From positions 1-64,000 of the IMG/VR virus record IMGVR_UViG_3300042923_001771: a stretch of DNA of 64,000 nucleotides. One strand, given 5' to 3'. The notes under the pieces are model-generated. The model saw only the letters and a list, made by a program, of their open reading frames with translations. It ran no database searches and had not been told where the DNA came from. Both the position numbers and the translations under genes were made by a program. Shown here piece after piece: positions 1 to 64,000 of the stretch. Position 1 is the stretch's first letter. Every line of letters begins with the position of its first letter. Source of the stretch: a virus (lineage: Duplodnaviria; Heunggongvirae; Uroviricota; Caudoviricetes).

Positions 1-273
1 AGAAAATGTCCTATTTGCGACTCAGAAGTTGTTAAAACTTTGATGAGTGATAGTAGCGATATCGTTTGTCCGAATAAATGCTATGTTTTTGTTGAATATG
101 AAATTGACAATAATGAATCAATTTATACTTTCAAAATATTTAGAGATAGTCGATTTGAATATACTACACAAAATACTCAAGATACTAAAGATATTGCATT
201 AGATAGAATAAGAGAGGCTATTAAATATTGGAAAGACAATGATAGATATTTGACCAAATTGATGGGAGTATAG
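1..273 (+). CDS. Zn-ribbon protein, YWK-ND-RY family, copy A (5-prime end cut by window edge)
   Basis: Frame runs open from base 1 (..KCPICDSEV..CPNKCY..); C-terminal IKYWKDNDRYLTKLM matches paralogs at 3734 and 24454. Confidence 0.5.
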   Translation, partial: RKCPICDSEVVKTLMSDSSDIVCPNKCYVFVEYEIDNNESIYTFKIFRDSRFEYTTQNTQDTKDIALDRIREAIKYWKDNDRYLTKLMGV

Positions 274-275
274 TT

Positions 276-572
276 ATGTATAAATTTGATGATTATGTAT
301 TAGTTAGAGACATGAAACAAACTCAAGTTACAAAAGTTATGAATTGTTATGTTGCGGGATATATTGAATGTAGAAAATTTAGTTCACGCAATGAACCATT
401 TTTTGTAGCAAGTGACATGGTTGGTATTGAATATGAGAATAACAGTCCGGTTGTCTTGAAAAATGGAGCAAGATTAAGTACTCAACAATTAACTGAACTT
501 ATTTTAGAATTACAACAATTGAAAGAATTTATGGAATCCCGTAAACTCATAGAAGAGTTGGCTGATAATTAG
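276..572 (+). CDS. hypothetical protein
   Basis: 98 aa ORF immediately after the previous stop. Confidence 0.5.
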   Translation: MYKFDDYVLVRDMKQTQVTKVMNCYVAGYIECRKFSSRNEPFFVASDMVGIEYENNSPVVLKNGARLSTQQLTELILELQQLKEFMESRKLIEELADN

Positions 573-626
573 GACGTGAAAACGTTCTATTTTTTTTGTA
601 GTTTTTTGGAAATATTTTAAAAGTTT

Positions 627-656
627 TTGTTAAAAAACCTGACGTAATGTTATACT
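627..656 (+). promoter_or_regulatory. sigma-70-like promoter candidate (TTGTTA-18-TGtTATACT)
   Basis: -35-like ttgtta and extended -10 tgttatact in the AT-rich gap upstream of the 718 gene. Confidence 0.35.
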
Positions 657-717
657 ATATAGAAGTATCTTTAATTGAACGATAAAAACTAAAAAACATA
701 TTGGAGGGGTTTTCTTA

Positions 718-1398
718 ATGGAAAATCAAATTAACAATGAGGTAGTTACACAGGATGATAACTTCACGGAGATTTCAGTACAACGTGGTCTTCACGAAAT
801 TAAAATGCTAGACAAACGAATTGCTAAGGCAATTAATGACCTCAAAGTTATTGGAGTTGCAACTAATCAAGATCCAATTCCTGGCTATAAAACGAATGAT
901 GATTTCACTGCCGAAGTTAAGGCTGCTTATCAATCATTGCAGGCATTGATCACTCGTAGAGCTGCAATTAAAGCTGCAATTGTTCTTTCTAATGCTACTA
1001 CTGAGCTTTTTGTAGCAGATACTAAGATGATTGTTGCTGAAGCCATTGAGAGAAAAGGACTTATTGGAAACGATGAGAACCTCTTAAATAAGATGGTCAG
1101 AGACCAAATGCAAGCTATCCAGAGGGTTGAACGTGAAACTGAAGCTTTAAAGCCTCGTCTGGATTCTTACATTACTGGAGCTCTCGGCAAAGACACTAAA
1201 GGGAAAGAAGACCAAGTGAAAAATGTAACTGAGCAATTCATGGAGTTACACAAACCTAGGTTGATTGATCCATTGTCTGGCGGAATTTCAAAAGTCATCA
1301 AAGAGCTTTCAGATGAAATCAATACATTCAAATTAGAAGTTGACTTTGCACTTGATGCCTCAAACATCAAGACAATGATTCGTATTCCTAAGAACTAA
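718..1398 (+). CDS. hypothetical protein, coiled-coil rich
   Basis: 226 aa ORF with a strong RBS (ttggagggg, 6 nt spacing). Confidence 0.6.
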   Translation: MENQINNEVVTQDDNFTEISVQRGLHEIKMLDKRIAKAINDLKVIGVATNQDPIPGYKTNDDFTAEVKAAYQSLQALITRRAAIKAAIVLSNATTELFVADTKMIVAEAIERKGLIGNDENLLNKMVRDQMQAIQRVERETEALKPRLDSYITGALGKDTKGKEDQVKNVTEQFMELHKPRLIDPLSGGISKVIKELSDEINTFKLEVDFALDASNIKTMIRIPKN

Positions 1399-1399
1399 G

Positions 1400-1985
1400 A
1401 TTTAAAAATTTGCTGCTTAGCTGAAAACCAATAGAACTAAATACCCTCCCCCGGCCCTGGGTTATGGGCTGGACTACACTTAACGTATGATATACGTTAC
1501 CTACAAGGTAAATTTGATAAGTCATTTGGGACTATTATCTAAAATGGATAACTCGTGCAGAGTATACAAAACATGGATAAGGGCTCAGGACTCAGGTTTT
1601 AGGGTAGTTAGGACTGACGTCTTAGGGTTCTTCATAGGTTCAGGTTTCAAGGTTAAGGTTGCAGGAGCTTGATAAAACCTTGGGTTAAAGGTGAAACGAC
1701 GGATTTATTTAATGCTGTCATTGGTCCCCTCCAAGCAAGCTAAGCAGCAGTTTACATATTTTAAAACATGGTTCGCAAAGCGTAAACAGGGAGACTTTAT
1801 CTGGACTCACGGTTCCTGAAAACGTAAGCTGTAAAAAATCTCTGGAAGATTGGTCCACTTCAAGGAAGGATTTACCATTACATATCATGGCGTGTCAGTC
1901 AACCTTCGAGGTTCTGTCTGTAAGTCCCCCTCTAAAAACTTTCGAAGCTTAGAGGTCTACATAATTTAAAGGAGAGATTAATTTA
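1400..1985 (+). ncRNA. candidate large structured non-coding RNA (ROOL/GOLLD-like size class); strand tentative
   Basis: About 590 nt with no credible ORF. GC is clearly above the flanks. It has complementary C-rich (ccctccccc, gtcccctcc, gtccccctc) and G/T-rich (gggttatggg, ggttttagggtagttagg, aggttaaggttgcagg) tracts. Flanking genes keep their own RBSs. Confidence 0.3.
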
Positions 1986-1986
1986 T

Positions 1987-2511
1987 ATGAAAATTACTTT
2001 AGCGCAAGCGGTTCCATTAAGAGGTATTATTTCTCGTCGTATTCAGGAGTTACTTCATGAGCGTAATAGTGTTTCTGTTGTTACTATTGAAAAAGGTGAC
2101 ACTTATGAAAAACCTGTTCGTTCAATGGAGTTAGTAACAGAAGAACTTACTCAAGCTCGTGAAGACTTACGTAAGTTGGATATTGTTATGACTACTGCAA
2201 ATCTTTCTGCCTTTGTTAAGTGGGATGGAGAAGATATTTGTATTACTGAAGCTATTGAATTATCAAAACAAATTCGTGGCGAAGTAACTCAAGTTAAAGC
2301 TTTTGGTAACCGTAAAAAGCAAGAGAAGGAAACAAATTGGAGAAGTCCAGAATCTTCAAATATTGTTGTTGCTTTATATGAGCCAGAAACATATCGTCAA
2401 TTGGCACTTAAGTTGGAACGTCAAGTTAATAAACTTTCTCAAGATATTGAGGCTAAAAATCATACTGTTGAAATTGAGTATGCTGGAGCAATTCGATATA
2501 TTGAGGTGTAA
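1987..2511 (+). CDS. hypothetical protein
   Basis: 174 aa ORF; RBS aaaggagag. Confidence 0.55.
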   Translation: MKITLAQAVPLRGIISRRIQELLHERNSVSVVTIEKGDTYEKPVRSMELVTEELTQAREDLRKLDIVMTTANLSAFVKWDGEDICITEAIELSKQIRGEVTQVKAFGNRKKQEKETNWRSPESSNIVVALYEPETYRQLALKLERQVNKLSQDIEAKNHTVEIEYAGAIRYIEV

Positions 2512-2814
2512 TAATTGACCAGACTTCACTGGTCTCGAAAGATAGTGAACATTCATTGTTTTTCGAGATTAGTTAATTCTAGTCTAAAGTAGAGAAGTGT
2601 GAGAGACGTTTGTATTGTACGTAACAATGCACTATTCGTAGATTTATCTACTAATTTTTATCTAATACAACATTACAGGTGAAAACTTAGGAAAACAGAT
2701 CACGGGTGACGGATCACAAATTACGCTTCTTACAGTTTACGGACTTCCTTTCTTTTGAAGAAAAATGCGCTTACGCAGAAATACTCCGTTCTCTACTTTT
2801 ATTACATATTTACA

Positions 2815-2850
2815 GAAAGAGATGGATATTTTCCATCTCTTTTTTTTTAT
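2815..2850 (+). terminator. rho-independent terminator
   Basis: Hairpin agagatgga-tatttt-ccatctct followed by a T9 run. Confidence 0.6.
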
Positions 2851-2871
2851 TATCTCTATAGAGGTGATAAA

Positions 2872-3048
2872 ATGACTAGACTTAAAAAAGTGGCCGACTA
2901 TTTAGAAGAACTAAAGGAAAACATTGAACAAAAAGATATACATGAAAAAAAGCTAGATGATCAAAAATCATTATATGAGCAGCATCCAGATACTTCTTTC
3001 GAAAAAGATAAATCACTTTATACTTTCAATAGATTGAAGAGAAAGTAA
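2872..3048 (+). CDS. hypothetical small protein
   Basis: Internal ATG with RBS agaggtga. The longer upstream frame would overlap the terminator hairpin. Confidence 0.45.
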   Translation: MTRLKKVADYLEELKENIEQKDIHEKKLDDQKSLYEQHPDTSFEKDKSLYTFNRLKRK

Positions 3049-3125
3049 TTTCTCTTCTTTATTTTTGACCTCAGTTGAAAACTATGAAATTAATTGATTA
3101 TTATGTAATATTGGGAGGTTTTTCT

Positions 3126-3545
3126 ATGACATTAAAGATAACAAATAATATGTTTGATGCAACACTTAGAGTTTTTAGCAGATTGTATCCAGATAAAACA
3201 AATTTAATCATTCAATTTGATCCACTAATTAAAAATAAAAAGAAGACTGGATATTTACTATTACCAGAACCAGATGGTGAAATTACAGATATCTTTGTTT
3301 TCATAAATGCTAAATTAAGCGTAATGGAAGCTGTAGATGCTTTAATAGAACAACTAACTGAGGTCGTAGTAGGTGTTGATAAAGAACATAATGAATTTGT
3401 TTGGAGAAAAACTTATAATGAGTTGATGGATTTATCTGAAAAAGAACTTCTAGTAATGTTTGATGAGTTAAATCTTGATAAAACATCGTTTTATCAATTT
3501 GATGATACTGGAAAAGAGATAGAAAGGGACGATAAAGATGAGTGA
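3126..3545 (+). CDS. hypothetical protein
   Basis: ATG after RBS gggagg; 139 aa. Confidence 0.55.
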   Translation: MTLKITNNMFDATLRVFSRLYPDKTNLIIQFDPLIKNKKKTGYLLLPEPDGEITDIFVFINAKLSVMEAVDALIEQLTEVVVGVDKEHNEFVWRKTYNELMDLSEKELLVMFDELNLDKTSFYQFDDTGKEIERDDKDE

Positions 3546-3753
3546 TGATTGGAAATGTTTAGTTTGTAGTGGTAAAATTAAAGCTAAGTGCAAGTGTGCT
3601 AGAAGAGATATTGTTTGTGAAAATGGATGCGAGTATCATTGGTCTCCTTTTCATAAAGAGTATCATTTAGGAGGCAGTGATCATAATACTGATACAATGA
3701 GTGTTGATTGCTGTAATGAAAGGAAGATTTTAAATGAGCAATCACAATCTTGA
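3538..3753 (+). CDS. Cys-rich Zn-ribbon protein (N-terminal domain related to the YWK family, tail absent)
   Basis: CLVCSGK..CKC..CENGCEY mirrors the CPICSGK..CENGCY of copy C. Overlaps its neighbours by ATGA. Confidence 0.45.
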   Translation: MSDDWKCLVCSGKIKAKCKCARRDIVCENGCEYHWSPFHKEYHLGGSDHNTDTMSVDCCNERKILNEQSQS

Positions 3754-4111
3754 ATGTAAAATTTGTAGCTCTGAAATGAATATAGATCTTGAACCAACTA
3801 CATTTTGCGATAAACATATTATGTGCCCTAATGGATGTTATGAGGAAATACACGGACAAAATATGATTGATATTTATATCTTTGAGAAAAAATTTAAAAT
3901 AGAAAAAAATAAATTGTTAATGAGTGGTGTTGAGTTTGCTGATGAAATTCAAAAGACAATAGATTATTGGAAAGCAAACGAAAGATATTTAGTTAAATTA
4001 CTTGAAGGTTATGTGTCTGTATCGCACAAACCAAAATCAATTATTTTCCATGAACAAATTGGAATGGCGGTTATTAATAAAAATGCTATTGCAAGTATAA
4101 AAATGACATAA
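3734..4111 (+). CDS. Zn-ribbon protein, YWK-ND-RY family, copy B
   Basis: CKICSSE..CPNGCY then IDYWKANERYLVKLL. Confidence 0.55.
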   Translation: MSNHNLECKICSSEMNIDLEPTTFCDKHIMCPNGCYEEIHGQNMIDIYIFEKKFKIEKNKLLMSGVEFADEIQKTIDYWKANERYLVKLLEGYVSVSHKPKSIIFHEQIGMAVINKNAIASIKMT

Positions 4112-4167
4112 TAAAAAGTAAATAGAACTGTGAACCACTTCTTATTATTTAAAAGAGGTGGTTTTTT

Positions 4168-4518
4168 ATGTTTACAGGAGTTAACATTTGTAAAACAAAT
4201 CTATTGGTTGAATTTGATTTTGCTGAACCGTTACAAGATGAGCTCGATAATATGCTTGTCATGGCAAATCTTTTAGGGTATAGTGTTGAATATATTGAAT
4301 CTACTTATGCTCTTTTTATTAATTTAAATTTAAATGGCAAATTAGCATTTTGCATACAATTTTCACATGATAAATCTAGAATTCTTAATTGTGTGGAGAT
4401 TTGTGCAACTGGAGAAAAATTCGAATTAATGAAGGAAAAACTTAAGATTAAGAATGGAATTATAAAAACCATGTCAAATTACGCAAAAGCAATAAGAAAA
4501 ACAAAAACTTTATTGTAA
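4168..4518 (+). CDS. hypothetical protein
   Basis: RBS agaggtgg; 116 aa. Confidence 0.55.
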   Translation: MFTGVNICKTNLLVEFDFAEPLQDELDNMLVMANLLGYSVEYIESTYALFINLNLNGKLAFCIQFSHDKSRILNCVEICATGEKFELMKEKLKIKNGIIKTMSNYAKAIRKTKTLL

Positions 4519-4523
4519 GCAAA

Positions 4524-4557
4524 TAAAAAAAGCTATCTCATTTGAGATAGCTTTTTA
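4524..4557. terminator. bidirectional rho-independent terminator
   Basis: agctatctca-tttg-agatagct flanked by an A-run upstream and T-run downstream. Sits between convergent genes. Confidence 0.7.
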
Positions 4558-4567
4558 CTATAACTTA

Positions 4568-4717
4568 TTAAGCTACGGTTGTTTCTTCTGATTGCAATTG
4601 CTCGTTTTCATCATCTTGTTCGATCATTTGTTTGACTGTGACAATCCATTTTATAGCATTTTCAACTCCAACTTTTTCTTCTAAAACTTCAATTGGATGT
4701 TTGATTTCTTGTTCCAT
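4568..4717 (-). CDS. hypothetical small acidic protein (49 aa)
   Basis: Not in the ORF track (under 60 aa). Minus-strand ATG preceded by GGAGG at 8 nt. Confidence 0.4.
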   Translation of the reverse strand: MEQEIKHPIEVLEEKVGVENAIKWIVTVKQMIEQDDENEQLQSEETTVA

Positions 4718-4809
4718 TTTTAAAACCTCCATTTTGATTGTTTCTTATATAATATATATATATTCACCAATATTAAAAATGTTCCTATTGTCAATAAAAA
4801 AATCAGAGG

Positions 4810-5007
4810 TTACTCCCTCTGATTTCGTTTTTCTACAAGTTTAATGGTATTTTCTACAACTTTTTTCATTTGTATTTGCCATTGTTCATCTTTTTCATAA
4901 TCATATTTGTCTTGAAGTAATTCATCTTCTTCAAAGTCATAATATAATCCTTCACACTTACAGCAATCACATCCAAGACCTTCACAAATTTCGCAATTTT
5001 TTATCAT
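4810..5007 (-). CDS. Cys-rich small protein
   Basis: CEICEGLGCDCCKCEG cluster. The only other minus ORF in a convergent pocket. Confidence 0.5.
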   Translation of the reverse strand: MIKNCEICEGLGCDCCKCEGLYYDFEEDELLQDKYDYEKDEQWQIQMKKVVENTIKLVEKRNQRE

Positions 5008-5155
5008 TGATAAATCACCCCCATTATTAATTTAATAAAGTTATATAAAGAATGAATTTCTGCACGTCATTAAAAATATAAGTTTGAAGGGTTGGAGTTA
5101 TTCAATCCTTTTTTATTTGTATTTATTTACATAAATAATTTTAGGAGGGAGGCAA

Positions 5156-5614
5156 ATGCCAAAACAAGGAGATATTGTATTTTTTAAATCAAATGGTAAT
5201 TTATTAGGTCGTTTAATTTCTTTTTTTAGTAGAGCAAAGTATGAAATTGTACATGTGGCTATTTATGTTGAGAGAGACATAACTATTGAAACTAATTTAT
5301 CTAAAAGAGTAAATTACGCTACAATTAGTGAATATAAAGCTGAATGCGTTATTAAGTCCTATAAAGATATTACAGATGAACAAAGAGAAATTATTTTAGA
5401 ATATTGTAAAAATCGTTTTGGAGAACCATATGATTTAGTACAAATATTTGAATTGTTTCTTGAATATTTTGGTATAGATTTTCCGTACAAAGAAAGAAAA
5501 ATGAAAATATGTTCTACCTTAGTATGGAATGCATATGATCACGCAGGTATCAAATTAACATTGGATGAAGATTGTACTCCAGATGAACTATTCAACAATA
5601 AGAATTTAGAGTAG
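5156..5614 (+). CDS. hypothetical protein; possible YiiX-like permuted papain/NlpC-P60 fold (weak)
   Basis: RBS aggagggagg; 152 aa. The fold guess rests only on size and scattered C/H residues. Confidence 0.5.
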   Translation: MPKQGDIVFFKSNGNLLGRLISFFSRAKYEIVHVAIYVERDITIETNLSKRVNYATISEYKAECVIKSYKDITDEQREIILEYCKNRFGEPYDLVQIFELFLEYFGIDFPYKERKMKICSTLVWNAYDHAGIKLTLDEDCTPDELFNNKNLE

Positions 5615-5748
5615 ATTCAACTTGAATCTTAAATTTTAACGAGATGTGTATTTACACATTTCTTTTTTATTTTTACCCTCAGTTTAAATCCTGTTATTAA
5701 TTGATTATTATATAACAGGTAATTTTTTATTTGAGGATGTGTAAAATT

Positions 5749-6321
5749 ATGAATAAAATTAGTAAGCATAGCTCTACATCACATTTAGTTGGTTTGAATC
5801 CTTGTGGTGAGATATTACAAAGTTCACCACCCTCTAATTATTACAGAGCTATTGGTAGTGATGGTCTTAGTAGTTATGATCGTGATAAAAGTAAATTATC
5901 TAATAAGAAAGCAAAGAAAATTGCCGATGAAATGAACAAACGACTTGAAGATGCAATAAAAAAAGAAAGAGAGTATGAAGTTAAAAGATCTGAGTTTGTG
6001 GATAAACTTCTTGAAGTTGGTTGGATTGTGAATTACGGGTACATTCAAAAACTGAAAAAAGAAAAAGCTGATCAAAGAAGAGAAAGCTATGATGAAAATG
6101 ATATTGATATGGAAGTCATGGTTTCTGGTAAATATCTTGGTGATTATCATTTAATTTCTCCTTGTAATAATTTTACAGTTAGAGTTAAAAGTTATGATGT
6201 TATCTTTTGGCAAAAGAATCCTGAGTGGAAACAATTAACTGATCAAAAAATTGAGAAAATTCAATTTACAGACAAGGGTATTAAAGTTGGAATTTTAAGA
6301 ATTGAACTGGAGGACGTGTGA
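5749..6321 (+). CDS. hypothetical protein
   Basis: ATG 10 nt after gaggatg; Lys/Glu-rich. Confidence 0.5.
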   Translation: MNKISKHSSTSHLVGLNPCGEILQSSPPSNYYRAIGSDGLSSYDRDKSKLSNKKAKKIADEMNKRLEDAIKKEREYEVKRSEFVDKLLEVGWIVNYGYIQKLKKEKADQRRESYDENDIDMEVMVSGKYLGDYHLISPCNNFTVRVKSYDVIFWQKNPEWKQLTDQKIEKIQFTDKGIKVGILRIELEDV

Positions 6322-6635
6322 TGGCTCTTAAAAAAGAAGTGCAAATTAGAATTGACGGAATTCATGTCAAAGGTTCAGTTGTCGCTGGTAAATTTAGAAC
6401 AAGTGACCTTGTTAATATCGAACAGCGAAAATATCAAGTTGGGATTACTGGAGATATAATTAGAAAGGTAATAGAGGAATTACAAGAATTGGCTGATATC
6501 GTAGATGCTAGTGAAGTAACTGAGGAGTTAGCAAGACAAGATGATACTCATATAGTAGGAGTTGATTGGGATTCTACGAATACTAATCATGCAGATGATA
6601 TTTTTGGTGATTTAGATGCGTGGGATAATCTTTAA
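6318..6635 (+). CDS. hypothetical protein
   Basis: ATGA overlap coupling with the upstream gene. Confidence 0.55.
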   Translation: MMALKKEVQIRIDGIHVKGSVVAGKFRTSDLVNIEQRKYQVGITGDIIRKVIEELQELADIVDASEVTEELARQDDTHIVGVDWDSTNTNHADDIFGDLDAWDNL

Positions 6636-6723
6636 AGGGTGAGAAATCACTCTTTTTTTTATGTGTCTTGTAATAACATATGATGTGTTCTATATTTTCT
6701 ATTAGAGACTTTAAAATAAGAAG

Positions 6724-7893
6724 GTGGAAATTTTGGGACGTTTAGTTAAAAAAGCAGAAAAAACAGTTCGACTTATGCATGGTACTAGTAGTACTATTAT
6801 AGAGGGCGTCTTTAAAGATGGATTAATGCCAGAAGGTTTGACAGGTAATGCTATGTTTAATTATAATGATTATGGCAGAAAGGGTGAACCTAAACATCCT
6901 GAATGTGTTTACTTAACAAATGATCTTGAAGATGCTTTGAAATATGGCGCAAATGCAGTTAAACACAATGGTGGTTTTCCAGTAATAATCGAGATGGAAG
7001 TTAGTACCGATGCACTTACATGGGATGACGATGCTTTCTACAAAAATTATGGCGACTATGATTTTGGAGAAAAAGATCCTGATACTGGTGAATGGGTTAA
7101 AGAGCCAAAGAAACCGTTGTGGGAACAATCGATAGAAATTAATAAACAATGTGCTCATTTTGGTAAGGTTGAACCAAAGAAATTTAAACGCATTTATTTA
7201 AATGGTAAGTGGGTTAGCACTTACGATTTCATTAGAATCTATAATGAGTACGATTCAATGAACCTTAAGGATGAAGAAATCAAGGAAAAGAAAAACTATT
7301 ACTTTAAAGATTTTGAATTAGAAGTTCCAGGGTTTGTTAGTTTAATTTTAACTATTATTGATAGAAATGTATTTTTCTACAATGTAACTCTTCTTGAGAA
7401 AGATTTTGATAAGTATCAGAAGCAAGCTTTTTCATTGAAGTTAATGGAATTTGCAAAACAAAATATTAAAGAATTTGGTGCCAAAGTCTACTATACTCCT
7501 GATTTAAAGGTGCTTGGACTTAACCCTAAAGCTTCTAGTCTTGGCTATGTTTTTGGTAGATTTCAGATTGATGACCAAAGTGGTTTAGTTGAGCAAATGA
7601 AGGAACGTATCAAACGTCTTGACGGTGATTCAGAAATTATGGATAAAATTGCTAGTGGTAAAGCGTCTGAGGAAGAATTTCACTCAGTGTTTGCTTATAG
7701 CGTAGATTTTGTTGGTGATTTAGTAGATCATTGTAAAGAGACTTTAGGGTACAGCAATGATAAAATCATAAGTGTATTACAAACTGTTAAACAAAAGTAT
7801 AACGAGGCTGAAGATGAAGCGCAAGCTGAAATTGAGTATCTTATGTTTAGAGATAAGAAAGTGAATGAATCTTATGACTGGAATAAGAAGTAA
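6724..7893 (+). CDS. ADP-ribosyltransferase-fold protein, Tpt1/KptA-like HGT motif (putative NAD-utilising enzyme)
   Basis: N-terminal MHGTSSTIIEGVFKDGLMPEG .. VYLTND .. GGFPVIIEMEV resembles the catalytic lobe of RNA 2-prime-phosphotransferase. No N-terminal winged-helix lobe. A 290 aa C-terminal extension follows. Start could be TTG 6733. Confidence 0.45.
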   Translation: MEILGRLVKKAEKTVRLMHGTSSTIIEGVFKDGLMPEGLTGNAMFNYNDYGRKGEPKHPECVYLTNDLEDALKYGANAVKHNGGFPVIIEMEVSTDALTWDDDAFYKNYGDYDFGEKDPDTGEWVKEPKKPLWEQSIEINKQCAHFGKVEPKKFKRIYLNGKWVSTYDFIRIYNEYDSMNLKDEEIKEKKNYYFKDFELEVPGFVSLILTIIDRNVFFYNVTLLEKDFDKYQKQAFSLKLMEFAKQNIKEFGAKVYYTPDLKVLGLNPKASSLGYVFGRFQIDDQSGLVEQMKERIKRLDGDSEIMDKIASGKASEEEFHSVFAYSVDFVGDLVDHCKETLGYSNDKIISVLQTVKQKYNEAEDEAQAEIEYLMFRDKKVNESYDWNKK

Positions 7894-7977
7894 AAAGGTT
7901 ATCATTTAGTGTTCAGTATTTTCTTCAATATTCATTAGTTGAGGATTATGTAAAATATATCATGGGCATAGAAAAGA

Positions 7978-8006
7978 GGAGACAGAGACAATCTGTCTCT
8001 TTTTTA
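7978..8006 (+). terminator. rho-independent terminator
   Basis: ggagacaga-gacaa-tctgtctct followed by a T6 run. Confidence 0.55.
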
Positions 8007-8176
8007 TTTGTTAAGATTTTCACGCTGTTTTCTTATGATAAGAGTGCATTCTTTGGAAAGAGATGTGGTTATTCACAGAGTGCATCTATAAATATAGATC
8101 TATTATATAAGAATATAAATAAATAAAGAAATAGAGAGTGAGCGAAATCGCTCTCCATGCTTATTGAGGTGAGTTT

Positions 8177-9073
8177 ATGAAGAATATTAAATTTTTTGAT
8201 GAAGTACACGATATGCAAAGGTTTGTCAGAGAAAACATAAATCTATTAGGTAACTATTTAATTATATCTGAACAACTGTACGTGAAAAACAATGAGACCG
8301 GGATAATAGATATGCTTGCTGTTGATTTTGTCAACAGATGTTTAACTATTATTGAATTGAAAAATGAACTCACAACTGATAAAAACATTTGGCAACCACT
8401 TCGTTATTATGATTTGGTTAGACGTGGAGAAGACGACTTAAGACAACTTTTACGTTCTGCAGCTCTGAAACATGGATTTAATCATGAAGAAATTGATATT
8501 GAAACTAAATTAGTACTTGTTGTGTCCGAGTGTAATGATCAATTACTAAGGGCTATGTCTTATTTTAATGATATTGATTCAAAAGTAATTGAACTCAAAC
8601 GTTATGTTATCGATGGAGAAGAATTTGTTAAAACTTATGAACATAAACCCACCTCTATCTTTCACAAAGATGATATAGTAACCATCCAAGATAAAGTAAC
8701 AAAAGAATGGAATTTTGAGACTTATAAAAATTCAGGTATTAATCGTGATAAAACTAAATTAGCAGAACATTTTGCTAATATTGTTAAGAGTATTTTCATT
8801 AAAAAAGGTTATCAATATGACATATTTTTTAGTGAAACAAAAGCTACAATAACTAAGAATGGTAAAGTTTGGGGCTACATATTCATTAAGCAAAAGCCAT
8901 TAGATTATAAGTTAACAGTATCATTTAAACTCTTACCAGATACTGTTATTATTAAAAACGATTTTATTTATAATCCTCATATAGAAAAAATGGAATTTCA
9001 AGGTAACGGAGAAAAAATCAAACTTCAGCTTAATGGTCTTTTAAATTCTTCGCTTATTGAAAAACACATCTAG
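8177..9073 (+). CDS. PD-(D/E)xK nuclease-domain protein (NucS/RecB-like core)
   Basis: GIIDMLAVDFVNRCLTIIELKNE..QPLRYY fits the D..(D/E)xK plus QxxxY nuclease signature. Confidence 0.5.
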   Translation: MKNIKFFDEVHDMQRFVRENINLLGNYLIISEQLYVKNNETGIIDMLAVDFVNRCLTIIELKNELTTDKNIWQPLRYYDLVRRGEDDLRQLLRSAALKHGFNHEEIDIETKLVLVVSECNDQLLRAMSYFNDIDSKVIELKRYVIDGEEFVKTYEHKPTSIFHKDDIVTIQDKVTKEWNFETYKNSGINRDKTKLAEHFANIVKSIFIKKGYQYDIFFSETKATITKNGKVWGYIFIKQKPLDYKLTVSFKLLPDTVIIKNDFIYNPHIEKMEFQGNGEKIKLQLNGLLNSSLIEKHI

Positions 9074-9085
9074 GGGGACGAAAAC

Positions 9086-9616
9086 ATGGGTAAAGGTAAT
9101 AACAACATAACTTCTAAGATTCTTCGTGAAGAAGCAATCAAGATGTTAAATGAACGTGACGTACAACTGGAGGATATCGCGGAAGTAGCATATCAATTGC
9201 AAGTTAAATATGCTCCAAATTTAACTCTAGAAGAGTGTATGTACAACTTAAATAAGGTACTTGAAAAACGTGAAGTATTGCACGCTATTCTTGTGGGATA
9301 TGCAATGGATACTCTTGCTGAAAAGAAACTTCTTCCATACCCATTGCAAGAACTCGTTGAAACTGATGAGCCATTGTTTGGTATCGATGAAACTCTTGTA
9401 TTTGGTATGGTTAATATTTATGGAAGTATTGGTATGACTAGTTTTGGTTATGTTGATAAAGCTAAGACTGGCATTATTGCTGATTTGGATTCCAATGAAG
9501 ATAGAGTTAATACTTTTATGGATGATATTGTTGGTGGTTTGGCTGCAGCAACTTCCAGTCGTATTGCTCATAGATTACGCAATAAAGAAGAGGCAGAAGT
9601 GGAAGAGAACAACTAA
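9086..9616 (+). CDS. PgpA/YutG-like protein (putative)
   Basis: C-terminal FMDDIVGGLAAA resembles the PgpA DDIVAG motif. Tentative. Confidence 0.4.
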   Translation: MGKGNNNITSKILREEAIKMLNERDVQLEDIAEVAYQLQVKYAPNLTLEECMYNLNKVLEKREVLHAILVGYAMDTLAEKKLLPYPLQELVETDEPLFGIDETLVFGMVNIYGSIGMTSFGYVDKAKTGIIADLDSNEDRVNTFMDDIVGGLAAATSSRIAHRLRNKEEAEVEENN

Positions 9617-9645
9617 ATGTTCTCTCTTGATAAGGAGATTATCTC

Positions 9646-9972
9646 GTGGCTAAGTATGAATTTGAAGTAGAAACAAAAGGACAAATAAGCGATGGTTATC
9701 ATACATTTGACGAATTATACTATCATCGAATGATGTTGTTTTCTGTTATTTGTAATCAAAACAAAGAAAAATCTTGGAAATCAAAACTTCATGCTGATGA
9801 AACAATGTATGACAACTATTTCATAGTTGGAATTACAACTATTGAAGGAGATTATACTTATCACTATCATTTAGACAATTGGCATTACTTTAATGTGAAA
9901 GAAGTTGAGTTTGCACCTGAGTATGATGGACATAAACCTGAAGATATTACCCGTCTATTAACTTTAATTTAA
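9646..9972 (+). CDS. hypothetical protein
   Basis: GTG start 9 nt after aaggag. Confidence 0.5.
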   Translation: MAKYEFEVETKGQISDGYHTFDELYYHRMMLFSVICNQNKEKSWKSKLHADETMYDNYFIVGITTIEGDYTYHYHLDNWHYFNVKEVEFAPEYDGHKPEDITRLLTLI

Positions 9973-10000
9973 TGGGTGATGTTTTGTTAGGAGACTTCAA

Positions 10001-10321
10001 ATGAAAAATAAAGTTCATTGGTGCATGCAAAAGAAAATGTGGACAAGTCATGTTTATAATGCTTGCGCAAAAGCAAAAGTAATACTTATTGATGGTTATT
10101 GGTCAGTAGAAACAAAACCAAACAATAGAGCTAATCCTAAAGGTTGGGTATTCACGGATCACACAAACGTCATTATAAATCCAAGTGATGAAATACTTAT
10201 GAACATACAGCCAATTGAGAGACTTCTTTATGACAAGCGAAATGTCAAGTTTAATATTAAAGCTGGAAACATGCTCCTCTTTAATGAACACGGATGTTTT
10301 ATAGTAGAAAAAATTTCTTAA
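10001..10321 (+). CDS. hypothetical protein
   Basis: 106 aa ORF; RBS taggagac. Confidence 0.5.
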   Translation: MKNKVHWCMQKKMWTSHVYNACAKAKVILIDGYWSVETKPNNRANPKGWVFTDHTNVIINPSDEILMNIQPIERLLYDKRNVKFNIKAGNMLLFNEHGCFIVEKIS

Positions 10322-10345
10322 AAATAGAAAGAGGAAAAATCCCAA

Positions 10346-10741
10346 ATGAATGTAAAATATTTTTTAGTTTTTATTTTAATGTTTGCTACTATAGGTTGTT
10401 CTGCAAATGAACAGCAAACTCAACAAATTGAAAAACCAAGAATTATTGGAAATTTACCAGATGGCGAATATCCAGTATTATATGTTGAGTTTCAAGCAGA
10501 CAAAATTCGATATCAAATCAAAACAGATGATGCTTATCTTTATACTGATAAATTAAAAATAGTTGTTAACTCTGGAAAAAACTCTCTTGTTGTTTCAAAT
10601 AATGAACAAACGCTGTATATTGTTGGCAACTCGATTAAATCTGATTATTCTTCTTATAGCAAAGCTAATGCTAGAAAAGCAAGGTCTAGTCAATGGAACT
10701 CAATTGAAAATCAATTAGAAGCTATCAATAAAAAGCAGTGA
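10346..10741 (+). CDS. putative lipoprotein
   Basis: Signal peptide with lipobox FATIGC-S; RBS agaggaaa. Confidence 0.6.
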   Translation: MNVKYFLVFILMFATIGCSANEQQTQQIEKPRIIGNLPDGEYPVLYVEFQADKIRYQIKTDDAYLYTDKLKIVVNSGKNSLVVSNNEQTLYIVGNSIKSDYSSYSKANARKARSSQWNSIENQLEAINKKQ

Positions 10742-10811
10742 AATTGTTGTTAATTAAGCATGCTATATTTTTAATAATATAAAAGATTATAGATTAGGAG
10801 ATGACAAATAA

Positions 10812-11657
10812 ATGTCTAAAGAATTAACACACAAGGATATTTGTCCATACTACGAAGAGAATTGCACAGATGTTGGGTGTGTATGTCCAAAATATTTAGC
10901 TTATGAAGCGGTAAATAAACCCGAAGAAGTATCTGCTGAAATTAAAGAGATGGGTATTGACCCTGATAAAGATTCACTTTCTCTTATGATGGAAATGCAA
11001 AAATTGTTTGCAGCTAAATTTCATAAAGTTGATGATTTTACTAAAGATGAAGTTGATAAGTGGACACTTGCTTATGATGGTTGCATTACAGATGAAATCA
11101 CTGAGGTGCATGAACATCTTTCCGTTTTTCCAGGTGTAGAATCAAAAGACAATAATTTGGAACTTCAAAAAGAATTCATTGATATTTGGCACTTCTTGAT
11201 GGATCAATTTATTGTAGCAGATTTAGATACTAACAAATTAGTTGAAACCTATATTAATGAGTCCAATCTTACTGGACTAACCACTGAATGGGCTATTCAA
11301 TCTGTCGGTGGTGGAGATGCATTGAGAATGGTATTCTTGAATGAATACAATCTTCTTAATAAACGTCTCAATGGAGAACTTTCTACATTGAATAAGGATG
11401 ATAGAGACTTACAAATTCTTGTTCACTCCAATTTAGTACTTGCTGGTATGAGGAAGGTAAGACAACAAATTTCTTGGAAACACTGGAAAAAACCTGCTAC
11501 TTCTATTGACTATCCTAAATTGCATTCTGCTTTGACATATTCATTCAAAGTGCTAGTACAGTGTTTCATTCTTACTGGTTTGGATGCAGAAGAGCTAACT
11601 CGCATCTATATTTCTAAAAACCTAGAAAATCGTTTCCGTCAAAAATTCGGATACTAA
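10812..11657 (+). CDS. hypothetical protein; possibly all-alpha NTP pyrophosphohydrolase-like (weak)
   Basis: EITEVHEH and DIWHFLMD loosely resemble the MazG/dimeric-dUTPase ExxE..ExxD pattern. Confidence 0.55.
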   Translation: MSKELTHKDICPYYEENCTDVGCVCPKYLAYEAVNKPEEVSAEIKEMGIDPDKDSLSLMMEMQKLFAAKFHKVDDFTKDEVDKWTLAYDGCITDEITEVHEHLSVFPGVESKDNNLELQKEFIDIWHFLMDQFIVADLDTNKLVETYINESNLTGLTTEWAIQSVGGGDALRMVFLNEYNLLNKRLNGELSTLNKDDRDLQILVHSNLVLAGMRKVRQQISWKHWKKPATSIDYPKLHSALTYSFKVLVQCFILTGLDAEELTRIYISKNLENRFRQKFGY

Positions 11658-11670
11658 GTAATAATTAATT

Positions 11671-11704
11671 AAGCCACTCAGGGGTAAACTGAGTGGCTTT
11701 TTGT
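11671..11704 (+). terminator. rho-independent terminator
   Basis: aagccactcagg-ggtaaa-ctgagtggctt followed by a T-run. Confidence 0.65.
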
Positions 11705-11776
11705 TGAGTTATATATTTCGATTTTTTGTATATTCAATTATGTAATTGACATATCTTTACAATAGGGGTGATATTT

Positions 11777-13933
11777 ATGTCTAAGAAAATTAAGTTTACA
11801 GGTTTTAATTCTGGAATTGCTGGAGAAAAGTTTCATTTATCTTTTCAAGAATACAATAAAGACACTAAATTTTTATCATTGGTTGAAAATCAAGAAATCA
11901 CTATCTCAAATAATGACTATGATTTATTACCTCAAAATTTATTTGATAGTGGAACTTTAGTTTTAATTGAAGATAATAATTTACTACTAGTAAATAATCA
12001 AGTAGGAGTTTTATCGAGCGTTATTCTAAGCGTAGACTCGTTTCCAAGGCTAAACGGTGAGACAGAAGATTCACCAAGAATTCAAAGAGCAATCAATAGT
12101 TTACCTTCAACGGGCGGAGAAATCATTTTCCCTCCAAAATCCTCATCCTATGTACTCAATACTACTTTCTCAATTAACGGAAAAGCAAATATTAAATTGA
12201 GAGCAATTAAAGGTTCTAAATTCATTATTGGTGTTGGACTTAATTTTTTCAATGTAATTGGTAGTAATCACATTACATTAGAAGGATTTGAATTTGAAGA
12301 AAGTGGATATACTAACAATGTGTTTTTTCAAGATGTTACGTTAAATCATGCTACTTTACTTCAACCAAATACAAACACAAATATTGATGTTACAATTACT
12401 AGTCCAACGTTTACTATTGCTAAGAATGGTACTACACCGGATCAAGTAGAACAATATTATAATGTTACTATAGCATTGGATAGTAGTAAAGAATATACTA
12501 TACAAACATATGATGGATTTGCTGTTGGAGAAAATATTAATAGAATAAAAATCCGTCAATATACAGATGCTACAACATACAAAGAAGCTTCTTTGGATTT
12601 ACAAGTACTTGATGCAGCGAGTCCTGGATATTATAGATGGTTAACAAATTATATTCCAATTGGAATCGTAAAGATTGAACTACTTTTCGCTTATACAAAA
12701 GCCTTTAATTCTGACAATAACAATGCGATTTATGATTTATCTAAGATAAGATTATTTCAAGCTAGCAGACCCCTTCCAAACAATGTAGATTCTTTTCATA
12801 TAAGTGTTCAAAATTCAAAACAAATTACTTTTCAAGATATGAAGTTTAAAGGTATGACGGTTGATGTTATTAAAGTAATTTCAGCTAGTGAAGATATCAA
12901 AATGAGAGATCTTGAATTTATCAATTGTTTTAATGACAATATTGGAGTAGGTTATATAACAAATGGAATATTTGAGAATATTTATTCTAAGAACGAATTT
13001 GTAAGTAATAGTGCAGCAGTGGTTGCATATACAAAATCAACCAATCGTGTTTTTGGTGGAAGTGTAGCTTCTAAAAACATTACAATAAAAAATATATACG
13101 GAAAAGGTATGTATTTTGGCGCCGAATTATGGTTTGTTGATAATATGTTAATAGATAATGTTACTTTTGAAAACGTTCCATGGGGATTATCGATTTGTAA
13201 TAATACAACTGGAAAAATTCAAAACGCAACATTTAGATTGAGTGATAATTGGAAGTTTGCTATTGAACTTGCTACAGGAGTTAAAGTTGATGTTGATAAT
13301 GTTAGAGTTACTGGCCGTTCTATAATGGGTTTTGTGTTTTCTTTAACATCTAATACAGCTGGAAAAGTAAACATTTCAAATGTTGTTGTTGATTCTTGTT
13401 TTTGTATTGCTCAATATACTGATAATAGCATATTTTTTCAAAACATTGAAGTTAAAGAATTGATAGGTATAGGGTTCTTTGGATTGCAGGGCGGAGATTA
13501 TTCTAATGCTACGCTATCTGTTGAAGATTCAAAAATTACTTTTTCTAATACATTGAAAATTTGCAATCCAGCTTACGCTTCTGCTTTTATAAGAACTAAT
13601 GATGGTACAAAATATATGAATCGTATTATTTTAAAAAATTGCGAGTTCTTAGGAAAACCAAATCAACATGCTTTCGGTATACGTACAAGCGAATTATTGA
13701 TGGATAACGTTATAACTGATAATGCAACATTTTACTTTTCACAAATTCGTTTAAAAGATGTAAATGATAAAATGTCAATTATTAGAAATAGTCAAATGTA
13801 CAAGTGGAATTTTGCTGAATTCCCAACCACAGCAACAACTTCAAAATTAGTTTTTAGAGATAGTAAAATTAAATCAACTACATTACCAAGTGGTACTCAT
13901 GTAATTACAGATAATATTGTAACTATGATTTAA
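11777..13933 (+). CDS. receptor-binding protein / tail fibre paralog 1 (conserved N-terminal anchor, beta-helix-like body)
   Basis: N-terminus MSKKIKFTGFNSG..ITISNNDYDLLPQNLF is shared with the 16794 and 18555 genes. The body is Asn/Gly/Thr-rich and repetitive. Confidence 0.7.
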   Translation: MSKKIKFTGFNSGIAGEKFHLSFQEYNKDTKFLSLVENQEITISNNDYDLLPQNLFDSGTLVLIEDNNLLLVNNQVGVLSSVILSVDSFPRLNGETEDSPRIQRAINSLPSTGGEIIFPPKSSSYVLNTTFSINGKANIKLRAIKGSKFIIGVGLNFFNVIGSNHITLEGFEFEESGYTNNVFFQDVTLNHATLLQPNTNTNIDVTITSPTFTIAKNGTTPDQVEQYYNVTIALDSSKEYTIQTYDGFAVGENINRIKIRQYTDATTYKEASLDLQVLDAASPGYYRWLTNYIPIGIVKIELLFAYTKAFNSDNNNAIYDLSKIRLFQASRPLPNNVDSFHISVQNSKQITFQDMKFKGMTVDVIKVISASEDIKMRDLEFINCFNDNIGVGYITNGIFENIYSKNEFVSNSAAVVAYTKSTNRVFGGSVASKNITIKNIYGKGMYFGAELWFVDNMLIDNVTFENVPWGLSICNNTTGKIQNATFRLSDNWKFAIELATGVKVDVDNVRVTGRSIMGFVFSLTSNTAGKVNISNVVVDSCFCIAQYTDNSIFFQNIEVKELIGIGFFGLQGGDYSNATLSVEDSKITFSNTLKICNPAYASAFIRTNDGTKYMNRIILKNCEFLGKPNQHAFGIRTSELLMDNVITDNATFYFSQIRLKDVNDKMSIIRNSQMYKWNFAEFPTTATTSKLVFRDSKIKSTTLPSGTHVITDNIVTMI

Positions 13934-13951
13934 TTTTTAAAGACTATATGT

Positions 13952-13985
13952 AAAAAAGGAACCTAGAAAATAGGTTCCTTTTTAT
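13952..13985 (+). terminator. rho-independent terminator
   Basis: aggaacct-agaaaa-taggttcct followed by a T-run. Confidence 0.65.
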
Positions 13986-14085
13986 ATTTTAAAAAGAAAA
14001 ATATGCAGGCTGTCAAGGTTAAAATATGATGATTTAATATTTAAAATATAATAAATGAATTTATAAAAATATTGAGGTGAAATAA

Positions 14086-14253
14086 TTGATTTGGTGGATA
14101 ATAGGTTGCATTATTTATCTTGCAGTAGGTTTTTGTTTTCCTAAGCCTTGTGATTGGAGAATAATTACAAAAACATTAGTGCATATATTTTGGTTACCAC
14201 TTTTAATTTTTGTTTTAATTGTTATTGTATTTGGTGGCGCTAAAATAATTTAA
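14086..14253 (+). CDS. small hydrophobic membrane protein (55 aa)
   Basis: Not in the ORF track. TTG after gaggtg; two predicted TM helices. Confidence 0.4.
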   Translation: MIWWIIGCIIYLAVGFCFPKPCDWRIITKTLVHIFWLPLLIFVLIVIVFGGAKII

Positions 14254-14266
14254 TGAGGTGAATGAA

Positions 14267-14509
14267 ATGGTTATGTATTATGGTATTTATGTTACTCCTG
14301 AAGATTACGTAGCTCACGTAAAAGTTGCGGATTATGATGAACATACATTTGATGAAACTAGATTTTTCAAAGATAAATATGGAGATAAATTAAAGTTTTA
14401 TTCTGAAGAGGAAGCTTCTGAATGGTTAAATGAAAATGTTAAGTTTGATAAAATCTATCCAGGTGATAGAGTGTTAACACTCAAAAATCAACAAGAATAT
14501 ATGAGGTGA
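14267..14509 (+). CDS. hypothetical protein
   Basis: ATG 6 nt after gaggtg. Confidence 0.5.
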   Translation: MVMYYGIYVTPEDYVAHVKVADYDEHTFDETRFFKDKYGDKLKFYSEEEASEWLNENVKFDKIYPGDRVLTLKNQQEYMR

Positions 14510-14510
14510 T

Positions 14511-14996
14511 ATGATGGAACCATGGGAAAAAGCTATAGAAGAAGTATCTCAGTATTCAGAAAATTATTCAGTTATTGATACGTATATAAAACCTTTATGT
14601 GAGCTTCTTACAGAAAATGGATTCATAACCTTGCATTCTTGTTCAGCACATATAAAAGCTTCAACAAGTAATATAAGACGTTCACTTTATTCTGGTAAGT
14701 GGATTATTGAAAAAGATAGATTTAAGAAAACAACAATATCAAAACGGTGGTACATCATGTTTGTACCACGATGGCCAATTGAAGAAATTGAAAATATCGT
14801 TAAAAGTATTAATGATAAATATGACTATAAAATAGAACTTGAACAAACTAATGACTTTGAAGACCTTACAAATCGTTGGGTAATAGATGAGTTTATGGAG
14901 TTTAATTTCAACGATAAGCAACTACAAGAACGTCATAAAAATATATATATAGAGTTTAAAGATCACTTTGAATTAAAAGCTAAAGAGGTGATTTAA
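14511..14996 (+). CDS. hypothetical protein
   Basis: 161 aa ORF, tightly coupled to its neighbours. Confidence 0.55.
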   Translation: MMEPWEKAIEEVSQYSENYSVIDTYIKPLCELLTENGFITLHSCSAHIKASTSNIRRSLYSGKWIIEKDRFKKTTISKRWYIMFVPRWPIEEIENIVKSINDKYDYKIELEQTNDFEDLTNRWVIDEFMEFNFNDKQLQERHKNIYIEFKDHFELKAKEVI

Positions 14997-14997
14997 A

Positions 14998-15219
14998 TTG
15001 AGTTACAGCCCACTCAAATATAAAATTGAAGAAGCTAAAGCTAGACATGAACATGAAAAATTTAAATTAGCAAAAGAGCATACAGACGAAATGAAGAAAT
15101 TACTTGCTCAATGTACTCATAAATATGAAGATGGTTCTTCTGCTACACATTATTGGGAAGGTCATCATAGAATGGATTATGGAAGAGAATGTAATATTTG
15201 TGGAAGTAAAAATATTTAA
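14998..15219 (+). CDS. hypothetical protein with C-terminal CxxC
   Basis: TTG start after gaggtg. Confidence 0.45.
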   Translation: MSYSPLKYKIEEAKARHEHEKFKLAKEHTDEMKKLLAQCTHKYEDGSSATHYWEGHHRMDYGRECNICGSKNI

Positions 15220-15237
15220 TAGAAAAGAGGCAAAATA

Positions 15238-16281
15238 ATGTTAAAAGAAAGTTATCAGGTATTAGACAGTATTCGCTTGCCACATGGACTTTATTTAGCT
15301 AGTCCTTCTGAGCATTATTCTTTTGTGTGGATTCGTGATACCGTTTACATTTCTCTTCCTTATCTCAACAAAAATGATGGTTGGTATGAAAAAGCATATC
15401 ATCGCATGTTAGACTTCTTCATTCAATATGAATGGAAAAAAGACATCATCATTAACGAAAAACGACCAAGAGCTGAATTTGAATATCTTCATGCTCGGCT
15501 GTCCGCTGACACAGTGGAGGAGATTCATACACAAGAATGGGGTCACGCTCAACATGACATGATTGGCGCTTTCTTGTTTGGAATTGGAGAAGGTTTAAAG
15601 CATGGAAAGAAAATATTGAGAGACGAAACAGATAGACGAATTATACAAAAGCTTGTTCATTATTTGAGTGCAGTAGAATATTGGCATGATCCAGATAATG
15701 GTATGTGGGAAGAATATCGCGAAGTTCATCTTTCCTCAGTTGGAGCTTGTGTTGCTGGTCTAAAAAATGTTCAAAACATTGTATATGTCCCTACTGATTT
15801 AATTGATAATGGACTAAAAACTTGTCTGAGTTTATTTCCACGCGAAAGTAATGATAAACCAGTAGATTTAGCACAATTAAGTCTTGTTTATCCATATAAA
15901 TTATTTGGACTAATGGGAGAAAGTATTGTCAATAATGTTGAGAAATATCTTCTCAGAGAACGCGGAGTAATTCGTTATGAAGGTGATAGTTATTATTCAA
16001 CTTTAGAAGCAGAATACGGTCGTGGTCGGTCAAGACATTTTTACGCAGATACTGAGGCTGAGTGGTGTTTTGGCTTGCCGTGGTTGGCTTTATGTCATAT
16101 TGATCTTGGTAATTATGAAAAAGCTAGAGAGTATGTAAAGAGAACTGAAGAAGTAATGGTTTCACCAGGAAATCTTCCAGAGTTGTATTACTCTAAAACA
16201 AATAAGCCAAATCCAAATACTCCTCTAGGTTGGTCAGTTGCAATGTATATTTTAGCTAAAGAAGCAATAAATGAAGTATAA
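15238..16281 (+). CDS. glycoside hydrolase, GH15-like (glucoamylase-type alpha/alpha barrel)
   Basis: WIRDTVY, GMWEE, SSVGACVAGL and EGDSYY motifs are typical of the GH15/glucoamylase catalytic domain. Confidence 0.6.
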   Translation: MLKESYQVLDSIRLPHGLYLASPSEHYSFVWIRDTVYISLPYLNKNDGWYEKAYHRMLDFFIQYEWKKDIIINEKRPRAEFEYLHARLSADTVEEIHTQEWGHAQHDMIGAFLFGIGEGLKHGKKILRDETDRRIIQKLVHYLSAVEYWHDPDNGMWEEYREVHLSSVGACVAGLKNVQNIVYVPTDLIDNGLKTCLSLFPRESNDKPVDLAQLSLVYPYKLFGLMGESIVNNVEKYLLRERGVIRYEGDSYYSTLEAEYGRGRSRHFYADTEAEWCFGLPWLALCHIDLGNYEKAREYVKRTEEVMVSPGNLPELYYSKTNKPNPNTPLGWSVAMYILAKEAINEV

Positions 16282-16311
16282 AAAAAGACCCTCGTATGAG
16301 GGTCTTTTTTA
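16281..16311. terminator. bidirectional rho-independent terminator
   Basis: agaccctc-gtat-gagggtct with A-run/T-run flanks, between convergent genes. Confidence 0.7.
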
Positions 16312-16626
16312 TTGAATATTTAATGCTTTAATTTCAGGAATGATTCCCATAGTTAGTGCAGTCATTTCGTCAGGTCTAAGTTCTTGTGAACGTTGATTTT
16401 GCCACATTGAACAAATTGAAAGTGGATGTTCTCCTTGATAAATAGCTGTATCGTTTGAATATCCTTCAAGCGCTGTTTGAAGCTCTATCTGAAGTTCTTG
16501 TGGTACATTTAGTAAAGCACTATAAATATTAGCCCAGTGAATATCGTTTTCTGCAGTGTAACTAGGAGCAAGAGTATAGTCACCAGCAATACGAAACATT
16601 TTACTTAATCTTTTCAAACCAAACAC
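16309..16626 (-). CDS. hypothetical protein
   Basis: 105 aa minus-strand ORF ending at the bidirectional terminator. Confidence 0.5.
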   Translation of the reverse strand: MFGLKRLSKMFRIAGDYTLAPSYTAENDIHWANIYSALLNVPQELQIELQTALEGYSNDTAIYQGEHPLSICSMWQNQRSQELRPDEMTALTMGIIPEIKALNIQ

Positions 16627-16717
16627 CTCTTACTTTTCTATTTTTTATACAGAAAGAAATACTCTGAGTGTAAACATTCTATAACACATTCTTCAATTTT
16701 GGTAGAAATCTAAATGA

Positions 16718-16746
16718 TTATAAAATTCTAACAATTATTGTATAAT
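16718..16746 (+). promoter_or_regulatory. promoter candidate with perfect -10 TATAAT
   Basis: tTGTATAAT at 16738-16746; weak -35 ttataa. Confidence 0.3.
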
Positions 16747-16793
16747 ATTTTTGTAATCGAATTGTGTAAATCAATCTAATCGAGGTGATTAAG

Positions 16794-18533
16794 ATGTCTA
16801 AAAAAATTAAGTTTGTTGGTTTTAAATCTGATGTTAGTAATGAATCTTTAAAATTATCTTTATATAAGTATAATGAAGATGTTAAATTTTTAAATTTAAA
16901 AGAAGGTCAAGAAATCACTATTTCTAATAATGATTTCGATTCTTTACCTCAAAATTTATTTACTGATGGTACTTTAATTTTAGTAGAAGATGGAGATTTA
17001 GCTTCCGTTAAACAAGATATTAATGGTCGCGGGATCAATGTTAAAAGCTTTGGAGCTAAAGGAAATGGAACCGATGATGATACATCAGCAATTCAAGCAG
17101 CTGTTTTAGCAGCGGTAGGGAGTAGATTAATTATACCAAATGGTAGTTATAGATTTAAAAATATTTCTATTCCAAGCGATAGTTATATCCAAATTGAATC
17201 AAATGCTAAAATTATAGCTCCAGTTGGAACAACTAATACCGATAGTTTTTTCTTAATTACTGGAACTGTAGGTACAAATAAATCTAGAGTTAAAATTGAA
17301 GGAGGAGTATTTGATGGTGCTAACCTCATGTCTTGTGGGGTGAACATTGATTATGGAAGTGACATCTTAATACAAGATAGCAAATTTGTTAATATGATTA
17401 CTGGAGTTAATACAGCACCACAAGGTGTTGGATTAAGTATTAAGAACAGTAAAGACGTTAGAGTAAATGGAGTTTGGGTTGATACAGCTACGGTTGGTGT
17501 GTTGTCTTATAGGTGTGATAGAGGTATAATAGAAAATTGTACCCTTCTTAATACTTCTAGAGATGGTATTTTGTGCTACGACGGAACAAAAAATATAAAG
17601 ATTTCAAATAATCATGTTGATATATATTGCACTTCTGGAGAAACTGGCCGTGCTGGAATTCACATTTATGGTAGTTCTGATACTATTGTTACAGGAAATA
17701 CTGTACTAAATGGTCAATTTGACGCAGAAGGTATTCGTTTTAGAGATGCAAATAGATTTACTTGTGTTGGTAATTATGTAAAGACACCTGGTGCTTCAGC
17801 TATTGCAGTTGTCCGTATTGGTGATTTTGTTGGATTAGATGGTGGAGACGGAACCATTTCAGGCAACTTTATTCTAAATGCTGGTTTACACGGAATTACT
17901 GTTAGTTATGCACTAAATAAACCCGTAAGTATTACTGGTAACACAATCAAAAATACAATTACGACCAATCCATCCGATCCTGCTACAGCAATTCTTGTGG
18001 GTGCTAATTATTGTTCAATTATTGGCAACACAATTGACACTGCTCAAGGTGATGGTATTGACGTAAGCGGAACTTTTAATACAATTACTGGAAATACTAT
18101 TCGAAACGTTGGTACTGGAACTATTGGTGCGCGAGTTGGTATTTTCTTAACAGGCACTGATAATGTATGTACTGGTAACACTATCAACGATGATCAAGGT
18201 ACGCACACAATGATTAACGGTATTCGTCTCTTTTCAACAGCTACAGCTATTATCAAAAACAATAACATTAATGGTGCAACTAGTTCTGCTTATCGTTTAG
18301 ATGGTAAAATGATAGGTGAAAATAGTGGAAGCATTATCTTAGCAAATGGCGCAACTTCAGTATTAGTAACTCATGGTCTTCGTGATACACCAACTAATAT
18401 AATTATATCTCCAATGACAGACGGACTTGGCTCACCGTGGGTAACTAACATTACTGCTACAACTTTTACAATTAATGTAGCAGCTGCACCATCAAAAGGT
18501 TCAAACATTGGTTGGAGAGTATCAACACAATAA
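16794..18533 (+). CDS. receptor-binding protein paralog 2, pectate-lyase-like parallel beta-helix
   Basis: Shares the N-terminal anchor. Repeated GNTI.N/GNYV coils (ITGNTIKN, IIGNTIDT, ITGNTIRN, CTGNTIND). Confidence 0.75.
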   Translation: MSKKIKFVGFKSDVSNESLKLSLYKYNEDVKFLNLKEGQEITISNNDFDSLPQNLFTDGTLILVEDGDLASVKQDINGRGINVKSFGAKGNGTDDDTSAIQAAVLAAVGSRLIIPNGSYRFKNISIPSDSYIQIESNAKIIAPVGTTNTDSFFLITGTVGTNKSRVKIEGGVFDGANLMSCGVNIDYGSDILIQDSKFVNMITGVNTAPQGVGLSIKNSKDVRVNGVWVDTATVGVLSYRCDRGIIENCTLLNTSRDGILCYDGTKNIKISNNHVDIYCTSGETGRAGIHIYGSSDTIVTGNTVLNGQFDAEGIRFRDANRFTCVGNYVKTPGASAIAVVRIGDFVGLDGGDGTISGNFILNAGLHGITVSYALNKPVSITGNTIKNTITTNPSDPATAILVGANYCSIIGNTIDTAQGDGIDVSGTFNTITGNTIRNVGTGTIGARVGIFLTGTDNVCTGNTINDDQGTHTMINGIRLFSTATAIIKNNNINGATSSAYRLDGKMIGENSGSIILANGATSVLVTHGLRDTPTNIIISPMTDGLGSPWVTNITATTFTINVAAAPSKGSNIGWRVSTQ

Positions 18534-18554
18534 AATTTAATTGAGGTGGTTAAA

Positions 18555-20753
18555 ATGTCTAAAAAAATTAAGTTTGTTGGTTTTAAATCTGATGTTAATG
18601 GTGAATCATTAAAGTTATCCTTATATCAGTATAATGAAGATGTTAAATTTTTAAATTTAAAAGAGGGCGAAGAAATTACTATTTCAGATAGTGAATTTAA
18701 TTTATTACCTCAGAAGCTATTTACTAGCGGTAAATTAGTTTTAATTGAAGACGAAAATTTTAGTTCACTAAATGATGAAATTGATTTAGTAAATTTAAAA
18801 TTAGATGGAACAATTAATGTTAAAGAATTTGGTGCAAAAGCTGATTATTACGGCGCTAGAACTGATGATACACAGGCTTTTCGTGATGCTCTTTATTATG
18901 CAATTATGAATAAGAAGGTTTTAAGGATACCAAACGGAGAGTATTATATAACTGATAACATACTAACAGATGAAGCGCAAGCTGCATTGATTAGTAGGCT
19001 TTATGGAAGATTGGTAATTGAGGGAGACTCAGTAGCAAATACAATTATCATGTTTAGACCTACAAATGTAAATACACCGTTTATAGGAGTAAAAAAGACA
19101 TCCGAGGCTTATATATCTAATATTTTTATCGCCGGGGATGCGAATAAGAAAGGCATTGGTTTAGAACTTGGAGAATTTGTTGCAAATCCACTCAACTATG
19201 GTGAGATTGCAAGATCGGTTTTTAGAAGTATTCGTACCTATGGTTTGAATATTGGTATAGATCACAAATCGGGATGGTGCAATGACTTTTACAATTGTAT
19301 AACCAATAACTGCAACACAGGAACTCGTGTTGTAGGAAACATACTTAACTTTTACGGTCATGTATCTGAATTGAATAATATTGGTGTAGATATAGGTCTT
19401 GATGAAAGTACTGCCCAACATAGTTCTATAAATTTTTATGGCGCAACTGTTGAAGCAAATAACGGATTTGATGGAAATACACCGGGAATTGGATTTAAAG
19501 TTAGACAATGCACTGATTTAAACTTGTTCGGAATTTACATGGAGTTAAACAAATTGGCGCACATTCACGCAGGTACAGATGCTGGAGATAAGATTGAATC
19601 ATTAAATATCTACGGTGGAAGTTGGCATTACAATAATCCTCTTATCTTTGACAGAGTGGATAATTTGACCGTTAAAGGAACAGGAATGATGGGGATATAC
19701 TCCATTAAAGTTACAGAAAATGTAAAAGTTGCTGATATTCAGCCTATCTATCAAAATCATTTAAATACAGGTTCAGGGTCATTCGATTGGATTGAGGTTG
19801 TTGGAAAAAACACTCAATCAAATGTCCCTTGGTACCAAAATAATCTTTCAAAAATTAATATTCCAACACCCATTGTAGCCACGCCAGTGAATTTAGATAC
19901 AAATGGGTATCTTAAAATTCAAGGTTTAAAGAACGGCACATTATCTGAACACGCTGATGTAATAACTGGTACAAAGGCAATAAAATATACAGCTGCTGCT
20001 GGAGATACTTTTGCCGGCATTTATATGACGCTTCTTCCAGAGAAATTGCCTCCTTCTGACTTTTTATCCCTTAAACTAATTTCTTATCTGAGTTCTACGG
20101 CTACAGCCTTTAGAAGACAGATAATTGTTAGATATAAGGACTTGGGTGATGTTTTAAAAGGTTACACTACATTTGATCATAATTCTGCATATGACGTTGC
20201 TGTTTCAAAAATTATAGATAAGTATACACAGTACATTACTCCAATTAACTTGGATGTTGTTAAGAAACTACCTGATTTTGCTTCAATCTATGATATTCAA
20301 ATTAACATTCAAATTGTTACAACTCCGGCTGCAAACGGTACAGAATGGTTTGCGATTGACAGTTTGGAGATTTACCCGACGAAATATATCGCTAATAACT
20401 TTAATAACTTACCATTCCAGTCCTTGTATTCACCTTCAACAATTTCTTCTCCAGAAATTTTAAATATCGGTGATGGGACTGCGATAAAGAAACATATTGG
20501 TGCAGCAGTAACATTTGATGCTCCCAGTATTGCAGCAAACTCTTTAGTGGAAGTAACTGTTACAGTTACTGGTGTAGCTTTAGGAGATACTATCGTAGCA
20601 ACTCCTGGCACTAGTTTATCTGCTGAGGCGAGTTTAATTTGGTCAGCATATGTTAGTGCAGCTGATACAGTTAGAATTAGGTTGGCTAATATTTCTGGAT
20701 CTGCTATAGATCCAATAAATAGAACTTGGAGAATAGATGCTTGGAGACACTAA
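18555..20753 (+). CDS. receptor-binding protein paralog 3 (shared anchor, beta-helix, divergent C-terminal domain)
   Basis: Its N-terminal 60 aa are nearly identical to those of the 16794 gene; 733 aa. Confidence 0.75.
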   Translation: MSKKIKFVGFKSDVNGESLKLSLYQYNEDVKFLNLKEGEEITISDSEFNLLPQKLFTSGKLVLIEDENFSSLNDEIDLVNLKLDGTINVKEFGAKADYYGARTDDTQAFRDALYYAIMNKKVLRIPNGEYYITDNILTDEAQAALISRLYGRLVIEGDSVANTIIMFRPTNVNTPFIGVKKTSEAYISNIFIAGDANKKGIGLELGEFVANPLNYGEIARSVFRSIRTYGLNIGIDHKSGWCNDFYNCITNNCNTGTRVVGNILNFYGHVSELNNIGVDIGLDESTAQHSSINFYGATVEANNGFDGNTPGIGFKVRQCTDLNLFGIYMELNKLAHIHAGTDAGDKIESLNIYGGSWHYNNPLIFDRVDNLTVKGTGMMGIYSIKVTENVKVADIQPIYQNHLNTGSGSFDWIEVVGKNTQSNVPWYQNNLSKINIPTPIVATPVNLDTNGYLKIQGLKNGTLSEHADVITGTKAIKYTAAAGDTFAGIYMTLLPEKLPPSDFLSLKLISYLSSTATAFRRQIIVRYKDLGDVLKGYTTFDHNSAYDVAVSKIIDKYTQYITPINLDVVKKLPDFASIYDIQINIQIVTTPAANGTEWFAIDSLEIYPTKYIANNFNNLPFQSLYSPSTISSPEILNIGDGTAIKKHIGAAVTFDAPSIAANSLVEVTVTVTGVALGDTIVATPGTSLSAEASLIWSAYVSAADTVRIRLANISGSAIDPINRTWRIDAWRH

Positions 20754-20784
20754 TCAGTTAAGATGATTGATGTCTAAATAAATT

Positions 20785-20827
20785 AAAAAATCCCTAATCT
20801 TTGTAAAATAAGATTAGGGATTTTTTA
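20785..20827. terminator. bidirectional rho-independent terminator
   Basis: tccctaatct-ttgtaaaata-agattaggga with A/T-run flanks, between convergent operons. Confidence 0.7.
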
Positions 20828-20840
20828 ATTTGTAAATTAA

Positions 20841-21146
20841 TTATCCAAAATATCCAATTGTTATTGTTGCGTTTGTTAATTCAACATAAATTCCATTTTT
20901 AGCTCTTAATGGGATAGCAAATTGAGTAAATTTTGAAGATTCTCCAGCATTAATTGTAGCCTCAAAGATTATATCTCCTGTAGAATCTCCATCTTTTACA
21001 ACTATGTTTCCAACTCCACTGCCTATTAAATTAATAAAAGAAATAAAAGCTTCGTCCGCTGAAACAGACCCACTTGCAATTATTTTTTTACTCATGCAAA
21101 AATTTGTCATGCTCATACAATCACCTCTGTTTTTTTGTAAGTTCAT
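20841..21146 (-). CDS. hypothetical protein
   Basis: 101 aa minus-strand ORF. Confidence 0.5.
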   Translation of the reverse strand: MNLQKNRGDCMSMTNFCMSKKIIASGSVSADEAFISFINLIGSGVGNIVVKDGDSTGDIIFEATINAGESSKFTQFAIPLRAKNGIYVELTNATITIGYFG

Positions 21147-21160
21147 ATATAAATATGTTT

Positions 21161-21679
21161 TTATGAATATTTTATTTTTATTGTCTCTTTTGTTAGAGGG
21201 TTAAATCTTATAATTTTTCTTTCTAGTTTCTCTGCATATTTTACGCAGTTTCTTGTTCCACCTAAACTACCATTCCAAACTGCTAATATAAGTTGTGACC
21301 GATCCACCATCCACTCATTTCTTACTTGGAGTAAATAATTACTAGTAAACTTGCCTTTATGAACGTAGTGTATTTGATCTGCTTTATTATTTATTTCTTC
21401 TAAATGTTGTTGAGCTGATAATGGCCAATTGTCACCAAAATCATAATAAGGAATTGCCATTAAAAGTTTTACATTTTTGTTTTGTTCTTTTTTTCTAAGA
21501 ACTATGTCTGCTGCCCACTGATCAATTCCTTGAGCTGCTCCAGAAATAAATGTAACATCATCCTTTAGATTAATCAATTTGTCAATGTATTCTTCAAGCC
21601 AATCAGATACGTGTTGTGGACAAGTTACATTCCAACCACCAAAATCTTTTGGTCTGTGTCCAGTAAAACAAACATTCAT
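21161..21679 (-). CDS. YpsA-like SLOG-family protein (DUF1273)
   Basis: N-terminal VCFTGHRP plus the ISGAAQGIDQWAA Rossmann-like core. Confidence 0.55.
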   Translation of the reverse strand: MNVCFTGHRPKDFGGWNVTCPQHVSDWLEEYIDKLINLKDDVTFISGAAQGIDQWAADIVLRKKEQNKNVKLLMAIPYYDFGDNWPLSAQQHLEEINNKADQIHYVHKGKFTSNYLLQVRNEWMVDRSQLILAVWNGSLGGTRNCVKYAEKLERKIIRFNPLTKETIKIKYS

Positions 21680-21779
21680 AAAATCACCTCTATATAGAAT
21701 TTGTTAGAGATATTCTATGAAAATGTTGTTTGCAAATTAAAAGGAAGCTCTTTTTGAGAGCTCCCTTAATAATTTCTAT

Positions 21780-22046
21780 TTAATCTTCATTTTTAAATCT
21801 TGCAGCTTCAACCTTAAAATCATGATAACAATAATGACAAACTATTGCTGTTTGTAGAATTTCATTTGAACATTTAGGACAAACCTTTTTAGCTTTAATT
21901 TTTTTTGGTAAGCAAGCTATGATAATAAGACCAACAACGCCAGTTAAGATACCAAGAAAGACCCAAAGCCAAACTCTTCTACCTTTTGCATTAGCAATTA
22001 ATCCACAAAATAAACCAAAAAGAAGCCAAAAAAATACCATTTCCAT
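21780..22046 (-). CDS. membrane-anchored Zn-ribbon protein
   Basis: Two TM helices then CPKCSNE..CHYCYH. Confidence 0.55.
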   Translation of the reverse strand: MEMVFFWLLFGLFCGLIANAKGRRVWLWVFLGILTGVVGLIIIACLPKKIKAKKVCPKCSNEILQTAIVCHYCYHDFKVEAARFKNED

Positions 22047-22063
22047 CTAAATCACCTCCAATT

Positions 22064-22459
22064 TTAATTAAGCGATAAAGCTTTTTTAGTTTTACCAATC
22101 GCTTTCTTTATTTTGGAGCCGCAATAAATTCTTTCATCATAGGTCTCAATTCTTTCTACTTCATCAACAATTGAATAAAATACTTCAGTCGCTTCAGGTC
22201 CATTTGGTTTAGTTACCCAATCTCTATCGAAGTTCGCGATAACAGACAACCAAAATACATCTTCAGTTGTGCTATCTTCAACCTCTCCGTTGCGAACAAC
22301 CAATTTAGTAATACGACCTTTATCTAGACCGTTTTTACTCTTTTCATCATCAACTTTTCCGTACCATTCATATAAGTGATTGTTGCAAGTTGCAGTACCT
22401 GAAATCCAATAACTATCATCTTCAACTTTATGAATAGTAACTTCAACTGGTTTTGTCAT
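22064..22459 (-). CDS. hypothetical protein
   Basis: First gene of the minus-strand operon; RBS gaggaggactagg. Confidence 0.55.
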   Translation of the reverse strand: MTKPVEVTIHKVEDDSYWISGTATCNNHLYEWYGKVDDEKSKNGLDKGRITKLVVRNGEVEDSTTEDVFWLSVIANFDRDWVTKPNGPEATEVFYSIVDEVERIETYDERIYCGSKIKKAIGKTKKALSLN

Positions 22460-22594
22460 ATCCTAGTCCTCCTCATTATATTATGTGGTTATTATATTTT
22501 ATTAAACAAAGGAATTATTTAGAACACTTTTTAACAAAATGTTACTTATTAAATATTATATATTTAATTTAACTGGACGGAGGGAGATTAATTC

Positions 22595-23068
22595 ATGGAC
22601 AAAATGCTTCAAAGATATTCATCAGATATAAAACATATTGAGATGTGGCATAATCTCACAAGATTTAAGTTTAAAAAGATACATATTTTTGGTCATGAAA
22701 TTAGAGTACCAATAAAATATGCTGATGAATTTGAAGAAAAAATTTCCGCATTGGAAGTAATGATGGAGATGACTAATGCTAGTTACTCAATTCGTTCAAA
22801 TCATACTATGATAGAAATTGCATTATTAGATGAATATGGTATGATTGATGTAGCACTTGATTTAGAATTTTATTTTGGCTTCATGGTTATAACAAATAAG
22901 AAATTTAAAAAAGGTTCAAGGTTAAAAAGAGTAAGTTTTAAAAAGCTGCATATGATTGTAAATAATAACGGCGCTATGCAAGCTGAATGGATTCATTCAA
23001 TTAGTGAAAGTGACAAATTTCATTTGATTGTCGATAAAGCAATAGAGTATTTTAGGGGGTCAAAATGA
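22595..23068 (+). CDS. hypothetical protein
   Basis: RBS ggagggag. Confidence 0.55.
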   Translation: MDKMLQRYSSDIKHIEMWHNLTRFKFKKIHIFGHEIRVPIKYADEFEEKISALEVMMEMTNASYSIRSNHTMIEIALLDEYGMIDVALDLEFYFGFMVITNKKFKKGSRLKRVSFKKLHMIVNNNGAMQAEWIHSISESDKFHLIVDKAIEYFRGSK

Positions 23069-23499
23069 AATCAGTTGACGAGATATTTGAACTTTTAGAT
23101 TCGTATATTGTTGGAATGACCTTGTTTGATACAAATATAGAATCATCTATTAAAGCCATGGACTATGATATATATGATGCTTGGGATTACGATAATCCTC
23201 CATGTTATTCTGTGTTAATGGTAAATAGAAAAGAAAGAAGTACTTTTAAATTTAGTAAAAACATGAGGGACAATGAGTTGGTTTGGGAAGTAAGAGATTT
23301 TGGAGAAAAACACAAAACATTACTTGAAAGTGTATATAATGATTTTAAAAACGCAAATAGACAAAAATCTGGCATACATGTCAATTGGAATATCAATTCC
23401 GATGGTTCATTTAGATTTTGTGGTTACTTTATTGGACGTGGTGATTATGTATTAAACATAATGAAACAATATGTTTCGAACGGAGGAAAAGCGCAATGA
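23065..23499 (+). CDS. hypothetical protein
   Basis: ATGA overlap coupling. Confidence 0.55.
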   Translation: MKSVDEIFELLDSYIVGMTLFDTNIESSIKAMDYDIYDAWDYDNPPCYSVLMVNRKERSTFKFSKNMRDNELVWEVRDFGEKHKTLLESVYNDFKNANRQKSGIHVNWNINSDGSFRFCGYFIGRGDYVLNIMKQYVSNGGKAQ

Positions 23500-24143
23500 A
23501 ATCTTTTGGATGTATTGGCTTAACTGGCGGAATTTCGTGCGGCAAGTCAACGGTATCAAAAATTCTAACTGAAGATTACAATGCAATTATTATCGATGCT
23601 GATAAGATTGCAAGAGAACTCTGTGAACCAGGAGAAATTATTCATAGTGCTTTGAAATTAGGATTTACTGCAGAACGCAACTATAAAAAATACTTCAATA
23701 AAGATGGTACACTCAATAGAAAAGCTTTAGCCGACTTAATGTTTAGAGATAAAGAGGCTAAAAAAAGCATTGAACAAATGATGCATCGCTATATTAAGAT
23801 TGAAACAATTCTTAAGGCTGGTAATGCTTTTATGGAAGAATATCAAAAAGAAGTTAAGAGGCCAATTGTTTTAGACATACCACTTTTGTTTGAAGCTAAA
23901 ATGGAAGATTTAGTTTTAAAAACCATTGTTGTTCATCTTGATCCTAAAGAACAATTAAGACGTTTGATGGAACGTAACAATCTTTCAAAAGAAGATGCAT
24001 TGATTCGTATTCATGCGCAAATGGAGCCATATGAAAGATTAATACGTAGTGATTTTATCCTAGACAACAATGGAACTATTGATAATTTAAAAAACGGTAT
24101 TGATAGAATCATGAACAAACTTGGTTATTCAAAGAATCAATAA
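23496..24143 (+). CDS. coaE: dephospho-CoA kinase
   Basis: IGLTGGISCGKSTVS P-loop and overall CoaE layout; ATGA-coupled. Confidence 0.7.
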   Translation: MKSFGCIGLTGGISCGKSTVSKILTEDYNAIIIDADKIARELCEPGEIIHSALKLGFTAERNYKKYFNKDGTLNRKALADLMFRDKEAKKSIEQMMHRYIKIETILKAGNAFMEEYQKEVKRPIVLDIPLLFEAKMEDLVLKTIVVHLDPKEQLRRLMERNNLSKEDALIRIHAQMEPYERLIRSDFILDNNGTIDNLKNGIDRIMNKLGYSKNQ

Positions 24144-24157
24144 CATGGGAGGTAATT

Positions 24158-24442
24158 ATGTTACTATCTTATTCTGATGCTATGAAAAAGATATTTCGTT
24201 TCAAACAAGTTCCTCCAATAATTGCTATAATAATGTTTTTTACATATCCACTATATTGGTTGTTGAGAGGTATTTTTTGGATGTTTGGGTTTTGGAGATG
24301 TAAAAATTGTACTAAGCTTTTTTCAGTTTACTCAGTTAAAAATAAAGTATCTAAAAAAATTAGATATGATAACAATAGTTACTACATTGAAACCGATTGT
24401 TATTGCGATTCTTGTATTGTTGGAAAACATCTAACCGAATAA
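24158..24442 (+). CDS. membrane protein with C-terminal Cys cluster
   Basis: TM segment IIAIIMFFTYPLYWLL; CKNC..CYCDSC. Confidence 0.5.
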   Translation: MLLSYSDAMKKIFRFKQVPPIIAIIMFFTYPLYWLLRGIFWMFGFWRCKNCTKLFSVYSVKNKVSKKIRYDNNSYYIETDCYCDSCIVGKHLTE

Positions 24443-24453
24443 GAGGGAGAAAT

Positions 24454-24729
24454 ATGATTGATATATTTGCTAGTGATTCTATTTGTCCAATTTGTAGTGG
24501 TAAAGTATCTCATATTGGTCAAGATGAAAGAGAATGCGAGAATGGATGTTATGGGTCTTGGGATTTCACAAGAACGCAAGTTGTTGGTGGGGTAACTTTG
24601 TTTGGTAAAGAATATTTCCCGTTCCGCAATGGTGGAGACTTGTTAAAAAAAGAAAAACTTTTAATGGAAAGAATTAAATATTGGAAAGAGAATGATCGTT
24701 ATATTGCCGAATTAATGAGTAAGGAGTAA
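24454..24729 (+). CDS. Zn-ribbon protein, YWK-ND-RY family, copy C
   Basis: CPICSGK..CENGCY..IKYWKENDRYIAELM; RBS agagggag. Confidence 0.55.
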   Translation: MIDIFASDSICPICSGKVSHIGQDERECENGCYGSWDFTRTQVVGGVTLFGKEYFPFRNGGDLLKKEKLLMERIKYWKENDRYIAELMSKE

Positions 24730-24733
24730 TGAT

Positions 24734-26041
24734 GTGAAAAAACAACCTTTAGCAGATAGAATGAGACCAGAAAATCTAGATGAATACATTGGTCAAAAGC
24801 ATATTTTTGGAGAAGGAAAACTCTTAAGAAGAGCTATTGAAATTGATGCTCTTCGTTCAATTATACTCTATGGTCCTCCGGGCGCAGGTAAAACATCTGC
24901 AGCAAAAGTTATCTCAAAAATGACAAAATCAATCTTCGTTCAATTAAATGCTACTGAAGCCTCTAAGGGTGATGTTAAGGACGTAATTGAACAGGCTAAA
25001 AAAGCTTATATTGGACAACAATTAAGAACAATTCTTTTTATAGATGAGATTCATCGTTTTAATAAAGGTCAACAAGATACTTTACTTCCAGCCGTTGAGG
25101 ATGGTACAGTTATTCTTGTTGGAGCTACGACAGAAAATCCATTCTTTGAAGTAAACGGAGCATTGTTATCTCGCTCAACTATATTCAAACTTGAATCACT
25201 TACAAAAGAAGACATAAAAGAGGCTTTAATTAAGGCTCTAGAGTCACCTAAGGGACTAAAAGATTATCCTGTAGAGATGTTTGATGAAGCTTTAGAACAC
25301 TTAGCTGATGCATCTAATGGGGATTTGAGAAATGCTTACAATGCATTAGAATTGGCCGTTTTGACCACACCTATTGGTAGAACTGGCACAGTTTGCATAA
25401 CACTTGAAGTAGCTGAAGAATCTATACAACAAAGAATGATTCAATATGATAAGGGTGGAAGTCATCATTACGACACAATGTCTGCTTTTATTAAATCTAT
25501 GCGTGGTGGAGATGCAACTGCCGCACTTCATTATTTTGCAAGAATGATTACTGCTGGAGAAGATCCAAAAGCGTTAGCTAGAAGAATTATCATTCACGCT
25601 TCAGAAGACGTTGGTATGGCAAATCCTCAAGCACTTCAAGTTGCAGTTGCTGCTTTTCATGCATTAGAAATTTGTGGTATTACAGAAGGCAGAATTCCTC
25701 TTGCTGAAGCCATTATTTTTATTTGCGAATCATCAAAAAGTAATTCCGTGTACAATGCAATTAATAAAGCATTTGAAGATGTTAAAAACAAACCGTTGGG
25801 ACAAGTGCCAAACTCATTGAGAGATACTCATTATAAAGGTGCAAAAGATTTTGGAAATGGTGAAGGGTATATCTATCCTCACAATATCCCAGGTGGATGG
25901 ACGCCACAACAATACGCTCCCGACAATATTCATGGGTCAGAATATTACAAACCATCTAATAATGGATTTGAAGTAAATGTAAAGAAAGCTCGCCAACAAA
26001 AATTAGAACGATATCAACAATGGAAAGATGGTTTTAAATAA
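24734..26041 (+). CDS. rarA: RarA/MgsA-type recombination-associated AAA+ ATPase
   Basis: GPPGAGKTS Walker A; FIDEIHRFNKGQQDTLLPAVEDG; whole length collinear with RarA. Confidence 0.8.
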   Translation: MKKQPLADRMRPENLDEYIGQKHIFGEGKLLRRAIEIDALRSIILYGPPGAGKTSAAKVISKMTKSIFVQLNATEASKGDVKDVIEQAKKAYIGQQLRTILFIDEIHRFNKGQQDTLLPAVEDGTVILVGATTENPFFEVNGALLSRSTIFKLESLTKEDIKEALIKALESPKGLKDYPVEMFDEALEHLADASNGDLRNAYNALELAVLTTPIGRTGTVCITLEVAEESIQQRMIQYDKGGSHHYDTMSAFIKSMRGGDATAALHYFARMITAGEDPKALARRIIIHASEDVGMANPQALQVAVAAFHALEICGITEGRIPLAEAIIFICESSKSNSVYNAINKAFEDVKNKPLGQVPNSLRDTHYKGAKDFGNGEGYIYPHNIPGGWTPQQYAPDNIHGSEYYKPSNNGFEVNVKKARQQKLERYQQWKDGFK

Positions 26042-26065
26042 ATCTTTAATCTGTTAAAGATAGTC

Positions 26066-26120
26066 TGCTATATAATAATAATATAATTATTAAATAATAA
26101 AAAAGAAAAGAGGACACAAG
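26066..26120 (+). promoter_or_regulatory. TATATAATAAT-class promoter/5-prime UTR module
   Basis: ctgcTATATAATAATaatataattatTAAATAATAAaaaagaaaagagga, related to the modules at 50835 and 58137. Confidence 0.35.
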
Positions 26121-26122
26121 AA

Positions 26123-27001
26123 ATGAAAACAAGGCTCGATCTCACAACAGCACAAGGTATTACTAAATTAGCAGGTGGAGTGGTTTGTGGTATTCTTTTA
26201 GTGAGTGCAATCTTTGGTAGTTTCAGCACTGTTGAGAATGGACATGTTGGTTTTAGAAAAACAATGGGTAGTCTTGGTTCTAAAGCACTAGAACCAGGAC
26301 TACACTTAAAATGGCCGTTTATCTCTGAAATTGTAGAGCTTAATACACAGGTGGCAAAGGCTGAAGCTGATGCAGCAGCATCTTCTAAAGATTTACAGCC
26401 GGTTCATAGTAAAGTAGTAATTAACTACGCTATTAATAAAAATTCCGGTTACGCTTTGCTAACTCAGATTGGTGCAGATTTTGATTCAAAAATTATCGCT
26501 CCTCATGTACAAGAAACCTTTAAAGGTGTAACCGCTAAGTATAGTGCTGAAGAGCTTGTTACAAAGCGTGAGCAAGTTGCGCTTGAAACAAGTGCATTGT
26601 TGAAGAAGTCCTTACTTGACTATCACATTGATGTCAAAGATATTTCTATTGTAAACTTTGATTTCTCTGAAGCATTTAACGATTCCATTGAACAAAAGCA
26701 AATTGCAGCTCAAAATACAATGAAAGCTCAAAATGAATTGGAAACTGCTAAAGTTGCAGCACAGCAAAATGTTGTTAAAGCTGAGGCAGATGCTCAAGCG
26801 AAAAAATCTGCATCAGATGCTCAACTATATGAAGACCAACAAAAAGCTAAAGGTAACTTAGAACTTGCAAAGTCTATCACACAAGAGTTGATTGATTACA
26901 AATTCTTGCAAAATTGGAAAGGCGAAGTACCTGATGCTTGGGGTAATGGTTCCCTTATCAACATGCTTCCTAGTAAAACGCCTGCACCAGTTGCTAAATA
27001 A
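26123..27001 (+). CDS. SPFH/band-7 (prohibitin/HflK-C-like) membrane protein
   Basis: N-terminal TM, SPFH core, then a coiled-coil Ala/Gln-rich tail. Confidence 0.7.
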   Translation: MKTRLDLTTAQGITKLAGGVVCGILLVSAIFGSFSTVENGHVGFRKTMGSLGSKALEPGLHLKWPFISEIVELNTQVAKAEADAAASSKDLQPVHSKVVINYAINKNSGYALLTQIGADFDSKIIAPHVQETFKGVTAKYSAEELVTKREQVALETSALLKKSLLDYHIDVKDISIVNFDFSEAFNDSIEQKQIAAQNTMKAQNELETAKVAAQQNVVKAEADAQAKKSASDAQLYEDQQKAKGNLELAKSITQELIDYKFLQNWKGEVPDAWGNGSLINMLPSKTPAPVAK

Positions 27002-27013
27002 TTTAATTAAAAT

Positions 27014-27040
27014 AAAGGGAGCCGTAAGGCTCCTTTTCTG
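27014..27040 (+). terminator. rho-independent terminator
   Basis: aaagggagcc-gtaa-ggctccttt followed by a T-run. Confidence 0.65.
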
Positions 27041-27055
27041 TTTAAGGAGGAAACA

Positions 27056-27433
27056 ATGTACAGTTACGAAATATTAGGAAAACAAATTAGCTTTGATTTC
27101 CCTGTTGATGAAGTTGTAGACTTACTTGACAATATTAGAATGATTGGACATTTAACTGGATATGATATTGACGCTTTTTATAGTGAGGGACAACATTATG
27201 AGTATGGAATAAATGTTGGTATGTATGTAAGTCCCTTTATTAGGATTTGGTTAGGTAAGCCAGACAAATACGTAAACATCATTATGTTCCTAGACAATGA
27301 TGAAAATAAGAAGTTTCAAAGATTTAGCATTAATAGTGATGATAAAAGTAAAAAGAAAAGAAAATTTTCATTTGATGCGAAAGAATTTGATGACATTATT
27401 AAAAGACTTAAAAGAGTTGAAAGGTTTATTTGA
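27056..27433 (+). CDS. hypothetical protein
   Basis: RBS aaggagga. Confidence 0.5.
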   Translation: MYSYEILGKQISFDFPVDEVVDLLDNIRMIGHLTGYDIDAFYSEGQHYEYGINVGMYVSPFIRIWLGKPDKYVNIIMFLDNDENKKFQRFSINSDDKSKKKRKFSFDAKEFDDIIKRLKRVERFI

Positions 27434-27523
27434 GTTGCATATTTATTATGCAACTTTTTATTTTTATTCACATTTTGAATATAATATTTCTTATGGATTC
27501 TTAGGTGGAGAGTGATATAAATA

Positions 27524-29140
27524 ATGGCAGGTTTTAATGATAAGACTTTTGTTGATAATTTCCCATTTACTGAAATAAGACCAAAACAACAAGAGGTACT
27601 TGAGAAATTACAAAAAAGTTGGGATAACGATAATTATAAATATTATGTTTGTGAACTCCCTACGGGTTTTGGAAAATCACCAGTAGCACAATCTATCGGA
27701 ATGACAGTGGATGATGCCTTTTTGTTGACGGTGACAAAGCAACTTCAAGATCAATATGTGAAGGATTTTGGGAGTAGAAAAGTTATTTCATTAAAGGGTA
27801 AAGCAAATTATCCATGTAATGTAAAAGATGGATTAAATGTTGAGTGCGGACCGTGTACTGTTGATAAGGATCTTTTAAAGTCTTGTAAAAGGGATAAAGT
27901 TTGCGCTTATTACAATCAACGAGACAAAGCTTTAGCAGCTCAAATAGCGGTAACTTCAATTCCGTTTTTTCTTTATTCTACAACTTGTGGAAGATATTGG
28001 AAGCCAAGAGATACAATTATTGTTGACGAATGTCATTTGTTGGAACAGCAATTAGTTCAATGGGCGACAACTCTAATTTCTCCAAAAGAATTAAAGGAAG
28101 ATTATGATGTATTCGTACCTGGATATTTTCCAGTTTCAGGATATGATGCTAATAAACAATGGCTTAAAGAGGTATGGGAAATTGTTGTAGGTAGAAGATT
28201 GGAATTACAAGAAGAAGTAAAAGATTTATTAGAAGGTAAAGATCCAAACCTTTTGACAGAAGACGAATTGGAAGAAATAGTGTCATCTCATGGAGTGTAC
28301 TATAAAATAGATAAAATCTATAAGAAGCTTGAGGTCTTTTTTGAATCACCAAATAAGAGTTCTTGGCTTTGTGAACCTCAGGAAGATGGCCTGGTAGTTA
28401 CTCCAGTTGAAATAAGAGATATTTTTCAAAGATATGTTCGTAGAATGGCAAAAGAAAAAATAGTTTTTATGAGCGCAACTATTTTGGATATGGCTGGTTT
28501 TTGCAAGAATTTGGGAATTAAAAAAGAAGAAGTTGGTATCATTAAGGTTGATCCTGTATTCCCACCTGAAAAATCACCGATCATCTATAAACCAAGTGGT
28601 TCTATGAGTTACAAAAATCTTGATGCAACAATTCCTAAAATTATTGAAAATGTAAAGGAGATTTTAGCAAAGCATCCAAACGATAAAGGGATACTTCACA
28701 CCAGTAACTATAGAATTGCACAAGCTATTTGCGATGGAATTGATGACCCGCGTCTTCTTATTAGAGGTCAAGGGGAAAACAATGAAATCTTAATGAAGAG
28801 ACATGCTGATAGCAAAAAACCTACAGTTCTGGTTTCGCCATCACTAACTACTGGAGCAGACCTAAAGGATGATTTAAGCAGATGGCAAGTTATTGTAAAA
28901 TTACCATTTCTATCTCTAGCTGATCCAAGGGTTGTTAAGAAAACAGAAATGGATCAAGACTGGTATGTCTCAGAAATGTTTCGTACTTTTACGCAAGCTG
29001 CCGGTAGAAGTACAAGAAGTGAAGATGATTGGTCAATAACTTATGTATTAGATCCATTGTTGTATCAATATATCGTTAAGTATAGAAAGTGGTTTTCACC
29101 ACAGTTTTTGAAAAGAATTATTTGGAAAGAGTCGAACTAA
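27524..29140 (+). CDS. SF2 helicase, DinG/XPD(Rad3)-like with Fe-S cluster
   Basis: Walker A PTGFGKS, DECH box, and the C..C..C..C insert between them that is characteristic of Fe-S XPD/DinG helicases. Confidence 0.7.
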   Translation: MAGFNDKTFVDNFPFTEIRPKQQEVLEKLQKSWDNDNYKYYVCELPTGFGKSPVAQSIGMTVDDAFLLTVTKQLQDQYVKDFGSRKVISLKGKANYPCNVKDGLNVECGPCTVDKDLLKSCKRDKVCAYYNQRDKALAAQIAVTSIPFFLYSTTCGRYWKPRDTIIVDECHLLEQQLVQWATTLISPKELKEDYDVFVPGYFPVSGYDANKQWLKEVWEIVVGRRLELQEEVKDLLEGKDPNLLTEDELEEIVSSHGVYYKIDKIYKKLEVFFESPNKSSWLCEPQEDGLVVTPVEIRDIFQRYVRRMAKEKIVFMSATILDMAGFCKNLGIKKEEVGIIKVDPVFPPEKSPIIYKPSGSMSYKNLDATIPKIIENVKEILAKHPNDKGILHTSNYRIAQAICDGIDDPRLLIRGQGENNEILMKRHADSKKPTVLVSPSLTTGADLKDDLSRWQVIVKLPFLSLADPRVVKKTEMDQDWYVSEMFRTFTQAAGRSTRSEDDWSITYVLDPLLYQYIVKYRKWFSPQFLKRIIWKESN

Positions 29141-29156
29141 TGTTCGGCTTTTTTTA
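29132..29156 (+). terminator. rho-independent terminator (short stem)
   Basis: cgaac-taat-gttcg followed by a T7 run. Confidence 0.5.
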
Positions 29157-29164
29157 TTAAACAG

Positions 29165-29193
29165 TTTACATCTTCATCATAATGTGATATAAT
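29165..29193 (+). promoter_or_regulatory. sigma-70-like promoter TTTACA-17-TGaTATAAT
   Basis: Near-consensus -35 and extended -10, 27 nt upstream of the 29220 start. Confidence 0.45.
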
Positions 29194-29219
29194 ATTAATA
29201 TAAAGAACGGAGGATGGAG

Positions 29220-29567
29220 ATGAATCAAAAAAAACTAATTGATTTTTTTGATGGTTTTGAAGTAATGTTAAATATGTATAGAGAATGCAAGGTTAAGCAT
29301 CATCCACAACTAAACTTACATCAAGTAAGTTTTCCAGAAGGTTTGTTGATTGAATTTTTCACTTATGAATCTCAAAATGAAGTTGACATTAAATTTAATT
29401 TCATTAGAAATGCATCTCTATTTAAATATGATGTTTTTTTGGTTTCTATTCTAAATAGTCATTATCGAAGACCTAAGGTTAGCGGTATTGATTTCGAATT
29501 TAGAAACATATTATTGAGTGATATTGATGACTTTGTAAGTCAGCATGTTACTAAATTAGTTAGTTAG
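29220..29567 (+). CDS. hypothetical protein
   Basis: ATG after acggagga. Confidence 0.5.
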   Translation: MNQKKLIDFFDGFEVMLNMYRECKVKHHPQLNLHQVSFPEGLLIEFFTYESQNEVDIKFNFIRNASLFKYDVFLVSILNSHYRRPKVSGIDFEFRNILLSDIDDFVSQHVTKLVS

Positions 29568-29580
29568 GTGGGTTAAGTAA

Positions 29581-29979
29581 GTGTTTAAGGCAAAAGGTAC
29601 TGTAATTTTTGACCCAACAGCTGGCGAAGCTGCAAATAAGTGGTGGGCAATTGTTGAATGTCCAAAAGACATAATTGATTACTACAAATATTGGGTTACT
29701 AAAAATCAAAAAATTAAAATAAGTGCTCCATTGTTTGGCTCACACATTTCTATCATTCGTGGTGAGGAACCAAAGGATAAGTTTAAACATCTCTGGAGAT
29801 TTCGCCATGGTGAAGAAGTAGAGTTTACATACACTCCTGACTATGAGAATTTAGGAGAGTATTGGTGGTTAAATGTTGAATGTCCAAGATTGGTAGAAAT
29901 AAGAAGAGAACTTGGTTTATCAGATTTACCAGACTATAAGTTCCACTTAACGATTGGCAAACTTATACCGGGATGGTAA
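29581..29979 (+). CDS. hypothetical protein
   Basis: GTG start; 132 aa. Confidence 0.5.
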   Translation: MFKAKGTVIFDPTAGEAANKWWAIVECPKDIIDYYKYWVTKNQKIKISAPLFGSHISIIRGEEPKDKFKHLWRFRHGEEVEFTYTPDYENLGEYWWLNVECPRLVEIRRELGLSDLPDYKFHLTIGKLIPGW

Positions 29980-29998
29980 AAATAAGGAGGAATTTAAG

Positions 29999-30400
29999 AT
30001 GAGCGAAATTATCATTGGCGTAAACATGAGCAAAGAGGAAAAAGAAGACCGAGTGTATGAGTTGGTAGAGTCATTTACTATTGGTCAAACTATTTTAGGT
30101 AGAGCTGTTGAGCTTAAGAAAAAGCCATATCCAGATGGTGGATTTGTACTTAAGGTTATGCAAAATGAGCATTATGACTTCCTTGAAGTTAAGTATGGTG
30201 AAATTCAAATTAACGTTAATTTTACCCTACATCCAGGTGTTGACGATAAGTTAATTGAACAAATGAAAAAATTAGCCGAAGCAGATAAAGATGACTGGGA
30301 CCGTTTTTGGATTAATGAAGAAAAAAATAGTTATGGTGCGATCCTCATTGGTTACGACCAGTTTGAAGAATTATTCCCAAAAATGTATAGCCATTCCTAA
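29999..30400 (+). CDS. hypothetical protein
   Basis: ATG 8 nt after aaggagg. Confidence 0.55.
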   Translation: MSEIIIGVNMSKEEKEDRVYELVESFTIGQTILGRAVELKKKPYPDGGFVLKVMQNEHYDFLEVKYGEIQINVNFTLHPGVDDKLIEQMKKLAEADKDDWDRFWINEEKNSYGAILIGYDQFEELFPKMYSHS

Positions 30401-30416
30401 TAGAGAGGATAACAAT

Positions 30417-30968
30417 ATGAAAACTTTCCCATTCAAAAAAGCTGCTAAAATAACGAAGGACTCTATGTCCTTCGTTAATGTTAATTACGATATTGAAACA
30501 GAAGTACCGATTGGTAACAACCATGTTGGAGCTTTTGGCTACATAAGAAAGAATCACACTCATGAAGGTGTAGATCTTTATTGCCATCCTGGAGAAGAAG
30601 TTTTTGCAATGGAAGATGGCGAAGTTGTTTTCATTGAGTGGTTCACTGGCCCAAACGCAAATCCTCCTTCAGAATGGTGGAGAAACACGAGAGCAGTTCA
30701 TGTTGAAGGTGAATCAGGAGTTATAGTTTATGGTGAGATTATTGAAAGCGAAGATATTATGGTTGGTAAGAAAATAAAGCAAGGTGACCTCATTGGTAAA
30801 GTTGAAACTGTTCTCACTAAAGATAAGGGTCGACCAATAACAATGCTACATCTCGAGCTTTACGAACATGGATCAAGAGAGTCTGTGACTTGGAATCCTG
30901 GAGAAACAAAGCCGCAATTGTTGAAAGACCCAACTGAATTATTGCTTAGTGCAATTGGAAACCATTAA
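30417..30968 (+). CDS. M23-like peptidase-fold protein with variant active site
   Basis: HEGVD (HxxxD) is present, but the usual HxH position reads LHLEL. Confidence 0.5.
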   Translation: MKTFPFKKAAKITKDSMSFVNVNYDIETEVPIGNNHVGAFGYIRKNHTHEGVDLYCHPGEEVFAMEDGEVVFIEWFTGPNANPPSEWWRNTRAVHVEGESGVIVYGEIIESEDIMVGKKIKQGDLIGKVETVLTKDKGRPITMLHLELYEHGSRESVTWNPGETKPQLLKDPTELLLSAIGNH

Positions 30969-31045
30969 ACATGGTTTCCTTTTTTTATTTAACCTTTGTC
31001 CGCTAAGTAAATATAATTTTTAAAAACGGAAAAGGTGTGATTTAG

Positions 31046-31723
31046 ATGTCTCAGAGCAGGGTAGCATTTTTAGAACTTTGTTTATCACAAAATGGTTTTC
31101 ACAAAGCGTTAGAAGCTCTTGATTTAATGATTGAAGAAATGTGCGCTGAAAAAGGTTATTCAAGGCATGATGGTACTCATTATTACTACCATCTAGTTGA
31201 CGTAACGCAGATACTTTTCAACTATGGCATTCGCGATGAAGCAACATTAATTGGAGCATTGCTTCATGATTATGCTGAAGATGTACCTGGAGTTACTATT
31301 AAGATGATTGAACAGCGTTTTGGTCCTGTAGTTGCTGAAGCGGTAAGATTAGTAACAAAGCTTGATGGTAAAAACTACAAAGACGCTGAAACGATGTCAA
31401 ATTATATGGCAGAAATTCTTAAGAGTTGGAGAGCAACACTAATCAAAACTGCAGATAGAATGCATAACTTCAGTACTTTGAGAGATGCTACGCCAGCTAA
31501 GAAAATGAAACAAGTGGGCGAGACAGAAACTTTCTTCTTTCCATTCTTTAAGGATGCTAGAAATAAGTATCCACGATATGCTCAATTCTTCTATGCAGCT
31601 AAAACCGCTATCAAACCACACCTTGATGAAATTAGAGAACATTATATTGAAATGGAAGCTCTGCAGTCTAAAATCACAATTCTAGAATCTAAGCTTCAAG
31701 AAGCTCAAAGAGGCGTAGTGTAA
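31046..31723 (+). CDS. HD-domain hydrolase, RelA/SpoT (Mesh1)-like (p)ppGpp hydrolase candidate
   Basis: H..HL..D and GALLHDYAEDV match the RelA/SpoT HD signature; single domain, 225 aa. Confidence 0.55.
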   Translation: MSQSRVAFLELCLSQNGFHKALEALDLMIEEMCAEKGYSRHDGTHYYYHLVDVTQILFNYGIRDEATLIGALLHDYAEDVPGVTIKMIEQRFGPVVAEAVRLVTKLDGKNYKDAETMSNYMAEILKSWRATLIKTADRMHNFSTLRDATPAKKMKQVGETETFFFPFFKDARNKYPRYAQFFYAAKTAIKPHLDEIREHYIEMEALQSKITILESKLQEAQRGVV

Positions 31724-31804
31724 AAAAGAGAACTCCTTTATTATCATTTTATTGCTTTAACCTATTACTCAAAGTAAAGATGGATAATAAAGGAGTGTTT
31801 TTTC

Positions 31805-32362
31805 ATGAAGAGACTAATAAGAAAAGCAAATGAGCTGGGAACGTTTACGTTTGCTCAAGTTAGAGAATATATTGGTCAGAAAACTCCAAATGTATTGTTT
31901 GGATTGAATTTAGAAGAGCAAGAAAAATTGGGTACAATTCTAGATTTATTTGAGGGTGCCGTAAAGGAAGCTGCGGATTATTCCGGGCTTGGTATGCCGC
32001 AACTAGAAGTTGGAGTTGCTAACTACGATAATATTGCTTACTATAAGCTCGGTTCAGGAATATTAACAATCAATGAGGGAAGTTTTGATCAATTGTTTAA
32101 TGCTACAAATGATTACATTGAAATGGTTGGAGTACATGAATATGGGCATTATGTAGATGAAAAACTTGGTAATATCAGTGAAACTGATGGGTGGAAAGAA
32201 ATTATCAATAAATCTACAGTAAACTATCTAGAAGGTTATGGAATTACTGCAACTACTGATAAACCAGCCGAACAATTTGCTAATGTTTTTATCGCATGTG
32301 TGTGGGGAGCAACTGATGATGAGTGCACACAATTCATAAATAATTCAATCAGAGGGAATTAA
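31805..32362 (+). CDS. putative Zn metallopeptidase (HExxH)
   Basis: VHEYGHYVDE motif. The RBS sits inside a long-range inverted repeat. Confidence 0.5.
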   Translation: MKRLIRKANELGTFTFAQVREYIGQKTPNVLFGLNLEEQEKLGTILDLFEGAVKEAADYSGLGMPQLEVGVANYDNIAYYKLGSGILTINEGSFDQLFNATNDYIEMVGVHEYGHYVDEKLGNISETDGWKEIINKSTVNYLEGYGITATTDKPAEQFANVFIACVWGATDDECTQFINNSIRGN

Positions 32363-32460
32363 AATCAATTAAATATAAATTTACATCATGTCACACTATT
32401 CATCCTAGAGGATTAACTGGATTCCTAATTAATAATCTTTTTATAATGATTTAAATATAA

Positions 32461-32502
32461 AAAAGAGACCTTATCTCAAATAGATAAGGTCTCTTTTTTA
32501 TT
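32461..32502. terminator. bidirectional rho-independent terminator
   Basis: agagaccttatct-caaa-tagataaggtctct with A/T-run flanks. Confidence 0.7.
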
Positions 32503-33190
32503 CTTCTTCTGTAACTTTGTTCATTTCTTTTTCGAGAAATTTATTGAATTTTTCTTCATCTTCTTTACGAATATATCTGAAATTCCAATCATTTTCGCCA
32601 TCCATAACAATAACTAATAGATGTTTCTCTTCATCAAATTCTTGAATATCTTTAGTTTCGTTTAAGTCAATGGTTTTAGTTTTCTTTGGTTTTTCTTGTA
32701 ATTTTAAAAATGTTAATCCCTTAAGAGATACTTTTACTTCTTTCCACATTTCTTTATGATTATTTGCAGTCATTTCATACTCTTCAATTAATTCCTCGAA
32801 ATCATCAACGTATCCGTTGTAATCATGCAATATATCTACGATTTTAGCAATTTGTTTTTTATTTGATTTATACGTAAACACTGGTTCAATATTCTTAACG
32901 CTGTTACCATTATCAGCAACACTTTTTTTCGTATAGACTGAAATGTTAAACTCCTCTTTAATAGCTATAACATGCTCTCCATGTTTAAAATTAGGCTTAT
33001 TGAAGACATTAGAGAGATAAATATTGATTCTTTTGTTGTAAACATCAATATCTTCATTGAGGACCTTCAAGTCGTGTTCTATAACCCTTAATTCAGTACT
33101 AATTTCAATAATATCTCTAGCGAATTCCTTGATCTTAGTGTTTCCAGTTATTTCCCACATAGGGATTTTTGGTTTGATAGACTTTTTCAA
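32498..33190 (-). CDS. hypothetical protein
   Basis: 230 aa, Lys/Glu-rich; lone minus-strand gene. Confidence 0.55.
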   Translation of the reverse strand: MKKSIKPKIPMWEITGNTKIKEFARDIIEISTELRVIEHDLKVLNEDIDVYNKRINIYLSNVFNKPNFKHGEHVIAIKEEFNISVYTKKSVADNGNSVKNIEPVFTYKSNKKQIAKIVDILHDYNGYVDDFEELIEEYEMTANNHKEMWKEVKVSLKGLTFLKLQEKPKKTKTIDLNETKDIQEFDEEKHLLVIVMDGENDWNFRYIRKEDEEKFNKFLEKEMNKVTEEE

Positions 33191-33357
33191 GTAGATCCCT
33201 CCTTTACTTTCATTATAGTTAATTTACTAATAATTTTTATAAGCATCATTATTTTTGTCTGGAAAAATTTTTTTTAGTTCGGTATTAATAAATTCGATTG
33301 TTGTTTTATTTCTTTAATGAAAGGGGGAGATAATCCACACAGGAGGTGACGTGTCGT

Positions 33358-33840
33358 ATGATGATCACGAAAATAAATTCAATCTTGGACAAAGTTAAAG
33401 AGGTTGATAATGAAGTATACGAACACTTAGAGAGAACTGCCTTATTAAGTTTTGCATTAGCTAAAGGTATTAAGTTAGGACCAAAGGAAATGGAAAAAGC
33501 ATACTTTGCAGGTTTGATTCACGATGTTGGCATATTAGAGTCAGCAAAAAATAATCATGAACTTACTGCACTTTATGGTAGTATGATGTTGAGATTTGTT
33601 GATGGGTTTGAAGAAATCTCAGAAGCAATAAAATATCAAGGTAATTACAAACTACTTGACGAAGGAAATTTTTCCTACGTATTGGCTCAAATTTTAGCTA
33701 TTGTGAATAAATATGATGAACTTAGAGTTCAAGAGGGTTTATCGCATGAAGAAGCAAAAAGTATCTTAAACGAATATGACCTCAAACATGACTTTGTTGA
33801 GAAGTTTATTGAAATCGTTGAGCAAGAGGACTTAATCTAA
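33358..33840 (+). CDS. HD-domain protein
   Basis: AGLIHDVG motif; ATG after aggagg. Confidence 0.5.
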   Translation: MMITKINSILDKVKEVDNEVYEHLERTALLSFALAKGIKLGPKEMEKAYFAGLIHDVGILESAKNNHELTALYGSMMLRFVDGFEEISEAIKYQGNYKLLDEGNFSYVLAQILAIVNKYDELRVQEGLSHEEAKSILNEYDLKHDFVEKFIEIVEQEDLI

Positions 33841-33841
33841 T

Positions 33842-33875
33842 AAAAAAACAGCTAGTAAAATAGCTGTTTTTTTTA
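33842..33875 (+). terminator. rho-independent terminator
   Basis: aacagcta-gtaaaa-tagctgtt followed by a T8 run. Confidence 0.65.
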
Positions 33876-34179
33876 TGCCCATTAAATTGTTAAGTATATT
33901 GAACTTTCAGATAATAATCTATATCCAAGTTTCAATAAATGTACTTCGTTTTGATACAAAAATTAACAAAATTTTGCAATTGGAAGTTATATTTACATAA
34001 GTGTTTTTGCTTCCAAATACTTAGCAGATTTACATTTCGAAATGTGTAACGATTATATAAAGTGAGATTCAAGCTATTTTATTAGCCCCGGGAATATAAC
34101 TTCTCAACCTGGCCGGTTAAAAAAAGCTTGCTATTATCTTACTATAAAAATAGATTCTAAGAAGAGGTGTTCTATAAAC

Positions 34180-36459
34180 ATGACAGTCATCATTGGCAAA
34201 AATGGTTCGAAAGAACTAGATTTAGAAAGATTTTCCAAAAATATCGACAAAATAACAGCGAATTATCCGCATCTTGAAGTTGAGGCTTACAAACAATCCT
34301 TAATTGATGCAATCACAGCAAAAGATACTTACACTAAAGAACAGGTTACACATCTTAAAGTTCTAAAAGCACTTGAAAATATCGACATTGACAAACCGGA
34401 TTGGACTTACATCGCAGCTCATACTTATTTGGAGACCTTGTACAGTGACGCAGCTTATTTCCGTGGTTACGATGAAGATCAAAACTACGGTTCACTTTAC
34501 GAATTACTTACACTGCTTACTAAAGAGGGAATCTACAATCCAAAAATCCTTTCCTCTTACACAAAAGAAGAAATTGATGAAATGGAAAAAGTTATTGATC
34601 CGGAAAGAGATAAGGACTTTAACTACATTGCAATAAAAACTTTAGCTGATCGTTATCTTGCAACTGACCATGATAATAATATTTACGAACTCCCTCAAGA
34701 AAGATTTGCAATTATCGCTTTGACAATTATGCTCAAGGAAAAACCGGAAAACAGATTAGAATTGGCAAAAGAAGCTTATTGGGCTCTTTCAAATCGTTAC
34801 ATGACTGTTGCAACGCCTACTCTTAATAACGCAGGTAAATCTTATGGACAATTAAGTTCGTGCTTTATTGATACAATGGACGATAGTTTAGATGGCATTT
34901 TTATGACAAACCATGATGTAGCGCGTTTAAGTAAGTCCGGCGGCGGAATTGGCGTGTATCTTGGTAAAATTCGTTCTCGCGGTTCAGATATTAAAGGTTT
35001 TAAAGGTATTTCTTCTGGTGTAATCCCTTGGATGAAACAATTGAACAATACTGCAGTGTCAGTTGACCAACTCGGACAACGTCAAGGAGCTATTGCTGTT
35101 TATTTAGATGTATGGCACAAAGACATTTTTTCCTTCCTTGATTCAAAATTAAACAATGGTGACGAAAGAATGAGAACACACGACTTATTTACGGGTGTTT
35201 GTCTTCCTGATTTGTTCATGGAAATGATTGATTCTCGTGAAGATTGGTATATTTTTGACCCGCATACAATAGATAAAGTGATGGGATATAGATTAGAAGA
35301 TTCTTATGATGAAGAAAAAGGTAGAGGTTCTTTTCGCAACAAATATTTTGCTTGCGTAGATGCAGCAGAAGCTGGTAAGTTTGGTCCTAAAGGTGTTTCT
35401 TATGATGTAGTTCCAGCTATTGAAATCTTCAAACGTATCATGAAGTCTCAATTAGAAACAGGAACTCCTTACATGTTTTATCGTGACACTGTAAATAGAG
35501 ATAACCCTAATAAACATGCAGGTATGATTTACTCTTCAAATCTTTGTACGGAAATTATGCAAAATATGTCTGCTACAACCATTTCTGAAGAAACAACTGT
35601 TGATGGTAAAATCATCATCACTAAAACTCCTGGTGATTTCGTAGTATGTAATCTTTCTTCAATTTCACTTGCTGCAGCAGTTACAGCAAATGTACTTGAA
35701 AGATTGATTGCTATCCAAGTTCGTATGTTGGATAACGTTATTGACTTGAACACAATTGAAGTTCTTCAAGCTCAAGTTACAAATCAGAAGTATCGTGCAA
35801 TTGGTCTTGGCACATTTGGTTGGCATCACCTTCTTGCTCTTAAAGGTATTAAATGGGAAAGCCAAGAAGCTGTTGATTATGCTGATGAATTATACAGCAA
35901 GATTGCATATTTGACAATTAAAGCTTCTATGGATCTAGCAGTTGAAAAAGGCGCTTATCCTGCATTTCCTGGTTCTGATTGGTCAACTGGCGATTACTTT
36001 GATCGTAAGGGTTACAATACTCCGGAATGGCAAGCTCTTAAGGCTTGGGTAATGAAAAATGGTATGCGTAATGGATACTTGATTGCAGTAGCACCAAACT
36101 CTTCAACTTCAATCTTGGCTGGTTCCACGGCATCTATTGACCCTATCTTCCAAATTTTCTACTCCGAAGAGAAGAAAAACTACAAAATTCCGGTTACTGC
36201 TCCAGATCTTAACCCAGAAACTTATGAATTTTATCAATCAGCTTATACGCTCGACCAGCGTTGGAGTGTTAGACAAAACGCAGCTCGTCAAAAGCATATT
36301 GACCAAGCGGTTTCGTTTAATATCTATGTTCCAAACAACATTCCGGCTAAGAAACTTCTTGAAGTTCATAGGTTAGCTTGGGATTCAGGTATGAAAACAA
36401 CTTACTATGTTCGTTCAACCTCTACTGAAATTGAAGAGTGCGAATGGTGTGCAAGCTAA
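34180..36459 (+). CDS. nrdA: ribonucleotide reductase class I large (alpha) subunit
   Basis: ATP-cone-like N-terminus, NLCTEI active-site region, C-terminal CEWC pair; 759 aa. Confidence 0.85.
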   Translation: MTVIIGKNGSKELDLERFSKNIDKITANYPHLEVEAYKQSLIDAITAKDTYTKEQVTHLKVLKALENIDIDKPDWTYIAAHTYLETLYSDAAYFRGYDEDQNYGSLYELLTLLTKEGIYNPKILSSYTKEEIDEMEKVIDPERDKDFNYIAIKTLADRYLATDHDNNIYELPQERFAIIALTIMLKEKPENRLELAKEAYWALSNRYMTVATPTLNNAGKSYGQLSSCFIDTMDDSLDGIFMTNHDVARLSKSGGGIGVYLGKIRSRGSDIKGFKGISSGVIPWMKQLNNTAVSVDQLGQRQGAIAVYLDVWHKDIFSFLDSKLNNGDERMRTHDLFTGVCLPDLFMEMIDSREDWYIFDPHTIDKVMGYRLEDSYDEEKGRGSFRNKYFACVDAAEAGKFGPKGVSYDVVPAIEIFKRIMKSQLETGTPYMFYRDTVNRDNPNKHAGMIYSSNLCTEIMQNMSATTISEETTVDGKIIITKTPGDFVVCNLSSISLAAAVTANVLERLIAIQVRMLDNVIDLNTIEVLQAQVTNQKYRAIGLGTFGWHHLLALKGIKWESQEAVDYADELYSKIAYLTIKASMDLAVEKGAYPAFPGSDWSTGDYFDRKGYNTPEWQALKAWVMKNGMRNGYLIAVAPNSSTSILAGSTASIDPIFQIFYSEEKKNYKIPVTAPDLNPETYEFYQSAYTLDQRWSVRQNAARQKHIDQAVSFNIYVPNNIPAKKLLEVHRLAWDSGMKTTYYVRSTSTEIEECEWCAS

Positions 36460-36553
36460 TTATACAGAAGACTATATAAGATGGAGTGTTAAAAGCACTC
36501 CATCTTTTAAATAAGATATCAAAAGACTACGAGATAAGGAAGGAACACAAACA

Positions 36554-37591
36554 ATGGATAAATTAAATGACCGTAAAATTTATGATATAAGTGCACCTAA
36601 TCGTTCTACAGGTATTATCAATGGAGAAAGTTCTAACGTATTGAATTGGGATGATTGTCGTTTTGACTGGGCGTACCCTCGATATAAAAAAATGTTAGGA
36701 AATTTCTGGACACCATTTGAAATAAACATGGCTACAGATGTAAAACAATATCTTCAATTAGAACCGCATGAAAAAGAAGCATTTAATAAAATTATTGGTT
36801 TGCTTGCGTTTTTAGATAGTATTCAAACAGATTATGCCTTTAAAGTTGCGAATTATCTTACAGATTCTAGTTTGAACGCAATCATGGTTACGTTAGCATT
36901 TCAAGAAGTTGTTCATAATCAATCTTATTCTTATGTCTTGTCATCTGTTGCTGATAAGAAAATTCAAGATGAGGTATTTGAATATTGGAAGCATGACCCA
37001 ATTTTACTTGAACGAAATGATTTTATTGCTAAAGCTTATGAAAAATTTACAGATGAACCAAATGTAGAGAATTTCTTGAAATCTATTGTTTTTGATATTA
37101 TTCTAGAAGGTTTGAACTTCTATTCTGGTTTTGCATTCTTCTATAATCTTGCTCGTAATCAAAAGATGGTTGCTACATCCACAATGATTAATTATATCAA
37201 TCGTGATGAGCAATTGCATGTTGATACATTTATTAAGATTTTCAGACAAATCTTAGTTGAGTATCCTGAATATGATACTCCAGAGATGGCAAGCTTCGTT
37301 ATTGATACATTTACAAAGGCAGCTGAGCTTGAAATCAAATGGGCTCATTATATTATCGGAAATAAGTTTGATGGAATTAACATTAAAGATCTTGAAGCTT
37401 ATGTTAAATTTATGGCTAATAACCGTGTTCATGCTATGGGATTTGAACGTCCTTTTGAAGGATTTAGAACTAATCCAATGCGTTGGATTAAGGCTTATGA
37501 AGACGTAGATCTTGGAAAAACTGACTTTTTTGAACAGAAATCCCGTCAGTACACTAAAGTTAGTATAGATAATGGATTTGATGATTTGTAA
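36554..37591 (+). CDS. nrdB: ribonucleotide reductase class I small (beta) subunit
   Basis: Di-iron ligand motifs EVVH, EGLNFYSGFAFFY, RDEQLH. Confidence 0.85.
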   Translation: MDKLNDRKIYDISAPNRSTGIINGESSNVLNWDDCRFDWAYPRYKKMLGNFWTPFEINMATDVKQYLQLEPHEKEAFNKIIGLLAFLDSIQTDYAFKVANYLTDSSLNAIMVTLAFQEVVHNQSYSYVLSSVADKKIQDEVFEYWKHDPILLERNDFIAKAYEKFTDEPNVENFLKSIVFDIILEGLNFYSGFAFFYNLARNQKMVATSTMINYINRDEQLHVDTFIKIFRQILVEYPEYDTPEMASFVIDTFTKAAELEIKWAHYIIGNKFDGINIKDLEAYVKFMANNRVHAMGFERPFEGFRTNPMRWIKAYEDVDLGKTDFFEQKSRQYTKVSIDNGFDDL

Positions 37592-37839
37592 TGTTAGACA
37601 TAAAAAAAATGTATTCACACATTAAGTCGATAGGATATTCTCATTCAAAAGATGACCTTGGAACTTATTTTGACATGGATGGCCAAAAACTTAGCATAAT
37701 AAAAACAGGTTTATGGTATACTTGTTACCATAACACAAGAATAGATGGAAATTGGCATTTAACTGCTAAAAGTCAAGTTTTTGATAAATTTGAACAAGCT
37801 TTAGGTTGGATAGTAAAGGAAATAGAAAAAAGCCATTAA
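37591..37839 (+). CDS. hypothetical protein
   Basis: taATG overlap with the nrdB stop. Confidence 0.45.
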   Translation: MLDIKKMYSHIKSIGYSHSKDDLGTYFDMDGQKLSIIKTGLWYTCYHNTRIDGNWHLTAKSQVFDKFEQALGWIVKEIEKSH

Positions 37840-37870
37840 AAAGTTGGTCTTAATTGACCAACTTTTTAAT
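37840..37870. terminator. rho-independent terminator
   Basis: agttggtc-ttaat-tgaccaact with A/T-run flanks. Confidence 0.65.
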
Positions 37871-37933
37871 TTTGTAATGAAATCATCATATAATTTCTTA
37901 TCATGAAAAGGAATATTTGAGAGGAGAATTAAA

Positions 37934-38440
37934 ATGATTAAAGCATTCAAAGCAGATTTAACGCAAGTACCCGATGTAGATTACATTCTCAACGCTGCTA
38001 ATGGTGTAGGCCCGATGGGGAGTGGAATTGCAGGAGCTATTCGCAGAGCGGGTGGAACCGAAATTCAAGAACAAGCTACCATTATGTGTTCCAAGCACGA
38101 TTATCAACCAGGAGATATTTACGTAACATCCGCTGGTAGATTATCATATAGAAAGATAATTCATCTTGTAACAATGAAATATCCAGGTGGGGTAACATCT
38201 TATGAAATTGTTGAAAAGTGTCTTAGAAATTTAGTTATGTATTGTAGAGCAGCATCAATCAAGAAAATCGCTTTACCGGCTCTTGGTACTGGCGTAGGAA
38301 AATTAGATCTTCAAAAGGTAGCTCAATTATTTGTTGAAATTTTAGGACCCGCTCAAGATATAGAATTTTTGGTAGTAGATATTGACCCCGTTTTCATTTA
38401 TCATGTCAATCATCAAATTGATACAGAGGTTAAACAATAA
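37934..38440 (+). CDS. macro-domain protein (ADP-ribose / ADP-ribose-1-prime-prime-phosphate processing)
   Basis: LNAANGVGPMGSGIAGAI and the following G-rich loop are typical of macro domains. Confidence 0.7.
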   Translation: MIKAFKADLTQVPDVDYILNAANGVGPMGSGIAGAIRRAGGTEIQEQATIMCSKHDYQPGDIYVTSAGRLSYRKIIHLVTMKYPGGVTSYEIVEKCLRNLVMYCRAASIKKIALPALGTGVGKLDLQKVAQLFVEILGPAQDIEFLVVDIDPVFIYHVNHQIDTEVKQ

Positions 38441-38461
38441 GATACCGATAGAAGCAATACT

Positions 38462-38496
38462 TAAGATACAACTTAATGTTGTATCTTTTCTTTTTG
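38462..38496 (+). terminator. rho-independent terminator
   Basis: agatacaac-ttaat-gttgtatct followed by a T-run. Confidence 0.65.
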
Positions 38497-38570
38497 CTTA
38501 TTATGTTAAGAATGATTAGACATATTCATATAATGTCTTATATTTTTTATATCCGGAAGGGGTACAACTA

Positions 38571-39476
38571 GTGAGTTATGCTGACGTTATTTACAATGAT
38601 TTAGTAAAAGATATTATTAACAATGGTGTATGGGATAAAGATGAAAAAGTAAGAACTGTGTGGAAAGATGGGAGTCCAGCTTACACAAAGAGCATAATTG
38701 GCGCACAATTTAAATCTGACAATTCTGAGGTAGCAATTTTAACTGGAAAAGAAGTTAAGTGGAAGGCTGCTATTAAAGAAATTTTGTGGATTTGGCAGAA
38801 GAAGAGTAACGTAGTACAAGTTCTTAGAGATATGGGAGTAAAGATATGGAATGAGTGGGAGTTGCCGGATGGTACTATTGGTAAAGCATATGGCTACCAA
38901 ATGGGTAAACCTGCAATTAAAGTTAAGGTTTCTGAAGTATCACCATTAATTGAAGCTGGTTTCTTGAGCGATAATGTTATTCTTATTGATGGAGAGTACG
39001 CATACATTGACCAGATTGATTATTTGTTATATCAACTTAAATACAATCCGACATCAAGACGTCACATTACTACTCTTTGGAGTATTGAAGATTTGAGTGA
39101 GATGAGCTTGACGCCTTGTGTTTGGAAAACACAATGGTTTGTTAAAGAAAATAAACTACATGTTATTGTAGAAGCTCGTTCAAGTGATACTGGTTTAGGA
39201 TTGCCGTTTAATATTTTCCAATATAATGTATTGCAAAGAATATTTGCTCAAATATTGGGTTATGAACTTGGTTCGTTTACATTCAACATTGGTGATGCCC
39301 ATGTTTATGAAAGACATATTGAGCCATTGACTCAACAAATTGAATTACCACAATTCAAAGCTCCAGAATTAAAAATAAACACTGAGGGTAAAAACTTCTA
39401 TGATCTTAGTATAGACGACTTTGAATTAATTGGTTATGAGCATGGGCCGTTTATTAGAATGGAGATTGCAATCTAA
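38571..39476 (+). CDS. thyA: thymidylate synthase
   Basis: SLTPCVWKTQW..SSDTGLGLPFNI..GDAHVY ThyA signatures; GTG start. Confidence 0.85.
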   Translation: MSYADVIYNDLVKDIINNGVWDKDEKVRTVWKDGSPAYTKSIIGAQFKSDNSEVAILTGKEVKWKAAIKEILWIWQKKSNVVQVLRDMGVKIWNEWELPDGTIGKAYGYQMGKPAIKVKVSEVSPLIEAGFLSDNVILIDGEYAYIDQIDYLLYQLKYNPTSRRHITTLWSIEDLSEMSLTPCVWKTQWFVKENKLHVIVEARSSDTGLGLPFNIFQYNVLQRIFAQILGYELGSFTFNIGDAHVYERHIEPLTQQIELPQFKAPELKINTEGKNFYDLSIDDFELIGYEHGPFIRMEIAI

Positions 39477-39952
39477 TGAAAATTCTTATGATTGTAGCTT
39501 GTGATAAAAATGGAGTTATTGGAAAAAATAATCAACTTCCATGGTATTTACCAGAGGACTTGAAGTATTTTAAGAAGAGAACGACTGGTTATCCCGTTAT
39601 CATGGGTAGGAAAACATTTGAATCTATTGGTAAACCACTTCCCAATAGAGAAAATATCATTTTAACGAGAGACACAGATTACACTATTGAAGGTTGCAAA
39701 ATTATTCACTCAACAAATGAACTAATGTTTAGAAGTGATGTAGGTTTTGTAATTGGTGGCGCAGAGGTTTTTAATCAGTTTATGTCAATAGCAGATAAAC
39801 TATTTATTACCAGAATTGACCATGAGTTTGGCGGAGACACTTATTTCCAAGAACTTGGTGATGAATGGAAATTAGTAGAGTCGACACAAGGCATAAAGGA
39901 CGAAAAGAATCCTTACGACTATTTCTTTGAGGTGTATCATCGAAGTAAATAA
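39476..39952 (+). CDS. folA: dihydrofolate reductase
   Basis: IVACDKNGVIGKNNQLPW..VIMGRKTF..GGAEVF; start overlaps the thyA stop. Confidence 0.85.
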   Translation: MKILMIVACDKNGVIGKNNQLPWYLPEDLKYFKKRTTGYPVIMGRKTFESIGKPLPNRENIILTRDTDYTIEGCKIIHSTNELMFRSDVGFVIGGAEVFNQFMSIADKLFITRIDHEFGGDTYFQELGDEWKLVESTQGIKDEKNPYDYFFEVYHRSK

Positions 39953-39964
39953 GGAGTGATACAA

Positions 39965-40276
39965 ATGAAACGTCTTATTAAAAAATCAATGGACTCTAAT
40001 GAGGGTAATCCGGAATATGATTTGAAAGAAGATTACAATGGTGAAGCTACTGAAGTTCCAAGAGAAGATCCATATCTTGGTAGATATGTAGAAATTACTA
40101 ATCGTAGATCAAAATATTATGGTCATCATGCATGGGTCGATGATAAGTTTTTTACAGACAGATACAAGTTATTTATTGAACCATTGAGATATGATGATGT
40201 ACCTGAAGGAAAAGACTACATTATTAATTTTGTAGGCACATATCAAGCACCAAAGTGGTTTAGTGTTATTGAGTAG
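39965..40276 (+). CDS. hypothetical protein
   Basis: ATG 8 nt after aaggag. Confidence 0.5.
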   Translation: MKRLIKKSMDSNEGNPEYDLKEDYNGEATEVPREDPYLGRYVEITNRRSKYYGHHAWVDDKFFTDRYKLFIEPLRYDDVPEGKDYIINFVGTYQAPKWFSVIE

Positions 40277-40301
40277 AGAGAGTTTATACTCTCTCTTTTT
40301 A
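40275..40301 (+). terminator. rho-independent terminator
   Basis: agagagag-tttatact-ctctct followed by a T-run. Confidence 0.6.
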
Positions 40302-40368
40302 ATTTTTACAAATTATCTACATATGATATAGTTATCAAATAATAGAAGAGATATGGAGATGTTCAAAA

Positions 40369-41025
40369 TTGAATATAATTGATGCGAGTAGTTATGGTTT
40401 TGGTGGTACGCAGACAGCAAATTTGGTTTATAATAGTCCGCCACCACCTTTAACGGATGAACAAAAAATAGCAAAAAGTATTAATGACTTGCACGCTCAA
40501 ATTAAAGAAAAAGTAATGTTATTCGAAGGCTTGGTTTTAGAATTGCAACGTAAGACAAGCAAAAAAATTGACTTCAACGAAACGGTTTACAAACAATTAG
40601 AAAGTACTGAAAATTCTTTAAATGAAGTAATTAAAAACGTTAATGAATTAACTGAGCAATTAGATTATGCTAAAGATATTCTTGATGCAATCAAGACCTC
40701 TCAAGAGATTTCAGATGGTTACAAAGAATATGAAGATAAAAAAAAGAGTTCACAACGGTTTGGACACTTAAATATTAATGGTATTATTAACACTCCAAAC
40801 ATTAGTATTGGTGGTCAAACGATAAATACCGTTTATACGAGTCAACCTAAAACTATCACCCAACCGCCCACAACAGTAACGCTTGGTGATGTTTTTGTAG
40901 ATGACGTTACGTATCAAAATAACATGTTCAATCCTTCTAAAACAACTTCAAATACAGAACAGCTTAACAATATTAAGAAATCAGTGGAAAGAGCATTTAC
41001 TATAAATGGAGGAAATAAACTCTAA
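40369..41025 (+). CDS. hypothetical protein
   Basis: 218 aa; start codon uncertain (TTG). Confidence 0.45.
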   Translation: MNIIDASSYGFGGTQTANLVYNSPPPPLTDEQKIAKSINDLHAQIKEKVMLFEGLVLELQRKTSKKIDFNETVYKQLESTENSLNEVIKNVNELTEQLDYAKDILDAIKTSQEISDGYKEYEDKKKSSQRFGHLNINGIINTPNISIGGQTINTVYTSQPKTITQPPTTVTLGDVFVDDVTYQNNMFNPSKTTSNTEQLNNIKKSVERAFTINGGNKL

Positions 41026-41327
41026 TGGAATTTAATTGTGTAGAAACATTAAAACAACTAGTACAAGATATTGAAGGCAAGATGCCAACATCAATCATAG
41101 ATTTATTGGACGAAAAAGTTGAATATTTGATAGATAATGGAATTACTGAAAATATGCACATTGGTAAGACTGATTGGGATTTAATAAGCGCATCTGAATG
41201 GTTGCTTAGCATGTTTATTGGTATTGTAAAAAAAGGTAAAGAAAAAGACGTTTATTTTAATGCATTTGGTAGTTGGTTAACTCACGTTTATCACTTCGTT
41301 ATTGATAATAAAGCGGATTTAAAATAA
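41025..41327 (+). CDS. hypothetical protein
   Basis: taATG coupling. Confidence 0.5.
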   Translation: MEFNCVETLKQLVQDIEGKMPTSIIDLLDEKVEYLIDNGITENMHIGKTDWDLISASEWLLSMFIGIVKKGKEKDVYFNAFGSWLTHVYHFVIDNKADLK

Positions 41328-41350
41328 GAGGGAGAAATCTCTCTTTTTTA
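41327..41350 (+). terminator. rho-independent terminator
   Basis: agagggag-aaat-ctctct followed by a T6 run. Confidence 0.5.
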
Positions 41351-41426
41351 TTTGAAAAAATCACAAATTGGTATTATGCTTTGAGCGTGTTTTTGTATTC
41401 TATAACTACGAAAGGGGGAATGTCGA

Positions 41427-41762
41427 ATGAACAACCATGATAAAGCACTTGTTGGAACAATTGAAGATGTGTTAAAAGACATTTCTAGTGAAAAAGGAAT
41501 TAGATTAGATAAAGACAAGCTTGAGTTTCTTAAAATGATCTCTAAGACGAAGTATTCTGGCTTACCAACCCCTAAATTGGTTTCTACTATGAACGCACTA
41601 AAAGACAAAAATGACGATTGGTTTGGTGAGATTTTAGCTGATGGATTGGCTGAACAACTTAATTACCAAACTCCAACAAGTAAGGTGAGACAAACCTTTA
41701 ATGGTTGGTTCATTACGTCAGAAGGCAGAAAACTTCTTAAGGAGATCATTAATAAAATGTAA
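41427..41762 (+). CDS. hypothetical protein
   Basis: RBS aaagggggaa. Confidence 0.5.
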   Translation: MNNHDKALVGTIEDVLKDISSEKGIRLDKDKLEFLKMISKTKYSGLPTPKLVSTMNALKDKNDDWFGEILADGLAEQLNYQTPTSKVRQTFNGWFITSEGRKLLKEIINKM

Positions 41763-41790
41763 GAGACAGTTAAATACTGTCTCTTTTTTA
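41763..41790 (+). terminator. rho-independent terminator
   Basis: agagacag-ttaaatac-tgtctct followed by a T6 run. Confidence 0.65.
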
Positions 41791-41827
41791 TTTATTATAT
41801 ATTTATTAATCAAGGAGGTATGATAAC

Positions 41828-42376
41828 ATGGCGGTTGAAAAAGGACCAAATAGAAAGATAATTTTATCAGACGTAATTTCCAATGCAACTGTAAACGTGG
41901 CTATGCAAAGAATCCTTGACATCAACGAGTACGATGATGAAAGAAACTCTAAAGAAAAAGATTACAAAGTCAAACCTATTGAGTTGGTCATTAACTCACC
42001 TGGTGGTTCAGTGTACGATGGATTTGGTTTAATATCTGTTATAGAAAACAGCAAAACTCCAATTGATACTTATTGTTTTGGTAGAGCTATGAGTATGGGA
42101 TTTTCAATTTTCTTAGCTGGTGATAGGAGATATTCCGGGAAATATTCAACTTTTATGTATCATGACATTTCTACTTTTACGGGTGGTTCGCTTGAAGATA
42201 TAAAACGTACCGTTAAAGAAATGGAAAGACTTAGTAAGCAATATGATGATTACGTTCTTGCTAGAACAACTCATATTCTAAAGGAAACTTTGGATGGATA
42301 CAAAGTAAGAACAGAAAATTGGTATATTGATCCTGTAGAATCAGTTAAACTTGGAATTGTGCACGAAATTTTATAA
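41828..42376 (+). CDS. ClpP-family serine protease
   Basis: INSPGGSV, GRAMSMG (Ser nucleophile), MYHD (His); 182 aa. Confidence 0.7.
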   Translation: MAVEKGPNRKIILSDVISNATVNVAMQRILDINEYDDERNSKEKDYKVKPIELVINSPGGSVYDGFGLISVIENSKTPIDTYCFGRAMSMGFSIFLAGDRRYSGKYSTFMYHDISTFTGGSLEDIKRTVKEMERLSKQYDDYVLARTTHILKETLDGYKVRTENWYIDPVESVKLGIVHEIL

Positions 42377-42397
42377 AAAGAGGAGATTTTTTAAACA

Positions 42398-42874
42398 ATG
42401 AGACGCTATATGAAAGATCAAGGAACGTATACAGAACTAATGAATCAGCTTAAGGATAAATTTTCCGACAATCTTGGCCATATTTTTATTGATGAGATCT
42501 TAGTTGTTCAAGATACTGAATTTGAAGTTAAACCGCCAAAAGGTCGTAGTGGTGAGGACCCAACCGAAGAGCAAAATGAAAAGTTTGAACAAAAGAAGAA
42601 AAAAGCATGGAAGTTCCAAATGAAAAAACTTCCTGAAATTTTTGCTGATGTATTGGATACTAAAAAAGAATTTATGTTAGTTGTTCGACAAAACTTAGTT
42701 AAAGACCTTTCTGAAGAACAAGTATTAGCTCATCTATATACTGAACTTAGAAAGATTAACACTGAGTATAAGCTAGGTAAACCGGACCTTCACACTTTCT
42801 CTGATTTGGTAAAATTGCTTGGCCGTCCTGATTGGGATCAAGCTTTTGGTATTCCTAATATTCTTGAAGTTTAA
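42398..42874 (+). CDS. hypothetical protein
   Basis: 158 aa; RBS agaggag. Confidence 0.55.
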   Translation: MRRYMKDQGTYTELMNQLKDKFSDNLGHIFIDEILVVQDTEFEVKPPKGRSGEDPTEEQNEKFEQKKKKAWKFQMKKLPEIFADVLDTKKEFMLVVRQNLVKDLSEEQVLAHLYTELRKINTEYKLGKPDLHTFSDLVKLLGRPDWDQAFGIPNILEV

Positions 42875-42937
42875 TTAAAATATCTCCCACTATCAAAAAA
42901 TGGTGGGAGTCTTCTTCTTTAAGGGAGGTTTAGTAAT

Positions 42938-43306
42938 TTGGAACAAGACGTAGAGCTTTTAAGAAGTGAAATTTATCAACTTAGAAACGAAATCTATCAA
43001 CTTAGAACTGAAGTTGGTCAACTAAAGTTAGATTCAGATAGTTTAGAAAATAAAATATCAAATCAACACACCGTTTTGATTCAAGCCATAAATATGCAGA
43101 TAAACTTGTTAAACCAAATGAATCAAACTATTGGTTCATTAAACAGCAAGTTGTCAGATGTTGAAATTAAAACCAACTACACTGATGATGCTATTAAGGA
43201 ATTAGCAGATGCGAATAATGGTATAATTCAAGAACTTCATGAAATGAAAAGTTCAATTGATACTATGAAATTTTACACACTTGGCTACAATCCCAATCAA
43301 GGCTAG
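42938..43306 (+). CDS. coiled-coil protein
   Basis: Heptad repeats SEIYQLRNEIYQLRTEVGQL; TTG after gggagg. Confidence 0.5.
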   Translation: MEQDVELLRSEIYQLRNEIYQLRTEVGQLKLDSDSLENKISNQHTVLIQAINMQINLLNQMNQTIGSLNSKLSDVEIKTNYTDDAIKELADANNGIIQELHEMKSSIDTMKFYTLGYNPNQG

Positions 43307-43401
43307 TTATAAATCATAGATTTAAATGTTATTTAAATAGTGTCACGTCGGCTGGTTTAGTCTATTTAAATCATAACTTCAACTAATGGTGGTGGTTGGA
43401 A

Positions 43402-43647
43402 ATGGGAGCAGAACCCGGGAGAATTGATTATAAGAAGAATGATAGAGTCATTGACTCTGCATGGGATGAATTTTCTGAGTATATTGGAGAAAACAAAATC
43501 AAAACTCCGCTCGCATTAGAAGAATTTGAGCAGATTTTTTCAGAGCTAAATAAGAATGGTGAGTACACAATGTGGAAAGATTTAATTCTACAATCTTTCA
43601 GATACGATTCATATTCTTGGCCGCTCGTTGAAAGAACCCTTAGTTAA
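43402..43647 (+). CDS. hypothetical protein
   Basis: ATG 9 nt after ggtgg. Confidence 0.5.
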   Translation: MGAEPGRIDYKKNDRVIDSAWDEFSEYIGENKIKTPLALEEFEQIFSELNKNGEYTMWKDLILQSFRYDSYSWPLVERTLS

Positions 43648-43667
43648 TTAGGGTTCTTTTTCTTTTA
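43633..43667 (+). terminator. rho-independent terminator
   Basis: gaaccct-loop-agggttc followed by a T-run. Confidence 0.6.
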
Positions 43668-43754
43668 AAACAATTTTCTCTTTTACATAAAATAATACAT
43701 AGATTCAGCATTATTCAATAATAGAATAATTGCACACAAGAGAGGGCTGAGTTT

Positions 43755-44330
43755 ATGTCAGTATACAACGGAAAAGATTTTGGAAGCATTACTATCAATT
43801 GGGGAAGTATGTATTCTGGGAAAACGGAAGAGTTGCTTCGTCAAATCAAAAGAGCAAAAATAGCAGGTAAAAAGTTTCAACTTTTCAAACCATCAAAAGA
43901 CGACAGATATGGAATTGACCAAGTTAAAACTCACTATGGTTTTGGATTAGAAGCTATTGTTGTTAAGAATTCAGAAGATTTACTTGACAAAGTTGATAGT
44001 GATACTCACATCATTGGTATAGACGAAGGTCAATTTTTTGATTCTGGATTAATTGACGTTTGCCAAATACTTAAGAGGCAATATCATGTCGATGTTATCG
44101 TTTCAGGTTTAGATTTAAAGTTTAATTGTGAACCATTTGAAGTAATGATGAATTTAGCTGCACTTTCTGACAAATGTAATAAGTTTAATGCCGTATGCGT
44201 TAAATGTGGAAAAGACGCTTATGTTTCTCACAGACTTACTCAAGATAGTAGTGATATTGTTGTAGGCAGCGAAGGTGTTTATGTTGCTTTATGCGAAAAG
44301 CATCATTTAGAAGAAAAAGCAAACAAATAA
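43755..44330 (+). CDS. tdk: thymidine kinase
   Basis: GSMYSGKTEEL P-loop; C-terminal CxxC Zn ribbon. Confidence 0.85.
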   Translation: MSVYNGKDFGSITINWGSMYSGKTEELLRQIKRAKIAGKKFQLFKPSKDDRYGIDQVKTHYGFGLEAIVVKNSEDLLDKVDSDTHIIGIDEGQFFDSGLIDVCQILKRQYHVDVIVSGLDLKFNCEPFEVMMNLAALSDKCNKFNAVCVKCGKDAYVSHRLTQDSSDIVVGSEGVYVALCEKHHLEEKANK

Positions 44331-44346
44331 GAAAGGGTGTTTTAGA

Positions 44347-44712
44347 ATGATAAGACAAACTCAAAAATTCCAAGTGGGAGATAAAGTCCACTTTATGTTA
44401 GAAGACAAATATGAAATTAAAGGTACTGTTGTTTATACTGGTTTGTATTACAAACAAATTGATCCAAGCACAGATAAACCAATTGCAAAATTTGGTTATT
44501 CGGAAAAAATTCTCAATCGCATGATGGAAAACAGAAATGTTATTTGGCCAAAATTCTTAGATTATAAAGCTTATGTTGACGATGAAGTTTATAAAATTGT
44601 TGGTAATGCTGTTGAAGTAGAATTCGACACTCCACTTTACTACAATGGTGTAGAAATGAATGATTGGACGTTCAAAGAGAGCCACATTCTTAAAAACTTG
44701 ATTGGGGAGTAA
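44347..44712 (+). CDS. hypothetical protein
   Basis: 121 aa ORF. Confidence 0.55.
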   Translation: MIRQTQKFQVGDKVHFMLEDKYEIKGTVVYTGLYYKQIDPSTDKPIAKFGYSEKILNRMMENRNVIWPKFLDYKAYVDDEVYKIVGNAVEVEFDTPLYYNGVEMNDWTFKESHILKNLIGE

Positions 44713-44717
44713 AATTT

Positions 44718-44951
44718 ATGGTTATTGTTACTAAGAGTGATGAACAAATTTTTGTTGAGCTTAATGATTTTCATGGTATGCCAATTGAACAAAGAGGCCC
44801 AAAGCTAACAATAACTGTAGATGGTTATGTTCCATATCCCATGCATACTCTTATTAGATGGATGCATAAAGACGAAGAAAGAGGAATGTATAAGATTTAC
44901 AAATCCATTTGGGAAAATGGAAAAACTAAAATTTACATCAAAGAAGAGTAG
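44718..44951 (+). CDS. hypothetical protein
   Basis: 77 aa ORF. Confidence 0.5.
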   Translation: MVIVTKSDEQIFVELNDFHGMPIEQRGPKLTITVDGYVPYPMHTLIRWMHKDEERGMYKIYKSIWENGKTKIYIKEE

Positions 44952-44973
44952 GGTTGTAGAAAGGGTGAAATTG

Positions 44974-46632
44974 TTGACTAAATATATCTTTGTAACTGGT
45001 GGAAATATTTCTGGATTAGGGAAAGGTGTAGCTTGTGCTAGCATTGGAATGATGCTGAGAGAACATGGGTATAAAATTACCCATAAAAAAGCCGATCCAT
45101 ACTTAAATATCGATCCTGGTACCCAAAACCCATTAGAACATGGTGAATGCTATGTGACTGATGGCGGTCTAGAATGCGATTTGGATTTTGGAACATATTA
45201 TCGTTTTACACAATCGGAATTCGATGAAAACTCAAGCTTTACATCCGGTAGAGTTTATAGAGAAATTATAGAAAATGAAAGAAAAGGTTCTTATCTTGGT
45301 AAGACAGTACAAATTGTTCCTCACGTTACAGATTTGTTGCAAGATAAATTTGAAAACAAAACCGATAGTGATATTTGTATCATTGAAATTGGTGGTACAA
45401 TCGAGGATATTGAAGGTCAACCATTCTTGGAAGCGGCTAGACAGTTTGTTAGAAAGGTCGGAAGAGAAAATGTAGTTTTTGTACATTTGACATACGTGCC
45501 TTTTTTAAAAGCAAGTAAGGAGTTAAAAACGAAGTTAACCCAACAAACTGTTAAGAATTTACGTAGTATGGGTATTAATCCTGATATTTTAATTTGCAGA
45601 ACCGAACAACCTTTAGCGAAAGAAATTAAAGAAAAGATTTCTCGCATGTGCGACGTTGAAGTGGACGCTGTATTTGAGGGTTTGGATGTAGAAACAATTT
45701 ATGATGTGCCAATTAAATTCTTCAACCAAGGTTTGGACAAAATCATTTGTAAAAAACTTCGTATTTATCATGACGATGCAGTAGATTTAAAAGATTGGAA
45801 AAAACTTCTTCAAGGTCTTAAAAAACCTGAAAATGAAGTAACAATTGCAATTGCAGGTAAATATGTAGCTTTAGAAGATGCTTATATGTCTGTAATTGAA
45901 AGTTTAAAGCATGCTGGAGCTTATTGGAATACGAAAGTAAACATTAAATGGGTTGATACTGAACAAGTTGAAAAATACGTTGAGCATCAACAAATTGCGG
46001 TAGAAAAAAAATGGGCATGTGACTTTACACCATATGAACACAGATTCTTTGGAGATGTTGACGGTATTTTAATTCCAGGCGGATTTGGAAATAGAGGGAT
46101 TGAGGGTAAGATACTTAGTGTTAAATATGCTAGAGAGAGTAATATACCATTCCTTGGAATTTGTTTGGGAATGCAGGTTGCGACCATTGAGTATGCTAGA
46201 AATATGGCTGATATCAACGATGCAACATCTCAAGAGTTTAGTGAGAATGGCTCTCATATTATTCATTATCTGCCAAACCAATCTGATGAAACAGATAAAG
46301 GTGGAACAATGAGGCTAGGTTCTTATGATTGTCATGTTAAAACCAATACGTTGGCTCATGATTTATACAAACAAACAAATATTAAAGAAAGACATCGTCA
46401 CAGATATGAGTTTAACAATGATTATAGAGATATTCTTTCTAATGCTGGTTTAAAAATTTCCGGAATAAATACTCAACAAGATTTAGTTGAGATTATTGAA
46501 ATACCAGGTCATCAATTTTTTATAGCTGGACAATTTCATCCAGAATTTAAATCTTCTTTAGTTAATCCACATCCATTATTTATTGGTTTGGTTGACGCAG
46601 CTCGAAAAAACAAATTTGGTAGTTCTAAGTAA
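44974..46632 (+). CDS. pyrG: CTP synthase
   Basis: MTKYIFVTGG..GLGKG N-terminus and GATase domain (GICLGMQ, HRHRYE). The ORF-track start at 44821 is an upstream run-on. Confidence 0.85.
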   Translation: MTKYIFVTGGNISGLGKGVACASIGMMLREHGYKITHKKADPYLNIDPGTQNPLEHGECYVTDGGLECDLDFGTYYRFTQSEFDENSSFTSGRVYREIIENERKGSYLGKTVQIVPHVTDLLQDKFENKTDSDICIIEIGGTIEDIEGQPFLEAARQFVRKVGRENVVFVHLTYVPFLKASKELKTKLTQQTVKNLRSMGINPDILICRTEQPLAKEIKEKISRMCDVEVDAVFEGLDVETIYDVPIKFFNQGLDKIICKKLRIYHDDAVDLKDWKKLLQGLKKPENEVTIAIAGKYVALEDAYMSVIESLKHAGAYWNTKVNIKWVDTEQVEKYVEHQQIAVEKKWACDFTPYEHRFFGDVDGILIPGGFGNRGIEGKILSVKYARESNIPFLGICLGMQVATIEYARNMADINDATSQEFSENGSHIIHYLPNQSDETDKGGTMRLGSYDCHVKTNTLAHDLYKQTNIKERHRHRYEFNNDYRDILSNAGLKISGINTQQDLVEIIEIPGHQFFIAGQFHPEFKSSLVNPHPLFIGLVDAARKNKFGSSK

Positions 46633-46667
46633 GCTTCTTTAAAATTAAAAAAGAGGAGTGAAATACA

Positions 46668-47009
46668 TTGAAAGAAAAGGACGATCAAAAACACGTTGTA
46701 ATGACAGAGCACGGTGAACAAAGGATTAAGGATAGACTTGGTCTTAGTAAAAAGACTGCTGATAAGACAGCTCAAAAAGCTTTAGATTTTGGTGTATCGC
46801 ATTCTGAAACTAAAGGGAGTCTTAAAAAGTTAATTGATGGGCTTTATCTTAGAGAGAAAAAAGCGAATAATATTAAGATCTACAATAGAAATATCTATCT
46901 CTTCAAAGACGTAGTGTTGATTACTGTAATCAATCTACCAAATAGATATTCTGCAGCAGCTGATAAGTTGCAAAAGAATAAAAATAAAGACATGCAAGAA
47001 GTCAATTAA
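46668..47009 (+). CDS. hypothetical protein
   Basis: TTG after agaggag. Confidence 0.5.
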   Translation: MKEKDDQKHVVMTEHGEQRIKDRLGLSKKTADKTAQKALDFGVSHSETKGSLKKLIDGLYLREKKANNIKIYNRNIYLFKDVVLITVINLPNRYSAAADKLQKNKNKDMQEVN

Positions 47010-47039
47010 TTTCTCAAGTAGAAATGAGGACAAAAAATT

Positions 47040-47216
47040 ATGTACGAATGCTATAATGCTGAAAATGGAATCTTGATTGGACATTCATCCGTTAAACCGG
47101 AGAAAGGTGAAGAACATTCATTTGGTGATGATCACTACGTTGCTACATTCAATGTGAAAGACCTTTGTTTCTTTCAACCTAAAATTTCAATTTCGATAAG
47201 AACGAGCAACAAATAA
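47040..47216 (+). CDS. hypothetical small protein (58 aa)
   Basis: Not in the ORF track. ATG after gagga; a terminator follows. Confidence 0.35.
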   Translation: MYECYNAENGILIGHSSVKPEKGEEHSFGDDHYVATFNVKDLCFFQPKISISIRTSNK

Positions 47217-47232
47217 ATCCGTTCCTATTATA

Positions 47233-47264
47233 AAGAGGAGGTTTAAAAACCTTCTCTTTTTTAT
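47233..47264 (+). terminator. rho-independent terminator
   Basis: aagaggagg-tttaaaaa-ccttctctt followed by a T-run. Confidence 0.6.
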
Positions 47265-47329
47265 TTGTGAATTTTCTGGTATATTTGAATATTTTTCAGC
47301 ATAGAATATAACATAGAGGATTATTATTT

Positions 47330-47393
47330 AGTGAATCATGATAACTACAGCGGTAAAAAATGATTGACAATGTGTATTTTATCATGATATAAA
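47330..47393 (+). promoter_or_regulatory. promoter TTGACA-17/18-TGaTATAAA with two ATCATGAT(A) palindromic operator-like boxes
   Basis: Consensus -35 at 47364-47369 and extended -10 at 47385-47393. The palindrome atcatgat occurs at 47335 and again at 47381 overlapping the -10. Confidence 0.45.
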
Positions 47394-47447
47394 ACAGTAA
47401 CCATCAGATTGAAAGATGAATATATTAATATTAGGAGGTTATAAGAT

Positions 47448-47744
47448 ATGCTCTGTAAAGATTGTTTAGAAAAAGCAGCTAGTAAGTTGTTGGCAAATGA
47501 CGTAACTATTCTAGAGTATCTTAACACTCAGAAGGCAACAATTCCACAATGTTCTATATCTAGAGAGGTGATTAGAGATGAGTTAGAAATGACAAATCAC
47601 AAATGTTTTTCGGCTTTAGAAAGATTAGATTGTTTCGGTTTTGTTGAAAAAAGCAGTAGACACAAAGCTAGTAAGTATCATATAACTGAAGGCGGAATTG
47701 TGGTCTTAAGTATTTTTGAAAACAAAATGAAAGAGGTGGTCTAA
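47448..47744 (+). CDS. winged-HTH DNA-binding protein, TubR-like candidate
   Basis: 98 aa directly upstream of and translationally coupled to the tubulin-like gene; HTH-like SISREVIRDELEMTNHKCFSALERL. Confidence 0.45.
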   Translation: MLCKDCLEKAASKLLANDVTILEYLNTQKATIPQCSISREVIRDELEMTNHKCFSALERLDCFGFVEKSSRHKASKYHITEGGIVVLSIFENKMKEVV

Positions 47745-48872
47745 ATGTTGAAAATTGGTTTTTTGACAATTGGTGAGGGTGGTTCTAATATTGGTGAATA
47801 TGCTGCTGGAAAAGGTTGTCCGGTCATAGCTGTAAACAGTGCAAAAATTGATCTTGGAAAACTAAAAGCAGTACCAAAAGATAGTAGAATTCACCTTGCT
47901 GGTTGGGAAGGTGCTGGTAGAAACAGAGACGTTGGTAAGGAGGCAATGATTGCTCATGCAGAAACAATCAGTGAAAAGGCAAGAGTTAAACATGACGAAT
48001 GTGACATTGTTTTTGTCGTTGGTTCTACAGGCGGTGGAACTGGTAGTGGCGCTCTTCCTGTAGGAGTAGAGATACTTTCTGACTTTAAGAAACATGTTGG
48101 AGCAATAACAATTCTACCAGCATTGAGAGAGAGTCCAAAAGCTCATATGAATTCTTTGGAATGTTTTTCAGAAATGAGCCAATTTGAAGATTTGGGTGGA
48201 GTATTTACTATTGACAATGAAAAAGCAGAAGAGATTTTTAAAGGCCAAGACAGAACTTCAATTTATGAATTGTCAAATCAACAAATAATTGACAATCTAG
48301 TTGAAGTAAGTGCTCTCACTGGACAATCATCATATGTATCCAATTTTGATAAGAATGATTTATTAGAGGTACTAAGCGATAGAGGCTGTACCGTTATCAG
48401 TAAAATTATAGTTCCTATTGACAAACTGAAAAATTCATTAGATATAGTAAATGCAATTAGAGATTCTTGGAAACAAGTGTGTTCGCCAGATATTGCATAT
48501 GGCCAAATTGTTAAAGCGGTTGTTCTTGGCAAAATACCAAAAGAAATGACTTCTATTATTGACGTTAAAAAGGTTTTTGAAGAAACTGGGATGCCATACG
48601 ACATCATTGAAGCTTATTATCCAAATACTGACCACCAAAATCATTGCATTTTTTATACGATTTTGTCTGGTTTGGCTTTCCCAGTAGAACGTCTTAACCA
48701 AATTGAAATCAATGTTCAAAAAATCGAACAAGATTTAATGGACAGAATGGAGTCTTCTAGGAACCAAACATTTAAAACTAGTAATTGGAACTCTAAATTC
48801 AAAAGTAATTTAGGCAAGGAAAAAGAAAGAACAACTTTGTCATTAGCTGAAAAGCTTGCCAAATACAAATAA
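47745..48872 (+). CDS. tubulin/FtsZ-superfamily GTPase (TubZ/PhuZ-like)
   Basis: T1 loop IGEGGSNIG and the tubulin signature VVGSTGGGTGSG (T4). Divergent elsewhere. Confidence 0.7.
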   Translation: MLKIGFLTIGEGGSNIGEYAAGKGCPVIAVNSAKIDLGKLKAVPKDSRIHLAGWEGAGRNRDVGKEAMIAHAETISEKARVKHDECDIVFVVGSTGGGTGSGALPVGVEILSDFKKHVGAITILPALRESPKAHMNSLECFSEMSQFEDLGGVFTIDNEKAEEIFKGQDRTSIYELSNQQIIDNLVEVSALTGQSSYVSNFDKNDLLEVLSDRGCTVISKIIVPIDKLKNSLDIVNAIRDSWKQVCSPDIAYGQIVKAVVLGKIPKEMTSIIDVKKVFEETGMPYDIIEAYYPNTDHQNHCIFYTILSGLAFPVERLNQIEINVQKIEQDLMDRMESSRNQTFKTSNWNSKFKSNLGKEKERTTLSLAEKLAKYK

Positions 48873-48875
48873 GAG

Positions 48876-49145
48876 GTGACAACTATGAAATTTTCTGAGT
48901 TTAAACAATTAAAGGAAGCTTCCTCATTTGAGGAGGCTCTTCGCGAGGTAGGCAAAGTAAGTAAAAATAAAGAGCAGTCCATGGAAGAAATTGCCATGAT
49001 AATAATTCAAATTACAGCTTTTGCTATTTTGGCTCCATTTATAGTAAAGACAGTTTTTCCAGCAATAGGAATTTCTTTTGTTGGTCATGAAGCAATTAAA
49101 GTTGTAGATGCTTATTTAAATCATGTAGATGCACTCATACATTAG
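48876..49145 (+). CDS. hypothetical protein with hydrophobic C-terminal half
   Basis: 89 aa, coupled 4 nt after the tubulin-like gene. Confidence 0.5.
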   Translation: MTTMKFSEFKQLKEASSFEEALREVGKVSKNKEQSMEEIAMIIIQITAFAILAPFIVKTVFPAIGISFVGHEAIKVVDAYLNHVDALIH

Positions 49146-49172
49146 AGAGGTCTTCACCTCTCTAATTTTTTT
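49144..49172 (+). terminator. rho-independent terminator
   Basis: agagaggt-cttc-acctctct followed by a T7 run. Confidence 0.65.
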
Positions 49173-49357
49173 ATTTATATTTAATATAGATCTTTTATAT
49201 TTATAGATGCACTCTATGAATAACCATTTCGCACTCATTGAATAATCATTTATCCATGACATCTTTTAAGATGTCTTTTTAATTTTTCTATAAATATTAA
49301 ATATAATAATCAAATAGATATTTTTGATGGTTTATTTTAAACAAGAGGTGAAACCAA

Positions 49358-49753
49358 TTGTTAGATTACATTGATGAAGAGGTTGCAGAAGTAATTGTAA
49401 ATGACGTTATTGATTTTTACAATACTTATATTGCAATGAAAAGCTTAACTATGGAGAGTTTTGATGTTGAAAATTTTGACAATAGAACTATTAATATTTA
49501 TATCCATAATAATGTAAGTTGGAATGGTTATAGATATCCATCTGCAAGAATCATGAGAGAAAGCAGAACAAGAGTACGTTTTAATTTTATTTTCAAAGTA
49601 GAAGAACTTGAATGGGCAATGAAGTTATATCACATGCTTGATGGATACATATATGTAAAACTAACTAATACTAATGAAATTAATGTTAGTTTCTCATTAG
49701 ACCTAGGCTCAAAACAAGGCTGTCTAGACTATTTTAATAATTTGCAAACGTAG
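49358..49753 (+). CDS. hypothetical protein
   Basis: TTG after agaggtga; preceded by a TATAATAAT module at 49295-49320. Confidence 0.5.
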   Translation: MLDYIDEEVAEVIVNDVIDFYNTYIAMKSLTMESFDVENFDNRTINIYIHNNVSWNGYRYPSARIMRESRTRVRFNFIFKVEELEWAMKLYHMLDGYIYVKLTNTNEINVSFSLDLGSKQGCLDYFNNLQT

Positions 49754-49761
49754 GTGAAGAC

Positions 49762-50175
49762 ATGTTGGATGAAGTACAAGAATATCTTGATGCGCTCTAT
49801 ATTATGAGATCGCTAACTGGCGATCATCTTGAAAAATATAAATTTATACGCAAAGTAGATAGAGTTGATTTTTCTAGTTTGACAGCTTGCTATGCAGATC
49901 ATACTACAAAAAAATTTACAATGAAATGGATTCCCATTATTTCAATAATTATTGAACCAGATTTTACAATTTCATTTACTGGTAAATTTAATAAATGGGA
50001 CGGACCATTTGAGAAAAATTTAAATCTATATGCAAATAAGCATAAAGGATATAAATCAATAAATCCGGTGCCTCAATCAAGAAAGACGCAATTTTTATTT
50101 AATTTCTCAGACATAGAATCATTTAAAAAATTCTTTGAAATGTATTATTGGAGGGAATATGCTAGTAAACGATGA
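49762..50175 (+). CDS. hypothetical protein
   Basis: 137 aa ORF. Confidence 0.5.
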   Translation: MLDEVQEYLDALYIMRSLTGDHLEKYKFIRKVDRVDFSSLTACYADHTTKKFTMKWIPIISIIIEPDFTISFTGKFNKWDGPFEKNLNLYANKHKGYKSINPVPQSRKTQFLFNFSDIESFKKFFEMYYWREYASKR

Positions 50176-50770
50176 AACTTTTAGTAAATATGAAGTGCTA
50201 AATATTTATTTATACGGTTCAAAGGTCTATGGTTGCAATCCTAATGGAGACGATGACTATATTGTAGTTGTTAAGGGAAAAGATATAAATGAACAATTTG
50301 TTAGCGATGAATATGATGCTACATTTTATAGTGAAGATGTATTTCAACATATGATAGATGAGCATGACATTTCAGTGTTGGAATGTTTGTTTCTTCCAGA
50401 AGACAAGATTATAAAGGAAGATAAAAAATTCAAATTCGAGTTAAATCTTAATAAACTAAGAATAAATGTTTCAGCTAAAACTTCTAATAGTTTTGTAAAA
50501 TGTAAAAAGAAATTAGCTATTGGTAATGAACGTGAAGCATACATTGGAAAAAAGAGTTTGTTTCATTCACTAAGAATGCCAATGTTTGGAATACAAATTG
50601 CAAAGTATGGTAAGATTGTTGATTATAGTGAAGCTAATGAATTTTGGAATATTATAATTCAAAATGAAATTAATGATTGGACTTTTTACAAAAAAACATT
50701 TCAGCCAATTTCAAATATGATAATGACCGAATTTAGAAAATTAGCACCACTAGAAGAACCTTCAGAGTAA
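50159..50770 (+). CDS. minimal Pol-beta-superfamily nucleotidyltransferase
   Basis: LYGSKVYG..GDDDYIVVV (GS ... DxD) NTase core. ATG after ggaggg, so the real start is internal to the track ORF. Confidence 0.55.
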   Translation: MLVNDETFSKYEVLNIYLYGSKVYGCNPNGDDDYIVVVKGKDINEQFVSDEYDATFYSEDVFQHMIDEHDISVLECLFLPEDKIIKEDKKFKFELNLNKLRINVSAKTSNSFVKCKKKLAIGNEREAYIGKKSLFHSLRMPMFGIQIAKYGKIVDYSEANEFWNIIIQNEINDWTFYKKTFQPISNMIMTEFRKLAPLEEPSE

Positions 50771-50783
50771 GGTTCTTTTTTTA
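50753..50783 (+). terminator. rho-independent terminator
   Basis: agaacc-ttcagagtaa-ggttct followed by a T7 run. Confidence 0.55.
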
Positions 50784-50834
50784 TGTAAAAAACATCATAA
50801 ACTCATTAAACACTATTTAAAATCAATCCTGCTT

Positions 50835-50879
50835 CTTTATATAATAATCAAATAACAAAAGAAAACCCAGGAGGAATTA
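50835..50879 (+). promoter_or_regulatory. TATATAATAAT-class promoter/5-prime UTR module
   Basis: cTTTATATAATAATcAAATAAcAAAaGAAaACccAGGAGGAATTA, nearly identical to the module at 58137. Confidence 0.4.
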
Positions 50880-50885
50880 AAAAAA

Positions 50886-51434
50886 ATGAAAAAAGTTGTA
50901 ATTGGATGTGTGGCAGTTTTTGTAGCTTTCATTCTTATTACTTGTATTGCTGCAGGTACTATTTTAAGTTCCCGGAACACAGCTGTTACTTTAGAAAATA
51001 AAGTAAAAGCACAATACGCTTCAAATCAAGCTTCTTATGATGGAATGTGGAAAACTTTTGTCGAAATGACACAGGTTACTGATTTACAAGCTAAGCAAAT
51101 GAAAGAAGTTTACACGGGATTAATTAGCGGACGTTATCAAGATCCAAATTTGCTTTTTAAAATGGTAAAAGAAGACAACCCAAAACTCGATACAACAGTT
51201 TATACAAAAATTCAACAAGCGATTGAAGCAGGTCGAAAAGGATTTACTAATGACCAAAAGAAAGTACTTGACATAGTGAGAGAATACAATACGTATATTC
51301 AACATCACTTCATTATGGCAGCAATTACAGGTCGTACTCAACTTGATGAAAACAAATATATTACAACATCTGATCGCACCAAAGATGCATTCAATAGTGG
51401 TAAAGATGGAGCAGTTAATTTAAACGGCAAATAA
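50886..51434 (+). CDS. LemA family protein
   Basis: N-terminal TM then a LemA-like soluble domain, about 180 aa. Confidence 0.65.
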   Translation: MKKVVIGCVAVFVAFILITCIAAGTILSSRNTAVTLENKVKAQYASNQASYDGMWKTFVEMTQVTDLQAKQMKEVYTGLISGRYQDPNLLFKMVKEDNPKLDTTVYTKIQQAIEAGRKGFTNDQKKVLDIVREYNTYIQHHFIMAAITGRTQLDENKYITTSDRTKDAFNSGKDGAVNLNGK

Positions 51435-51450
51435 AAGGAGAAGATGATAG

Positions 51451-52587
51451 ATGTATTGGGTACCAGTAATTATAGTTGGTTTAATACTTCTAGTCATTGA
51501 ACTTGTATGGACTCGGAATTTCTTGCGAGTCCTCATTATTACCCTTGTGTCAACTCTTCTCATGGGTATTATTGTAGGGATTGACTACACCTCTCAAACC
51601 GCAGATACTGAAATTTGGTCTGGTAAAGTTGCAAGTTGGGAACACAAGGAAGAATGGGATGAATGGCATCCACCAAAAACAACTTGTACTACCAGTACAG
51701 ACAGTAACGGTAATTCGAGGCAAAGTTGTAAAACAGAACCGGGATATACTGAACATCATTATGCACAAAATCACATTTATACAACAGATGATGGTTGGAT
51801 TAATGTAGATAAGTCGCCTGATGGTAAGAAATTTGATGATAGTTGGCCAAATGATGATAAAATATTGAAACAATATTGGCCTGAAGGAACACCAACAGCT
51901 TCAACCCACTCTTATATAAACAAAGTACAAGCATCTTATTCTATTTATCGTCATAAAGAAATTGATTTGAATAAGTTTGAAAACTTACCTGATTATCCTA
52001 AAAAAGTAACAAATTACGTTAATGTTGATAGGATCGTTGGTGAAGTTCCGAATAAAGATAAAGCTTTAGTTGAACTCGCAAAATGGAATACAGAACTTAA
52101 CAAAAGTGTATCTGACCCAGAAAAGCCAGGCAAAACCAAATCTTGGAAACAAGTTAACATTATTTTTGTTAACCTTGGCATAAACAAACCTCAAGAAACA
52201 GGATTTGCCTTGCAGGATAAGTGGGAAGGCGGAAACAAAAATGATTTTGTTATAGCTTTTAGCACTGATGAAGAAGGTAATGTTAATTGGTCATATCCAT
52301 TCTCTTGGTCAGAAGCAGAACTTCTAAAGATTCAAGTACGAGATTACATGAATAGTCTTAAAAAGATTGATGATTTTGTGCCAGTTGTAAGTAATGTTTC
52401 TGAAATGTTAGCGAAAGATTTTGTAAGAAAACAATTTAAAGACTTTAACTATCTTCAAATTGAAGTAAGCACAGTTGGTTACGTATGCATTTTCATAGCT
52501 AGTTTTATTGCTTTAGCTTTAGGTGTTTTTCTCACAGTGATTCAACATAAAAATAATCAATCTCGTCAAAGTCGTAGACGTAGATAA
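51451..52587 (+). CDS. membrane protein (2 N-terminal TM, 1 C-terminal TM, Arg-rich tail)
   Basis: Hydropathy pattern read from the translation; follows LemA in the same operon. Confidence 0.6.
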   Translation: MYWVPVIIVGLILLVIELVWTRNFLRVLIITLVSTLLMGIIVGIDYTSQTADTEIWSGKVASWEHKEEWDEWHPPKTTCTTSTDSNGNSRQSCKTEPGYTEHHYAQNHIYTTDDGWINVDKSPDGKKFDDSWPNDDKILKQYWPEGTPTASTHSYINKVQASYSIYRHKEIDLNKFENLPDYPKKVTNYVNVDRIVGEVPNKDKALVELAKWNTELNKSVSDPEKPGKTKSWKQVNIIFVNLGINKPQETGFALQDKWEGGNKNDFVIAFSTDEEGNVNWSYPFSWSEAELLKIQVRDYMNSLKKIDDFVPVVSNVSEMLAKDFVRKQFKDFNYLQIEVSTVGYVCIFIASFIALALGVFLTVIQHKNNQSRQSRRRR

Positions 52588-52605
52588 TGGGAGGATAAAT
52601 TAATT

Positions 52606-53241
52606 ATGTCAAAATTTGATAAAGCTTATGAAGCAGTAGAGGATGCAATGGGAAATGCTGGGTTTGATTTCTCTTATAGAGTAGATGGTGATGAAGAGGA
52701 TGGTCAAATTTGTGTATTTGTAGATTCTCATGAAATTCCTGATGACACTGGTTATTATATGCGTGAAATCGCAAGTGTACTTGAAGGTGTAGATGGTATT
52801 TCTGTTGTTGATATGGAAGCTCACGAGACGGTTGTTGTTACTGCTAAAGTTGATAGCTTTAATGAAGATGATATTGAACTTGAAATTAGTAAAGAAGTCC
52901 CTCAAGAACTTAGACCGTCTGATGTATATGAGTTAGTCGTTAGAGTTATGCATGGCGATGCAGACCATTTCGATAATCTAACTTTTATTGCAGAAACACA
53001 ATCTGAAGTAAAACAATATATTAATTTATTTGATAATATGCTTAATGAATACCCTAATGGTCGTGGTGGTGGAGATAATTACTATCATATTGAAGGGTTT
53101 GATAAATTGCTTGAAAGCGACTGGCCTTGGGATGTCACAGATGAAGATTCGCAAGCTGGAATTAAAAGCTACAAAGTCTATTACTATGATGAAGATAGCA
53201 AGAAATTTGAAGTAAAAATTAAAAGAAAGCGGGCGAACTAA
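52606..53241 (+). CDS. HGDADH/GRGGGD-motif protein, paralog A (two-domain)
   Basis: C-terminal half VMHGDADHFDNLTF..YPNGRGGGDNYYHIEGF..DWPWDVT is paralogous to the next gene. Confidence 0.6.
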   Translation: MSKFDKAYEAVEDAMGNAGFDFSYRVDGDEEDGQICVFVDSHEIPDDTGYYMREIASVLEGVDGISVVDMEAHETVVVTAKVDSFNEDDIELEISKEVPQELRPSDVYELVVRVMHGDADHFDNLTFIAETQSEVKQYINLFDNMLNEYPNGRGGGDNYYHIEGFDKLLESDWPWDVTDEDSQAGIKSYKVYYYDEDSKKFEVKIKRKRAN

Positions 53242-53243
53242 TC

Positions 53244-53621
53244 ATGGCAACTATCCTTAAGATTGGCAAAGTCATTCCAACTGAACAAATCAAAAATGTA
53301 TATGAGATTAAGGTTAACATAATGCATGGCGATGCTGATCATTATGAAGATCTTACATTTCATCTTGAAACTGAAGATGAAGTAAATCAATATATTGATT
53401 TACTAGACAGGATGGAAGCGGAATACCCTCACGGCCGAGGCGGTGGAGATGATTATGATCATCTTGATGGCTTTAATGAATTGCTTGGTGACGATTGGCC
53501 CGGTGATGTAACGAGTGATAGTATGTATCAAGCAAGTATGGACGGATATGTAGTTACTTATTATGATGAAAACGGTGTAGAGTATGAAGTGGAAGTTCAA
53601 TATAGTGAAGGAGATAAATAA
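53244..53621 (+). CDS. HGDADH/GRGGGD-motif protein, paralog B
   Basis: IMHGDADHYEDLTF..YPHGRGGGDDYDHLDGF..DWPGDVT. Confidence 0.6.
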   Translation: MATILKIGKVIPTEQIKNVYEIKVNIMHGDADHYEDLTFHLETEDEVNQYIDLLDRMEAEYPHGRGGGDDYDHLDGFNELLGDDWPGDVTSDSMYQASMDGYVVTYYDENGVEYEVEVQYSEGDK

Positions 53622-53622
53622 A

Positions 53623-53895
53623 ATGAATAAAAAAATCATTGTACTTATTATTCTTGCCAATCTCGCTATTGGTGCTCTTGTTGGTTGTAATTCTGTTGCT
53701 AAAAAAATGGGTGGAACAATAAATGTAGATTTACCAAAAGGACAAAAATTGGTAAATGTAACTTGGAAAGATGCTAATTTGTGGTATCTTACAAAACAAA
53801 TGAAAGACGGAGATATTGCTGAAACTTATGAGTTTAAAGAAGATAGTAATTTCGGTATCGTTGAAGGCAAAGTTATCTTCAAAGAGAGTAAGTAA
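53623..53895 (+). CDS. putative lipoprotein
   Basis: Signal peptide with lipobox ALVGC-N; RBS gaaggaga. Confidence 0.55.
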   Translation: MNKKIIVLIILANLAIGALVGCNSVAKKMGGTINVDLPKGQKLVNVTWKDANLWYLTKQMKDGDIAETYEFKEDSNFGIVEGKVIFKESK

Positions 53896-53899
53896 AGAT

Positions 53900-54097
53900 A
53901 TGACTGATAAAAAAGATAAAGAACCAAAAGTTTTTGTTCTTAAACGAACGGAAGAAAATGAAGAATGGTGGAGAGAGATGGACAATTGGCTCCATCCTCA
54001 AGACCCTGAAAGAATAGCGGAAGTTAAGAGACGTTTTGAAGAATCCAGAGAGCGTTTCAGAAAGCTTAAGGAGATTGAAAATGAGAAAAAAGAGTAA
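53900..54097 (+). CDS. hypothetical charged protein
   Basis: Internal ATG chosen to avoid overlapping the previous gene; weak RBS. Confidence 0.4.
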   Translation: MTDKKDKEPKVFVLKRTEENEEWWREMDNWLHPQDPERIAEVKRRFEESRERFRKLKEIENEKKE

Positions 54098-54188
54098 ACA
54101 ACTCGAAATGAAATTCAACATCTTCAAGAAGCGAAAGAATTATTAATGATTACGTGAAGTTCGACGATAGCGAATAGGAGGAATTAAA

Positions 54189-54980
54189 GTGTCAGTTAAA
54201 AAATATGATGAGTTGTCGCAGCGGATGAAAAGTTACGAGTTTGCAAGCAAACAACAACTTACCCCAAGGATGCCGGTTATCATTCGTATTGATGGTTGTC
54301 ACTTCCACACTTACACTAAGGGATTTGATAAACCTTTTGATGAAACTCTAATTCGAGTTTTCTGGGAAACTTGTAAATACCTTGCAGCTAATGTTATGGG
54401 TTGTAAGTTGGTTTACCACCAGTCCGATGAGATTTCTCTTTTGCTTACTAACTACGATAAACTAACTACTCAAAGTTGGTTTGATAATGGTCTTCAAAAA
54501 ATGGCATCCGTTTCTGCATCATTAGCAACTGCTAAGTTTAATGATGAAATGAAAAAGATCTATCCAGACATGACAAAACTTGCAACATTTGATAGCCGTG
54601 TTTTCTTGCTCCCGCACAATGAAGTAGCAAACTATTTTATCTGGCGACAGCAAGATGCTTCTAAAAACAGCGTATCCATGCTTGCTCAAAGTTTGTTCCC
54701 TCACAAGGAATTGCAAGGAGTAAACACAAAACAAATGCAGGATAAGATGTTTACAGAAAAAGAAGTAAATTGGAATGACTTGCCAACATGGCAAAAAAGA
54801 GGGGCTTGCATTGTCAAAGAACAATTTGACTTAAACGGTGCGCAGAGAAATCGCTGGGTTGTTGATGAAGAAACTCCTATCTTTACTCAAGATAGAAGTT
54901 ATATTGAACAATTCGTATACCAACAAAAAGAAGAAGAGAAGCAGGGTGTTAATCTCGCTTCTACATTAGGAGGAATATAA
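54189..54980 (+). CDS. Thg1-like protein (tRNA-His guanylyltransferase family, 3-prime-5-prime nucleotidyltransferase)
   Basis: PRMPVIIRIDGCHFHTYTKGFDKPFDE..YHQSDEISLLLT matches the Thg1/TLP N-terminal catalytic core. Confidence 0.65.
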   Translation: MSVKKYDELSQRMKSYEFASKQQLTPRMPVIIRIDGCHFHTYTKGFDKPFDETLIRVFWETCKYLAANVMGCKLVYHQSDEISLLLTNYDKLTTQSWFDNGLQKMASVSASLATAKFNDEMKKIYPDMTKLATFDSRVFLLPHNEVANYFIWRQQDASKNSVSMLAQSLFPHKELQGVNTKQMQDKMFTEKEVNWNDLPTWQKRGACIVKEQFDLNGAQRNRWVVDEETPIFTQDRSYIEQFVYQQKEEEKQGVNLASTLGGI

Positions 54981-54984
54981 ATCC

Positions 54985-55245
54985 ATGGATAGAAAAATAG
55001 TATTAGAGGCAGTTTATAGTTATGTCAATGAGTTTGCTAATATCGATTACGATGGCTTTGAAACTGTTGGAGAAAAAGCAGAAAAGAAAGTTATATTTAA
55101 TGATGTCGAAGACCTTGTTGAGTTTTGTATTAAAAATAAACTCGAGCTATCTGTACTACCTAATGGTACAATGGTTGTAGTTACTGACCCAGAAAACCCT
55201 GAGGATGCATCTATTTTAGGTCCCGTTGCAGCGCAGATCAATTAA
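54985..55245 (+). CDS. hypothetical protein
   Basis: 86 aa ORF. Confidence 0.5.
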   Translation: MDRKIVLEAVYSYVNEFANIDYDGFETVGEKAEKKVIFNDVEDLVEFCIKNKLELSVLPNGTMVVVTDPENPEDASILGPVAAQIN

Positions 55246-55335
55246 AAAAATAGTTTACAGAAACTGTTTAAACTCATTTAAGGTTTAAATATAATATTTA
55301 AGTAACAAAATAAAAATTGAGGAAGTGACCCAACA

Positions 55336-57573
55336 GTGTCCAAATTCTACAAAAACCTAATCAAACTTGGTAACAAAACAAAAACTCTAGTTACAGTCAA
55401 TTATGAACAATCTCAAAAAACAGAATCCACTACAGTTGATTCTATTCATCACATTCATATTCTTGATAGAAGTGGATCAATGAGCAGCGAAATTGCAAAA
55501 CTTATTGAAAACGTTAAACAAACAATTACAGAAATGTCTCCAAACGATAAAGTTACAATCATTTGGTTTTCCGGTGCAAGTCAATGTAAGGTTCTAGTTA
55601 AAAATGCTTCTAAAGATGAAACTGAATTATTTGTATTGCTTGATTCTATCAAATCTACAGTTGGCGCAACTTGCTTCTCAACCCCAATGCAAGAAGCAAA
55701 TGAAGTTATCAACGATTTGCAAGCTCTTAATCATAACTTTTCAGTTACAGTATTTACTGATGGTGAACCAGTTGTTCCTTGGTCTATCGCTGAAGAAGAA
55801 AACAAAATTTTTGTTGAATTGGCAAAAATGAAAGATAAAATTTTGGCTCTAAATACAATTGGTTATGGTTATTACTACAACCAAGATTTGCTTCGTCGCA
55901 TGGCAGCTGAATCAATGTTTGGTACCGCAATTCACTCCAGTCAAATTAGTGAATATGTAAGTATCTTCCATCATAACTATGAAAAGGTAAGCGAACTCAT
56001 TTTTGATTCTGCAGAAGTTAAAGCTCCAGTTGGAACTGAGATTCTCTATCTCAACAGTTACTCTACGAAACTCGTTCGTAATGATGGACATATGAAGATG
56101 AATCGTTTGGAAAAACGTAAAAATCAATTCTTCATTGTTGCTGATAATGATTTCACATTTGAATTTAATGGCGAAGTTATTGATTCTGCAACTCTTACAA
56201 GCGAAGTAGCAGAAAGCACGTTGACAAACTTCTATTATGCTTTTGCATACGAGCTTCACTACGGTGGATATCGCCAAGAAGCACTTGATGTATTGGCAAA
56301 TAACATTTGCGATAAATACTTCATTGACACCCAACTCAATGCATTTACTTACAGCGAAGTTGGTAACTTCCGCAAGGAACTTAAGAAAGCAGTTATCAAA
56401 CCTAAATATCGTTTCAAAACTGGTGAAGCTCCAGCCAATTATGTTCCTCGTGAAGATGCACTTTGTGTTATGGATGTACTGGGAATTCTTTCTGAAGGAA
56501 CTAACTACTACGTTCCAAGTAAGAATTATCAACGTATTGGAGCTGAAGTAGTAGATAATCAAAATCTTTTCAAAGCAAACAAAGAAGAAATTCGTTCACT
56601 CTTCAAAGATTTTACTTTCAACAAGAAACACATGAATGTTTCCATTATGTTCACTGTGAAAGGAACGGTTACCATCAATGCCAAGCTTGCAAAAGCTCAT
56701 AACCTTCCTAAAGAAGTTGATAGCCACATTTTCCGTACGCATACTATCATTAAAGATGGCAACTTGAATATGCAAATCATTGAAGCTGTTCTTGATCAAA
56801 AAACATACGATAAATTTGTAGCTCTTGAAACAGATAATGGAATCAACTTCTTAACTTCTAAAGGACAAGAAGAAAAAGGCCAACGCGTTGAAATTGATCT
56901 TGCTCAATTCCCAACAGTTAACCGTACTTACGTTAACGATAGTGGAAGCATTGATAACATTGTTGATACAGTAGAAAATACTACAAACCTTGAAATCAAG
57001 CAAAAAGCATTGAACTACTACATCAAAGAAATTAAATCTCAAAATGTTGATTCTACTCTTGCGGGTAACTTTGCTGGTTTGAATGAAGACCAAATGGAAG
57101 TATTGAAAGCTCATGGTCTGGATAAAAACTTTACTTATGGCGGAGTAGATAATGGAAAACAAGAGCCAGTTGATTTCTACGAATCTCGAGTACTTGAGTT
57201 CTATCTTAAAGGTTTTTCTTCTATCCCTTCTGTTTCAGATGTGCAAAAGAAGTTTGCTGATGGTAAAAAACTTACTGGTCCGAGTCAAGTAATGAATGAT
57301 TATCTGATTGACCTTGCTCAACGCATGACGGCCGCTGGACTTAATCTTGGAGATACTACTCTTGAGGCAAAAGCTTTCCTCGAAAGCGAATTTGAAAGTG
57401 TTAAGTCAACACTCTTTAAAGAAAGAGTAAAAATGAATTCCATGAAGATTGCTAAGGTATTGACTGGTGACTGGTTTACTGGTCTTGAAGTTGATGATAA
57501 AGGTAATCAAACTTATACCAAGAATGGTAAAACATTGATAGTTAAAGCAGACCGGGTTAAAATCGGAATTTAG
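55336..57573 (+). CDS. von Willebrand factor A (vWA) domain protein
   Basis: MIDAS DRSGSMS near the N-terminus; 745 aa; GTG start. Confidence 0.65.
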   Translation: MSKFYKNLIKLGNKTKTLVTVNYEQSQKTESTTVDSIHHIHILDRSGSMSSEIAKLIENVKQTITEMSPNDKVTIIWFSGASQCKVLVKNASKDETELFVLLDSIKSTVGATCFSTPMQEANEVINDLQALNHNFSVTVFTDGEPVVPWSIAEEENKIFVELAKMKDKILALNTIGYGYYYNQDLLRRMAAESMFGTAIHSSQISEYVSIFHHNYEKVSELIFDSAEVKAPVGTEILYLNSYSTKLVRNDGHMKMNRLEKRKNQFFIVADNDFTFEFNGEVIDSATLTSEVAESTLTNFYYAFAYELHYGGYRQEALDVLANNICDKYFIDTQLNAFTYSEVGNFRKELKKAVIKPKYRFKTGEAPANYVPREDALCVMDVLGILSEGTNYYVPSKNYQRIGAEVVDNQNLFKANKEEIRSLFKDFTFNKKHMNVSIMFTVKGTVTINAKLAKAHNLPKEVDSHIFRTHTIIKDGNLNMQIIEAVLDQKTYDKFVALETDNGINFLTSKGQEEKGQRVEIDLAQFPTVNRTYVNDSGSIDNIVDTVENTTNLEIKQKALNYYIKEIKSQNVDSTLAGNFAGLNEDQMEVLKAHGLDKNFTYGGVDNGKQEPVDFYESRVLEFYLKGFSSIPSVSDVQKKFADGKKLTGPSQVMNDYLIDLAQRMTAAGLNLGDTTLEAKAFLESEFESVKSTLFKERVKMNSMKIAKVLTGDWFTGLEVDDKGNQTYTKNGKTLIVKADRVKIGI

Positions 57574-57581
57574 TACAATTA

Positions 57582-57617
57582 AAATCACCTGGAATTTTCT
57601 TTCCAGGTGATTTTTCT
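57582..57617 (+). terminator. rho-independent terminator
   Basis: aatcacctggaa-ttttcttt-ccaggtgatt followed by a T-run. Confidence 0.7.
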
Positions 57618-57639
57618 TTACGAAAGGAGTTCATAAATA

Positions 57640-58056
57640 ATGAATTTAATTAGTAATATTAAGATTCTTTTTTTAAGATTCAAAAATAAAAAAAATTTAA
57701 ATAAAGAAGAAGTAGAAAAAATAGAAGAAGAAGCAAATGTGCACTTAGAACCAGAATGTGAATTTATTTCTAGATACATTAAAGGAAATGGATTTCATAT
57801 GGATTTATTTTTTAACAAGAAAATACATCATATGTATATAGATGAAGATCAAAATGTAAAATTTGTTTTTGTAGATAATACTAAATTTTCTTTTAGAGGT
57901 CAAATTGAAAAAAACATACAAGAAGCTCGTCCTGGTTCTATATGGATTGAAGGAGAAAATTTTTGTTATATTGATAGTAAAAAGAACAAAAGAACAATCA
58001 ATGCAATAAGTGTTAACATAATGTACAATTTTGGTATAGATGCTTCTTATGCCTAA
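57640..58056 (+). CDS. hypothetical protein
   Basis: RBS aaaggag. Confidence 0.5.
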   Translation: MNLISNIKILFLRFKNKKNLNKEEVEKIEEEANVHLEPECEFISRYIKGNGFHMDLFFNKKIHHMYIDEDQNVKFVFVDNTKFSFRGQIEKNIQEARPGSIWIEGENFCYIDSKKNKRTINAISVNIMYNFGIDASYA

Positions 58057-58070
58057 AGGAGGATTAATTA

Positions 58071-58096
58071 ATGGGACCTTAGGGTCTCATTTTTAT
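58071..58096 (+). terminator. rho-independent terminator (modest stem)
   Basis: gggacc-ttag-ggtctc followed by tttttatt. Confidence 0.45.
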
Positions 58097-58136
58097 TGTA
58101 AAATATTTAAAAAACCGTTTAAAACCAAATCTCAAT

Positions 58137-58188
58137 CTTTATATAATAATTAAATAATAAACGAAGACACAGAAAACAGGAGGAATTA
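58137..58188 (+). promoter_or_regulatory. TATATAATAAT-class promoter/5-prime UTR module
   Basis: cTTTATATAATAATtAAATAAtAAAcGAAgACacagaaaACAGGAGGAATTA. Confidence 0.4.
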
Positions 58189-58194
58189 TTTAAA

Positions 58195-59256
58195 ATGTCA
58201 AGTTACCTACCAGAGAAAATTTATCTTTATTGTAAGAAACCGCAAGACGCAGTATCAGTGGATATTGATGAAGAAGATGAGGACGAATTGGATGAGGATG
58301 AAGTAGAAGAAGGCGTAAGACACGCTTTCCCTGTTTCTGATCAATCCACTCAGTCTCGTCATGAAAATGCTGAAAAGTGGGCAACAAAATATAATTACGA
58401 TAAAAACCGCAATCAAACAAAAGTATCTGGAGATGTATTTGAATATCCAAATGTTGGCTTTGATAGTGTAACCATTAAAAATCTTGAGGTTCGTGGTCAA
58501 GGTGGACGTGCATATCAAGTTGTCCTTGAGCATGATGATAAGAAATTCCAAGTAGATCTTCGTGAAGATGCGCTCATGGATGTTATTCGAAATACGGGTA
58601 TTTTAGCTGGTGGACGTCTTAATGGTACATTCTGCTTTATTGTTGAAGGTTCTCAAACAAACCTTGTTCGTGAAAATTCTAAAGTATGGCAAAGTGCTAA
58701 AAAAGGTGCTGAATCTCGCAAATCCGCAACTATCAAGAAAAGTGATCTAAAAATCGGCCATAAATATAAGTCTTTAAGCGGAGACACAGGCATTTATCTT
58801 GGTGAAGTTTTTGCTCGTTCAATTTCTTTCAAAGACGAAAAAGAAACTTCTTATTATAGCAGAAAAAGTGGTGCTGGTAAACTTGAGTACGGTAAAGTTG
58901 CTAAAAAAATGATCTTTGTTGATGCTTATACCAGCAAACCTATTGAAGACTTTAAACAAGGGAAAACAAGTTACTACAATATCAAACTTCAAACTTCGCA
59001 TTCTTATCGTGAAGATCTTGGTAAAGTTGGAGATATTAATCCTGCTGAAATTGTATCTTTGGCAAATAAAATTGGCGAAAATCTCTATAAAGACTTCACC
59101 AAAGATGAAAATTCTGGCTACTACGTTGATAACACTCTTCTAGCATGTTCGTTGATGGAAGTGTCAGAAACAAAAGAAATTAAAATGGACCAAAGCAAAA
59201 TCGACAAAGCTGTGGAAAACTACAGGGCTTATTATAAGAAACATAATCGTTATTAA
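58195..59256 (+). CDS. hypothetical protein with acidic N-terminal tract
   Basis: DIDEEDEDELDEDEVEEG; 353 aa. Confidence 0.55.
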   Translation: MSSYLPEKIYLYCKKPQDAVSVDIDEEDEDELDEDEVEEGVRHAFPVSDQSTQSRHENAEKWATKYNYDKNRNQTKVSGDVFEYPNVGFDSVTIKNLEVRGQGGRAYQVVLEHDDKKFQVDLREDALMDVIRNTGILAGGRLNGTFCFIVEGSQTNLVRENSKVWQSAKKGAESRKSATIKKSDLKIGHKYKSLSGDTGIYLGEVFARSISFKDEKETSYYSRKSGAGKLEYGKVAKKMIFVDAYTSKPIEDFKQGKTSYYNIKLQTSHSYREDLGKVGDINPAEIVSLANKIGENLYKDFTKDENSGYYVDNTLLACSLMEVSETKEIKMDQSKIDKAVENYRAYYKKHNRY

Positions 59257-59274
59257 AAAGTTTGTTAAAATTCA

Positions 59275-59317
59275 AATTAGCTCCTAATATAATAATCATG
59301 TTAGGAGCTAATTTTTC
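59275..59317 (+). terminator. rho-independent terminator with TATAATAAT in the loop
   Basis: aattagctcctaa-tataataatcatg-ttaggagctaatt followed by a T5 run. Confidence 0.6.
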
Positions 59318-59334
59318 ACATAGGGGAAATAAAA

Positions 59335-59604
59335 ATGGCCACGTTTAAAAAGAAAAAGATAACTTACGAAGACAGCATTTGTGGTGGAGATTACTACTTT
59401 AACATTAAGTTTTGGGGAGATAGTATTTCACCCTACCACAAAGTAAAAATGTATCAAAAAAGTAAGTTCTGGGTATTTGATTATTATGAATTTCTTTGGG
59501 AAGAGATTTACGAATATGATATTCCATTCCAAACAATTTGTGATAGAACGTTTGAAAAGTTTGCAAAAGCACAACGACAATATCGTGAATTTGAATCTAA
59601 ATAA
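59335..59604 (+). CDS. hypothetical protein
   Basis: 89 aa ORF. Confidence 0.5.
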   Translation: MATFKKKKITYEDSICGGDYYFNIKFWGDSISPYHKVKMYQKSKFWVFDYYEFLWEEIYEYDIPFQTICDRTFEKFAKAQRQYREFESK

Positions 59605-59619
59605 AAGGAGAAAATTCTA

Positions 59620-59883
59620 ATGGAAAACAAGCCGAGCAACGAAACAAAGAAGAATTATCTTTCAAAGATTAAACGTTTTTACTTTCTACGCAATGAAGAT
59701 GAAAGCGGAGTAAGTGGAACGGGTATTGTAGCTACCGGAGTAGAATTTCCTTCCGGTCAAGTTACAATTGAATGGTCAGCATCCCCTGTAAAATCAATCA
59801 CCTTCTATCCTAACGTTGAGGCTGCAATTTCCATACATAGTCATGGCGGTAAAACAGTTCTTAAGTGGATTGACCAAGATTAA
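59620..59883 (+). CDS. hypothetical protein
   Basis: 87 aa ORF. Confidence 0.5.
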   Translation: MENKPSNETKKNYLSKIKRFYFLRNEDESGVSGTGIVATGVEFPSGQVTIEWSASPVKSITFYPNVEAAISIHSHGGKTVLKWIDQD

Positions 59884-59944
59884 GGATGATAACCAATGAG
59901 TATTAGCTTTTAGAAAATTAAAAATAAAGGGAGATTAACTTCTA

Positions 59945-61054
59945 ATGAAAATTGTAAAGACGGGTAGTATGTCAAGGATTTTTTCTGATGATTTACAAAC
60001 CTTTGATAAGATACCTGTAGGTAACTATAAAGTTTGTTTTGGACCATTTACTGGATTCTATCTAGAAGATGCTGATTCCTTTAAGTTAGATGAAAAGCCA
60101 TATGGCAAACATCCTCTTAAGATTGCTAAAGCAATTAAGTTATATGAAAATATTGAGCGCGGTGCAGGCATCATCTTGAGCGGTAAAAAGGGTATGGGTA
60201 AGTCCATGTTTGCTCGCCTTCTTTCAGTAACTTTTGCTGATACTCGTGAAATGCCGACAATCATTATCACAGAAGCATATCCTGGCATCGTTGACTTCAT
60301 TGAATCGATCAAACAAGAATGTGTTGTCCTGTTTGATGAGTTCGAAAAGGTGTTCGATAACAGTGAGAAGAAAGAATCACAGGACAAACTACTTAGTCTC
60401 TTTGATGGTATCTCTCAAACAAAGCGTTTGTACGTGGTAACGGTTAATGAACTCAGACGGGTTAACCAATACATGATCAACCGTCCTGGTCGTTTCCATT
60501 ATCATTTACAATTTAATTATCCTTCAGTTGAGGAAATTGAGTTGTATTTGAAGGACAAACTCAAACCCGAGTATCAGCATCAAATTGCTCTTGTTCAAAG
60601 GTTCTCGAACCGTTTTGATTTGAACTACGATTCACTTAGAGCTATTGCTTTTGAGTTGAATTTCGGCTACGGTTTCCTAGAGACGATGGAAGATTTGAAC
60701 ATCTCATCTACCGAAAATGAGTCCACTAGATATAATGTTGCCATCCATCATAGCAATGGACTTACTGTGCAGACAGACGCAAACATTAATCTGATGAGTT
60801 CCTATGCTTCGTTTAGTTATAGTACTCCTACAGGAGAATACGTTTCTATCAATTTCTCTCCACTTGAAATTGAAATTAAGGAAAAGGAATCCTTTACAGT
60901 AACGTCGGAAGACGCATCACTTAAAGTGCAGTACGATAGCGACAATGAGACCTTAACTGAGGAAAGCGGAATTACTGTTGATAAGATCGTACTTATAAAA
61001 CGAGAACTTGGTAGAACTCAGTTTGGTAAAGAGCTTGATATGTTGTTAGTTTAA
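59945..61054 (+). CDS. AAA-type ATPase
   Basis: Walker A GKKGMGKS and Walker B VVLFDEFEK. Confidence 0.65.
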   Translation: MKIVKTGSMSRIFSDDLQTFDKIPVGNYKVCFGPFTGFYLEDADSFKLDEKPYGKHPLKIAKAIKLYENIERGAGIILSGKKGMGKSMFARLLSVTFADTREMPTIIITEAYPGIVDFIESIKQECVVLFDEFEKVFDNSEKKESQDKLLSLFDGISQTKRLYVVTVNELRRVNQYMINRPGRFHYHLQFNYPSVEEIELYLKDKLKPEYQHQIALVQRFSNRFDLNYDSLRAIAFELNFGYGFLETMEDLNISSTENESTRYNVAIHHSNGLTVQTDANINLMSSYASFSYSTPTGEYVSINFSPLEIEIKEKESFTVTSEDASLKVQYDSDNETLTEESGITVDKIVLIKRELGRTQFGKELDMLLV

Positions 61055-61097
61055 AATTAAATAGCCCAGCATGCTGGGCTATATTGAGGTGATAAAA

Positions 61098-61394
61098 ATG
61101 CCAATAAGTCCGAAAGAAGCGTTAACTTTAACAAACGATGACAAGCAAGTTCTTGAACGTACTCAAAGCATTATTGATAAATATGTATTAGAAAATTTTA
61201 CCGGAGATACTTTAGGTCTCGGTGGAAGTATTCAAATACCATTTGAGAACTTTTCTTCAATCAAGTCAAAGATTAAGCGAGAAATTACTAAAAACTATAT
61301 CGCAGCTGGATGGAAGCAAGCTGATTTTACTGATGGAAGATTTCATTTAAGTACTTATGAAAAAAGTTCCTATGGTTATAATGGCCGAGATTAA
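61098..61394 (+). CDS. hypothetical protein
   Basis: ATG after gaggtga. A perfect 22-bp palindrome lies just upstream. Confidence 0.5.
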   Translation: MPISPKEALTLTNDDKQVLERTQSIIDKYVLENFTGDTLGLGGSIQIPFENFSSIKSKIKREITKNYIAAGWKQADFTDGRFHLSTYEKSSYGYNGRD

Positions 61395-61413
61395 GTAACA
61401 TTAAGTATGCTTA

Positions 61414-61443
61414 AGGAGACCCTTTATTTAAGGGTCTTTTTTC
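61414..61443 (+). terminator. rho-independent terminator
   Basis: agaccctt-tattta-aagggtct followed by a T-run. Confidence 0.6.
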
Positions 61444-61517
61444 TATTTGTTATATTACGTTTATGATTGAGAATATATTCATAAATATTTCTAAATTTTC
61501 TAATATGCTTTAAAATT

Positions 61518-61556
61518 TAAAAACCAATTAGAAAATACTCTAATTGGTTTTTATTT
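61518..61556. terminator. bidirectional rho-independent terminator
   Basis: aaccaattag-aaaatactc-taattggtt with A/T-run flanks; ends the minus gene 61558-61758. Confidence 0.6.
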
Positions 61557-61557
61557 A

Positions 61558-61758
61558 TTATAATTCAACTATCTCGCAATCCTTGCCGGTAATTTTCTTA
61601 TAAACTCCAGAATATTTCTCTGCATTTTCTTCGAATTTGAACTTTGCCGCAATTTCTCTATCTTCCACTAAAGAAAACTTAATTGAATCACTAGATGAAC
61701 CGTTATACTTAAAGTCAACAAATTGGCTTGTTTCTAAATCAATCAAATAATATTTCAA
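61558..61758 (-). CDS. hypothetical protein
   Basis: 66 aa minus-strand ORF. Confidence 0.5.
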   Translation of the reverse strand: MKYYLIDLETSQFVDFKYNGSSSDSIKFSLVEDREIAAKFKFEENAEKYSGVYKKITGKDCEIVEL

Positions 61759-61805
61759 AAAAACAACTCCCTTTATTTTTAAAATAAAGAGAGTTTAGTA
61801 ACAAA

Positions 61806-62615
61806 TTACAGTATTAAATTATTAAAATCAAAAGAATAAAAACTTATATTTGTTTCAAATTGTGTTAGATATTTATCTAAAGTATTAGCTCGTTCTTCAT
61901 CGTCAAATACAAATATCACTTTTGGTATTATTGCTACATCCTCATATGGTTGCCATTTATCTGTCTTAAATGTATTTGTATTGAAATACTCATGATAGTC
62001 TTTTATTTTTTTGTATAAAACATTCATATGTTCTGTACCCATATCAATCTCAAACATAGCAAAATTTTCTTTTTCTCCATTATTCCAACCAATAAATGCA
62101 TCTGGTCTAAGCGTTTTATCTGTACCATTATGCATCCATTCCAATAAAATCTCCGGTTTCCATCCAATCATTTTATACTTTTCATAAATATCTGCAAATA
62201 TGTTGTTTCTATAAACTGTGTGTCTCCAATTTTGAGTAAGTACAAGAACTTTTCTATAACCTTTTACATCAATTAATCTTGCGCCAATAGGAGCCAAAAC
62301 AACATGTGATTGAGAACTTCCGCCATTAGCCATTGGGTAGAATCTATCAATACAACCAAGTTCAAATAGTTTCTTTAGGCTATTATTTGCAAATTTAAAT
62401 GGATGTGACCTACCTCTGTGGATAATTTTTGCTACTTGACTTGATGTAACGATTCGTAGTTGATGTATTAGTTTAAGCGTTTTTAAGTCTATGTCATTGA
62501 TTTTAGCTTTAGCAAACATAATTTTCTCATTGTTAATTTTCTTAACGTATTCCTCGTATTTTTCTCTGTCCTCTCTAAAACGTTCTACTAATATCCAGTT
62601 CTGACATTTGATCAC
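61806..62615 (-). CDS. replication-relaxation family-like protein (putative)
   Basis: N-terminal wHTH-like LRIVTSSQVAKII and a conserved LRPDAFIGW segment, as in plasmid replication-relaxation proteins. Tentative. Confidence 0.4.
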   Translation of the reverse strand: MIKCQNWILVERFREDREKYEEYVKKINNEKIMFAKAKINDIDLKTLKLIHQLRIVTSSQVAKIIHRGRSHPFKFANNSLKKLFELGCIDRFYPMANGGSSQSHVVLAPIGARLIDVKGYRKVLVLTQNWRHTVYRNNIFADIYEKYKMIGWKPEILLEWMHNGTDKTLRPDAFIGWNNGEKENFAMFEIDMGTEHMNVLYKKIKDYHEYFNTNTFKTDKWQPYEDVAIIPKVIFVFDDEERANTLDKYLTQFETNISFYSFDFNNLIL

Positions 62616-62939
62616 TGTGTATCATCCTCCTTTATATATTTATATTCACGTATTTTACAAAGTTACATTCTTGTGAATTTTCTTATCTAATAAAAGATGA
62701 TTAAAAGGCCAAAAAAGGTTACTCTGTGTGGATTTTTGAACATTATCAAACAGGCATCTTCTACTGATATTATCATATCAGTGAAGGTGGATTGACACCA
62801 CGAGGAGGTAAAACAAACTTTGTGCAAGGTTCGAAATATGAAAAATTTTTGTAAATTTGTTTTTAAAAATTTGGTACCTTTTACATGTTCATGTATATAT
62901 ATATTATATAGGAACACACAGTTCAGGAGGACATGACTT

Positions 62940-63476
62940 ATGATTAAAAGGCAGACGGTTTATAGGATTGTAAAGGTTGTTATTGGTGCTATAAAATATG
63001 TTTTGATTGTTGCAACTGTGGTAGTAACAATGAATGCAACATCGGTCAAAACATATGCTCAAACCAGCAATGAAAGCTACGTTAATAATTGGAGAATATC
63101 TGCTCATTTTGGAGAAACCAATGACGTTCACTCAACACCACATAAAGGAGTTGACTTTGCTATTAAGACTGGTACCCCAATAAAATCAATAACCAATGGC
63201 AAAGTTGTTGCGATTCTTGACAGAGGCAATGAGGGATGTGGTAAAACAATTCATATTCGGGATAATCAAGGTCACACCATTATTTACGGACATTTAAGTG
63301 AATTCAAAGTAAAAAGTGGTCAAGCGGTTCATAATGGAGATGTGATTGCTCTAAGTGGCAATACAGGCCATTCAACCGGACCACATCTACACTTACAGAT
63401 AAATGTTAATGGAAAGCCAATTAATCCCATGTCGCATATAAAGGAAGCTGGTGTTAAAGGCATTATCGGAAAATGA
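62940..63476 (+). CDS. M23 family metallopeptidase with N-terminal TM anchor
   Basis: HKGVDFA (HxxxD) and GPHLHLQ (HxH) M23 signatures. Confidence 0.75.
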   Translation: MIKRQTVYRIVKVVIGAIKYVLIVATVVVTMNATSVKTYAQTSNESYVNNWRISAHFGETNDVHSTPHKGVDFAIKTGTPIKSITNGKVVAILDRGNEGCGKTIHIRDNQGHTIIYGHLSEFKVKSGQAVHNGDVIALSGNTGHSTGPHLHLQINVNGKPINPMSHIKEAGVKGIIGK

Positions 63477-63574
63477 AAAAAATCGTTGAATTTTGTATAA
63501 TAACGTGGTATCTTTTGATAAGGTGGTGAATACAGTTTAATATAAGGATGAAAAAATAAAGGAGGAAAATACAA

Positions 63575-64000
63575 TGTATGAATATGCAAATGCAAGATAC
63601 AAATCACTGGCTCAAACATTAATCGATGCAGACCCTTTCACTTTAGGACATATCGATGCAAGCACTATAGAATTTCTTACTAAAGAAGAGAAAACACCAA
63701 AGAAAGTTTTCAGAATTGAATCTATAAGAGAGCCATTTGTTATGATGACGAACAAATGTTACATCATAACGATAAGTGAAGTGTTGATTGAAGATATTAG
63801 TCAAGAACATATGGAGCTTCATATGTATAAAGTTTTAAGACAGATTAATCCCGAAAACGGGAGATTGGTTCCACCGGATGTCATTGAGTTTAGTGATATA
63901 ATTGACTTGTTTGGTTATGACTGGCAAGATAAAGACACACTACCTTCAATCGTTGATCAATTGGAAGCAAAGACGGTTGCAAATACGTTAGTTCCTAAGG
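63575..64000 (+). CDS. hypothetical protein (3-prime end beyond the window)
   Basis: ATG after aaaggagg; the frame stays open to the window edge. Confidence 0.5.

Follow-up and report, generated by a model that had tools for sequence, protein, structure and literature searches.

A probable structured RNA of about 340 nt, linked to the T5.085 protein family

What lies in the long gap between two neighbouring genes close to the start of this phage DNA? In the window (the whole stretch of 64,000 nt that was analysed), two open reading frames with ribosome-binding sites, gene A (718–1398) and gene B (1987–2511), flank the interval 1399–1986, in which all ORFs are short (61, 42 and 39 aa on the + strand, 45 and 56 aa on the − strand). 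The ORF-free gap claimed in a preliminary description of this DNA is therefore real, and so is the phage context, since the window has a phage-like set of genes (clamp loader, helicase, ribonucleotide reductase, tail spike). The marked contrast in GC content that was also claimed is only mild: 0.40 in the interval, 0.377 in the gene before it, 0.347 in the gene after it and 0.325 in the window. An exact-protein look-up led back to the source contig (GCA_029238855.1) and to a single identical contig in Logan, and to nothing else, so that no close variants are available for comparison. A blastn search with the interval and a megablast search with 8 kb gave no match among 50,697 phage records, and scans of IMG/VR with gene A, gene B and a DNA pattern found nothing.

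Taken together, the 588 nt have a folding energy like that of shuffled sequences (z = +0.10), and because there is no signal over its full length the interval was split into parts. The segment 1408–1752 alone stands out (z = −2.77, reached by 0/100 shuffles), whereas 1753–1986 folds more poorly than its shuffles (z = +1.63). The energy-based support for an RNA element is modest. The idea of a structured RNA holds for the first 60% of the interval (1409–1749) and fails for the unstructured remainder (1750–1986). The proposal that C-rich and G-rich islands are complementary to each other is also half right. The C-rich islands at 1442–1457 and 1723–1736 are paired strands, but their partners are 1459–1472 and 1679–1691 and not the G-rich array, and a third C-rich island (1923–1936) falls outside the RNA element. 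The G-rich island is itself far above chance, with 11 AGG per 100 nt at 1580–1665 (0/500 dinucleotide shuffles); this is the highest AGG density in all 64 kb, where the mean is 0.99 per 100 nt.

An HMM built from 29 relatives, the window being left out, matches 1409–1749 with an E value of 1.1e-13, which is its sole match in the 64 kb. A CM of the 3' domain, also built without the window, finds 1672–1737 (37.2 bits, E 7.9e-11, model positions 1–64 of 64), and by both searches there is one copy of the element within the window. This CM finds the expected place in the closest relative (locus L009), T5, Hena1, phiL47, Aeromonas 4_4572, NDO71 and PN09, and nothing in loci having gene B only. The profile of the RNA matches in 87/91 loci that contain a homologue of gene A (phrog_1491 / T5.085), on the same strand as that gene. 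The element starts at a median of 14 nt past the stop codon of gene A in these 87 loci, and 11 nt past it in the window. In T5 (NC_005859.1) it occupies complement(43139..43497), immediately downstream of T5.085. The cassette is found in phages and also in chromosomes, where it stands by itself amid housekeeping genes; Bacillus pumilus and B. paralicheniformis are among its carriers. We conclude that 1409–1749 on the + strand, or module 1, is very probably a structured RNA of about 340 nt (341 nt here, 245–290 nt in its relatives), a divergent member of a widespread gene-A-linked family that is absent from Rfam 15.

Rfam 15 (4227 families) was searched at gathering score over the 64-kb window and at E ≤ 10 over 1300–3000. 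No family, including ROOL, GOLLD, group I and II introns, raiA, OLE and HEARO, matches the RNA element. In 32 related loci, the only matches at gathering score are tRNAs, skipping-rope, BsrG and preQ1, none of them on the element. The preliminary description was right in kind, a structured phage non-coding RNA on the + strand, and wrong as to its identity with ROOL or GOLLD. That the element is a RNA of this class is extremely improbable: the phage context would fit, as would the relatives that adjoin phage tRNA arrays, but in addition to the missing Rfam matches the architecture is different, and the conserved RNA has about 340 nt instead of 580–800 nt, the last 235 nt of the supposed 590-nt RNA not being part of it. 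We found no description of the gene-A-linked family in Rfam or in the literature searched, where the main text of the RNA motif surveys of 2017, 2021 and 2024 shows no motif matching the element; it may have been published elsewhere.

The predicted fold, which is shown by comparison, consists of a closing stem P1, a 5' hairpin whose loop forms a pseudoknot with an upstream segment, and two helices, P2a and P2b; when checked against the relatives, all four are backed by compensatory changes. The 5' strand of P1, UGCUGCUUAGCU (1411–1422, +), pairs with 1738–1749, and the two strands make a perfect 12-bp inverted repeat that encloses 315 bp. Across 30 members, 10/12 pairs of P1 have changed on both sides, and the stem is detected automatically next to a CCNCCNRG motif in 68/92 homologous sequences. 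The 5' pseudoknotted hairpin (1443–1472, +) is made of PK1, in which ACCC (1443–1446) pairs with GGGU (1459–1462), and of the stem Pa (1451–1457 with 1466–1472) with its loop UGGGUUAU. In the family, a conserved loop of the UGGGUUAA type pairs with an upstream ACCC, and this is present in the window. The arrangement of Pa and pseudoknot occurs in 15/18 members of the subtype to which the window belongs, against 1.75 (maximum 8) in shuffles; among these members the stem sequences all differ and the loop is conserved. Then comes a variable insert (1473–1575, +), which corresponds to alignment gaps in the relatives and is longer here than in most of them. Hairpins read from its sequence are AACGUAU / AUACGUU (1482–1488 / 1492–1498) and UACC / GGUA (1499–1511).

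On the 3' side, the 5' strand of P2a, CUUGG (1679–1683, +), would pair with CCAAG (1731–1735), and that of P2b, AGG (1689–1691, +), with CCU (1728–1730). Both 3' strands lie in the CCNCCNRGC motif, CCUCCAAGC (1728–1736, +), which is followed by the 3' strand of P1. In the family, P2a reads CYNGG / CCNRG and is 99.3% paired, with 3/5 pairs changed on both sides in a UA/CG/AU/GC alternation; it scores 0.361 for covariation, whereas shuffles give 0.166 (0/500) and slid controls no more than 0.228. P2b is 87–98% paired. In the CM alignment of the window, all 8 pairs of P2a and P2b are standard pairs. We rejected the idea that CCUCC mimics an anti-Shine-Dalgarno sequence, since this strand is base-paired and its middle position covaries.

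A second pseudoknot (1699–1721, +) is tentative. It would consist of P3 (ACGG 1699–1702 / CUGU 1715–1718) and P4 (AUG 1712–1714 / CAU 1719–1721), and the positions homologous to P3 seem by eye to covary (AGGU/ACCU, GAGC/GCUC, AAGU/ACUU, AGGA/UCCU). P3 and P4 are 47–65% paired in the alignment. We list them as tentative because a generic test does not discriminate (29/30 against 24.4 in shuffles) and because the MAFFT register varies between subgroups.

The presence of G-U pairs in the helices makes the structure specific to the + strand, which bears on the possibility that the segment acts as DNA, either as the iterons of an origin, as a packaging site or as a small mobile element bounded by its inverted repeats. 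The perfect inverted repeat around 315 bp, the short repeats with their 7-nt period and the homing-endonuclease gene inserted alongside in L009 would agree with such a role. We regard it as highly improbable, since the compensatory changes that keep the helices include G-U pairs, which can form on just one of the two strands, 87/87 loci have the element in one orientation with respect to gene A, the 64-kb window has a single copy, and a period of 7–8 nt is unlike the helical repeat of DNA.

Between the insert and P2a lies the purine-motif array (1576–1672, +), which consists of about 11 units with a spacing of 6–9 nt and was recognized from its positional alignment and its density in AGG. By homology, the G-rich array of the window is probably an unpaired motif array. 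In the relatives, the units read YNAAAG (e.g. UAAAAG CUCAAAG GUUAAAG ...) around a central CUCUUA. The block of the window aligns with theirs by position and has UUCUUCA at its centre, but its units are YNAGG, with AGG instead of AAAG, a variant common to the window and L009. The block measures 91–94 nt (about 92) in 28/29 relatives, 127 nt in Jenst and 97 nt in the window, and its content in A and G is 0.23 and 0.33 in the window as against 0.40 and 0.14 in the relatives. Since this composition is unlike that of the family, it is not assured that the ligand is shared. The array is present in every one of the phage gaps inspected. Two other ideas, that the array pairs with the anticodon loops of tRNAs or that it is an array of Shine-Dalgarno-like sites, were dropped because the motif varies between hosts in a way that follows neither.

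A further explanation is a decayed gene: remnants of tRNAs, a pseudogene or a small protein gene that has escaped recognition. Related phages do have tRNA genes at the same position, and the 61-aa ORF could be seen as such a gene, but this explanation is hardly credible. ARAGORN (tRNA/tmRNA) finds 0 genes in the window and none in 1301–3000 at a relaxed threshold, and the tRNA model of Rfam has no match in the window. The 61-aa frame, which matches nothing in Pfam or PHROG, overlies the array, where the relatives have motifs that contain UAA (GAUAAAAG, GUUAAAG), and the ORFs of the window and of L009 are not alike.

The rest of the interval, or module 2 (1750–1986, +), is outside the RNA family. 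As comparison shows, it is separate from the RNA element, being either a spacer or the 5' leader of gene B. Its sequence has about 75% identity to positions 993–1211 of L009 only, and in this closest relative a gene for a GIY-YIG homing endonuclease sits exactly between module 1 and module 2. The position of this ORF past the 3' strand of P1 puts it outside the RNA, as a free-standing gene; a group I or II intron carrying its homing endonuclease was considered and rejected, as no intron model matches. Module 2 contains TTACATAT motifs at 1752–1759 and 1878–1885, and a hairpin, CCUCUAA / UUAGAGG (1929–1935 / 1949–1955), with one compensatory change, which precedes the ribosome-binding site.

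Downstream of gene B there is a second conserved RNA, linked to that gene (RNA 2, 2512–2844, +), which is predicted from nhmmer, RNAalifold and its folding energy (z = −7.84). It would have a long hairpin (2517–2584), a closing stem of about 15 bp (about 2588–2604 / 2783–2799), a hairpin AUUGU / ACAAU and six UNAC units with a 7-nt spacing (2700–2740), whose heptad columns are invariant, and a terminator scan places an intrinsic terminator at 2814–2844. The nhmmer matches of RNA 2 lie downstream of gene B in all the relatives fetched, and RNAalifold shows a compensatory change in 7/24 pairs.

Gene A (718–1398, +) codes for a helical protein of 226 aa that belongs to the phrog_1491 / T5.085 family (PHROG, 7.8e-61), with 736 phage records. 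Its AF2 model (pLDDT 89.9) has as best fold match in the PDB the structure 3KDQ (probability 1.00, E 0.013), so the protein is predicted to have a DIP1984-like fold; the label "tail fiber protein", which databases attach to this family, is a mislabel. The product of gene B (1987–2511, +), a protein of 174 aa (phrog_25222, 4.8e-33), is related to the DIP1984 / DUF6847 family: its match to the NCBIfam model DIP1984_fam is weak and below the cut-off (1.6e-4), one homologue bears the name "DIP1984 family protein" in its source record, and Pfam PF20935 is found in several homologues. In hhalign, the profiles of gene A and gene B align with a probability of 79% (E 1.6e-5), and the two genes are, judging from these profiles, probably distant paralogues. 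Both proteins are mildly acidic (pI 5.6 for A and 5.9 for B) and have no recognized RNA-binding domain. Sequence searches of the PDB with the two of them gave chance-level matches only, and PADLOC gave no match. Literature searches returned nothing on T5.085, DUF6847, PF20935 or the phrog identifiers, and irrelevant matches only for DIP1984 and 3KDQ.

Ahead of gene A, there is a promoter-like site (TTGTTA, 18 nt, TG-TATACT; 627–656, +), and a terminator-like hairpin (570–589) closes the unit that precedes this gene; both were seen in a consensus scan only. The promoter-like site may drive transcription of gene A and the RNA together. An intrinsic terminator directly follows P1 in 32/67 members of the family, so that in these the message of gene A physically ends with the element. 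There is none at this place in T5 or in the window, where the scan finds no terminator between the RNA element and gene B; since the RNA has no terminator of its own, the transcript probably continues into gene B and RNA 2.

These observations would also agree with a cis-acting part of the mRNA, either an operator or stability element in the 3'-UTR of gene A, by which the gene A protein or a host factor would regulate this message, or a leader controlling gene B. The RNA begins just past the gene A stop codon, in the same orientation, and a plain 3'-UTR would account equally well for a terminator within a few nucleotides of it in so many relatives, while a leader would suit a window that has no terminator before gene B. 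We nonetheless consider this reading quite unlikely: two pseudoknots (of which the 3' one is tentative), a long stem and a 92-nt array far exceed the known stabilisers of 3'-UTRs, and no other relative has the RNA linked to gene B. It must be noted that an RNA derived from a 3'-UTR could be both a cis element and a free RNA, so that this explanation overlaps with the main reading, that of a structured RNA coupled to gene A.

About 11 short motifs, regularly spaced and mostly unpaired, make up a pattern well known from oligomeric proteins that bind RNA at many sites. We propose that the folded core of the gene-A-linked RNA presents its array as a platform for such a protein. The most economical candidate would be the co-encoded DIP1984-like protein, and the two would then form a protein–RNA particle; we see this as a plausible possibility that falls somewhat short of an even chance.

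Another explanation is that the RNA, as a decoy or sponge, titrates with its array a host factor (of the Hfq, CsrA, S1 or nuclease type, or a defence protein), and that gene A is a mere neighbour or helper. CsrB, RsmY and RsmZ, which titrate proteins by means of GGA motifs, and CrcZ, with its A-rich motifs, have many short, repeated, single-stranded motifs like those of the array. The only Rfam echo in the interval is a weak match to RsmY (12.5 bits, E 3.9), which is far below the gathering score of 57 bits. The neighbourhoods of gene B relatives hold genes of the anti-defence type, such as Tad4 and Macro, which also speaks for this explanation. Against it, the same array is found from E. coli to Bacillus hosts, and yet in the window AGG has replaced AAAG, a change that a single conserved host ligand would not easily explain. 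That the RNA is so strictly coupled to gene A also favours the co-encoded protein over a host factor, and we hold the sponge to be rather unlikely.

If the co-encoded protein is the partner, the window may contain two paralogous protein–RNA modules in tandem, with repeats of about 11 × YNARG in the RNA of gene A and 6–7 × UNACGNN in that of gene B. The complete proposal, two tandem systems, each pairing a protein of the DIP1984 superfamily that oligomerises on an array with a pseudoknotted RNA that carries this array at a fixed length, so as to build a defined ribonucleoprotein, shared with T5 and Bacillales and serving in phage–host conflict or in a role related to tRNA or translation, is possible but doubtful. 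For a role in anti-defence, or one related to tRNA or translation, the neighbourhood is the sole hint.

Provided that nobody has described the family before, it is a new class of ornate RNA in hundreds of sequenced phages, including the model phage T5, and it also occurs in many genomes of Bacillus, Lysinibacillus, Brevibacillus and Paenibacillus, in each case tied to one protein gene. The DIP1984/DUF6847 superfamily gains its first contextual clue, and the label "tail fiber protein", by now propagated across phage annotations, is corrected. Were the proposed tandem systems real, they would make up a two-part system outside all known ones, common to model phages (T5) and to the chromosomes of Bacillales, and the paralogue next door, with a different array RNA, suggests a general protein–RNA design and not a one-off.

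How does this RNA compare with known systems? Like ROOL and GOLLD, it is non-coding, structured and pseudoknotted, and is found in phages and chromosomes and near tRNA genes; ROOL and GOLLD occur beside tRNA arrays (PMC5737381). It has 250–350 nt as against about 580 and 800 nt, and the purine-motif array is unique to the present family. Coupling to one protein gene has not been reported for ROOL and GOLLD (PMC5737381, PMC12286853); the lock to a single gene provides an experimental handle that is wanting for these two and for most orphan RNAs. The skipping-rope, drum and DUF3800-I motifs (Weinberg et al. 2017) differ from the element in sequence and structure. A skipping-rope RNA adjoins it in phage Jenst (L017, 3140–3217) and in L029, and lies near gene B in L010; the Rfam skipping-rope model matches this neighbouring RNA and not the element. 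The protein associated with the element is DIP1984-like and not DUF3800, and orientation and position are fixed here.

The TRAP-binding trp leader has 11 G/UAG triplets. The likeness of the element to this leader, to CsrB, RsmY and RsmZ and to CrcZ lies in its approximately 11 short purine motifs with a regular, short spacing. It differs from the RNAs of the CsrB type in that the motifs form an unpaired run and are not displayed in hairpin loops, and in its pseudoknotted scaffold and long closing stem. With type III toxin–antitoxin systems, the element shares a compact cassette that combines one protein gene and a repeat-bearing RNA. In systems of the ToxIN type, the RNA is upstream of the gene, the repeats are tandem and of 34–45 nt, and the protein is an endoribonuclease with another fold, whereas here the RNA is downstream, a unique scaffold encloses its units of 7–9 nt, and the protein folds as a helical bundle.

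The window is phage-like and encodes clamp loader, helicase, ribonucleotide reductase and tail spike families. A terminator-like hairpin (570–589) and a promoter-like site (627–656) precede gene A (718–1398), which is followed by the 588-nt gap that is the finding here (1399–1986), by gene B (1987–2511), and by another gap, some 330 nt long, that closes with a strong terminator (2814–2844). The preliminary description of the first gap as free of any credible ORF holds: it contains only short ORFs, none of which matches a protein family. Decayed genes are a poorly supported explanation of the interval. The GC content is indeed above that of the flanking genes, but only slightly (0.40 versus 0.377 and 0.347), so that the marked contrast reported earlier is not found. 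The other detail that does not hold is the expected high pairing of the interval as a whole: folded in one piece, the 588 nt do not outperform their shuffles (z = +0.10).

The gap consists of two modules. The closest relative is L009, a Logan contig of 2 kb that shares 75% identity with the window in gene B. It aligns to the gap as two blocks, with a free-standing GIY-YIG/NUMOD3 homing-endonuclease gene (L009 128–994) exactly between the RNA and module 2. This insertion, just past the second half of an inverted repeat of 12 perfectly matched bp (1411–1422/1738–1749), marks the boundary between the modules. The folding of module 1 (1408–1752) beats that of 100 out of 100 shuffled sequences (z = –2.77), while module 2 (1753–1986) folds worse than its shuffles (z = +1.63). 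Module 2 has a homologue in L009 only and is regarded here as either a spacer or the gene B leader.

Models trained without the window find a single significant match in the 64 kb, which is the element in module 1. The HMM matches 1409–1749 (E 1.1e-13), and the covariance model of the 3' domain matches 1672–1737 over its full length (37.2 bits, E 7.9e-11), all eight modelled pairs being standard in the window. The inverted repeat forms the closing stem P1, which was detected automatically in 68 of 92 sequences, directly 3' of a CCNCCNRG motif. Among 30 members, both sides are altered at 10 of the 12 pairs of P1; its column-wise pairing drops to 76% because one subgroup, from Lysinibacillus, has a bulge of a single base. 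In the 3' domain, P2a (CYNGG/CCNRG) is 99.3% paired and alternates between UA, CG, AU and GC, and P2b is 87–98% paired. Taken with the tentative helices P3 and P4, they give a covariation score of 0.361, compared to 0.166 for column shuffles (0 of 500 reach it) and at most 0.228 when the partners are slid. The P3/P4 pseudoknot is visible by eye, but the tests did not separate it from chance, and it is considered tentative. The 5' hairpin, Pa, has a conserved loop, UGGGUUAA, on a stem whose sequence differs between almost all members. The GGGU of this loop pairs with an upstream ACCC and covaries to CACC/GGUG and ACCU/AGGU; of the 18 members of this subtype, 15 combine Pa with the loop pairing, versus 1.75 in shuffles. 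Several helices include G–U pairs, which confines the structure to the plus-strand RNA; an element acting at the DNA level is poorly supported.

Between the two structured halves lies an array of about 11 units which aligns position by position (UAAAAG-CUCAAAG-GUUAAAG ... UCAAAG-CUCUUA ... UUCAAAG ... UUAAAG). This block measures 91–94 nt in 28 of 29 relatives, 127 nt in phage Jenst and 97 nt in the window (1576–1672). The homologous positions read AGG(G/A) rather than AAAG in the window and in L009, which accounts for the G/U-rich islands first noticed. The density of AGG in the array is the maximum of the 64 kb and is matched by none of 500 shuffles. A complementary partner for the array was looked for and none was found, so we take the array to be unpaired. 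A rival reading of the RNA is a sponge for a host factor.

The gene A family, phrog_1491, occurs in 736 phage records (tblastn), including T5-like phages, Otagovirus, Bastille-type Herelleviridae, Lactococcus 949-like, Vibrio, Klebsiella and Erwinia phages; the T5 member is T5.085 (NC_005859.1 43505–44143). None of the records that we opened (T5, phiL47, PN09, Jenst, Deep Blue, Thurquoise, PBC6, Hades, NDO71, Hena1 and Aeromonas 4_4572) has a credibly annotated gene over the 360–790 nt 3' of gene A, and short purine motifs of the UCAAAG type run through the gap in every one. Searching GTDB with each species represented by one genome gave 80 further gene A loci, mostly from Bacillales, with a very uniform element directly after the stop codon. 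A profile built from 33 non-redundant elements matches 87 of 91 gene A loci, always on the strand of the gene and at a median of 14 nt past the stop codon, and the covariance model picks up three of the four loci missed. Several chromosomes of Bacillus, Lysinibacillus and Psychrobacillus carry the cassette of gene A and RNA amid ordinary genes and outside any obvious prophage. The label that databases give this family, "tail fiber protein", seems to be a misnomer passed on from record to record. AlphaFold2 models gene A (pLDDT 89.9) as a small sheet joined to a long helical bundle; among solved structures it is most like 3KDQ, a Corynebacterium diphtheriae protein that is itself uncharacterised (probability 1.00, E 0.013), hence a predicted DIP1984-like fold. 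The presence of the gene and its RNA among housekeeping genes in Bacillales chromosomes also speaks against the label.

For gene B there are weak matches to the DIP1984 and DUF6847 families, and profile–profile comparison aligns the N-terminal halves of the gene A and gene B proteins (probability 79%, E 1.6e-5). Both proteins are mildly acidic. Directly after gene B lies another RNA (2512–2844), conserved at this place in Bacillus phage Bobb (L001, about 4670–4720) and in each of the seven relatives retrieved, and without an Rfam family. It has a long hairpin (2517–2584), a closing stem (about 15 bp) in which several columns show compensatory changes, an AUUGU/ACAAU hairpin that does not vary, and an equally invariant UNAC unit repeated every 7 nt (six in the window, 2700–2740). 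Given the similarity of genes A and B and the RNA after each, the window has two paralogous protein and RNA modules in tandem.

The octamer TTACATAT occurs three times in the window (1752–1759, 1878–1885 and 2802–2809); two copies lie directly 3' of the closing stems of both RNAs, with equivalents in L009. The octamer may mark a promoter or a processing site. Small Cys-rich (CxxC) ORFs (40–273 and 3734–4111, also 3538–3753) share a C-terminal motif (..IKYWKDNDRYLTKL.. / ..IDYWKANERYLVKL..), which suggests a paralogous, zinc-ribbon-like family spread around the locus; the second ORF (3734–4111) matches phrog_4661 and phrog_13559.

What follows gene A is a conserved, strand-specific, pseudoknotted RNA fold with a motif array of fixed length, strictly linked to one protein family. 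The RNA is probably co-transcribed with gene A. The window has no terminator before gene B, whereas 32 of 67 relatives terminate at a median of 3 nt past P1. A purely cis-acting 3'-UTR element is a rival reading of this arrangement. We propose that the scaffold would present the array to an oligomeric binder, the simplest candidate being the co-encoded protein.

Other RNAs occur near these loci. Skipping-rope RNAs (Rfam) adjoin the gene A RNA in phage Jenst (L017 3140–3217) and in Paenibacillus (L029 2516–2644), and one lies near gene B in L010 (2140–2224), which hints that such RNAs and tRNA genes share a recurrent "RNA island". A Parabacteroides MAG has two tandem gene A RNAs after a single gene A homologue (L103 2138–2420 and 2571–2767). 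In T5, the "RNAX, stable RNA with unknown functions" (rnaX, 719 nt; L018 5072–5627) lies about 1.5 kb downstream of the element. In Klebsiella phage NDO71, a tRNA-Cys is annotated over the 5' domain of the RNA (L023 1880–1955); the Rfam tRNA model is silent there, yet matches the other tRNAs of that phage, and the annotation is probably false.

The preliminary description likened the gap to the ROOL and GOLLD RNAs. Rfam 15 gives no family at gathering score in the entire window, and at E ≤ 10 the sole match in the interval is an RsmY echo (12.5 bits); ARAGORN finds no tRNA or tmRNA, and no Rfam model matches the element in 32 related loci. By these models the element is therefore not a member of ROOL or GOLLD. 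A literature search with the protein-family names, T5.085, 3KDQ and DIP1984 returned no paper, and three surveys of RNA motifs, compared here by their main text, contain no matching motif. The family is absent from Rfam, and it may already have been described elsewhere.

What the first reader, a model, noticed from the sequence alone, without database searches (positions are those of the whole stretch)
11777..20753. Three paralogous receptor-binding proteins share one N-terminal anchor but carry different beta-helix bodies
Genes at 11777, 16794 and 18555 start with near-identical about 60 aa N-termini (MSKKIKF[VT]GF[KN]S..L.LS...YN.D.KFL.L.E.QEITISNND[FY]D.LPQNLF..GTL.L[IV]ED). They then diverge into different Asn/Gly/Thr-rich parallel beta-helix bodies, and the 16794 gene has clear GNTI.N pectate-lyase-like coils. 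A conserved virion-attachment module with swapped enzymatic or receptor-binding bodies is a classic host-range diversification signal. Three different polysaccharide specificities in one phage is notable. A GH15-like hydrolase gene sits between them.
Basis: partly seen in the sequence, partly recalled or inferred. Interest (0 to 1): 0.6.

Follow-up and report, generated by a model that had tools for sequence, protein, structure and literature searches.

The report
Shared N-terminal module on three beta-helix proteins
A relative of the giant Bacillus phage G carries three different sugar-cutting, spike-like proteins that all begin with the same small, previously undescribed 66-residue module, probably a lineage-specific plug that mounts interchangeable host-recognition enzymes on the virus particle, although attachment to the particle has not been shown.

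Summary
Three + strand genes (11777-13933, 16794-18533, 18555-20753) share a 66 aa N-terminus at 62-79% identity (tblastn E 1e-24 to 1e-32). The similarity ends there, and the bodies are unrelated apart from a beta-helix cap. There are exactly three copies in the window.

The window is part of a 191.6 kb contig from a relative of Bacillus phage G. The genes lie in a 9.5 kb accessory island that phage G lacks.

The module has no Pfam, PHROG, PDB or fold match. Among 1.84 billion representative proteins it occurs in only five others, at least four of them from phage-G-like contigs, each time at the extreme N-terminus. Counting the three window proteins, eight different C-terminal parts follow it.

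The g11777 body also occurs at 46-51% identity in other Bacillota phage contigs behind a different short N-terminal peptide. The g18555 body occurs in a bacterial polysaccharide locus with no anchor. Modular exchange at the junction is therefore shown.

Virion attachment and three distinct polysaccharide specificities are inferred, not shown. Only g16794 is firmly a beta-helix, the genes lie outside any structural module, and phage G has only a weak 73 aa stand-alone homologue (gp164).

Verdict: a new variant (novel anchor family, Gram-positive megaphage clade) of the well-known modular multi-tailspike design. Moderate interest.

The parts
10812..11657 (+). Left border of the island: NTP pyrophosphohydrolase/dUTPase_2-like gene, homologue of phage G gp58.
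   Evidence: Pfam dUTPase_2 and phrog_173. 58% aa identity to phage G gp58. The only DNA-level match to phage G is here.
11671..11699 (+). Terminator-like hairpin (11 bp stem, T-run) separating the upstream gene from g11777.
11777..11974 (+). Anchor module copy 1 (residues 1-66 of g11777).
   Evidence: Alignments. HMM 119 bits.
11975..13933 (+). g11777 body (652 aa): a novel family, probably beta-helix with a pectate-lyase-type cap. Homologous from residue ~78 to the anchor-less proteins P0009 and P0010.
   Evidence: No Pfam, PHROG or PDB hit. 51% and 46% identity to P0009 and P0010. P0010 carries PF12708. The family profile weakly matches beta-helix caps 4mxn and 3jur. The AF2 single-sequence model is all-beta but of low confidence.
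13953..13983 (+). Terminator-like hairpin after g11777, making g11777 a monocistronic unit.
14258..15219 (+). Three small island ORFs (83, 161 and 73 aa) of unknown function, with no counterpart in the phage G interval.
15238..16281 (+). GH15-like (alpha/alpha)6-barrel protein (347 aa) without the anchor module.
   Evidence: PF00723 E 4.6e-13, profile positions 21-188 of 427. The best PDB relatives are the GH15-like domains of phosphorylase kinase alpha/beta subunits. No PHROG hit.
16309..16626 (-). Small opposite-strand ORF (102-105 aa) of unknown function inside the island.
16794..16991 (+). Anchor module copy 2 (residues 1-66 of g16794).
   Evidence: AF2 model with an 8-sequence alignment: pLDDT ~70-84, five strands plus two short helices.
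16992..18533 (+). g16794 body: right-handed parallel beta-helix (pectate-lyase-like) with GNT[IV]xN coils, plus a ~80 aa C-terminal domain shared with an L013 protein.
   Evidence: Pfam Beta_helix 2e-21, NosD 5e-13, PF12708. PHROG tail spike families 2234 and 7458. PDB cap matches to iota-carrageenase and mannuronan C5-epimerases. C-terminal match to L013_18823, E 5e-5.
18555..18752 (+). Anchor module copy 3 (residues 1-66 of g18555). The gene starts 21 nt after the g16794 stop, so it is probably co-transcribed with g16794.
18753..20753 (+). g18555 body: pectate-lyase-type cap and a central part homologous to the bacterial protein P0012 (residues 93-639), then a distinct ~95 aa C-terminal domain.
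   Evidence: PF12708 29.3 bits. 36% identity to P0012 over 565 aa. The C-terminal 605-731 matches an uncultured-phage hypothetical protein.
20782..20829 (.). Long symmetric hairpin (20 bp stem) between the convergent genes g18555 (+) and ORF 20841-21146 (-): a likely bidirectional terminator ending the g16794-g18555 unit.
21161..21679 (-). Right border of the island: YpsA/SLOG-family gene, homologue of phage G gp66.
   Evidence: Pfam YpsA 4.7e-21. 53% identity to phage G gp66; the adjacent 22064-22459 ORF is 54% identical to gp67.

Best explanation
The three genes encode modular tailspike- or tail-fibre-like proteins of a phage-G-like giant Bacillota phage.

**Proposed mechanism**
- Each protein has a 66-residue N-terminal domain (five beta-strands and two short helices), a short variable linker, a pectate-lyase-type cap, and a different carbohydrate-binding or carbohydrate-cleaving body.
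- The N-terminal domain is a docking adaptor found in phage-G-like contigs. It fixes whichever body is fused to it onto one conserved site, or a set of paralogous sites, on the particle.
- New host-surface polysaccharide specificities can then be gained by recombination at the domain boundary.
- The genes can sit anywhere in the genome as accessory cargo; here they lie in a 9.5 kb island together with a GH15-like enzyme.

**Shown**
- The module and its boundary.
- Purifying selection on the module.
- Its occurrence in phage-G-like contigs only (lineage unconfirmed for L003).
- Exchange of bodies and of N-terminal modules.
- The beta-helix nature of g16794.

**Inferred**
- Trimer formation.
- Virion attachment and the docking partner.
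- Enzymatic activity and distinct specificities of the three bodies.
For: 1. **A discrete module.** Protein identity is 62-79% over residues 1-66 and then drops abruptly. DNA similarity runs from -30 to +200 nt only. The AF2 model folds residues 1-67 as one compact domain followed by a disordered linker.
2. **Selection on the protein.** dN/dS is 0.22-0.49 between the paralogues.
3. **Always N-terminal, on many bodies.** An exhaustive HMMER search of 1.84e9 representatives finds only six proteins. All have the module at residue 1 (invariant MSK[KI]IKF start) in front of different C-terminal parts. With g11777 and g16794, that makes eight proteins and eight different bodies.
4. **Clade restriction.** L001 has a major head protein 91% identical to phage G gp27. 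L005 has a gp165 homologue at 84%. L009 and L024 are syntenic with the window (RNR 85-92%), on contigs up to 476 kb. The window helicase is 64% identical to G gp73. No bacterial protein carries the module. This fits a phage-encoded partner better than a host ligand.
5. **Anchors track the genome.** Anchors are more alike within a genome (79% for g16794/g18555 over residues 1-66; 83% in L001 over 64 residues) than between genomes (42-67%). This is expected if they co-evolve with a genome-specific partner, though g11777 does not follow the pattern.
6. **Reciprocal exchange.** The g11777 body occurs at 51% and 46% identity behind a different N-terminus. That N-terminus is itself shared by seven paralogous large proteins in L013 and by two in L017. 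The g18555 body occurs in a bacterial polysaccharide-synthesis locus with no anchor.
7. **The cap is typical of virion proteins.** The cap that follows the anchor matches hundreds of phage proteins annotated as tailspikes, phi29-type pre-neck appendages, neck passage structures and tail fibres. g16794 matches PHROG tail spike families.
8. **Structural genes nearby in other genomes.** Anchor genes lie close to the major head protein and lysis genes in L001, a PAAR gene in L003, and weak tail-fibre or virion-protein matches in L005.
Against: - No experimental or proteomic evidence places any of these proteins in a virion.
- The anchor has no sequence or fold similarity to any known particle-binding domain.
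- In the window the genes lie among nucleotide-metabolism and replication genes, not tail genes.
- Phage G, the only cultured relative, has no anchor-bearing large protein. It has only a weak 73 aa stand-alone homologue, gp164.
- Short anchor proteins exist (P0006 121 aa, P0003 182 aa), so the domain is not exclusively a handle for enzymes.
- Body homologues work without it: P0010 follows a lysis cassette and P0012 is bacterial. That pattern is compatible with free enzymes.
- The higher within-genome anchor similarity could reflect recent duplication or gene conversion instead of co-evolution. g11777's anchor is no closer to its window paralogues (62-65%) than to those of L001 (58-59%).
- Beta-helix folds of g11777 and g18555 are not confirmed. 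The AF2 model of g11777 had pLDDT 36.6.
Confidence: 0.6

Rival explanations
1. The three proteins are soluble, non-virion polysaccharide-degrading enzymes released at lysis, like free phage depolymerases. They would strip capsule, biofilm or wall polysaccharide around infected cells. The shared N-terminal domain would then serve another common purpose, such as oligomerisation, folding, stability or regulation.
For: The genes lie in an accessory island among metabolic genes, beside an anchor-less GH15-like enzyme. Body homologues occur without the anchor: P0010 directly after an XhlA/amidase/holin lysis cassette and P0012 in a bacterial chromosome. Phage G lacks the genes entirely. The anchor resembles no known particle-binding domain.
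Against: A generic folding or oligomerisation domain would not be expected only in phage-G-like contigs, always at residue 1 with an invariant MSK[KI]IKF start, on eight unrelated bodies that include two short non-enzymatic tails. The anchor-less homologues P0009 and P0010 themselves carry another N-terminal peptide shared by their paralogues, which is the pattern of docking peptides. Cap-bearing phage proteins are overwhelmingly annotated as virion spikes or fibres.
Confidence: 0.2
2. The N-terminal domain is a small carbohydrate- or cell-wall-binding module (CBM-like). It would target different enzymes to the host surface instead of docking them on the phage.
For: It is a small beta-rich domain with weak fold resemblance to cupin or jelly-roll-like and other beta domains. 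Carbohydrate-active enzymes often carry appended binding modules. Stand-alone versions exist (gp164, P0006).
Confidence: 0.08
3. The shared N-terminus is only a remnant of recent gene duplication or gene conversion, possibly together with shared translation-initiation signals, and has no specific function of its own.
For: Similarity includes the RBS. g16794 and g18555 are adjacent and the most similar pair (79%). The within-genome pairs g16794/g18555 and L001a/b are the closest.
Against: dN/dS is below 0.5 with dS of 0.5-0.95, so the copies are old and constrained. The module is conserved at 42-67% across different genomes and on different bodies. It has a sharp boundary that coincides with a predicted domain end. 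The upstream motif is not conserved beyond chance.
Confidence: 0.05
4. The domain targets the proteins to another part of the giant virion (capsid surface or head fibres, neck, or the long wavy tail fibres), or into the capsid as packaged proteins, and not to the baseplate.
For: In L001 the anchor genes lie 3 kb from the major head and decoration genes. The stand-alone 73 aa gp164 is the size of a decoration or adaptor protein. The motif L[IV]ED at the domain end superficially resembles LxE-type prohead-protease sites; this is my own knowledge and was not tested.
Against: Nothing points specifically to the capsid. Beta-helix depolymerases inside a capsid would have no obvious role. There are no proteomic data.
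Confidence: 0.07

Closest known systems
Branched multi-tailspike complexes of Ackermannviridae (CBA120 TSP1-4) and Alcyoneusvirus jumbo phages (RaK2/phiK64-1, 9-11 tail-fibre proteins); also Klebsiella jumbo phage phiKp24 (PMC10253068, PMC11414711, PMC9700779)
   Same: Several paralogous beta-helix proteins in one large phage. Each has a conserved small N-terminal domain and a different enzymatic body. The N-terminal domains are conserved within the phage group while the bodies are exchanged horizontally.
   Different: - Those N-terminal domains (D1 heads, T4 gp10-like XD domains, anchor domain AD) have known folds, and virion location is demonstrated.
- The 66 aa module here matches none of them by sequence or fold.
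- Those genes are clustered in the tail module. Here they lie in an accessory island among metabolic genes, and at different positions in related genomes.
- The host is Gram-positive (Bacillales-type phage).
- No branching (XD-like) platform protein was identified.
Primary/secondary RBP systems of Klebsiella podophages (KP32, K11, KP34): a conserved docking peptide of RBP2 binds the branching domain of RBP1 (PMC13352976, PMC12692247)
   Same: A short conserved N-terminal element is sufficient to mount interchangeable depolymerase bodies. This is a plug-and-play architecture with exchange at the junction. The MSLFGKDF-type N-termini seen on the g11777-body homologues resemble such short docking peptides in size.
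   Different: There is no sequence relationship. The module here is a folded ~66 aa domain, not a peptide. The partner is unknown.
phi29-family pre-neck appendage gp12 and other Gram-positive phage beta-helix spikes (peptidase G2 / pectate-lyase-3 cap)
   Same: The cap and first coils of the bodies are similar to these virion-borne Bacillus phage spikes. The N-terminal ~70-90 residues serve as the attachment region in gp12 (my own knowledge).
   Different: Only the ~70-190 aa cap is detectably similar (29-41% identity). No peptidase G2 or intramolecular chaperone domain was found. The anchor is unrelated.
Bacillus phage G gp164 (73 aa, unannotated)
   Same: It is the best viral fold match of the anchor model (Foldseek probability 1.00, TM-score 0.67 on the target, 23% identity). 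It is also the only extra HMM hit among 3,645 ORFs (17.1-17.2 bits, E 7.6e-4, against a best score of 9.5 bits for 2,000 shuffles). It lies next to gp165, whose 84%-identical homologue is the called gene immediately upstream (about 460 nt) of the anchor protein P0003 in L005.
   Different: It is a stand-alone protein with no body. The similarity is weak (hhalign probability 36%). Its function and location are unknown, and it is not mentioned in the phage G multi-omics paper.

Membership tests
Right-handed parallel beta-helix / pectate-lyase-like superfamily (Pfam Beta_helix PF13229, NosD PF05048, PF12708 cap) | Significant match to the beta-helix repeat models above the curated cut-off | tested here: met
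   g16794 only: PF13229 76.6 bits (cut-off 25.9), PF05048 49.3 bits (23.6), PF12708 27.5 bits (27).
Right-handed parallel beta-helix / pectate-lyase-like superfamily | The same for g18555 | tested here: inconclusive
   Only the PF12708 cap matches (residues 87-169, 29.3 bits against 27). The central part has no model match but is homologous to P0012, which also carries PF12708. No structure model was made.
Right-handed parallel beta-helix / pectate-lyase-like superfamily | The same for g11777 | tested here: inconclusive
   No Pfam, PHROG or PDB hit for the protein itself, even at E<=1. Homologue P0010 has PF12708. The family profile hits beta-helix caps 4mxn (3.6e-4) and 3jur (1.8e-3). The AF2 model is all-beta with regular short strands but has mean pLDDT 36.6.
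Right-handed parallel beta-helix / pectate-lyase-like superfamily | Catalytic acidic residues in a substrate groove, and depolymerase activity | not testable with these tools
   No confident 3D models of the bodies; this needs structures and enzyme assays.
[quoted passage not shown] | N-terminal module conserved among paralogues and related phages while the distal part varies (modular exchange at the junction) | tested here: met
[quoted passage not shown] | N-terminal domain homologous to a known anchor (T4 gp10-like XD, CBA120 D1/AD, P22 head-binding, T7 gp17 N-terminus, endosialidase N-terminal extension) | tested here: not met
[quoted passage not shown] | Physical presence in the virion, attached to tail or baseplate, as a homotrimer | not testable with these tools
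   No cultured phage carries the module. The phage G proteomics paper does not mention gp164.
[quoted passage not shown] | Gene located in or next to the tail/baseplate module | tested here: not met
   The window neighbours are an NTP pyrophosphohydrolase, GH15, YpsA/SLOG, CoaE, clamp-loader-like protein, helicase and RNR. In other genomes structural genes are nearby, and gene scattering is common in jumbo phages, so this criterion is weak.
Glycoside hydrolase family 15 (the gene at 15238-16281) | Match to PF00723 above the cut-off | tested here: met
   49.3 bits against a cut-off of 22, but covering only profile positions 21-188 of 427. The nearest solved relatives are the GH15-like domains of phosphorylase kinase (E 3e-10). 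Catalytic Glu residues were not examined.
Leucine-rich repeat proteins (considered because of PDB profile hits) | Tandem array of LxxLxLxxN repeats forming a solenoid | tested here: not met
   There is only one LRR-like motif (...ITISNNDFDSLPQNLF...). No single PDB stretch passes threshold on its own. The AF2 model is a compact beta domain.

The most novel reading that the evidence does not exclude
The 66-residue module is a universal plug of the phage G clade of giant Bacillota phages. Any protein that carries it, encoded anywhere in the genome, would be mounted on one conserved socket of the particle. Relatives would then differ in a freely exchangeable set of enzymes and fibres. Body-less versions (phage G gp164, the 121 aa P0006) would cap or regulate the socket. 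This would be a new, self-contained docking system for Gram-positive megaphages, and a handle for re-targeting them.
Probability: 0.35. Interest if true: 0.55.

Novelty: new variant of a known kind. Interest (0 to 1): 0.42.

Why it matters
Host recognition by the largest cultivated-type phages (the phage G clade, up to about 0.5 Mb) is essentially uncharacterised, and almost all knowledge of multi-tailspike architecture comes from Gram-negative hosts.

If the 66 aa module is the docking handle, it gives three things:
- a sequence signature for finding the receptor-binding repertoire of G-like megaphages in metagenomes, where Pfam and PHROGs see nothing;
- a defined junction (about residues 66-78) for engineering new specificities;
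- bait to identify the unknown socket protein on the particle.

The bodies are also new subfamilies of carbohydrate-active beta-helix proteins, probably aimed at Bacillales surface polysaccharides.

If the proteins turn out to be soluble, the module would be a new accessory domain of phage-encoded depolymerases. That would be less far-reaching.

Tried and rejected
**Searches for the anchor that found nothing**
- tblastn of the anchor against 50,697 phage records.
- Word-seeded search of 5.8e9 proteins.
- First pattern scans of genome and metagenome collections. A broader pattern later found only known members plus a 476 kb contig.

**Attempts that gave poor or uninformative results**
- AF2 single-sequence model of g11777: too poor to use (pLDDT 36.6).
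- AFDB50 fold search: library unavailable.
- The shared upstream motif TTGTATAWT...TGTAAT as a phage promoter: not enriched in the window (4 found against 4.7-5.1 expected). The promoter scan as a whole was at background (72 against 64).
- Weak HMM hits P0007 and P0008 (repeat proteins sharing 'DVKFVDLTEG..ITVSDN'): only faint, unrelated Pfam matches, so treated as motif coincidence.
- The LRR reading of the PDB profile hits: rejected, because there is a single motif and no stretch is significant by itself.

**Searches for relatives or literature that led nowhere**
- Relatives of the island's left border gene in IMG/VR, to compare island content: none found.
- The protein adjacent to P0005 in L003, as a lineage marker: no phage match, so L003's lineage is unconfirmed.
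- gp165, the conserved neighbour of gp164 and P0003, as a candidate partner: no family match and no homologue in the window.
- Literature on phage G gp164: nothing.
- tblastn of an L013 N-terminus (MSLFGKDL...): only the cap matched; the peptide itself did not.

Full report

Yes. Three + strand ORFs begin at ATG 11777, 16794 and 18555. NCBI's own gene calls on the source contig use the same starts, giving products of 718, 579 and 732 aa. The GTG nine bases upstream that the ORF lister reports lies inside the ribosome-binding site.

The first 66 residues are 65%, 62% and 79% identical pairwise without gaps. tblastn E-values are 1e-24 to 1e-32, and no fourth copy is found in the 64 kb window by tblastn or by a profile HMM over all ORFs. 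At the DNA level the similarity starts about 30 nt before the ATG and stops about 200 nt into the gene.

Beyond residue ~66 the proteins are not significantly similar. The exception is a ~70-residue pectate-lyase-type cap shared by g16794 and g18555.

The GH15-like gene between g11777 and g16794 is also there (PF00723, E 4.6e-13, partial coverage).

**2. What are the bodies?**

- **g16794** is a firm right-handed beta-helix protein: Pfam Beta_helix 2e-21 and NosD 5e-13, the PF12708 cap, and PHROG tail spike families. The GNT[IV]xN coils are visible in the sequence. Its nearest solved relatives match only the cap: iota-carrageenase and mannuronan C5-epimerases.
- **g18555** matches only the cap model. 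Residues 93-639 are 36% identical to P0012. P0012 has no anchor and lies on a 62% GC bacterial contig next to Wzz and sugar epimerase/dehydratase genes. g18555's last ~95 residues form a different C-terminal domain.
- **g11777** has no Pfam, PHROG or PDB match of its own. Its homologue P0010 carries the cap model. A three-sequence family profile weakly hits beta-helix caps in the PDB. A single-sequence AlphaFold model was all-beta but too poor to interpret.

So 'three beta-helix bodies' is established for one, likely for the second, and plausible for the third. Enzymatic activity and three distinct specificities are inferences.

**3. Where does the window come from?**

g18555 is identical to a protein on NCBI contig JAQZBO010000001.1 (GCA_029238855.1, 191.6 kb), which is labelled 'MAG: Bacillales bacterium'.

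The window's genes show it is a large phage related to Bacillus phage G:
- The helicase is 64% identical to phage G gp73.
- The flanking genes are 53-58% identical to gp58, gp66 and gp67.
- The rest of the window encodes ribonucleotide reductase, CTP synthase, a tubulin-like protein, thymidylate synthase and similar functions.

In phage G the gp58-gp66 interval is 3.7 kb of small genes. In the window it is 9.5 kb, and none of its ORFs has a counterpart in that G interval. The three genes, the GH15-like gene and four small ORFs therefore form an accessory island.

Terminator-like hairpins bracket g11777 and follow g18555. This gives one monocistronic unit and one two-gene unit.

**4. What is the N-terminal module?**

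It has no match in any of the following:
- Pfam or PHROGs;
- 50,697 phage genomes;
- PDB sequences, where only cumulative weak hits of one LRR-like motif appear.

An exhaustive HMMER search of 1.84 billion representative proteins found only six true members:
- g18555 itself;
- P0002 and P0004, two adjacent genes in L001;
- P0005, a 576 aa NosD-type protein (L003);
- P0003, a 182 aa protein (L005);
- P0006, a 121 aa protein (L009, L024).

In every member the module is at residue 1, with an invariant MSK[KI]IKF start. Together with g11777 and g16794 there are eight proteins with eight different C-terminal parts.

At least four of the five contigs that carry it, counting the window's, are phage-G-like:
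- L001: major head protein 91% identical to gp27.
- L005: gp165 homologue at 84% identity.
- L009 and L024: syntenic with the window, RNR 85-92% identical, on a contig of 476 kb.
- L003 could not be assigned.

The anchor genes sit at a different genomic position in each genome.

Between the window paralogues dN/dS is 0.22-0.49, with dS of 0.5-0.95. The copies are therefore old and the protein is under constraint.

An AlphaFold model built on the eight-sequence alignment folds residues 1-67 into a compact domain of five strands and two short helices (pLDDT ~70-84), followed by a disordered linker. It has no convincing structural neighbour:
- Foldseek against the PDB: best E 0.31.
- No solved tailspike N-terminal domain appears among the listed hits.

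The best viral match is phage G gp164, an unannotated 73 aa protein (probability 1.00, TM-score 0.67 on the target). The anchor HMM independently picks gp164 as the only extra hit among 3,645 ORFs (17.1-17.2 bits against a best 9.5 for 2,000 shuffles). gp164 lies next to gp165, and in L005 the gp165 homologue is the called gene immediately upstream (about 460 nt) of the anchor protein P0003. I treat gp164 as a probable distant, body-less relative.

**5. Is there cassette exchange at the boundary?**

Yes, in both directions.

The g11777 body, from residue ~78 onward, is 51% identical to P0009 and 46% identical to P0010, and both lack the module. P0009 is one of seven large proteins on a 169 kb contig that all begin MSLFGKDFxIxKxTDxDER and continue into different bodies. 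P0010 and its neighbour, in an SPbeta-like tail and lysis region, share M[ST]DKEKSLF[GS]EDF.

One body family is thus found behind two unrelated N-terminal elements, and each element is shared by the paralogues of its own genome.

The C-terminal ~80 residues of g16794 recur on an L013 protein, and g18555 and P0012 differ in their C-terminal domains. The proteins are therefore three-part mosaics.

**6. Most likely mechanism**

The pattern matches the behaviour of particle-binding domains of tailspikes and tail fibres in Ackermannviridae, Alcyoneusvirus and Klebsiella podophages (PMC10253068, PMC11414711, PMC13352976):
- a strictly N-terminal, folded module found only in phage-G-like contigs;
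- fused through a short linker to interchangeable cap-plus-body units;
- more alike within a genome (79% for g16794/g18555; 83% for the L001 pair) than between genomes (42-67%), although g11777 does not follow this.

The cap that follows the module is the one found on hundreds of annotated virion spikes, including phi29-type pre-neck appendages.

My best explanation, at confidence 0.6, is that the module docks three different carbohydrate-directed proteins onto a conserved site of the G-like particle. Virion attachment, trimerisation, the identity of the socket, and enzymatic specificity are all inferred.

**7. Rivals**

- **Soluble depolymerases (0.2).** Support: the metabolic neighbourhood, the adjacent anchor-less GH15-like gene, the anchor-less body homologues (one directly after a lysis cassette, one bacterial), and the absence of these genes from phage G.
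- **A CBM-like host-binding domain (0.08).** This is unlikely, because the module is absent from all bacterial proteins and is fixed in position.
- **A functionless duplication remnant (0.05).** This conflicts with the selection data and the cross-genome conservation.
- **Docking elsewhere on the virion, such as capsid or neck (0.07).** This cannot be excluded.

**8. Comparison with known systems, and novelty**

The design principle is well known: a conserved N-terminal adaptor carrying swappable depolymerase bodies, with several per phage. Three such proteins in one phage is not remarkable by itself.

What is new:
- the adaptor is an undescribed sequence and fold family;
- it is so far seen only in phage-G-like contigs from the giant Bacillota phage clade;
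- its genes are scattered in accessory islands, not in a tail module;
- body-less versions exist, including a probable one in phage G itself.

I rate it a new variant of a known kind, with interest 0.42.

Noticed in passing
L001:1-16000 (IMGVR_UViG_3300042923_001459): About 19 paralogous small ORFs (84-135 aa) with a CPxC...NGCY zinc-ribbon-like start and a conserved 'YWKENDRYLxKIM' end lie on both sides of the anchor-gene pair (phrog_4661/13559, function unknown). Phage G has a comparable array of small genes (gp28-48) downstream of its major head gene.
   Followed up: partly
L013:424-14289 and 18823-20730 (JGI Ga0395901_0000051, 169 kb): Seven large proteins (589-867 aa) all begin MSLFGKDFxIxKxTDxDER and continue into different bodies, at least three of which carry the pectate-lyase-type cap (PF12708). 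This is a second, shorter shared N-terminal module, possibly a docking peptide, in another large Bacillota phage contig. One of the seven carries the g11777-type body.
   Followed up: partly
L017:10001-13483 (ENA ERZ27258666 NODE_141): Two adjacent large proteins starting M[ST]DKEKSLF[GS]EDF lie directly after the XhlA/amidase/holin lysis cassette of an SPbeta-like element (YomG/YomF tail genes). This is an unusual position for spike-like proteins.
   Followed up: no
window:47745-48872: Tubulin/FtsZ-family GTPase gene (Pfam Tubulin 3e-15, Tubulin_2 1e-6) in this phage-G-like genome, set among nucleotide-metabolism genes.
   Followed up: no
window:1-64000 (source contig JAQZBO010000001.1, GCA_029238855.1): The public record labels the contig's proteins 'MAG: Bacillales bacterium', but gene content and 53-64% protein identity to phage G show that it is a fragment of a phage-G-like giant phage.
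   Followed up: partly
L005:14546-20461 (JGI Ga0065720_1018829, 156 kb): Downstream of the short anchor protein P0003 lies a cluster of NUDIX/NrtR-like, NAPRTase, nucleotidyltransferase and NAD synthase genes plus an Apyc1-like anti-Pycsar gene. It looks like an NAD-salvage and counter-defence block.
   Followed up: no
L003:6925-8394 and 14219-14608 (Logan SRR26078606_39124): A GH26+PA14 glycoside hydrolase gene lies 1.6 kb upstream of the anchor-bearing protein P0005, and a PAAR-motif gene lies 2.5 kb downstream. This is a second case, after GH15 in the window, of an anchor-less glycoside hydrolase near an anchor gene.
   Followed up: no
L024:6001-6366 (RCUH01000011.1, 476 kb contig): The 121 aa anchor-only protein P0006 lies between the RNR small subunit and thymidylate synthase genes of a 476 kb contig syntenic with the window. 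This is probably a near-complete megaphage genome related to phage G. The window has no gene at the equivalent spot.
   Followed up: partly
L020:8001-9836 (JGI Ga0207789_1000076): The closest relative of the g18555 body (P0012) is a lone gene on a 62% GC bacterial contig, between a Wzz/sugar-epimerase cluster and a PqqD/ABC-transporter cluster. This suggests a cellular origin for that body.
   Followed up: partly
L019:5259-5798 (phage G gp165) and L005:9001-9540: gp165, an unannotated 179 aa protein next to gp164, is 84% identical between phage G and the L005 phage. That is far more conserved than its neighbours (42-47%). It has no Pfam or PHROG match.
   Followed up: partly
window:20782-20829: An unusually long, perfectly symmetric 20 bp-stem hairpin (ATTAAAAAATCCCTAATC...GATTAGGGATTTTTTAAT) lies between the convergent genes g18555 and ORF 20841-21146. 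It is probably a bidirectional terminator.
   Followed up: no

What the first reader, a model, noticed from the sequence alone, without database searches (positions are those of the whole stretch)
54189..54980. Phage-encoded Thg1-like 3-prime-5-prime nucleotidyltransferase: candidate tRNA 5-prime-end repair or anti-defence function
The N-terminal core (PRMPVIIRIDGCHFHTYTKGFDKPFDE ... YHQSDEISLL) matches the Thg1/TLP palm-domain signature. Bacterial and archaeal TLPs repair truncated tRNA 5-prime ends by template-dependent 3-prime-5-prime addition. A phage copy is a plausible countermeasure to host tRNA-targeting nucleases (anticodon or acceptor-stem cleaving defence or toxin systems). Alternatively it could mature phage-encoded tRNAs elsewhere in the genome.
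Basis: partly seen in the sequence, partly recalled or inferred. Interest (0 to 1): 0.65.

Follow-up and report, generated by a model that had tools for sequence, protein, structure and literature searches.

The report
Phage Thg1-like tRNA 5'-end repair enzyme
This gene in a large Bacillales phage encodes an intact Thg1-like "reverse" (3'-to-5') RNA polymerase that probably rebuilds damaged tRNA 5' ends, but this enzyme family is already annotated in more than 160 phage genomes and the same role has already been proposed, so it is an ordinary new member.

Summary
ORF 54189..54980 (+) has a GTG start with an AGGAGG ribosome-binding site and encodes 263 aa. It is a bona fide Thg1-like protein (TLP):
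- Pfam Thg1 E=2.9e-33.
- PHROG 4717 E=3e-110.
- 69% identical to the crystallised Bacillus thuringiensis TLP (PDB 4KGK/4KGM, E=2.6e-116).
- Every experimentally defined catalytic and nucleotide-binding residue is conserved.
- The AlphaFold model superposes on 4KGM (TM 0.9).

The element is a phage: nucleotide-metabolism genes, virion PHROGs, and a terminase just outside the window. NCBI labels the 191.6 kb contig "Bacillales bacterium" and the gene "hypothetical".

The idea is not new. tblastn finds homologues in 164 phage records, mostly annotated tRNA-His guanylyltransferase. tRNA 5'-end restoration was already proposed for jumbo phages in 2021. BtTLP itself sits on the jumbo prophage pBtic235.

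Support for a repair role is indirect. 28 of 80 viral TLP loci carry RNA-repair genes (RlaP, RNA ligase, kinase-HD, CCA-adding-like enzyme) within 10 kb. This window has a short RlaP-like nucleotidyltransferase 3.4 kb upstream. No tRNA gene, ligase or kinase-phosphatase occurs in the 73.5 kb I could read, and no 5'-truncating defence nuclease is known.

Verdict: new member of a known kind, low interest.

The parts
54189..54980 (+). Thg1-like protein (TLP) gene, 263 aa, GTG start. Palm/catalytic domain is residues ~11-142, Thg1 C-terminal region ~145-229 including a beta-hairpin at 206-226, and a disordered lineage-specific tail at 247-263.
   Evidence: ORF. Pfam Thg1 E=2.9e-33 and Thg1C E=1.5e-4. 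PHROG 4717 E=3.1e-110. PDB 4kgk E=2.6e-116. AF2 and Foldseek.
54176..54181 (+). Shine-Dalgarno sequence AGGAGG, 7 nt upstream of the GTG start.
   Evidence: Read directly from the sequence.
54291..54293 (+). Codon for D35, the metal-binding carboxylate equivalent to BtTLP D30 and hTHG1 D29.
   Evidence: Alignment of 199 TLPs: D in 197/199. Residue roles from PMC3701042.
54426..54431 (+). Codons for D80 and E81, equivalent to BtTLP D75/E76 and hTHG1 D76/E77. S79 lies immediately before them.
   Evidence: Invariant in 199/199 sequences. The D75A mutation inactivates BtTLP (PMC3701042).
54985..55245 (+). 86-aa ORF starting 4 nt after the TLP stop. Probably co-transcribed or translationally coupled. 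Function unknown, and there is no evidence it belongs functionally.
   Evidence: ORF. Called as a gene in NCBI/Logan records. No Pfam or PHROG hit. No homologue near other TLPs.
50159..50770 (+). Short (203 aa from the ATG) RlaP-like Pol-beta-superfamily nucleotidyltransferase, a candidate RNA-repair partner 3.4 kb upstream on the same strand. Motif YGS...DDD is intact.
   Evidence: Custom RlaP HMM E=3.1e-6. Pfam RlaP E=0.003, 17.7 bits, below the 23-bit cutoff. PHROG 388 nucleotidyltransferase E=1e-10. hhalign against the RlaP family from TLP loci gives probability 96.5%, E=9.4e-10. Homologues lie near TLPs in L014, L032 and L079.
50816..58091 (+). Possible transcription unit containing the TLP, from a promoter-like site at 50816-50845 to a terminator-like hairpin at 58070-58091. 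A second promoter-like site lies at 55267-55295. These are weak consensus matches only.
   Evidence: Promoter-like sites are not enriched over shuffles (53 found, 43 expected). Terminator-like sites: 8 found, 3.5 expected.

Best explanation
The ORF encodes a catalytically intact bacterial-type Thg1-like protein carried by a large (at least 191 kb) phage of a Bacillales host. By homology to BtTLP it should activate the 5'-monophosphate end of an RNA with ATP or GTP. It should then add nucleotides in the 3'-to-5' direction, each chosen by Watson-Crick pairing with the opposite 3' strand. This rebuilds tRNA acceptor stems that have lost 5' nucleotides, whatever the tRNA species. In the phage it most likely serves as an accessory RNA-repair gene that keeps the tRNA pool usable during infection, against host or competitor nucleases that nibble tRNA ends. 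It possibly works with the RlaP-like nucleotidyltransferase encoded 3.4 kb upstream. Shown here: gene, fold, catalytic residues, TLP subtype, phage context, and the association of viral TLPs with RNA-repair genes. Inferred: the enzyme activity (from a 69% identical characterised homologue), the in vivo substrate, and the counter-defence role. The confidence of 0.55 is for the whole statement. Taken separately: that it is a TLP, about 0.98; that it has templated 3'-5' addition activity, about 0.85; that its role is tRNA 5'-end repair or counter-defence in infection, about 0.45.
For: Identity: Pfam Thg1 at 115 bits, PHROG 4717 E=3e-110, and 69% identity to BtTLP 4KGK. The AF2 model matches 4KGM at TM 0.9. 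All residues defined experimentally in BtTLP are conserved here and nearly invariant in 199 homologues (PMC3701042): E12 -> E17, R28 -> R33, D30 -> D35, T38 -> T43, K43 -> K48, L49 -> L54, S74 -> S79, D75 -> D80, E76 -> E81, R131 -> R137, M158 -> M164. TLP subtype: the eukaryotic HINNLYN segment is replaced by ASKNSVS, as in BtTLP (ASKNSIS). Activity: BtTLP preferentially repairs 5'-truncated tRNAs in a templated way that is not specific to tRNA species (PMC3061083 abstract; PMC6471195). A strong ribosome-binding site indicates expression. Phage context. Guilt by association: among 80 IMG/VR TLP loci, neighbours within 10 kb include RlaP (17 loci, immediately downstream in 5), a CCA-adding-like enzyme (9), RNA ligase (8), Metallophos (8) and a PNK-like kinase-HD protein (7). 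In all, 28/80 loci, or 22/60 TLP clusters at 80% identity, have at least one. An RlaP-like gene is present in this window. The gene is retained in a related phage at 81% identity with the same local gene order. The hypothesis agrees with published comparative genomics (PMC7824862).
Against: No RNA ligase, polynucleotide kinase/phosphatase or CCA-adding enzyme was detectable in the window plus 9.5 kb of flank. No tRNA gene or Rfam RNA was found there either. The immediate neighbours of this TLP are not conserved with other TLP loci, and 52 of 80 viral loci show no repair neighbour. I had no random-locus control for the neighbourhood enrichment. No defence or toxin nuclease that leaves 5'-truncated tRNAs is documented in what I could read. 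No phage TLP has been tested genetically. About 118 kb of the contig could not be inspected.
Confidence: 0.55

Rival explanations
1. It does what its database name says. It adds G-1 to tRNA-His, for example to a phage-encoded tRNA-His whose precursor is cut by RNase P at +1 or whose gene lacks an encoded G-1, by templated addition opposite C73.
For: Homologues in phages are annotated tRNA-His guanylyltransferase. TLPs can add G-1 opposite C73, and BtTLP can rescue a yeast thg1 deletion by adding U-1 opposite A73 (PMC6471195). One distant viral locus (L080) has a tRNA-His gene 560 bp upstream of its TLP with T rather than G at -1.
Against: [quoted passage not shown] The HINNLYN segment typical of true Thg1 is absent. 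Most bacteria encode G-1 genomically (PMC3061083 abstract). No tRNA gene of any kind lies in the 73.5 kb readable here. Only 1 of 50 tRNAs near viral TLPs is tRNA-His.
Confidence: 0.12
2. It matures phage-encoded tRNAs by 5'-editing, replacing mismatched 5' nucleotides of acceptor stems as DdiTLP3 does in Dictyostelium mitochondria.
For: TLP-bearing phages usually carry tRNA arrays: Bc431v3 has 20 and pBtic235 has 17, lying 13.5 kb from BtTLP. In a few viral loci tRNAs abut the TLP, for example L016 at 31 nt and L051 at 144 nt. TLPs perform this role in protist mitochondria.
Against: Only 13/80 viral TLP loci have any tRNA within 10 kb. 46 of 50 of those tRNAs have fully paired base pairs 1-3. 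The four exceptions include an initiator-type C1 mismatch and suppressor or odd tRNAs. So there is no encoded-mismatch signature. No tRNAs occur in the readable part of this phage.
Confidence: 0.08
3. It acts on a non-tRNA substrate. It might extend, or cap by adenylylation or guanylylation, the 5' ends of phage or host RNAs with recessed 5' ends. It might instead make a nucleotide signal, as related palm-domain enzymes (GGDEF, Cas10, mCpol) do.
For: BtTLP accepts an external oligonucleotide template and accumulates App- and Gpp-RNA intermediates. Thg1 shares its palm fold with cyclases (PMC2904730; weak Foldseek hits to GGDEF and Cas10). An Acb5-like anti-CBASS gene and Macro, HD and SLOG genes show that the phage invests in nucleotide-signal conflicts.
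Against: Every residue tied to tRNA-type 3'-5' addition is conserved, and the tRNA-binding beta-hairpin is predicted. No evidence exists for any non-tRNA substrate in vivo for bacterial TLPs. The neighbours in other phages are tRNA/RNA end-healing enzymes.
Confidence: 0.07
4. It is a passenger gene picked up from a Bacillales host or plasmid and has no selected function in the phage.
For: Close homologues are common in Paenibacillus and Bacillus chromosomes and plasmids. The neighbourhood is variable.
Against: Catalytic residues are intact and there is a strong ribosome-binding site. The gene is retained with the same synteny in a relative at 81% identity. The family recurs in 164 phage records across many host phyla.
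Confidence: 0.04

Closest known systems
BtTLP, Bacillus thuringiensis Thg1-like protein (PDB 4KGK/4KGM; Hyde et al. 2013, PMC3701042; Rao et al. 2011, PMC3061083)
   Same: 69% identical over 240 residues. All catalytic, activation and nucleotidyl-transfer residues are the same, as are the predicted fold and the TLP-type replacement of HINNLYN. It is also carried by a very large phage-type element: BtTLP is 100% identical to a gene of pBTHD789-2 = pBtic235, an inducible 235 kb jumbo prophage-plasmid.
   Different: The query has an 18-residue disordered C-terminal tail and an N-terminus 5 residues longer. Its gene neighbourhood differs: BtTLP sits after SLOG and GIY-YIG genes and 13.5 kb from a 17-tRNA array, while the query sits between virion-like genes and a vWA gene with no tRNAs in view. 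The query has not been tested biochemically.
PHROG 4717, phage 'tRNA-His guanylyltransferase' (e.g. Bacillus phages Hobo gp168, Bcp1, Bc431v3 gp143, phage G gp378; Pseudomonas phage 201phi2-1)
   Same: Full-length match at E=3e-110, with 61-66% identity to the Bacillus phage proteins. These are also large phages, and the published guess for them is the same: tRNA modification or repair.
   Different: There is no DNA-level similarity to any INPHARED phage. This phage lineage's conserved neighbour genes point to AR9/PBS1-like jumbo phages rather than Herelleviridae.
Archaeal TLP (Methanosarcina acetivorans MaTLP, PDB 5AXK-5AXN, solved with tRNA)
   Same: Same family and fold (E=1.5e-14; TM 0.76-0.82). 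The carboxylates align. It repairs 5'-truncated tRNAs and recognises the T arm through a beta-hairpin.
   Different: Only about 25% identity. It is a cellular (archaeal) gene.
Eukaryotic Thg1 (human 3OTB, Candida 3WBZ, yeast 5XOX)
   Same: Palm fold, two-metal carboxylates, and the three-step chemistry of activation, transfer and pyrophosphate removal.
   Different: About 20-25% identity. The query lacks HINNLYN and the N161 equivalent. Thg1 adds one non-templated G-1 to tRNA-His selected by its GUG anticodon, whereas TLPs are templated and independent of the anticodon.
Phage T4 Pnkp + Rnl1 tRNA repair, and RlaP-containing RNA-repair systems (functional analogues)
   Same: A phage-encoded answer to tRNA damage. 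In other viral contigs, TLPs lie beside RNA ligase, kinase-HD and RlaP genes.
   Different: The chemistry differs: end-healing and sealing of anticodon-loop breaks versus templated 5' extension of the acceptor stem. No ligase or Pnkp was found in the readable part of this phage.

Membership tests
Thg1/TLP superfamily (Pfam PF04446) | Thg1 catalytic-domain profile match above the curated threshold | tested here: met
   115 bits against the 29.2-bit gathering score, covering profile positions 2-130 of 130.
Thg1/TLP superfamily (Pfam PF04446) | Three conserved carboxylates (hTHG1 D29/D76/E77 = BtTLP D30/D75/E76) | tested here: met
   D35, D80 and E81 are present, and the columns are 197/199, 199/199 and 199/199 conserved. 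They also align to the RADG/SDE and RVDG/SDE motifs of 5axk and 3wbz.
Thg1/TLP superfamily (Pfam PF04446) | Activation-step and nucleotidyl-transfer residues (BtTLP K43, S74; R28, R131; E12) | tested here: met
   K48, S79, R33, R137 and E17 are all present. Their roles are from PMC3701042.
Thg1/TLP superfamily (Pfam PF04446) | Polymerase-like palm fold | tested here: met
   AF2 model with pLDDT 84.1 and pTM 0.83. Foldseek against PDB: 4kgm E=3e-32, TM(target) 0.89-0.90, and hits 1-32 are all Thg1/TLP.
Thg1/TLP superfamily (Pfam PF04446) | 3'-5' nucleotidyl transfer activity | not testable with these tools
   Needs an enzyme assay. Inferred from 69% identity to BtTLP.
TLP subgroup (bacterial/archaeal-type, as opposed to bona fide Thg1) | Lacks the Thg1-specific HINNLYN segment and the N161 equivalent | tested here: met
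   Query WRQQDASKNSVSM aligns to Candida Thg1 WRQVDCHINNLYN and equals BtTLP WRQQDASKNSISM. Absence of N161 in TLPs is stated in PMC6471195. That HINNLYN marks true Thg1 is from my own knowledge of the family.
TLP subgroup (bacterial/archaeal-type, as opposed to bona fide Thg1) | Closer to characterised TLPs than to Thg1 | tested here: met
   E=2.6e-116 to BtTLP, against 1e-10 to 1e-12 for the eukaryotic Thg1 proteins.
TLP subgroup (bacterial/archaeal-type, as opposed to bona fide Thg1) | Template-dependent repair of 5'-truncated tRNAs, independent of the anticodon | not testable with these tools
   Shown for BtTLP and MaTLP but not for this protein.
Phage RNA-repair module (RlaP / RNA ligase / kinase-phosphatase / CCA-adding enzyme, as in Iyer et al. 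2021) | A repair nucleotidyltransferase (RlaP) encoded nearby | tested here: inconclusive
   ORF 50159..50770. Pfam RlaP scores 17.7 bits, below the 23-bit cutoff. PHROG 388 gives E=1e-10 and hhalign to RlaP neighbours of other TLPs gives 96.5%. The ORF is shorter than typical RlaP proteins and lies 3.4 kb away, probably in a separate transcription unit.
Phage RNA-repair module (RlaP / RNA ligase / kinase-phosphatase / CCA-adding enzyme, as in Iyer et al. 2021) | RNA ligase and end-healing kinase/phosphatase present | tested here: not met
   Profiles built from the ligase, kinase-HD, CCA-HD and Metallophos neighbours of other TLPs found nothing significant in the six-frame translation of the window plus L003. 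The best hit, E=0.0014, was to a CoaE-type kinase. Contig positions 1-118,118 could not be examined.
Phage genome (versus plasmid or chromosome) | Virion and packaging genes plus phage replication and nucleotide-metabolism genes | tested here: met
   PHROG virion structural protein and tail-spike-like genes, clamp loader, helicase and RNR. ThyA, DHFR, TK and CTP synthase. PHROG 2666 large terminase at E=1e-166, 6 kb beyond the window. The vWA gene is 43% identical to those of AR9/PBS1. No capsid or portal gene was seen in the readable part.

The most novel reading that the evidence does not exclude
The TLP and the RlaP-like nucleotidyltransferase together form a ligase-independent, two-enzyme acceptor-end healing system. 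The TLP rebuilds the 5' strand on the 3' template and the RlaP-like enzyme rebuilds the 3' strand or CCA. The system would counter a still undiscovered class of Bacillales defence or toxin nucleases that trim tRNA acceptor ends. BtTLP itself sits on a jumbo prophage, and viral TLPs cluster with RNA-repair genes. On this reading, the long-unknown physiological role of 'bacterial' TLPs would be in phage-host conflict rather than housekeeping.
Probability: 0.12. Interest if true: 0.6.

Novelty: new member of a known kind. Interest (0 to 1): 0.2.

Why it matters
For genome annotation, a gene deposited as "hypothetical protein" on a contig labelled "Bacillales bacterium" can be named with confidence, and the contig can be recognised as a large phage.

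Biologically it adds little. Phage Thg1-like genes have been noted since 2010, are routinely annotated, and were already placed among phage RNA-repair counter-measures in 2021.

The useful residue concerns the physiological role of bacterial-type TLPs, which is still an open question.
- The model enzyme BtTLP is encoded by the inducible jumbo prophage pBtic235.
- About a third of viral TLP loci carry RlaP, RNA ligase, kinase-HD or CCA-adding-like genes nearby.
- Phage tRNAs near TLPs show no encoded acceptor-stem mismatches.

They also suggest tractable systems for a knockout test: pBtic235, or Bacillus phages such as Bcp1 or Hobo.

Tried and rejected
- Megablast of 52000-58000 against INPHARED phages found no match, so there is no close sequenced relative.
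- tRNA linkage: ARAGORN found no tRNA in the window or in L003, and Rfam gathering-threshold scans found nothing. Only 13/80 viral TLP loci have tRNAs within 10 kb. I rejected linkage as a general rule.
- 5'-editing of phage tRNAs: only 4/50 tRNAs have a mismatch in acceptor pairs 1-3. Rejected.
- Search for RNA ligase, PNK-like kinase-HD, CCA-adding-like enzyme, Metallophos, NAD ligase and NAMPT in the window plus L003, using HMMs built from TLP neighbours: only the RlaP-like hit was credible.
- Conjugative plasmid instead of phage. Precomputed Pfam hits to TrbL_4, DUF87/TraG and Replic_Relax lie downstream. The DUF87 protein matches a PHROG large terminase at E=1e-166 and Replic_Relax matches a phage replication-initiation PHROG. 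I rejected a purely plasmid reading, but a phage-plasmid lifestyle stays open.
- Literature search for a defence that truncates tRNA 5' ends. Retron Eco7/Ec78 PtuAB depletes tRNA-Tyr, but the papers I read define no cleavage site and could not reproduce cleavage in vitro. That gave no support.
- PDB sequence search for the RlaP-like ORF found nothing meaningful.
- A look-up of the 735-aa ORF at 18546 was not on record, because the called start differs.
- The Acb5 hit on 59620-59883 from precomputed Pfam could not be reproduced with the local Pfam copy.
- I could not read contig positions 1-118,118.
- I first estimated the identity to BtTLP at about 75% by eye. The computed value is 69%.
Full report
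**1. The observation**

An ORF lies at exactly 54189..54980 on the + strand, 263 aa with a GTG start. AGGAGG at 54176-54181 sits 7 nt upstream of the GTG, a textbook Gram-positive ribosome-binding site. The alignment to the crystallised homologue begins at residue 7, so the GTG start is credible.

The match to the Thg1 family is far beyond chance:
- Pfam PF04446: 115 bits against a 29.2-bit cutoff, E=2.9e-33, covering the whole profile. There is also a sub-threshold Thg1C match over residues 145-229.
- PHROG 4717 'tRNA-His guanylyltransferase': E=3.1e-110, full length.
- PDB 4kgk/4kgm (B. thuringiensis TLP): E=2.6e-116. Archaeal MaTLP and eukaryotic Thg1 structures score 1e-10 to 1e-14.

**2. 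Enzyme anatomy**

Identity to BtTLP is 166/240 = 69%. BtTLP numbering maps to the query with an offset of +5 (+6 after a one-residue insertion). Every residue with an experimentally assigned role (PMC3701042; PMC6471195) is conserved in the query:

| Role | BtTLP | Query |
|---|---|---|
| Metal carboxylates | D30, D75 | D35, D80 |
| Third carboxylate | E76 | E81 |
| Activation | K43, S74 | K48, S79 |
| Triphosphate contacts | R28, R131 | R33, R137 |
| Salt-bridge glutamate | E12 | E17 |
| Base-sandwiching residues | T38, L49, M158 | T43, L54, M164 |

These columns are invariant or nearly so in 199 homologues (one search lists the invariant columns in a 26-sequence subset).

The segment that reads HINNLYN in true Thg1 enzymes reads ASKNSVS here and ASKNSIS in BtTLP. 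This is therefore a TLP, not a tRNA-His-specific Thg1.

An AlphaFold2 model built from 26 sequences has pLDDT 84 and pTM 0.83. Only the C-terminal tail (247-263) is disordered, and the beta-hairpin at 206-226 is predicted. Foldseek places the model on 4KGM/4KGK (E about 1e-32, TM 0.89-0.90), and the next 24 hits are all Thg1/TLP structures.

**3. What the element is**

- The exact protein is deposited as 'MAG: hypothetical protein K0R18_164 [Bacillales bacterium]' on a 191,595 bp contig.
- The window is the reverse complement of the last 64 kb of JAQZBO010000001.1.
- Gene content is that of a large virulent-type phage: clamp loader/AAA, helicase, class I RNR, a virion structural protein and beta-helix tail-spike-like proteins. 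It also has ThyA, DHFR, TK, CTP synthase, ClpP, Macro and tubulin genes.
- The 745-aa vWA gene just downstream of the TLP is 43% identical to genes of the jumbo Bacillus phages AR9 and PBS1.
- Genes beyond the window first looked conjugative (TrbL_4, DUF87/TraG, Replic_Relax). Of these, DUF87/TraG resolves to a PHROG large terminase (E=1e-166) and Replic_Relax to a phage replication initiator; TrbL_4 has no PHROG match. A sigma factor is also present.
- There is no DNA-level match to any INPHARED phage.
- A metagenomic relative with an 81% identical TLP keeps the same order...-TLP-vWA-...-Replic_Relax.

'Phage-encoded' is therefore correct, and the gene is a stable part of this lineage.

**4. 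How new it is**

tblastn finds the protein in 164 phage records. Forty-six are Bacillus phages at 61-66% identity, and the rest infect Staphylococcus, Aeromonas, Vibrio, Mycobacterium, Caulobacter, Pseudomonas, Erwinia, Prevotella (Lak phages) and others. Nearly all have genomes above 85 kb, and most copies are already annotated tRNA-His guanylyltransferase.

Published notes on phage copies:
- Phage 201phi2-1's copy was noted in 2010 (PMC2904730).
- BM10's copy was noted in 2018 (PMC6292376).
- Iyer et al. 2021 list Thg1 among jumbo-phage RNA-repair enzymes restoring tRNA 5' ends, next to RlaP and CCA-adding enzymes (PMC7824862).

I found no experimental study of a phage TLP.

The model enzyme BtTLP is 100% identical to a gene on the 235,425 bp plasmid pBTHD789-2. 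That plasmid is pBtic235, an inducible jumbo prophage-plasmid (PMC6199540; PMC9700832), and it has a 17-tRNA array 13.5 kb downstream of the TLP. The enzyme that defines 'bacterial TLP' biochemistry is thus effectively a phage enzyme. That makes the present gene a close relative of something already solved and assayed.

**5. Evidence on function**

I fetched 80 IMG/VR contigs encoding relatives, with 10 kb flanks.

- *tRNA linkage.* Only 13/80 loci have a tRNA within 10 kb, although in a few the array abuts the TLP.
- *5'-editing.* 46 of 50 of those tRNAs have perfectly paired acceptor base pairs 1-3. There is no signature of encoded mismatches needing editing.
- *Neighbour families.* After the TLP itself, the commonest neighbour is an RlaP 'RNA repair pathway' Pol-beta nucleotidyltransferase (17 loci, immediately downstream in 5). 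Others are NAD ligase (13), a CCA-adding-like PolyA_pol_RNAbd+HD protein (9), YpsA-SLOG (9), ClpP (9), RNA ligase (8), Metallophos (8), NAMPT/PRPP synthetase (8) and an AAA_33/KTI12 kinase-HD protein (7).
- *Overall.* 28/80 loci, or 22/60 TLP clusters at 80% identity, have at least one RNA end-healing or sealing gene nearby. I had no random-window control, so this is suggestive rather than statistical.
- *This window.* Profiles of these families found one credible hit, the ORF at 50135/50159..50770 (E=3e-6). Pfam RlaP is sub-threshold for it (17.7 against 23 bits), PHROG 388 'nucleotidyltransferase' gives E=1e-10, and hhalign to the RlaP neighbours gives 96.5% probability with the YGS...DxD motif intact. 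Its homologues sit near TLPs in three other loci.
- *Missing partners.* No ligase, kinase-phosphatase or CCA enzyme and no tRNA or Rfam RNA is present in the 73.5 kb I could read. About 118 kb of the contig is unseen.

**6. Mechanism**

*Established for BtTLP*. The enzyme activates a 5'-monophosphate with ATP or GTP. The 3'-OH of an incoming NTP then attacks the activated end, with the NTP chosen by Watson-Crick pairing to the 3' strand of the acceptor stem. Pyrophosphate is then removed. The enzyme prefers 5'-truncated tRNAs of any species over full-length tRNA-His.

*Inferred for this protein.* The same chemistry, given 69% identity and identical active-site residues.

*Inferred for biology.* An accessory repair function that maintains tRNAs during infection, plausibly against nucleases that erode acceptor ends, and possibly together with the RlaP-like enzyme.

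*Limits.* A TLP cannot repair anticodon-loop cleavage, which is the best documented tRNA-directed defence. I found no documented nuclease that leaves 5'-truncated tRNAs. For retron Eco7 PtuAB the cleavage site is undefined and cleavage could not be reconstituted in vitro.

**7. Rivals**

[quoted passage not shown] One distant locus (L080) with an odd tRNA-His lacking an encoded G-1, 560 bp from its TLP, keeps it alive.
- *5'-editing of phage tRNAs.* Disfavoured by the acceptor-stem survey.
- *A non-tRNA substrate or signalling role.* Possible but unsupported.
- *A functionless passenger gene.* Unlikely given conservation and synteny.

**8. Verdict**

This is a new, previously unnamed member of a well-known phage gene family, so interest is low (0.2). 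The most novel reading still open is a TLP + RlaP acceptor-end healing pair against an unknown nuclease class, which would also explain the physiological role of bacterial-type TLPs. I put that at about 0.12.

Noticed in passing
L088 (NC_018509.1, pBTHD789-2 = pBtic235) 19998-20735; tRNA array at 34194-37217: The biochemically and structurally characterised 'bacterial' BtTLP (PDB 4KGK) is 100% identical to a gene on the 235 kb inducible jumbo prophage-plasmid pBtic235. It lies after SLOG and GIY-YIG genes and 13.5 kb upstream of a 17-tRNA array. In the papers I read, the TLP literature treats it as a bacterial gene.
   Followed up: yes
window 59620-59883 (+): This 87-aa ORF has a precomputed Pfam hit to PF26761 Acb5, a recently described phage anti-CBASS cGAMP nuclease family, and matches PHROG 7499 at E=1.8e-27. 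The local Pfam copy did not reproduce the hit. It is a candidate anti-defence gene 4.6 kb downstream of the TLP.
   Followed up: partly
whole window; NCBI JAQZBO010000001.1 (GCA_029238855.1): The contig is deposited as part of a 'Bacillales bacterium' MAG, but its readable 73.5 kb is phage. It is probably a mis-binned phage genome of at least 191 kb. Near-identical contigs occur in Logan run SRR35179801.
   Followed up: partly
window 47745-48872 (+), 61806-62615 (-); L003 18038-18811: A tubulin (TubZ/PhuZ-like) gene, a Replic_Relax-type replication initiator and a sigma-70 factor are present. Together with the similarity to the pBtic235 situation, they raise the possibility of a phage-plasmid lifestyle.
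   Followed up: no
L003 13317-14984 and 15414-17906 (about 3.3-7.9 kb beyond the window end): A DUF87/TraG-type P-loop ATPase matches PHROG 2666 'terminase large subunit' at E=1e-166. It is followed by an 831-aa DUF8128 protein (PHROG 5156), and a TrbL_4-like membrane protein lies upstream. An FtsK/HerA-type ATPase annotated as terminase is unusual for a tailed phage.
   Followed up: partly
window 55336-57573 (+) and 59945-61054 (+): A 745-aa vWA-domain protein (MIDAS motif DRSGSMS) is conserved in AR9/PBS1, Vi1-like and Rhizobium phages (503 phage records). An AAA/nSTAND3-like ATPase lies nearby. The TLP-vWA adjacency is retained in relative L089.
   Followed up: partly
window 52606-53241 (+) and 53244-53621 (+): Two adjacent ORFs are paralogues. 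Both match PHROG 8562 and share the motif MHGDADH...YPNGRGGGD. Their function is unknown.
   Followed up: no
window 37934-38440 (+), 31046-31723 (+), 33346-33840 (+), 21161-21679 (-): These ORFs carry Macro, HD_4 (RelA/SpoT-type hydrolase-like), HD and YpsA-SLOG domains respectively. Such genes are typical of nucleotide-signal or ADP-ribose conflicts, and SLOG genes also neighbour TLPs in 9 viral loci and in pBtic235.
   Followed up: no
L080 6750-6824: A phage tRNA-His(GTG) gene 560 bp upstream of that contig's TLP has T at -1 instead of G, an apparent U73 discriminator, and two internal acceptor-stem mismatches. It is a possible genuine TLP client or a pseudo-tRNA.
   Followed up: partly
proteins P0008, P0054, P0075: Some close TLP homologues (302-318 aa) carry a fused PF04255 (DUF433) domain, which the query lacks.
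   Followed up: no
L051 9784, L058 11886, L069 17143: ARAGORN calls CUA-anticodon (amber suppressor, labelled tRNA-Pyl) tRNAs within 0.2-6.5 kb of the TLP in three viral contigs. This hints at stop-codon recoding in those phages.
   Followed up: no
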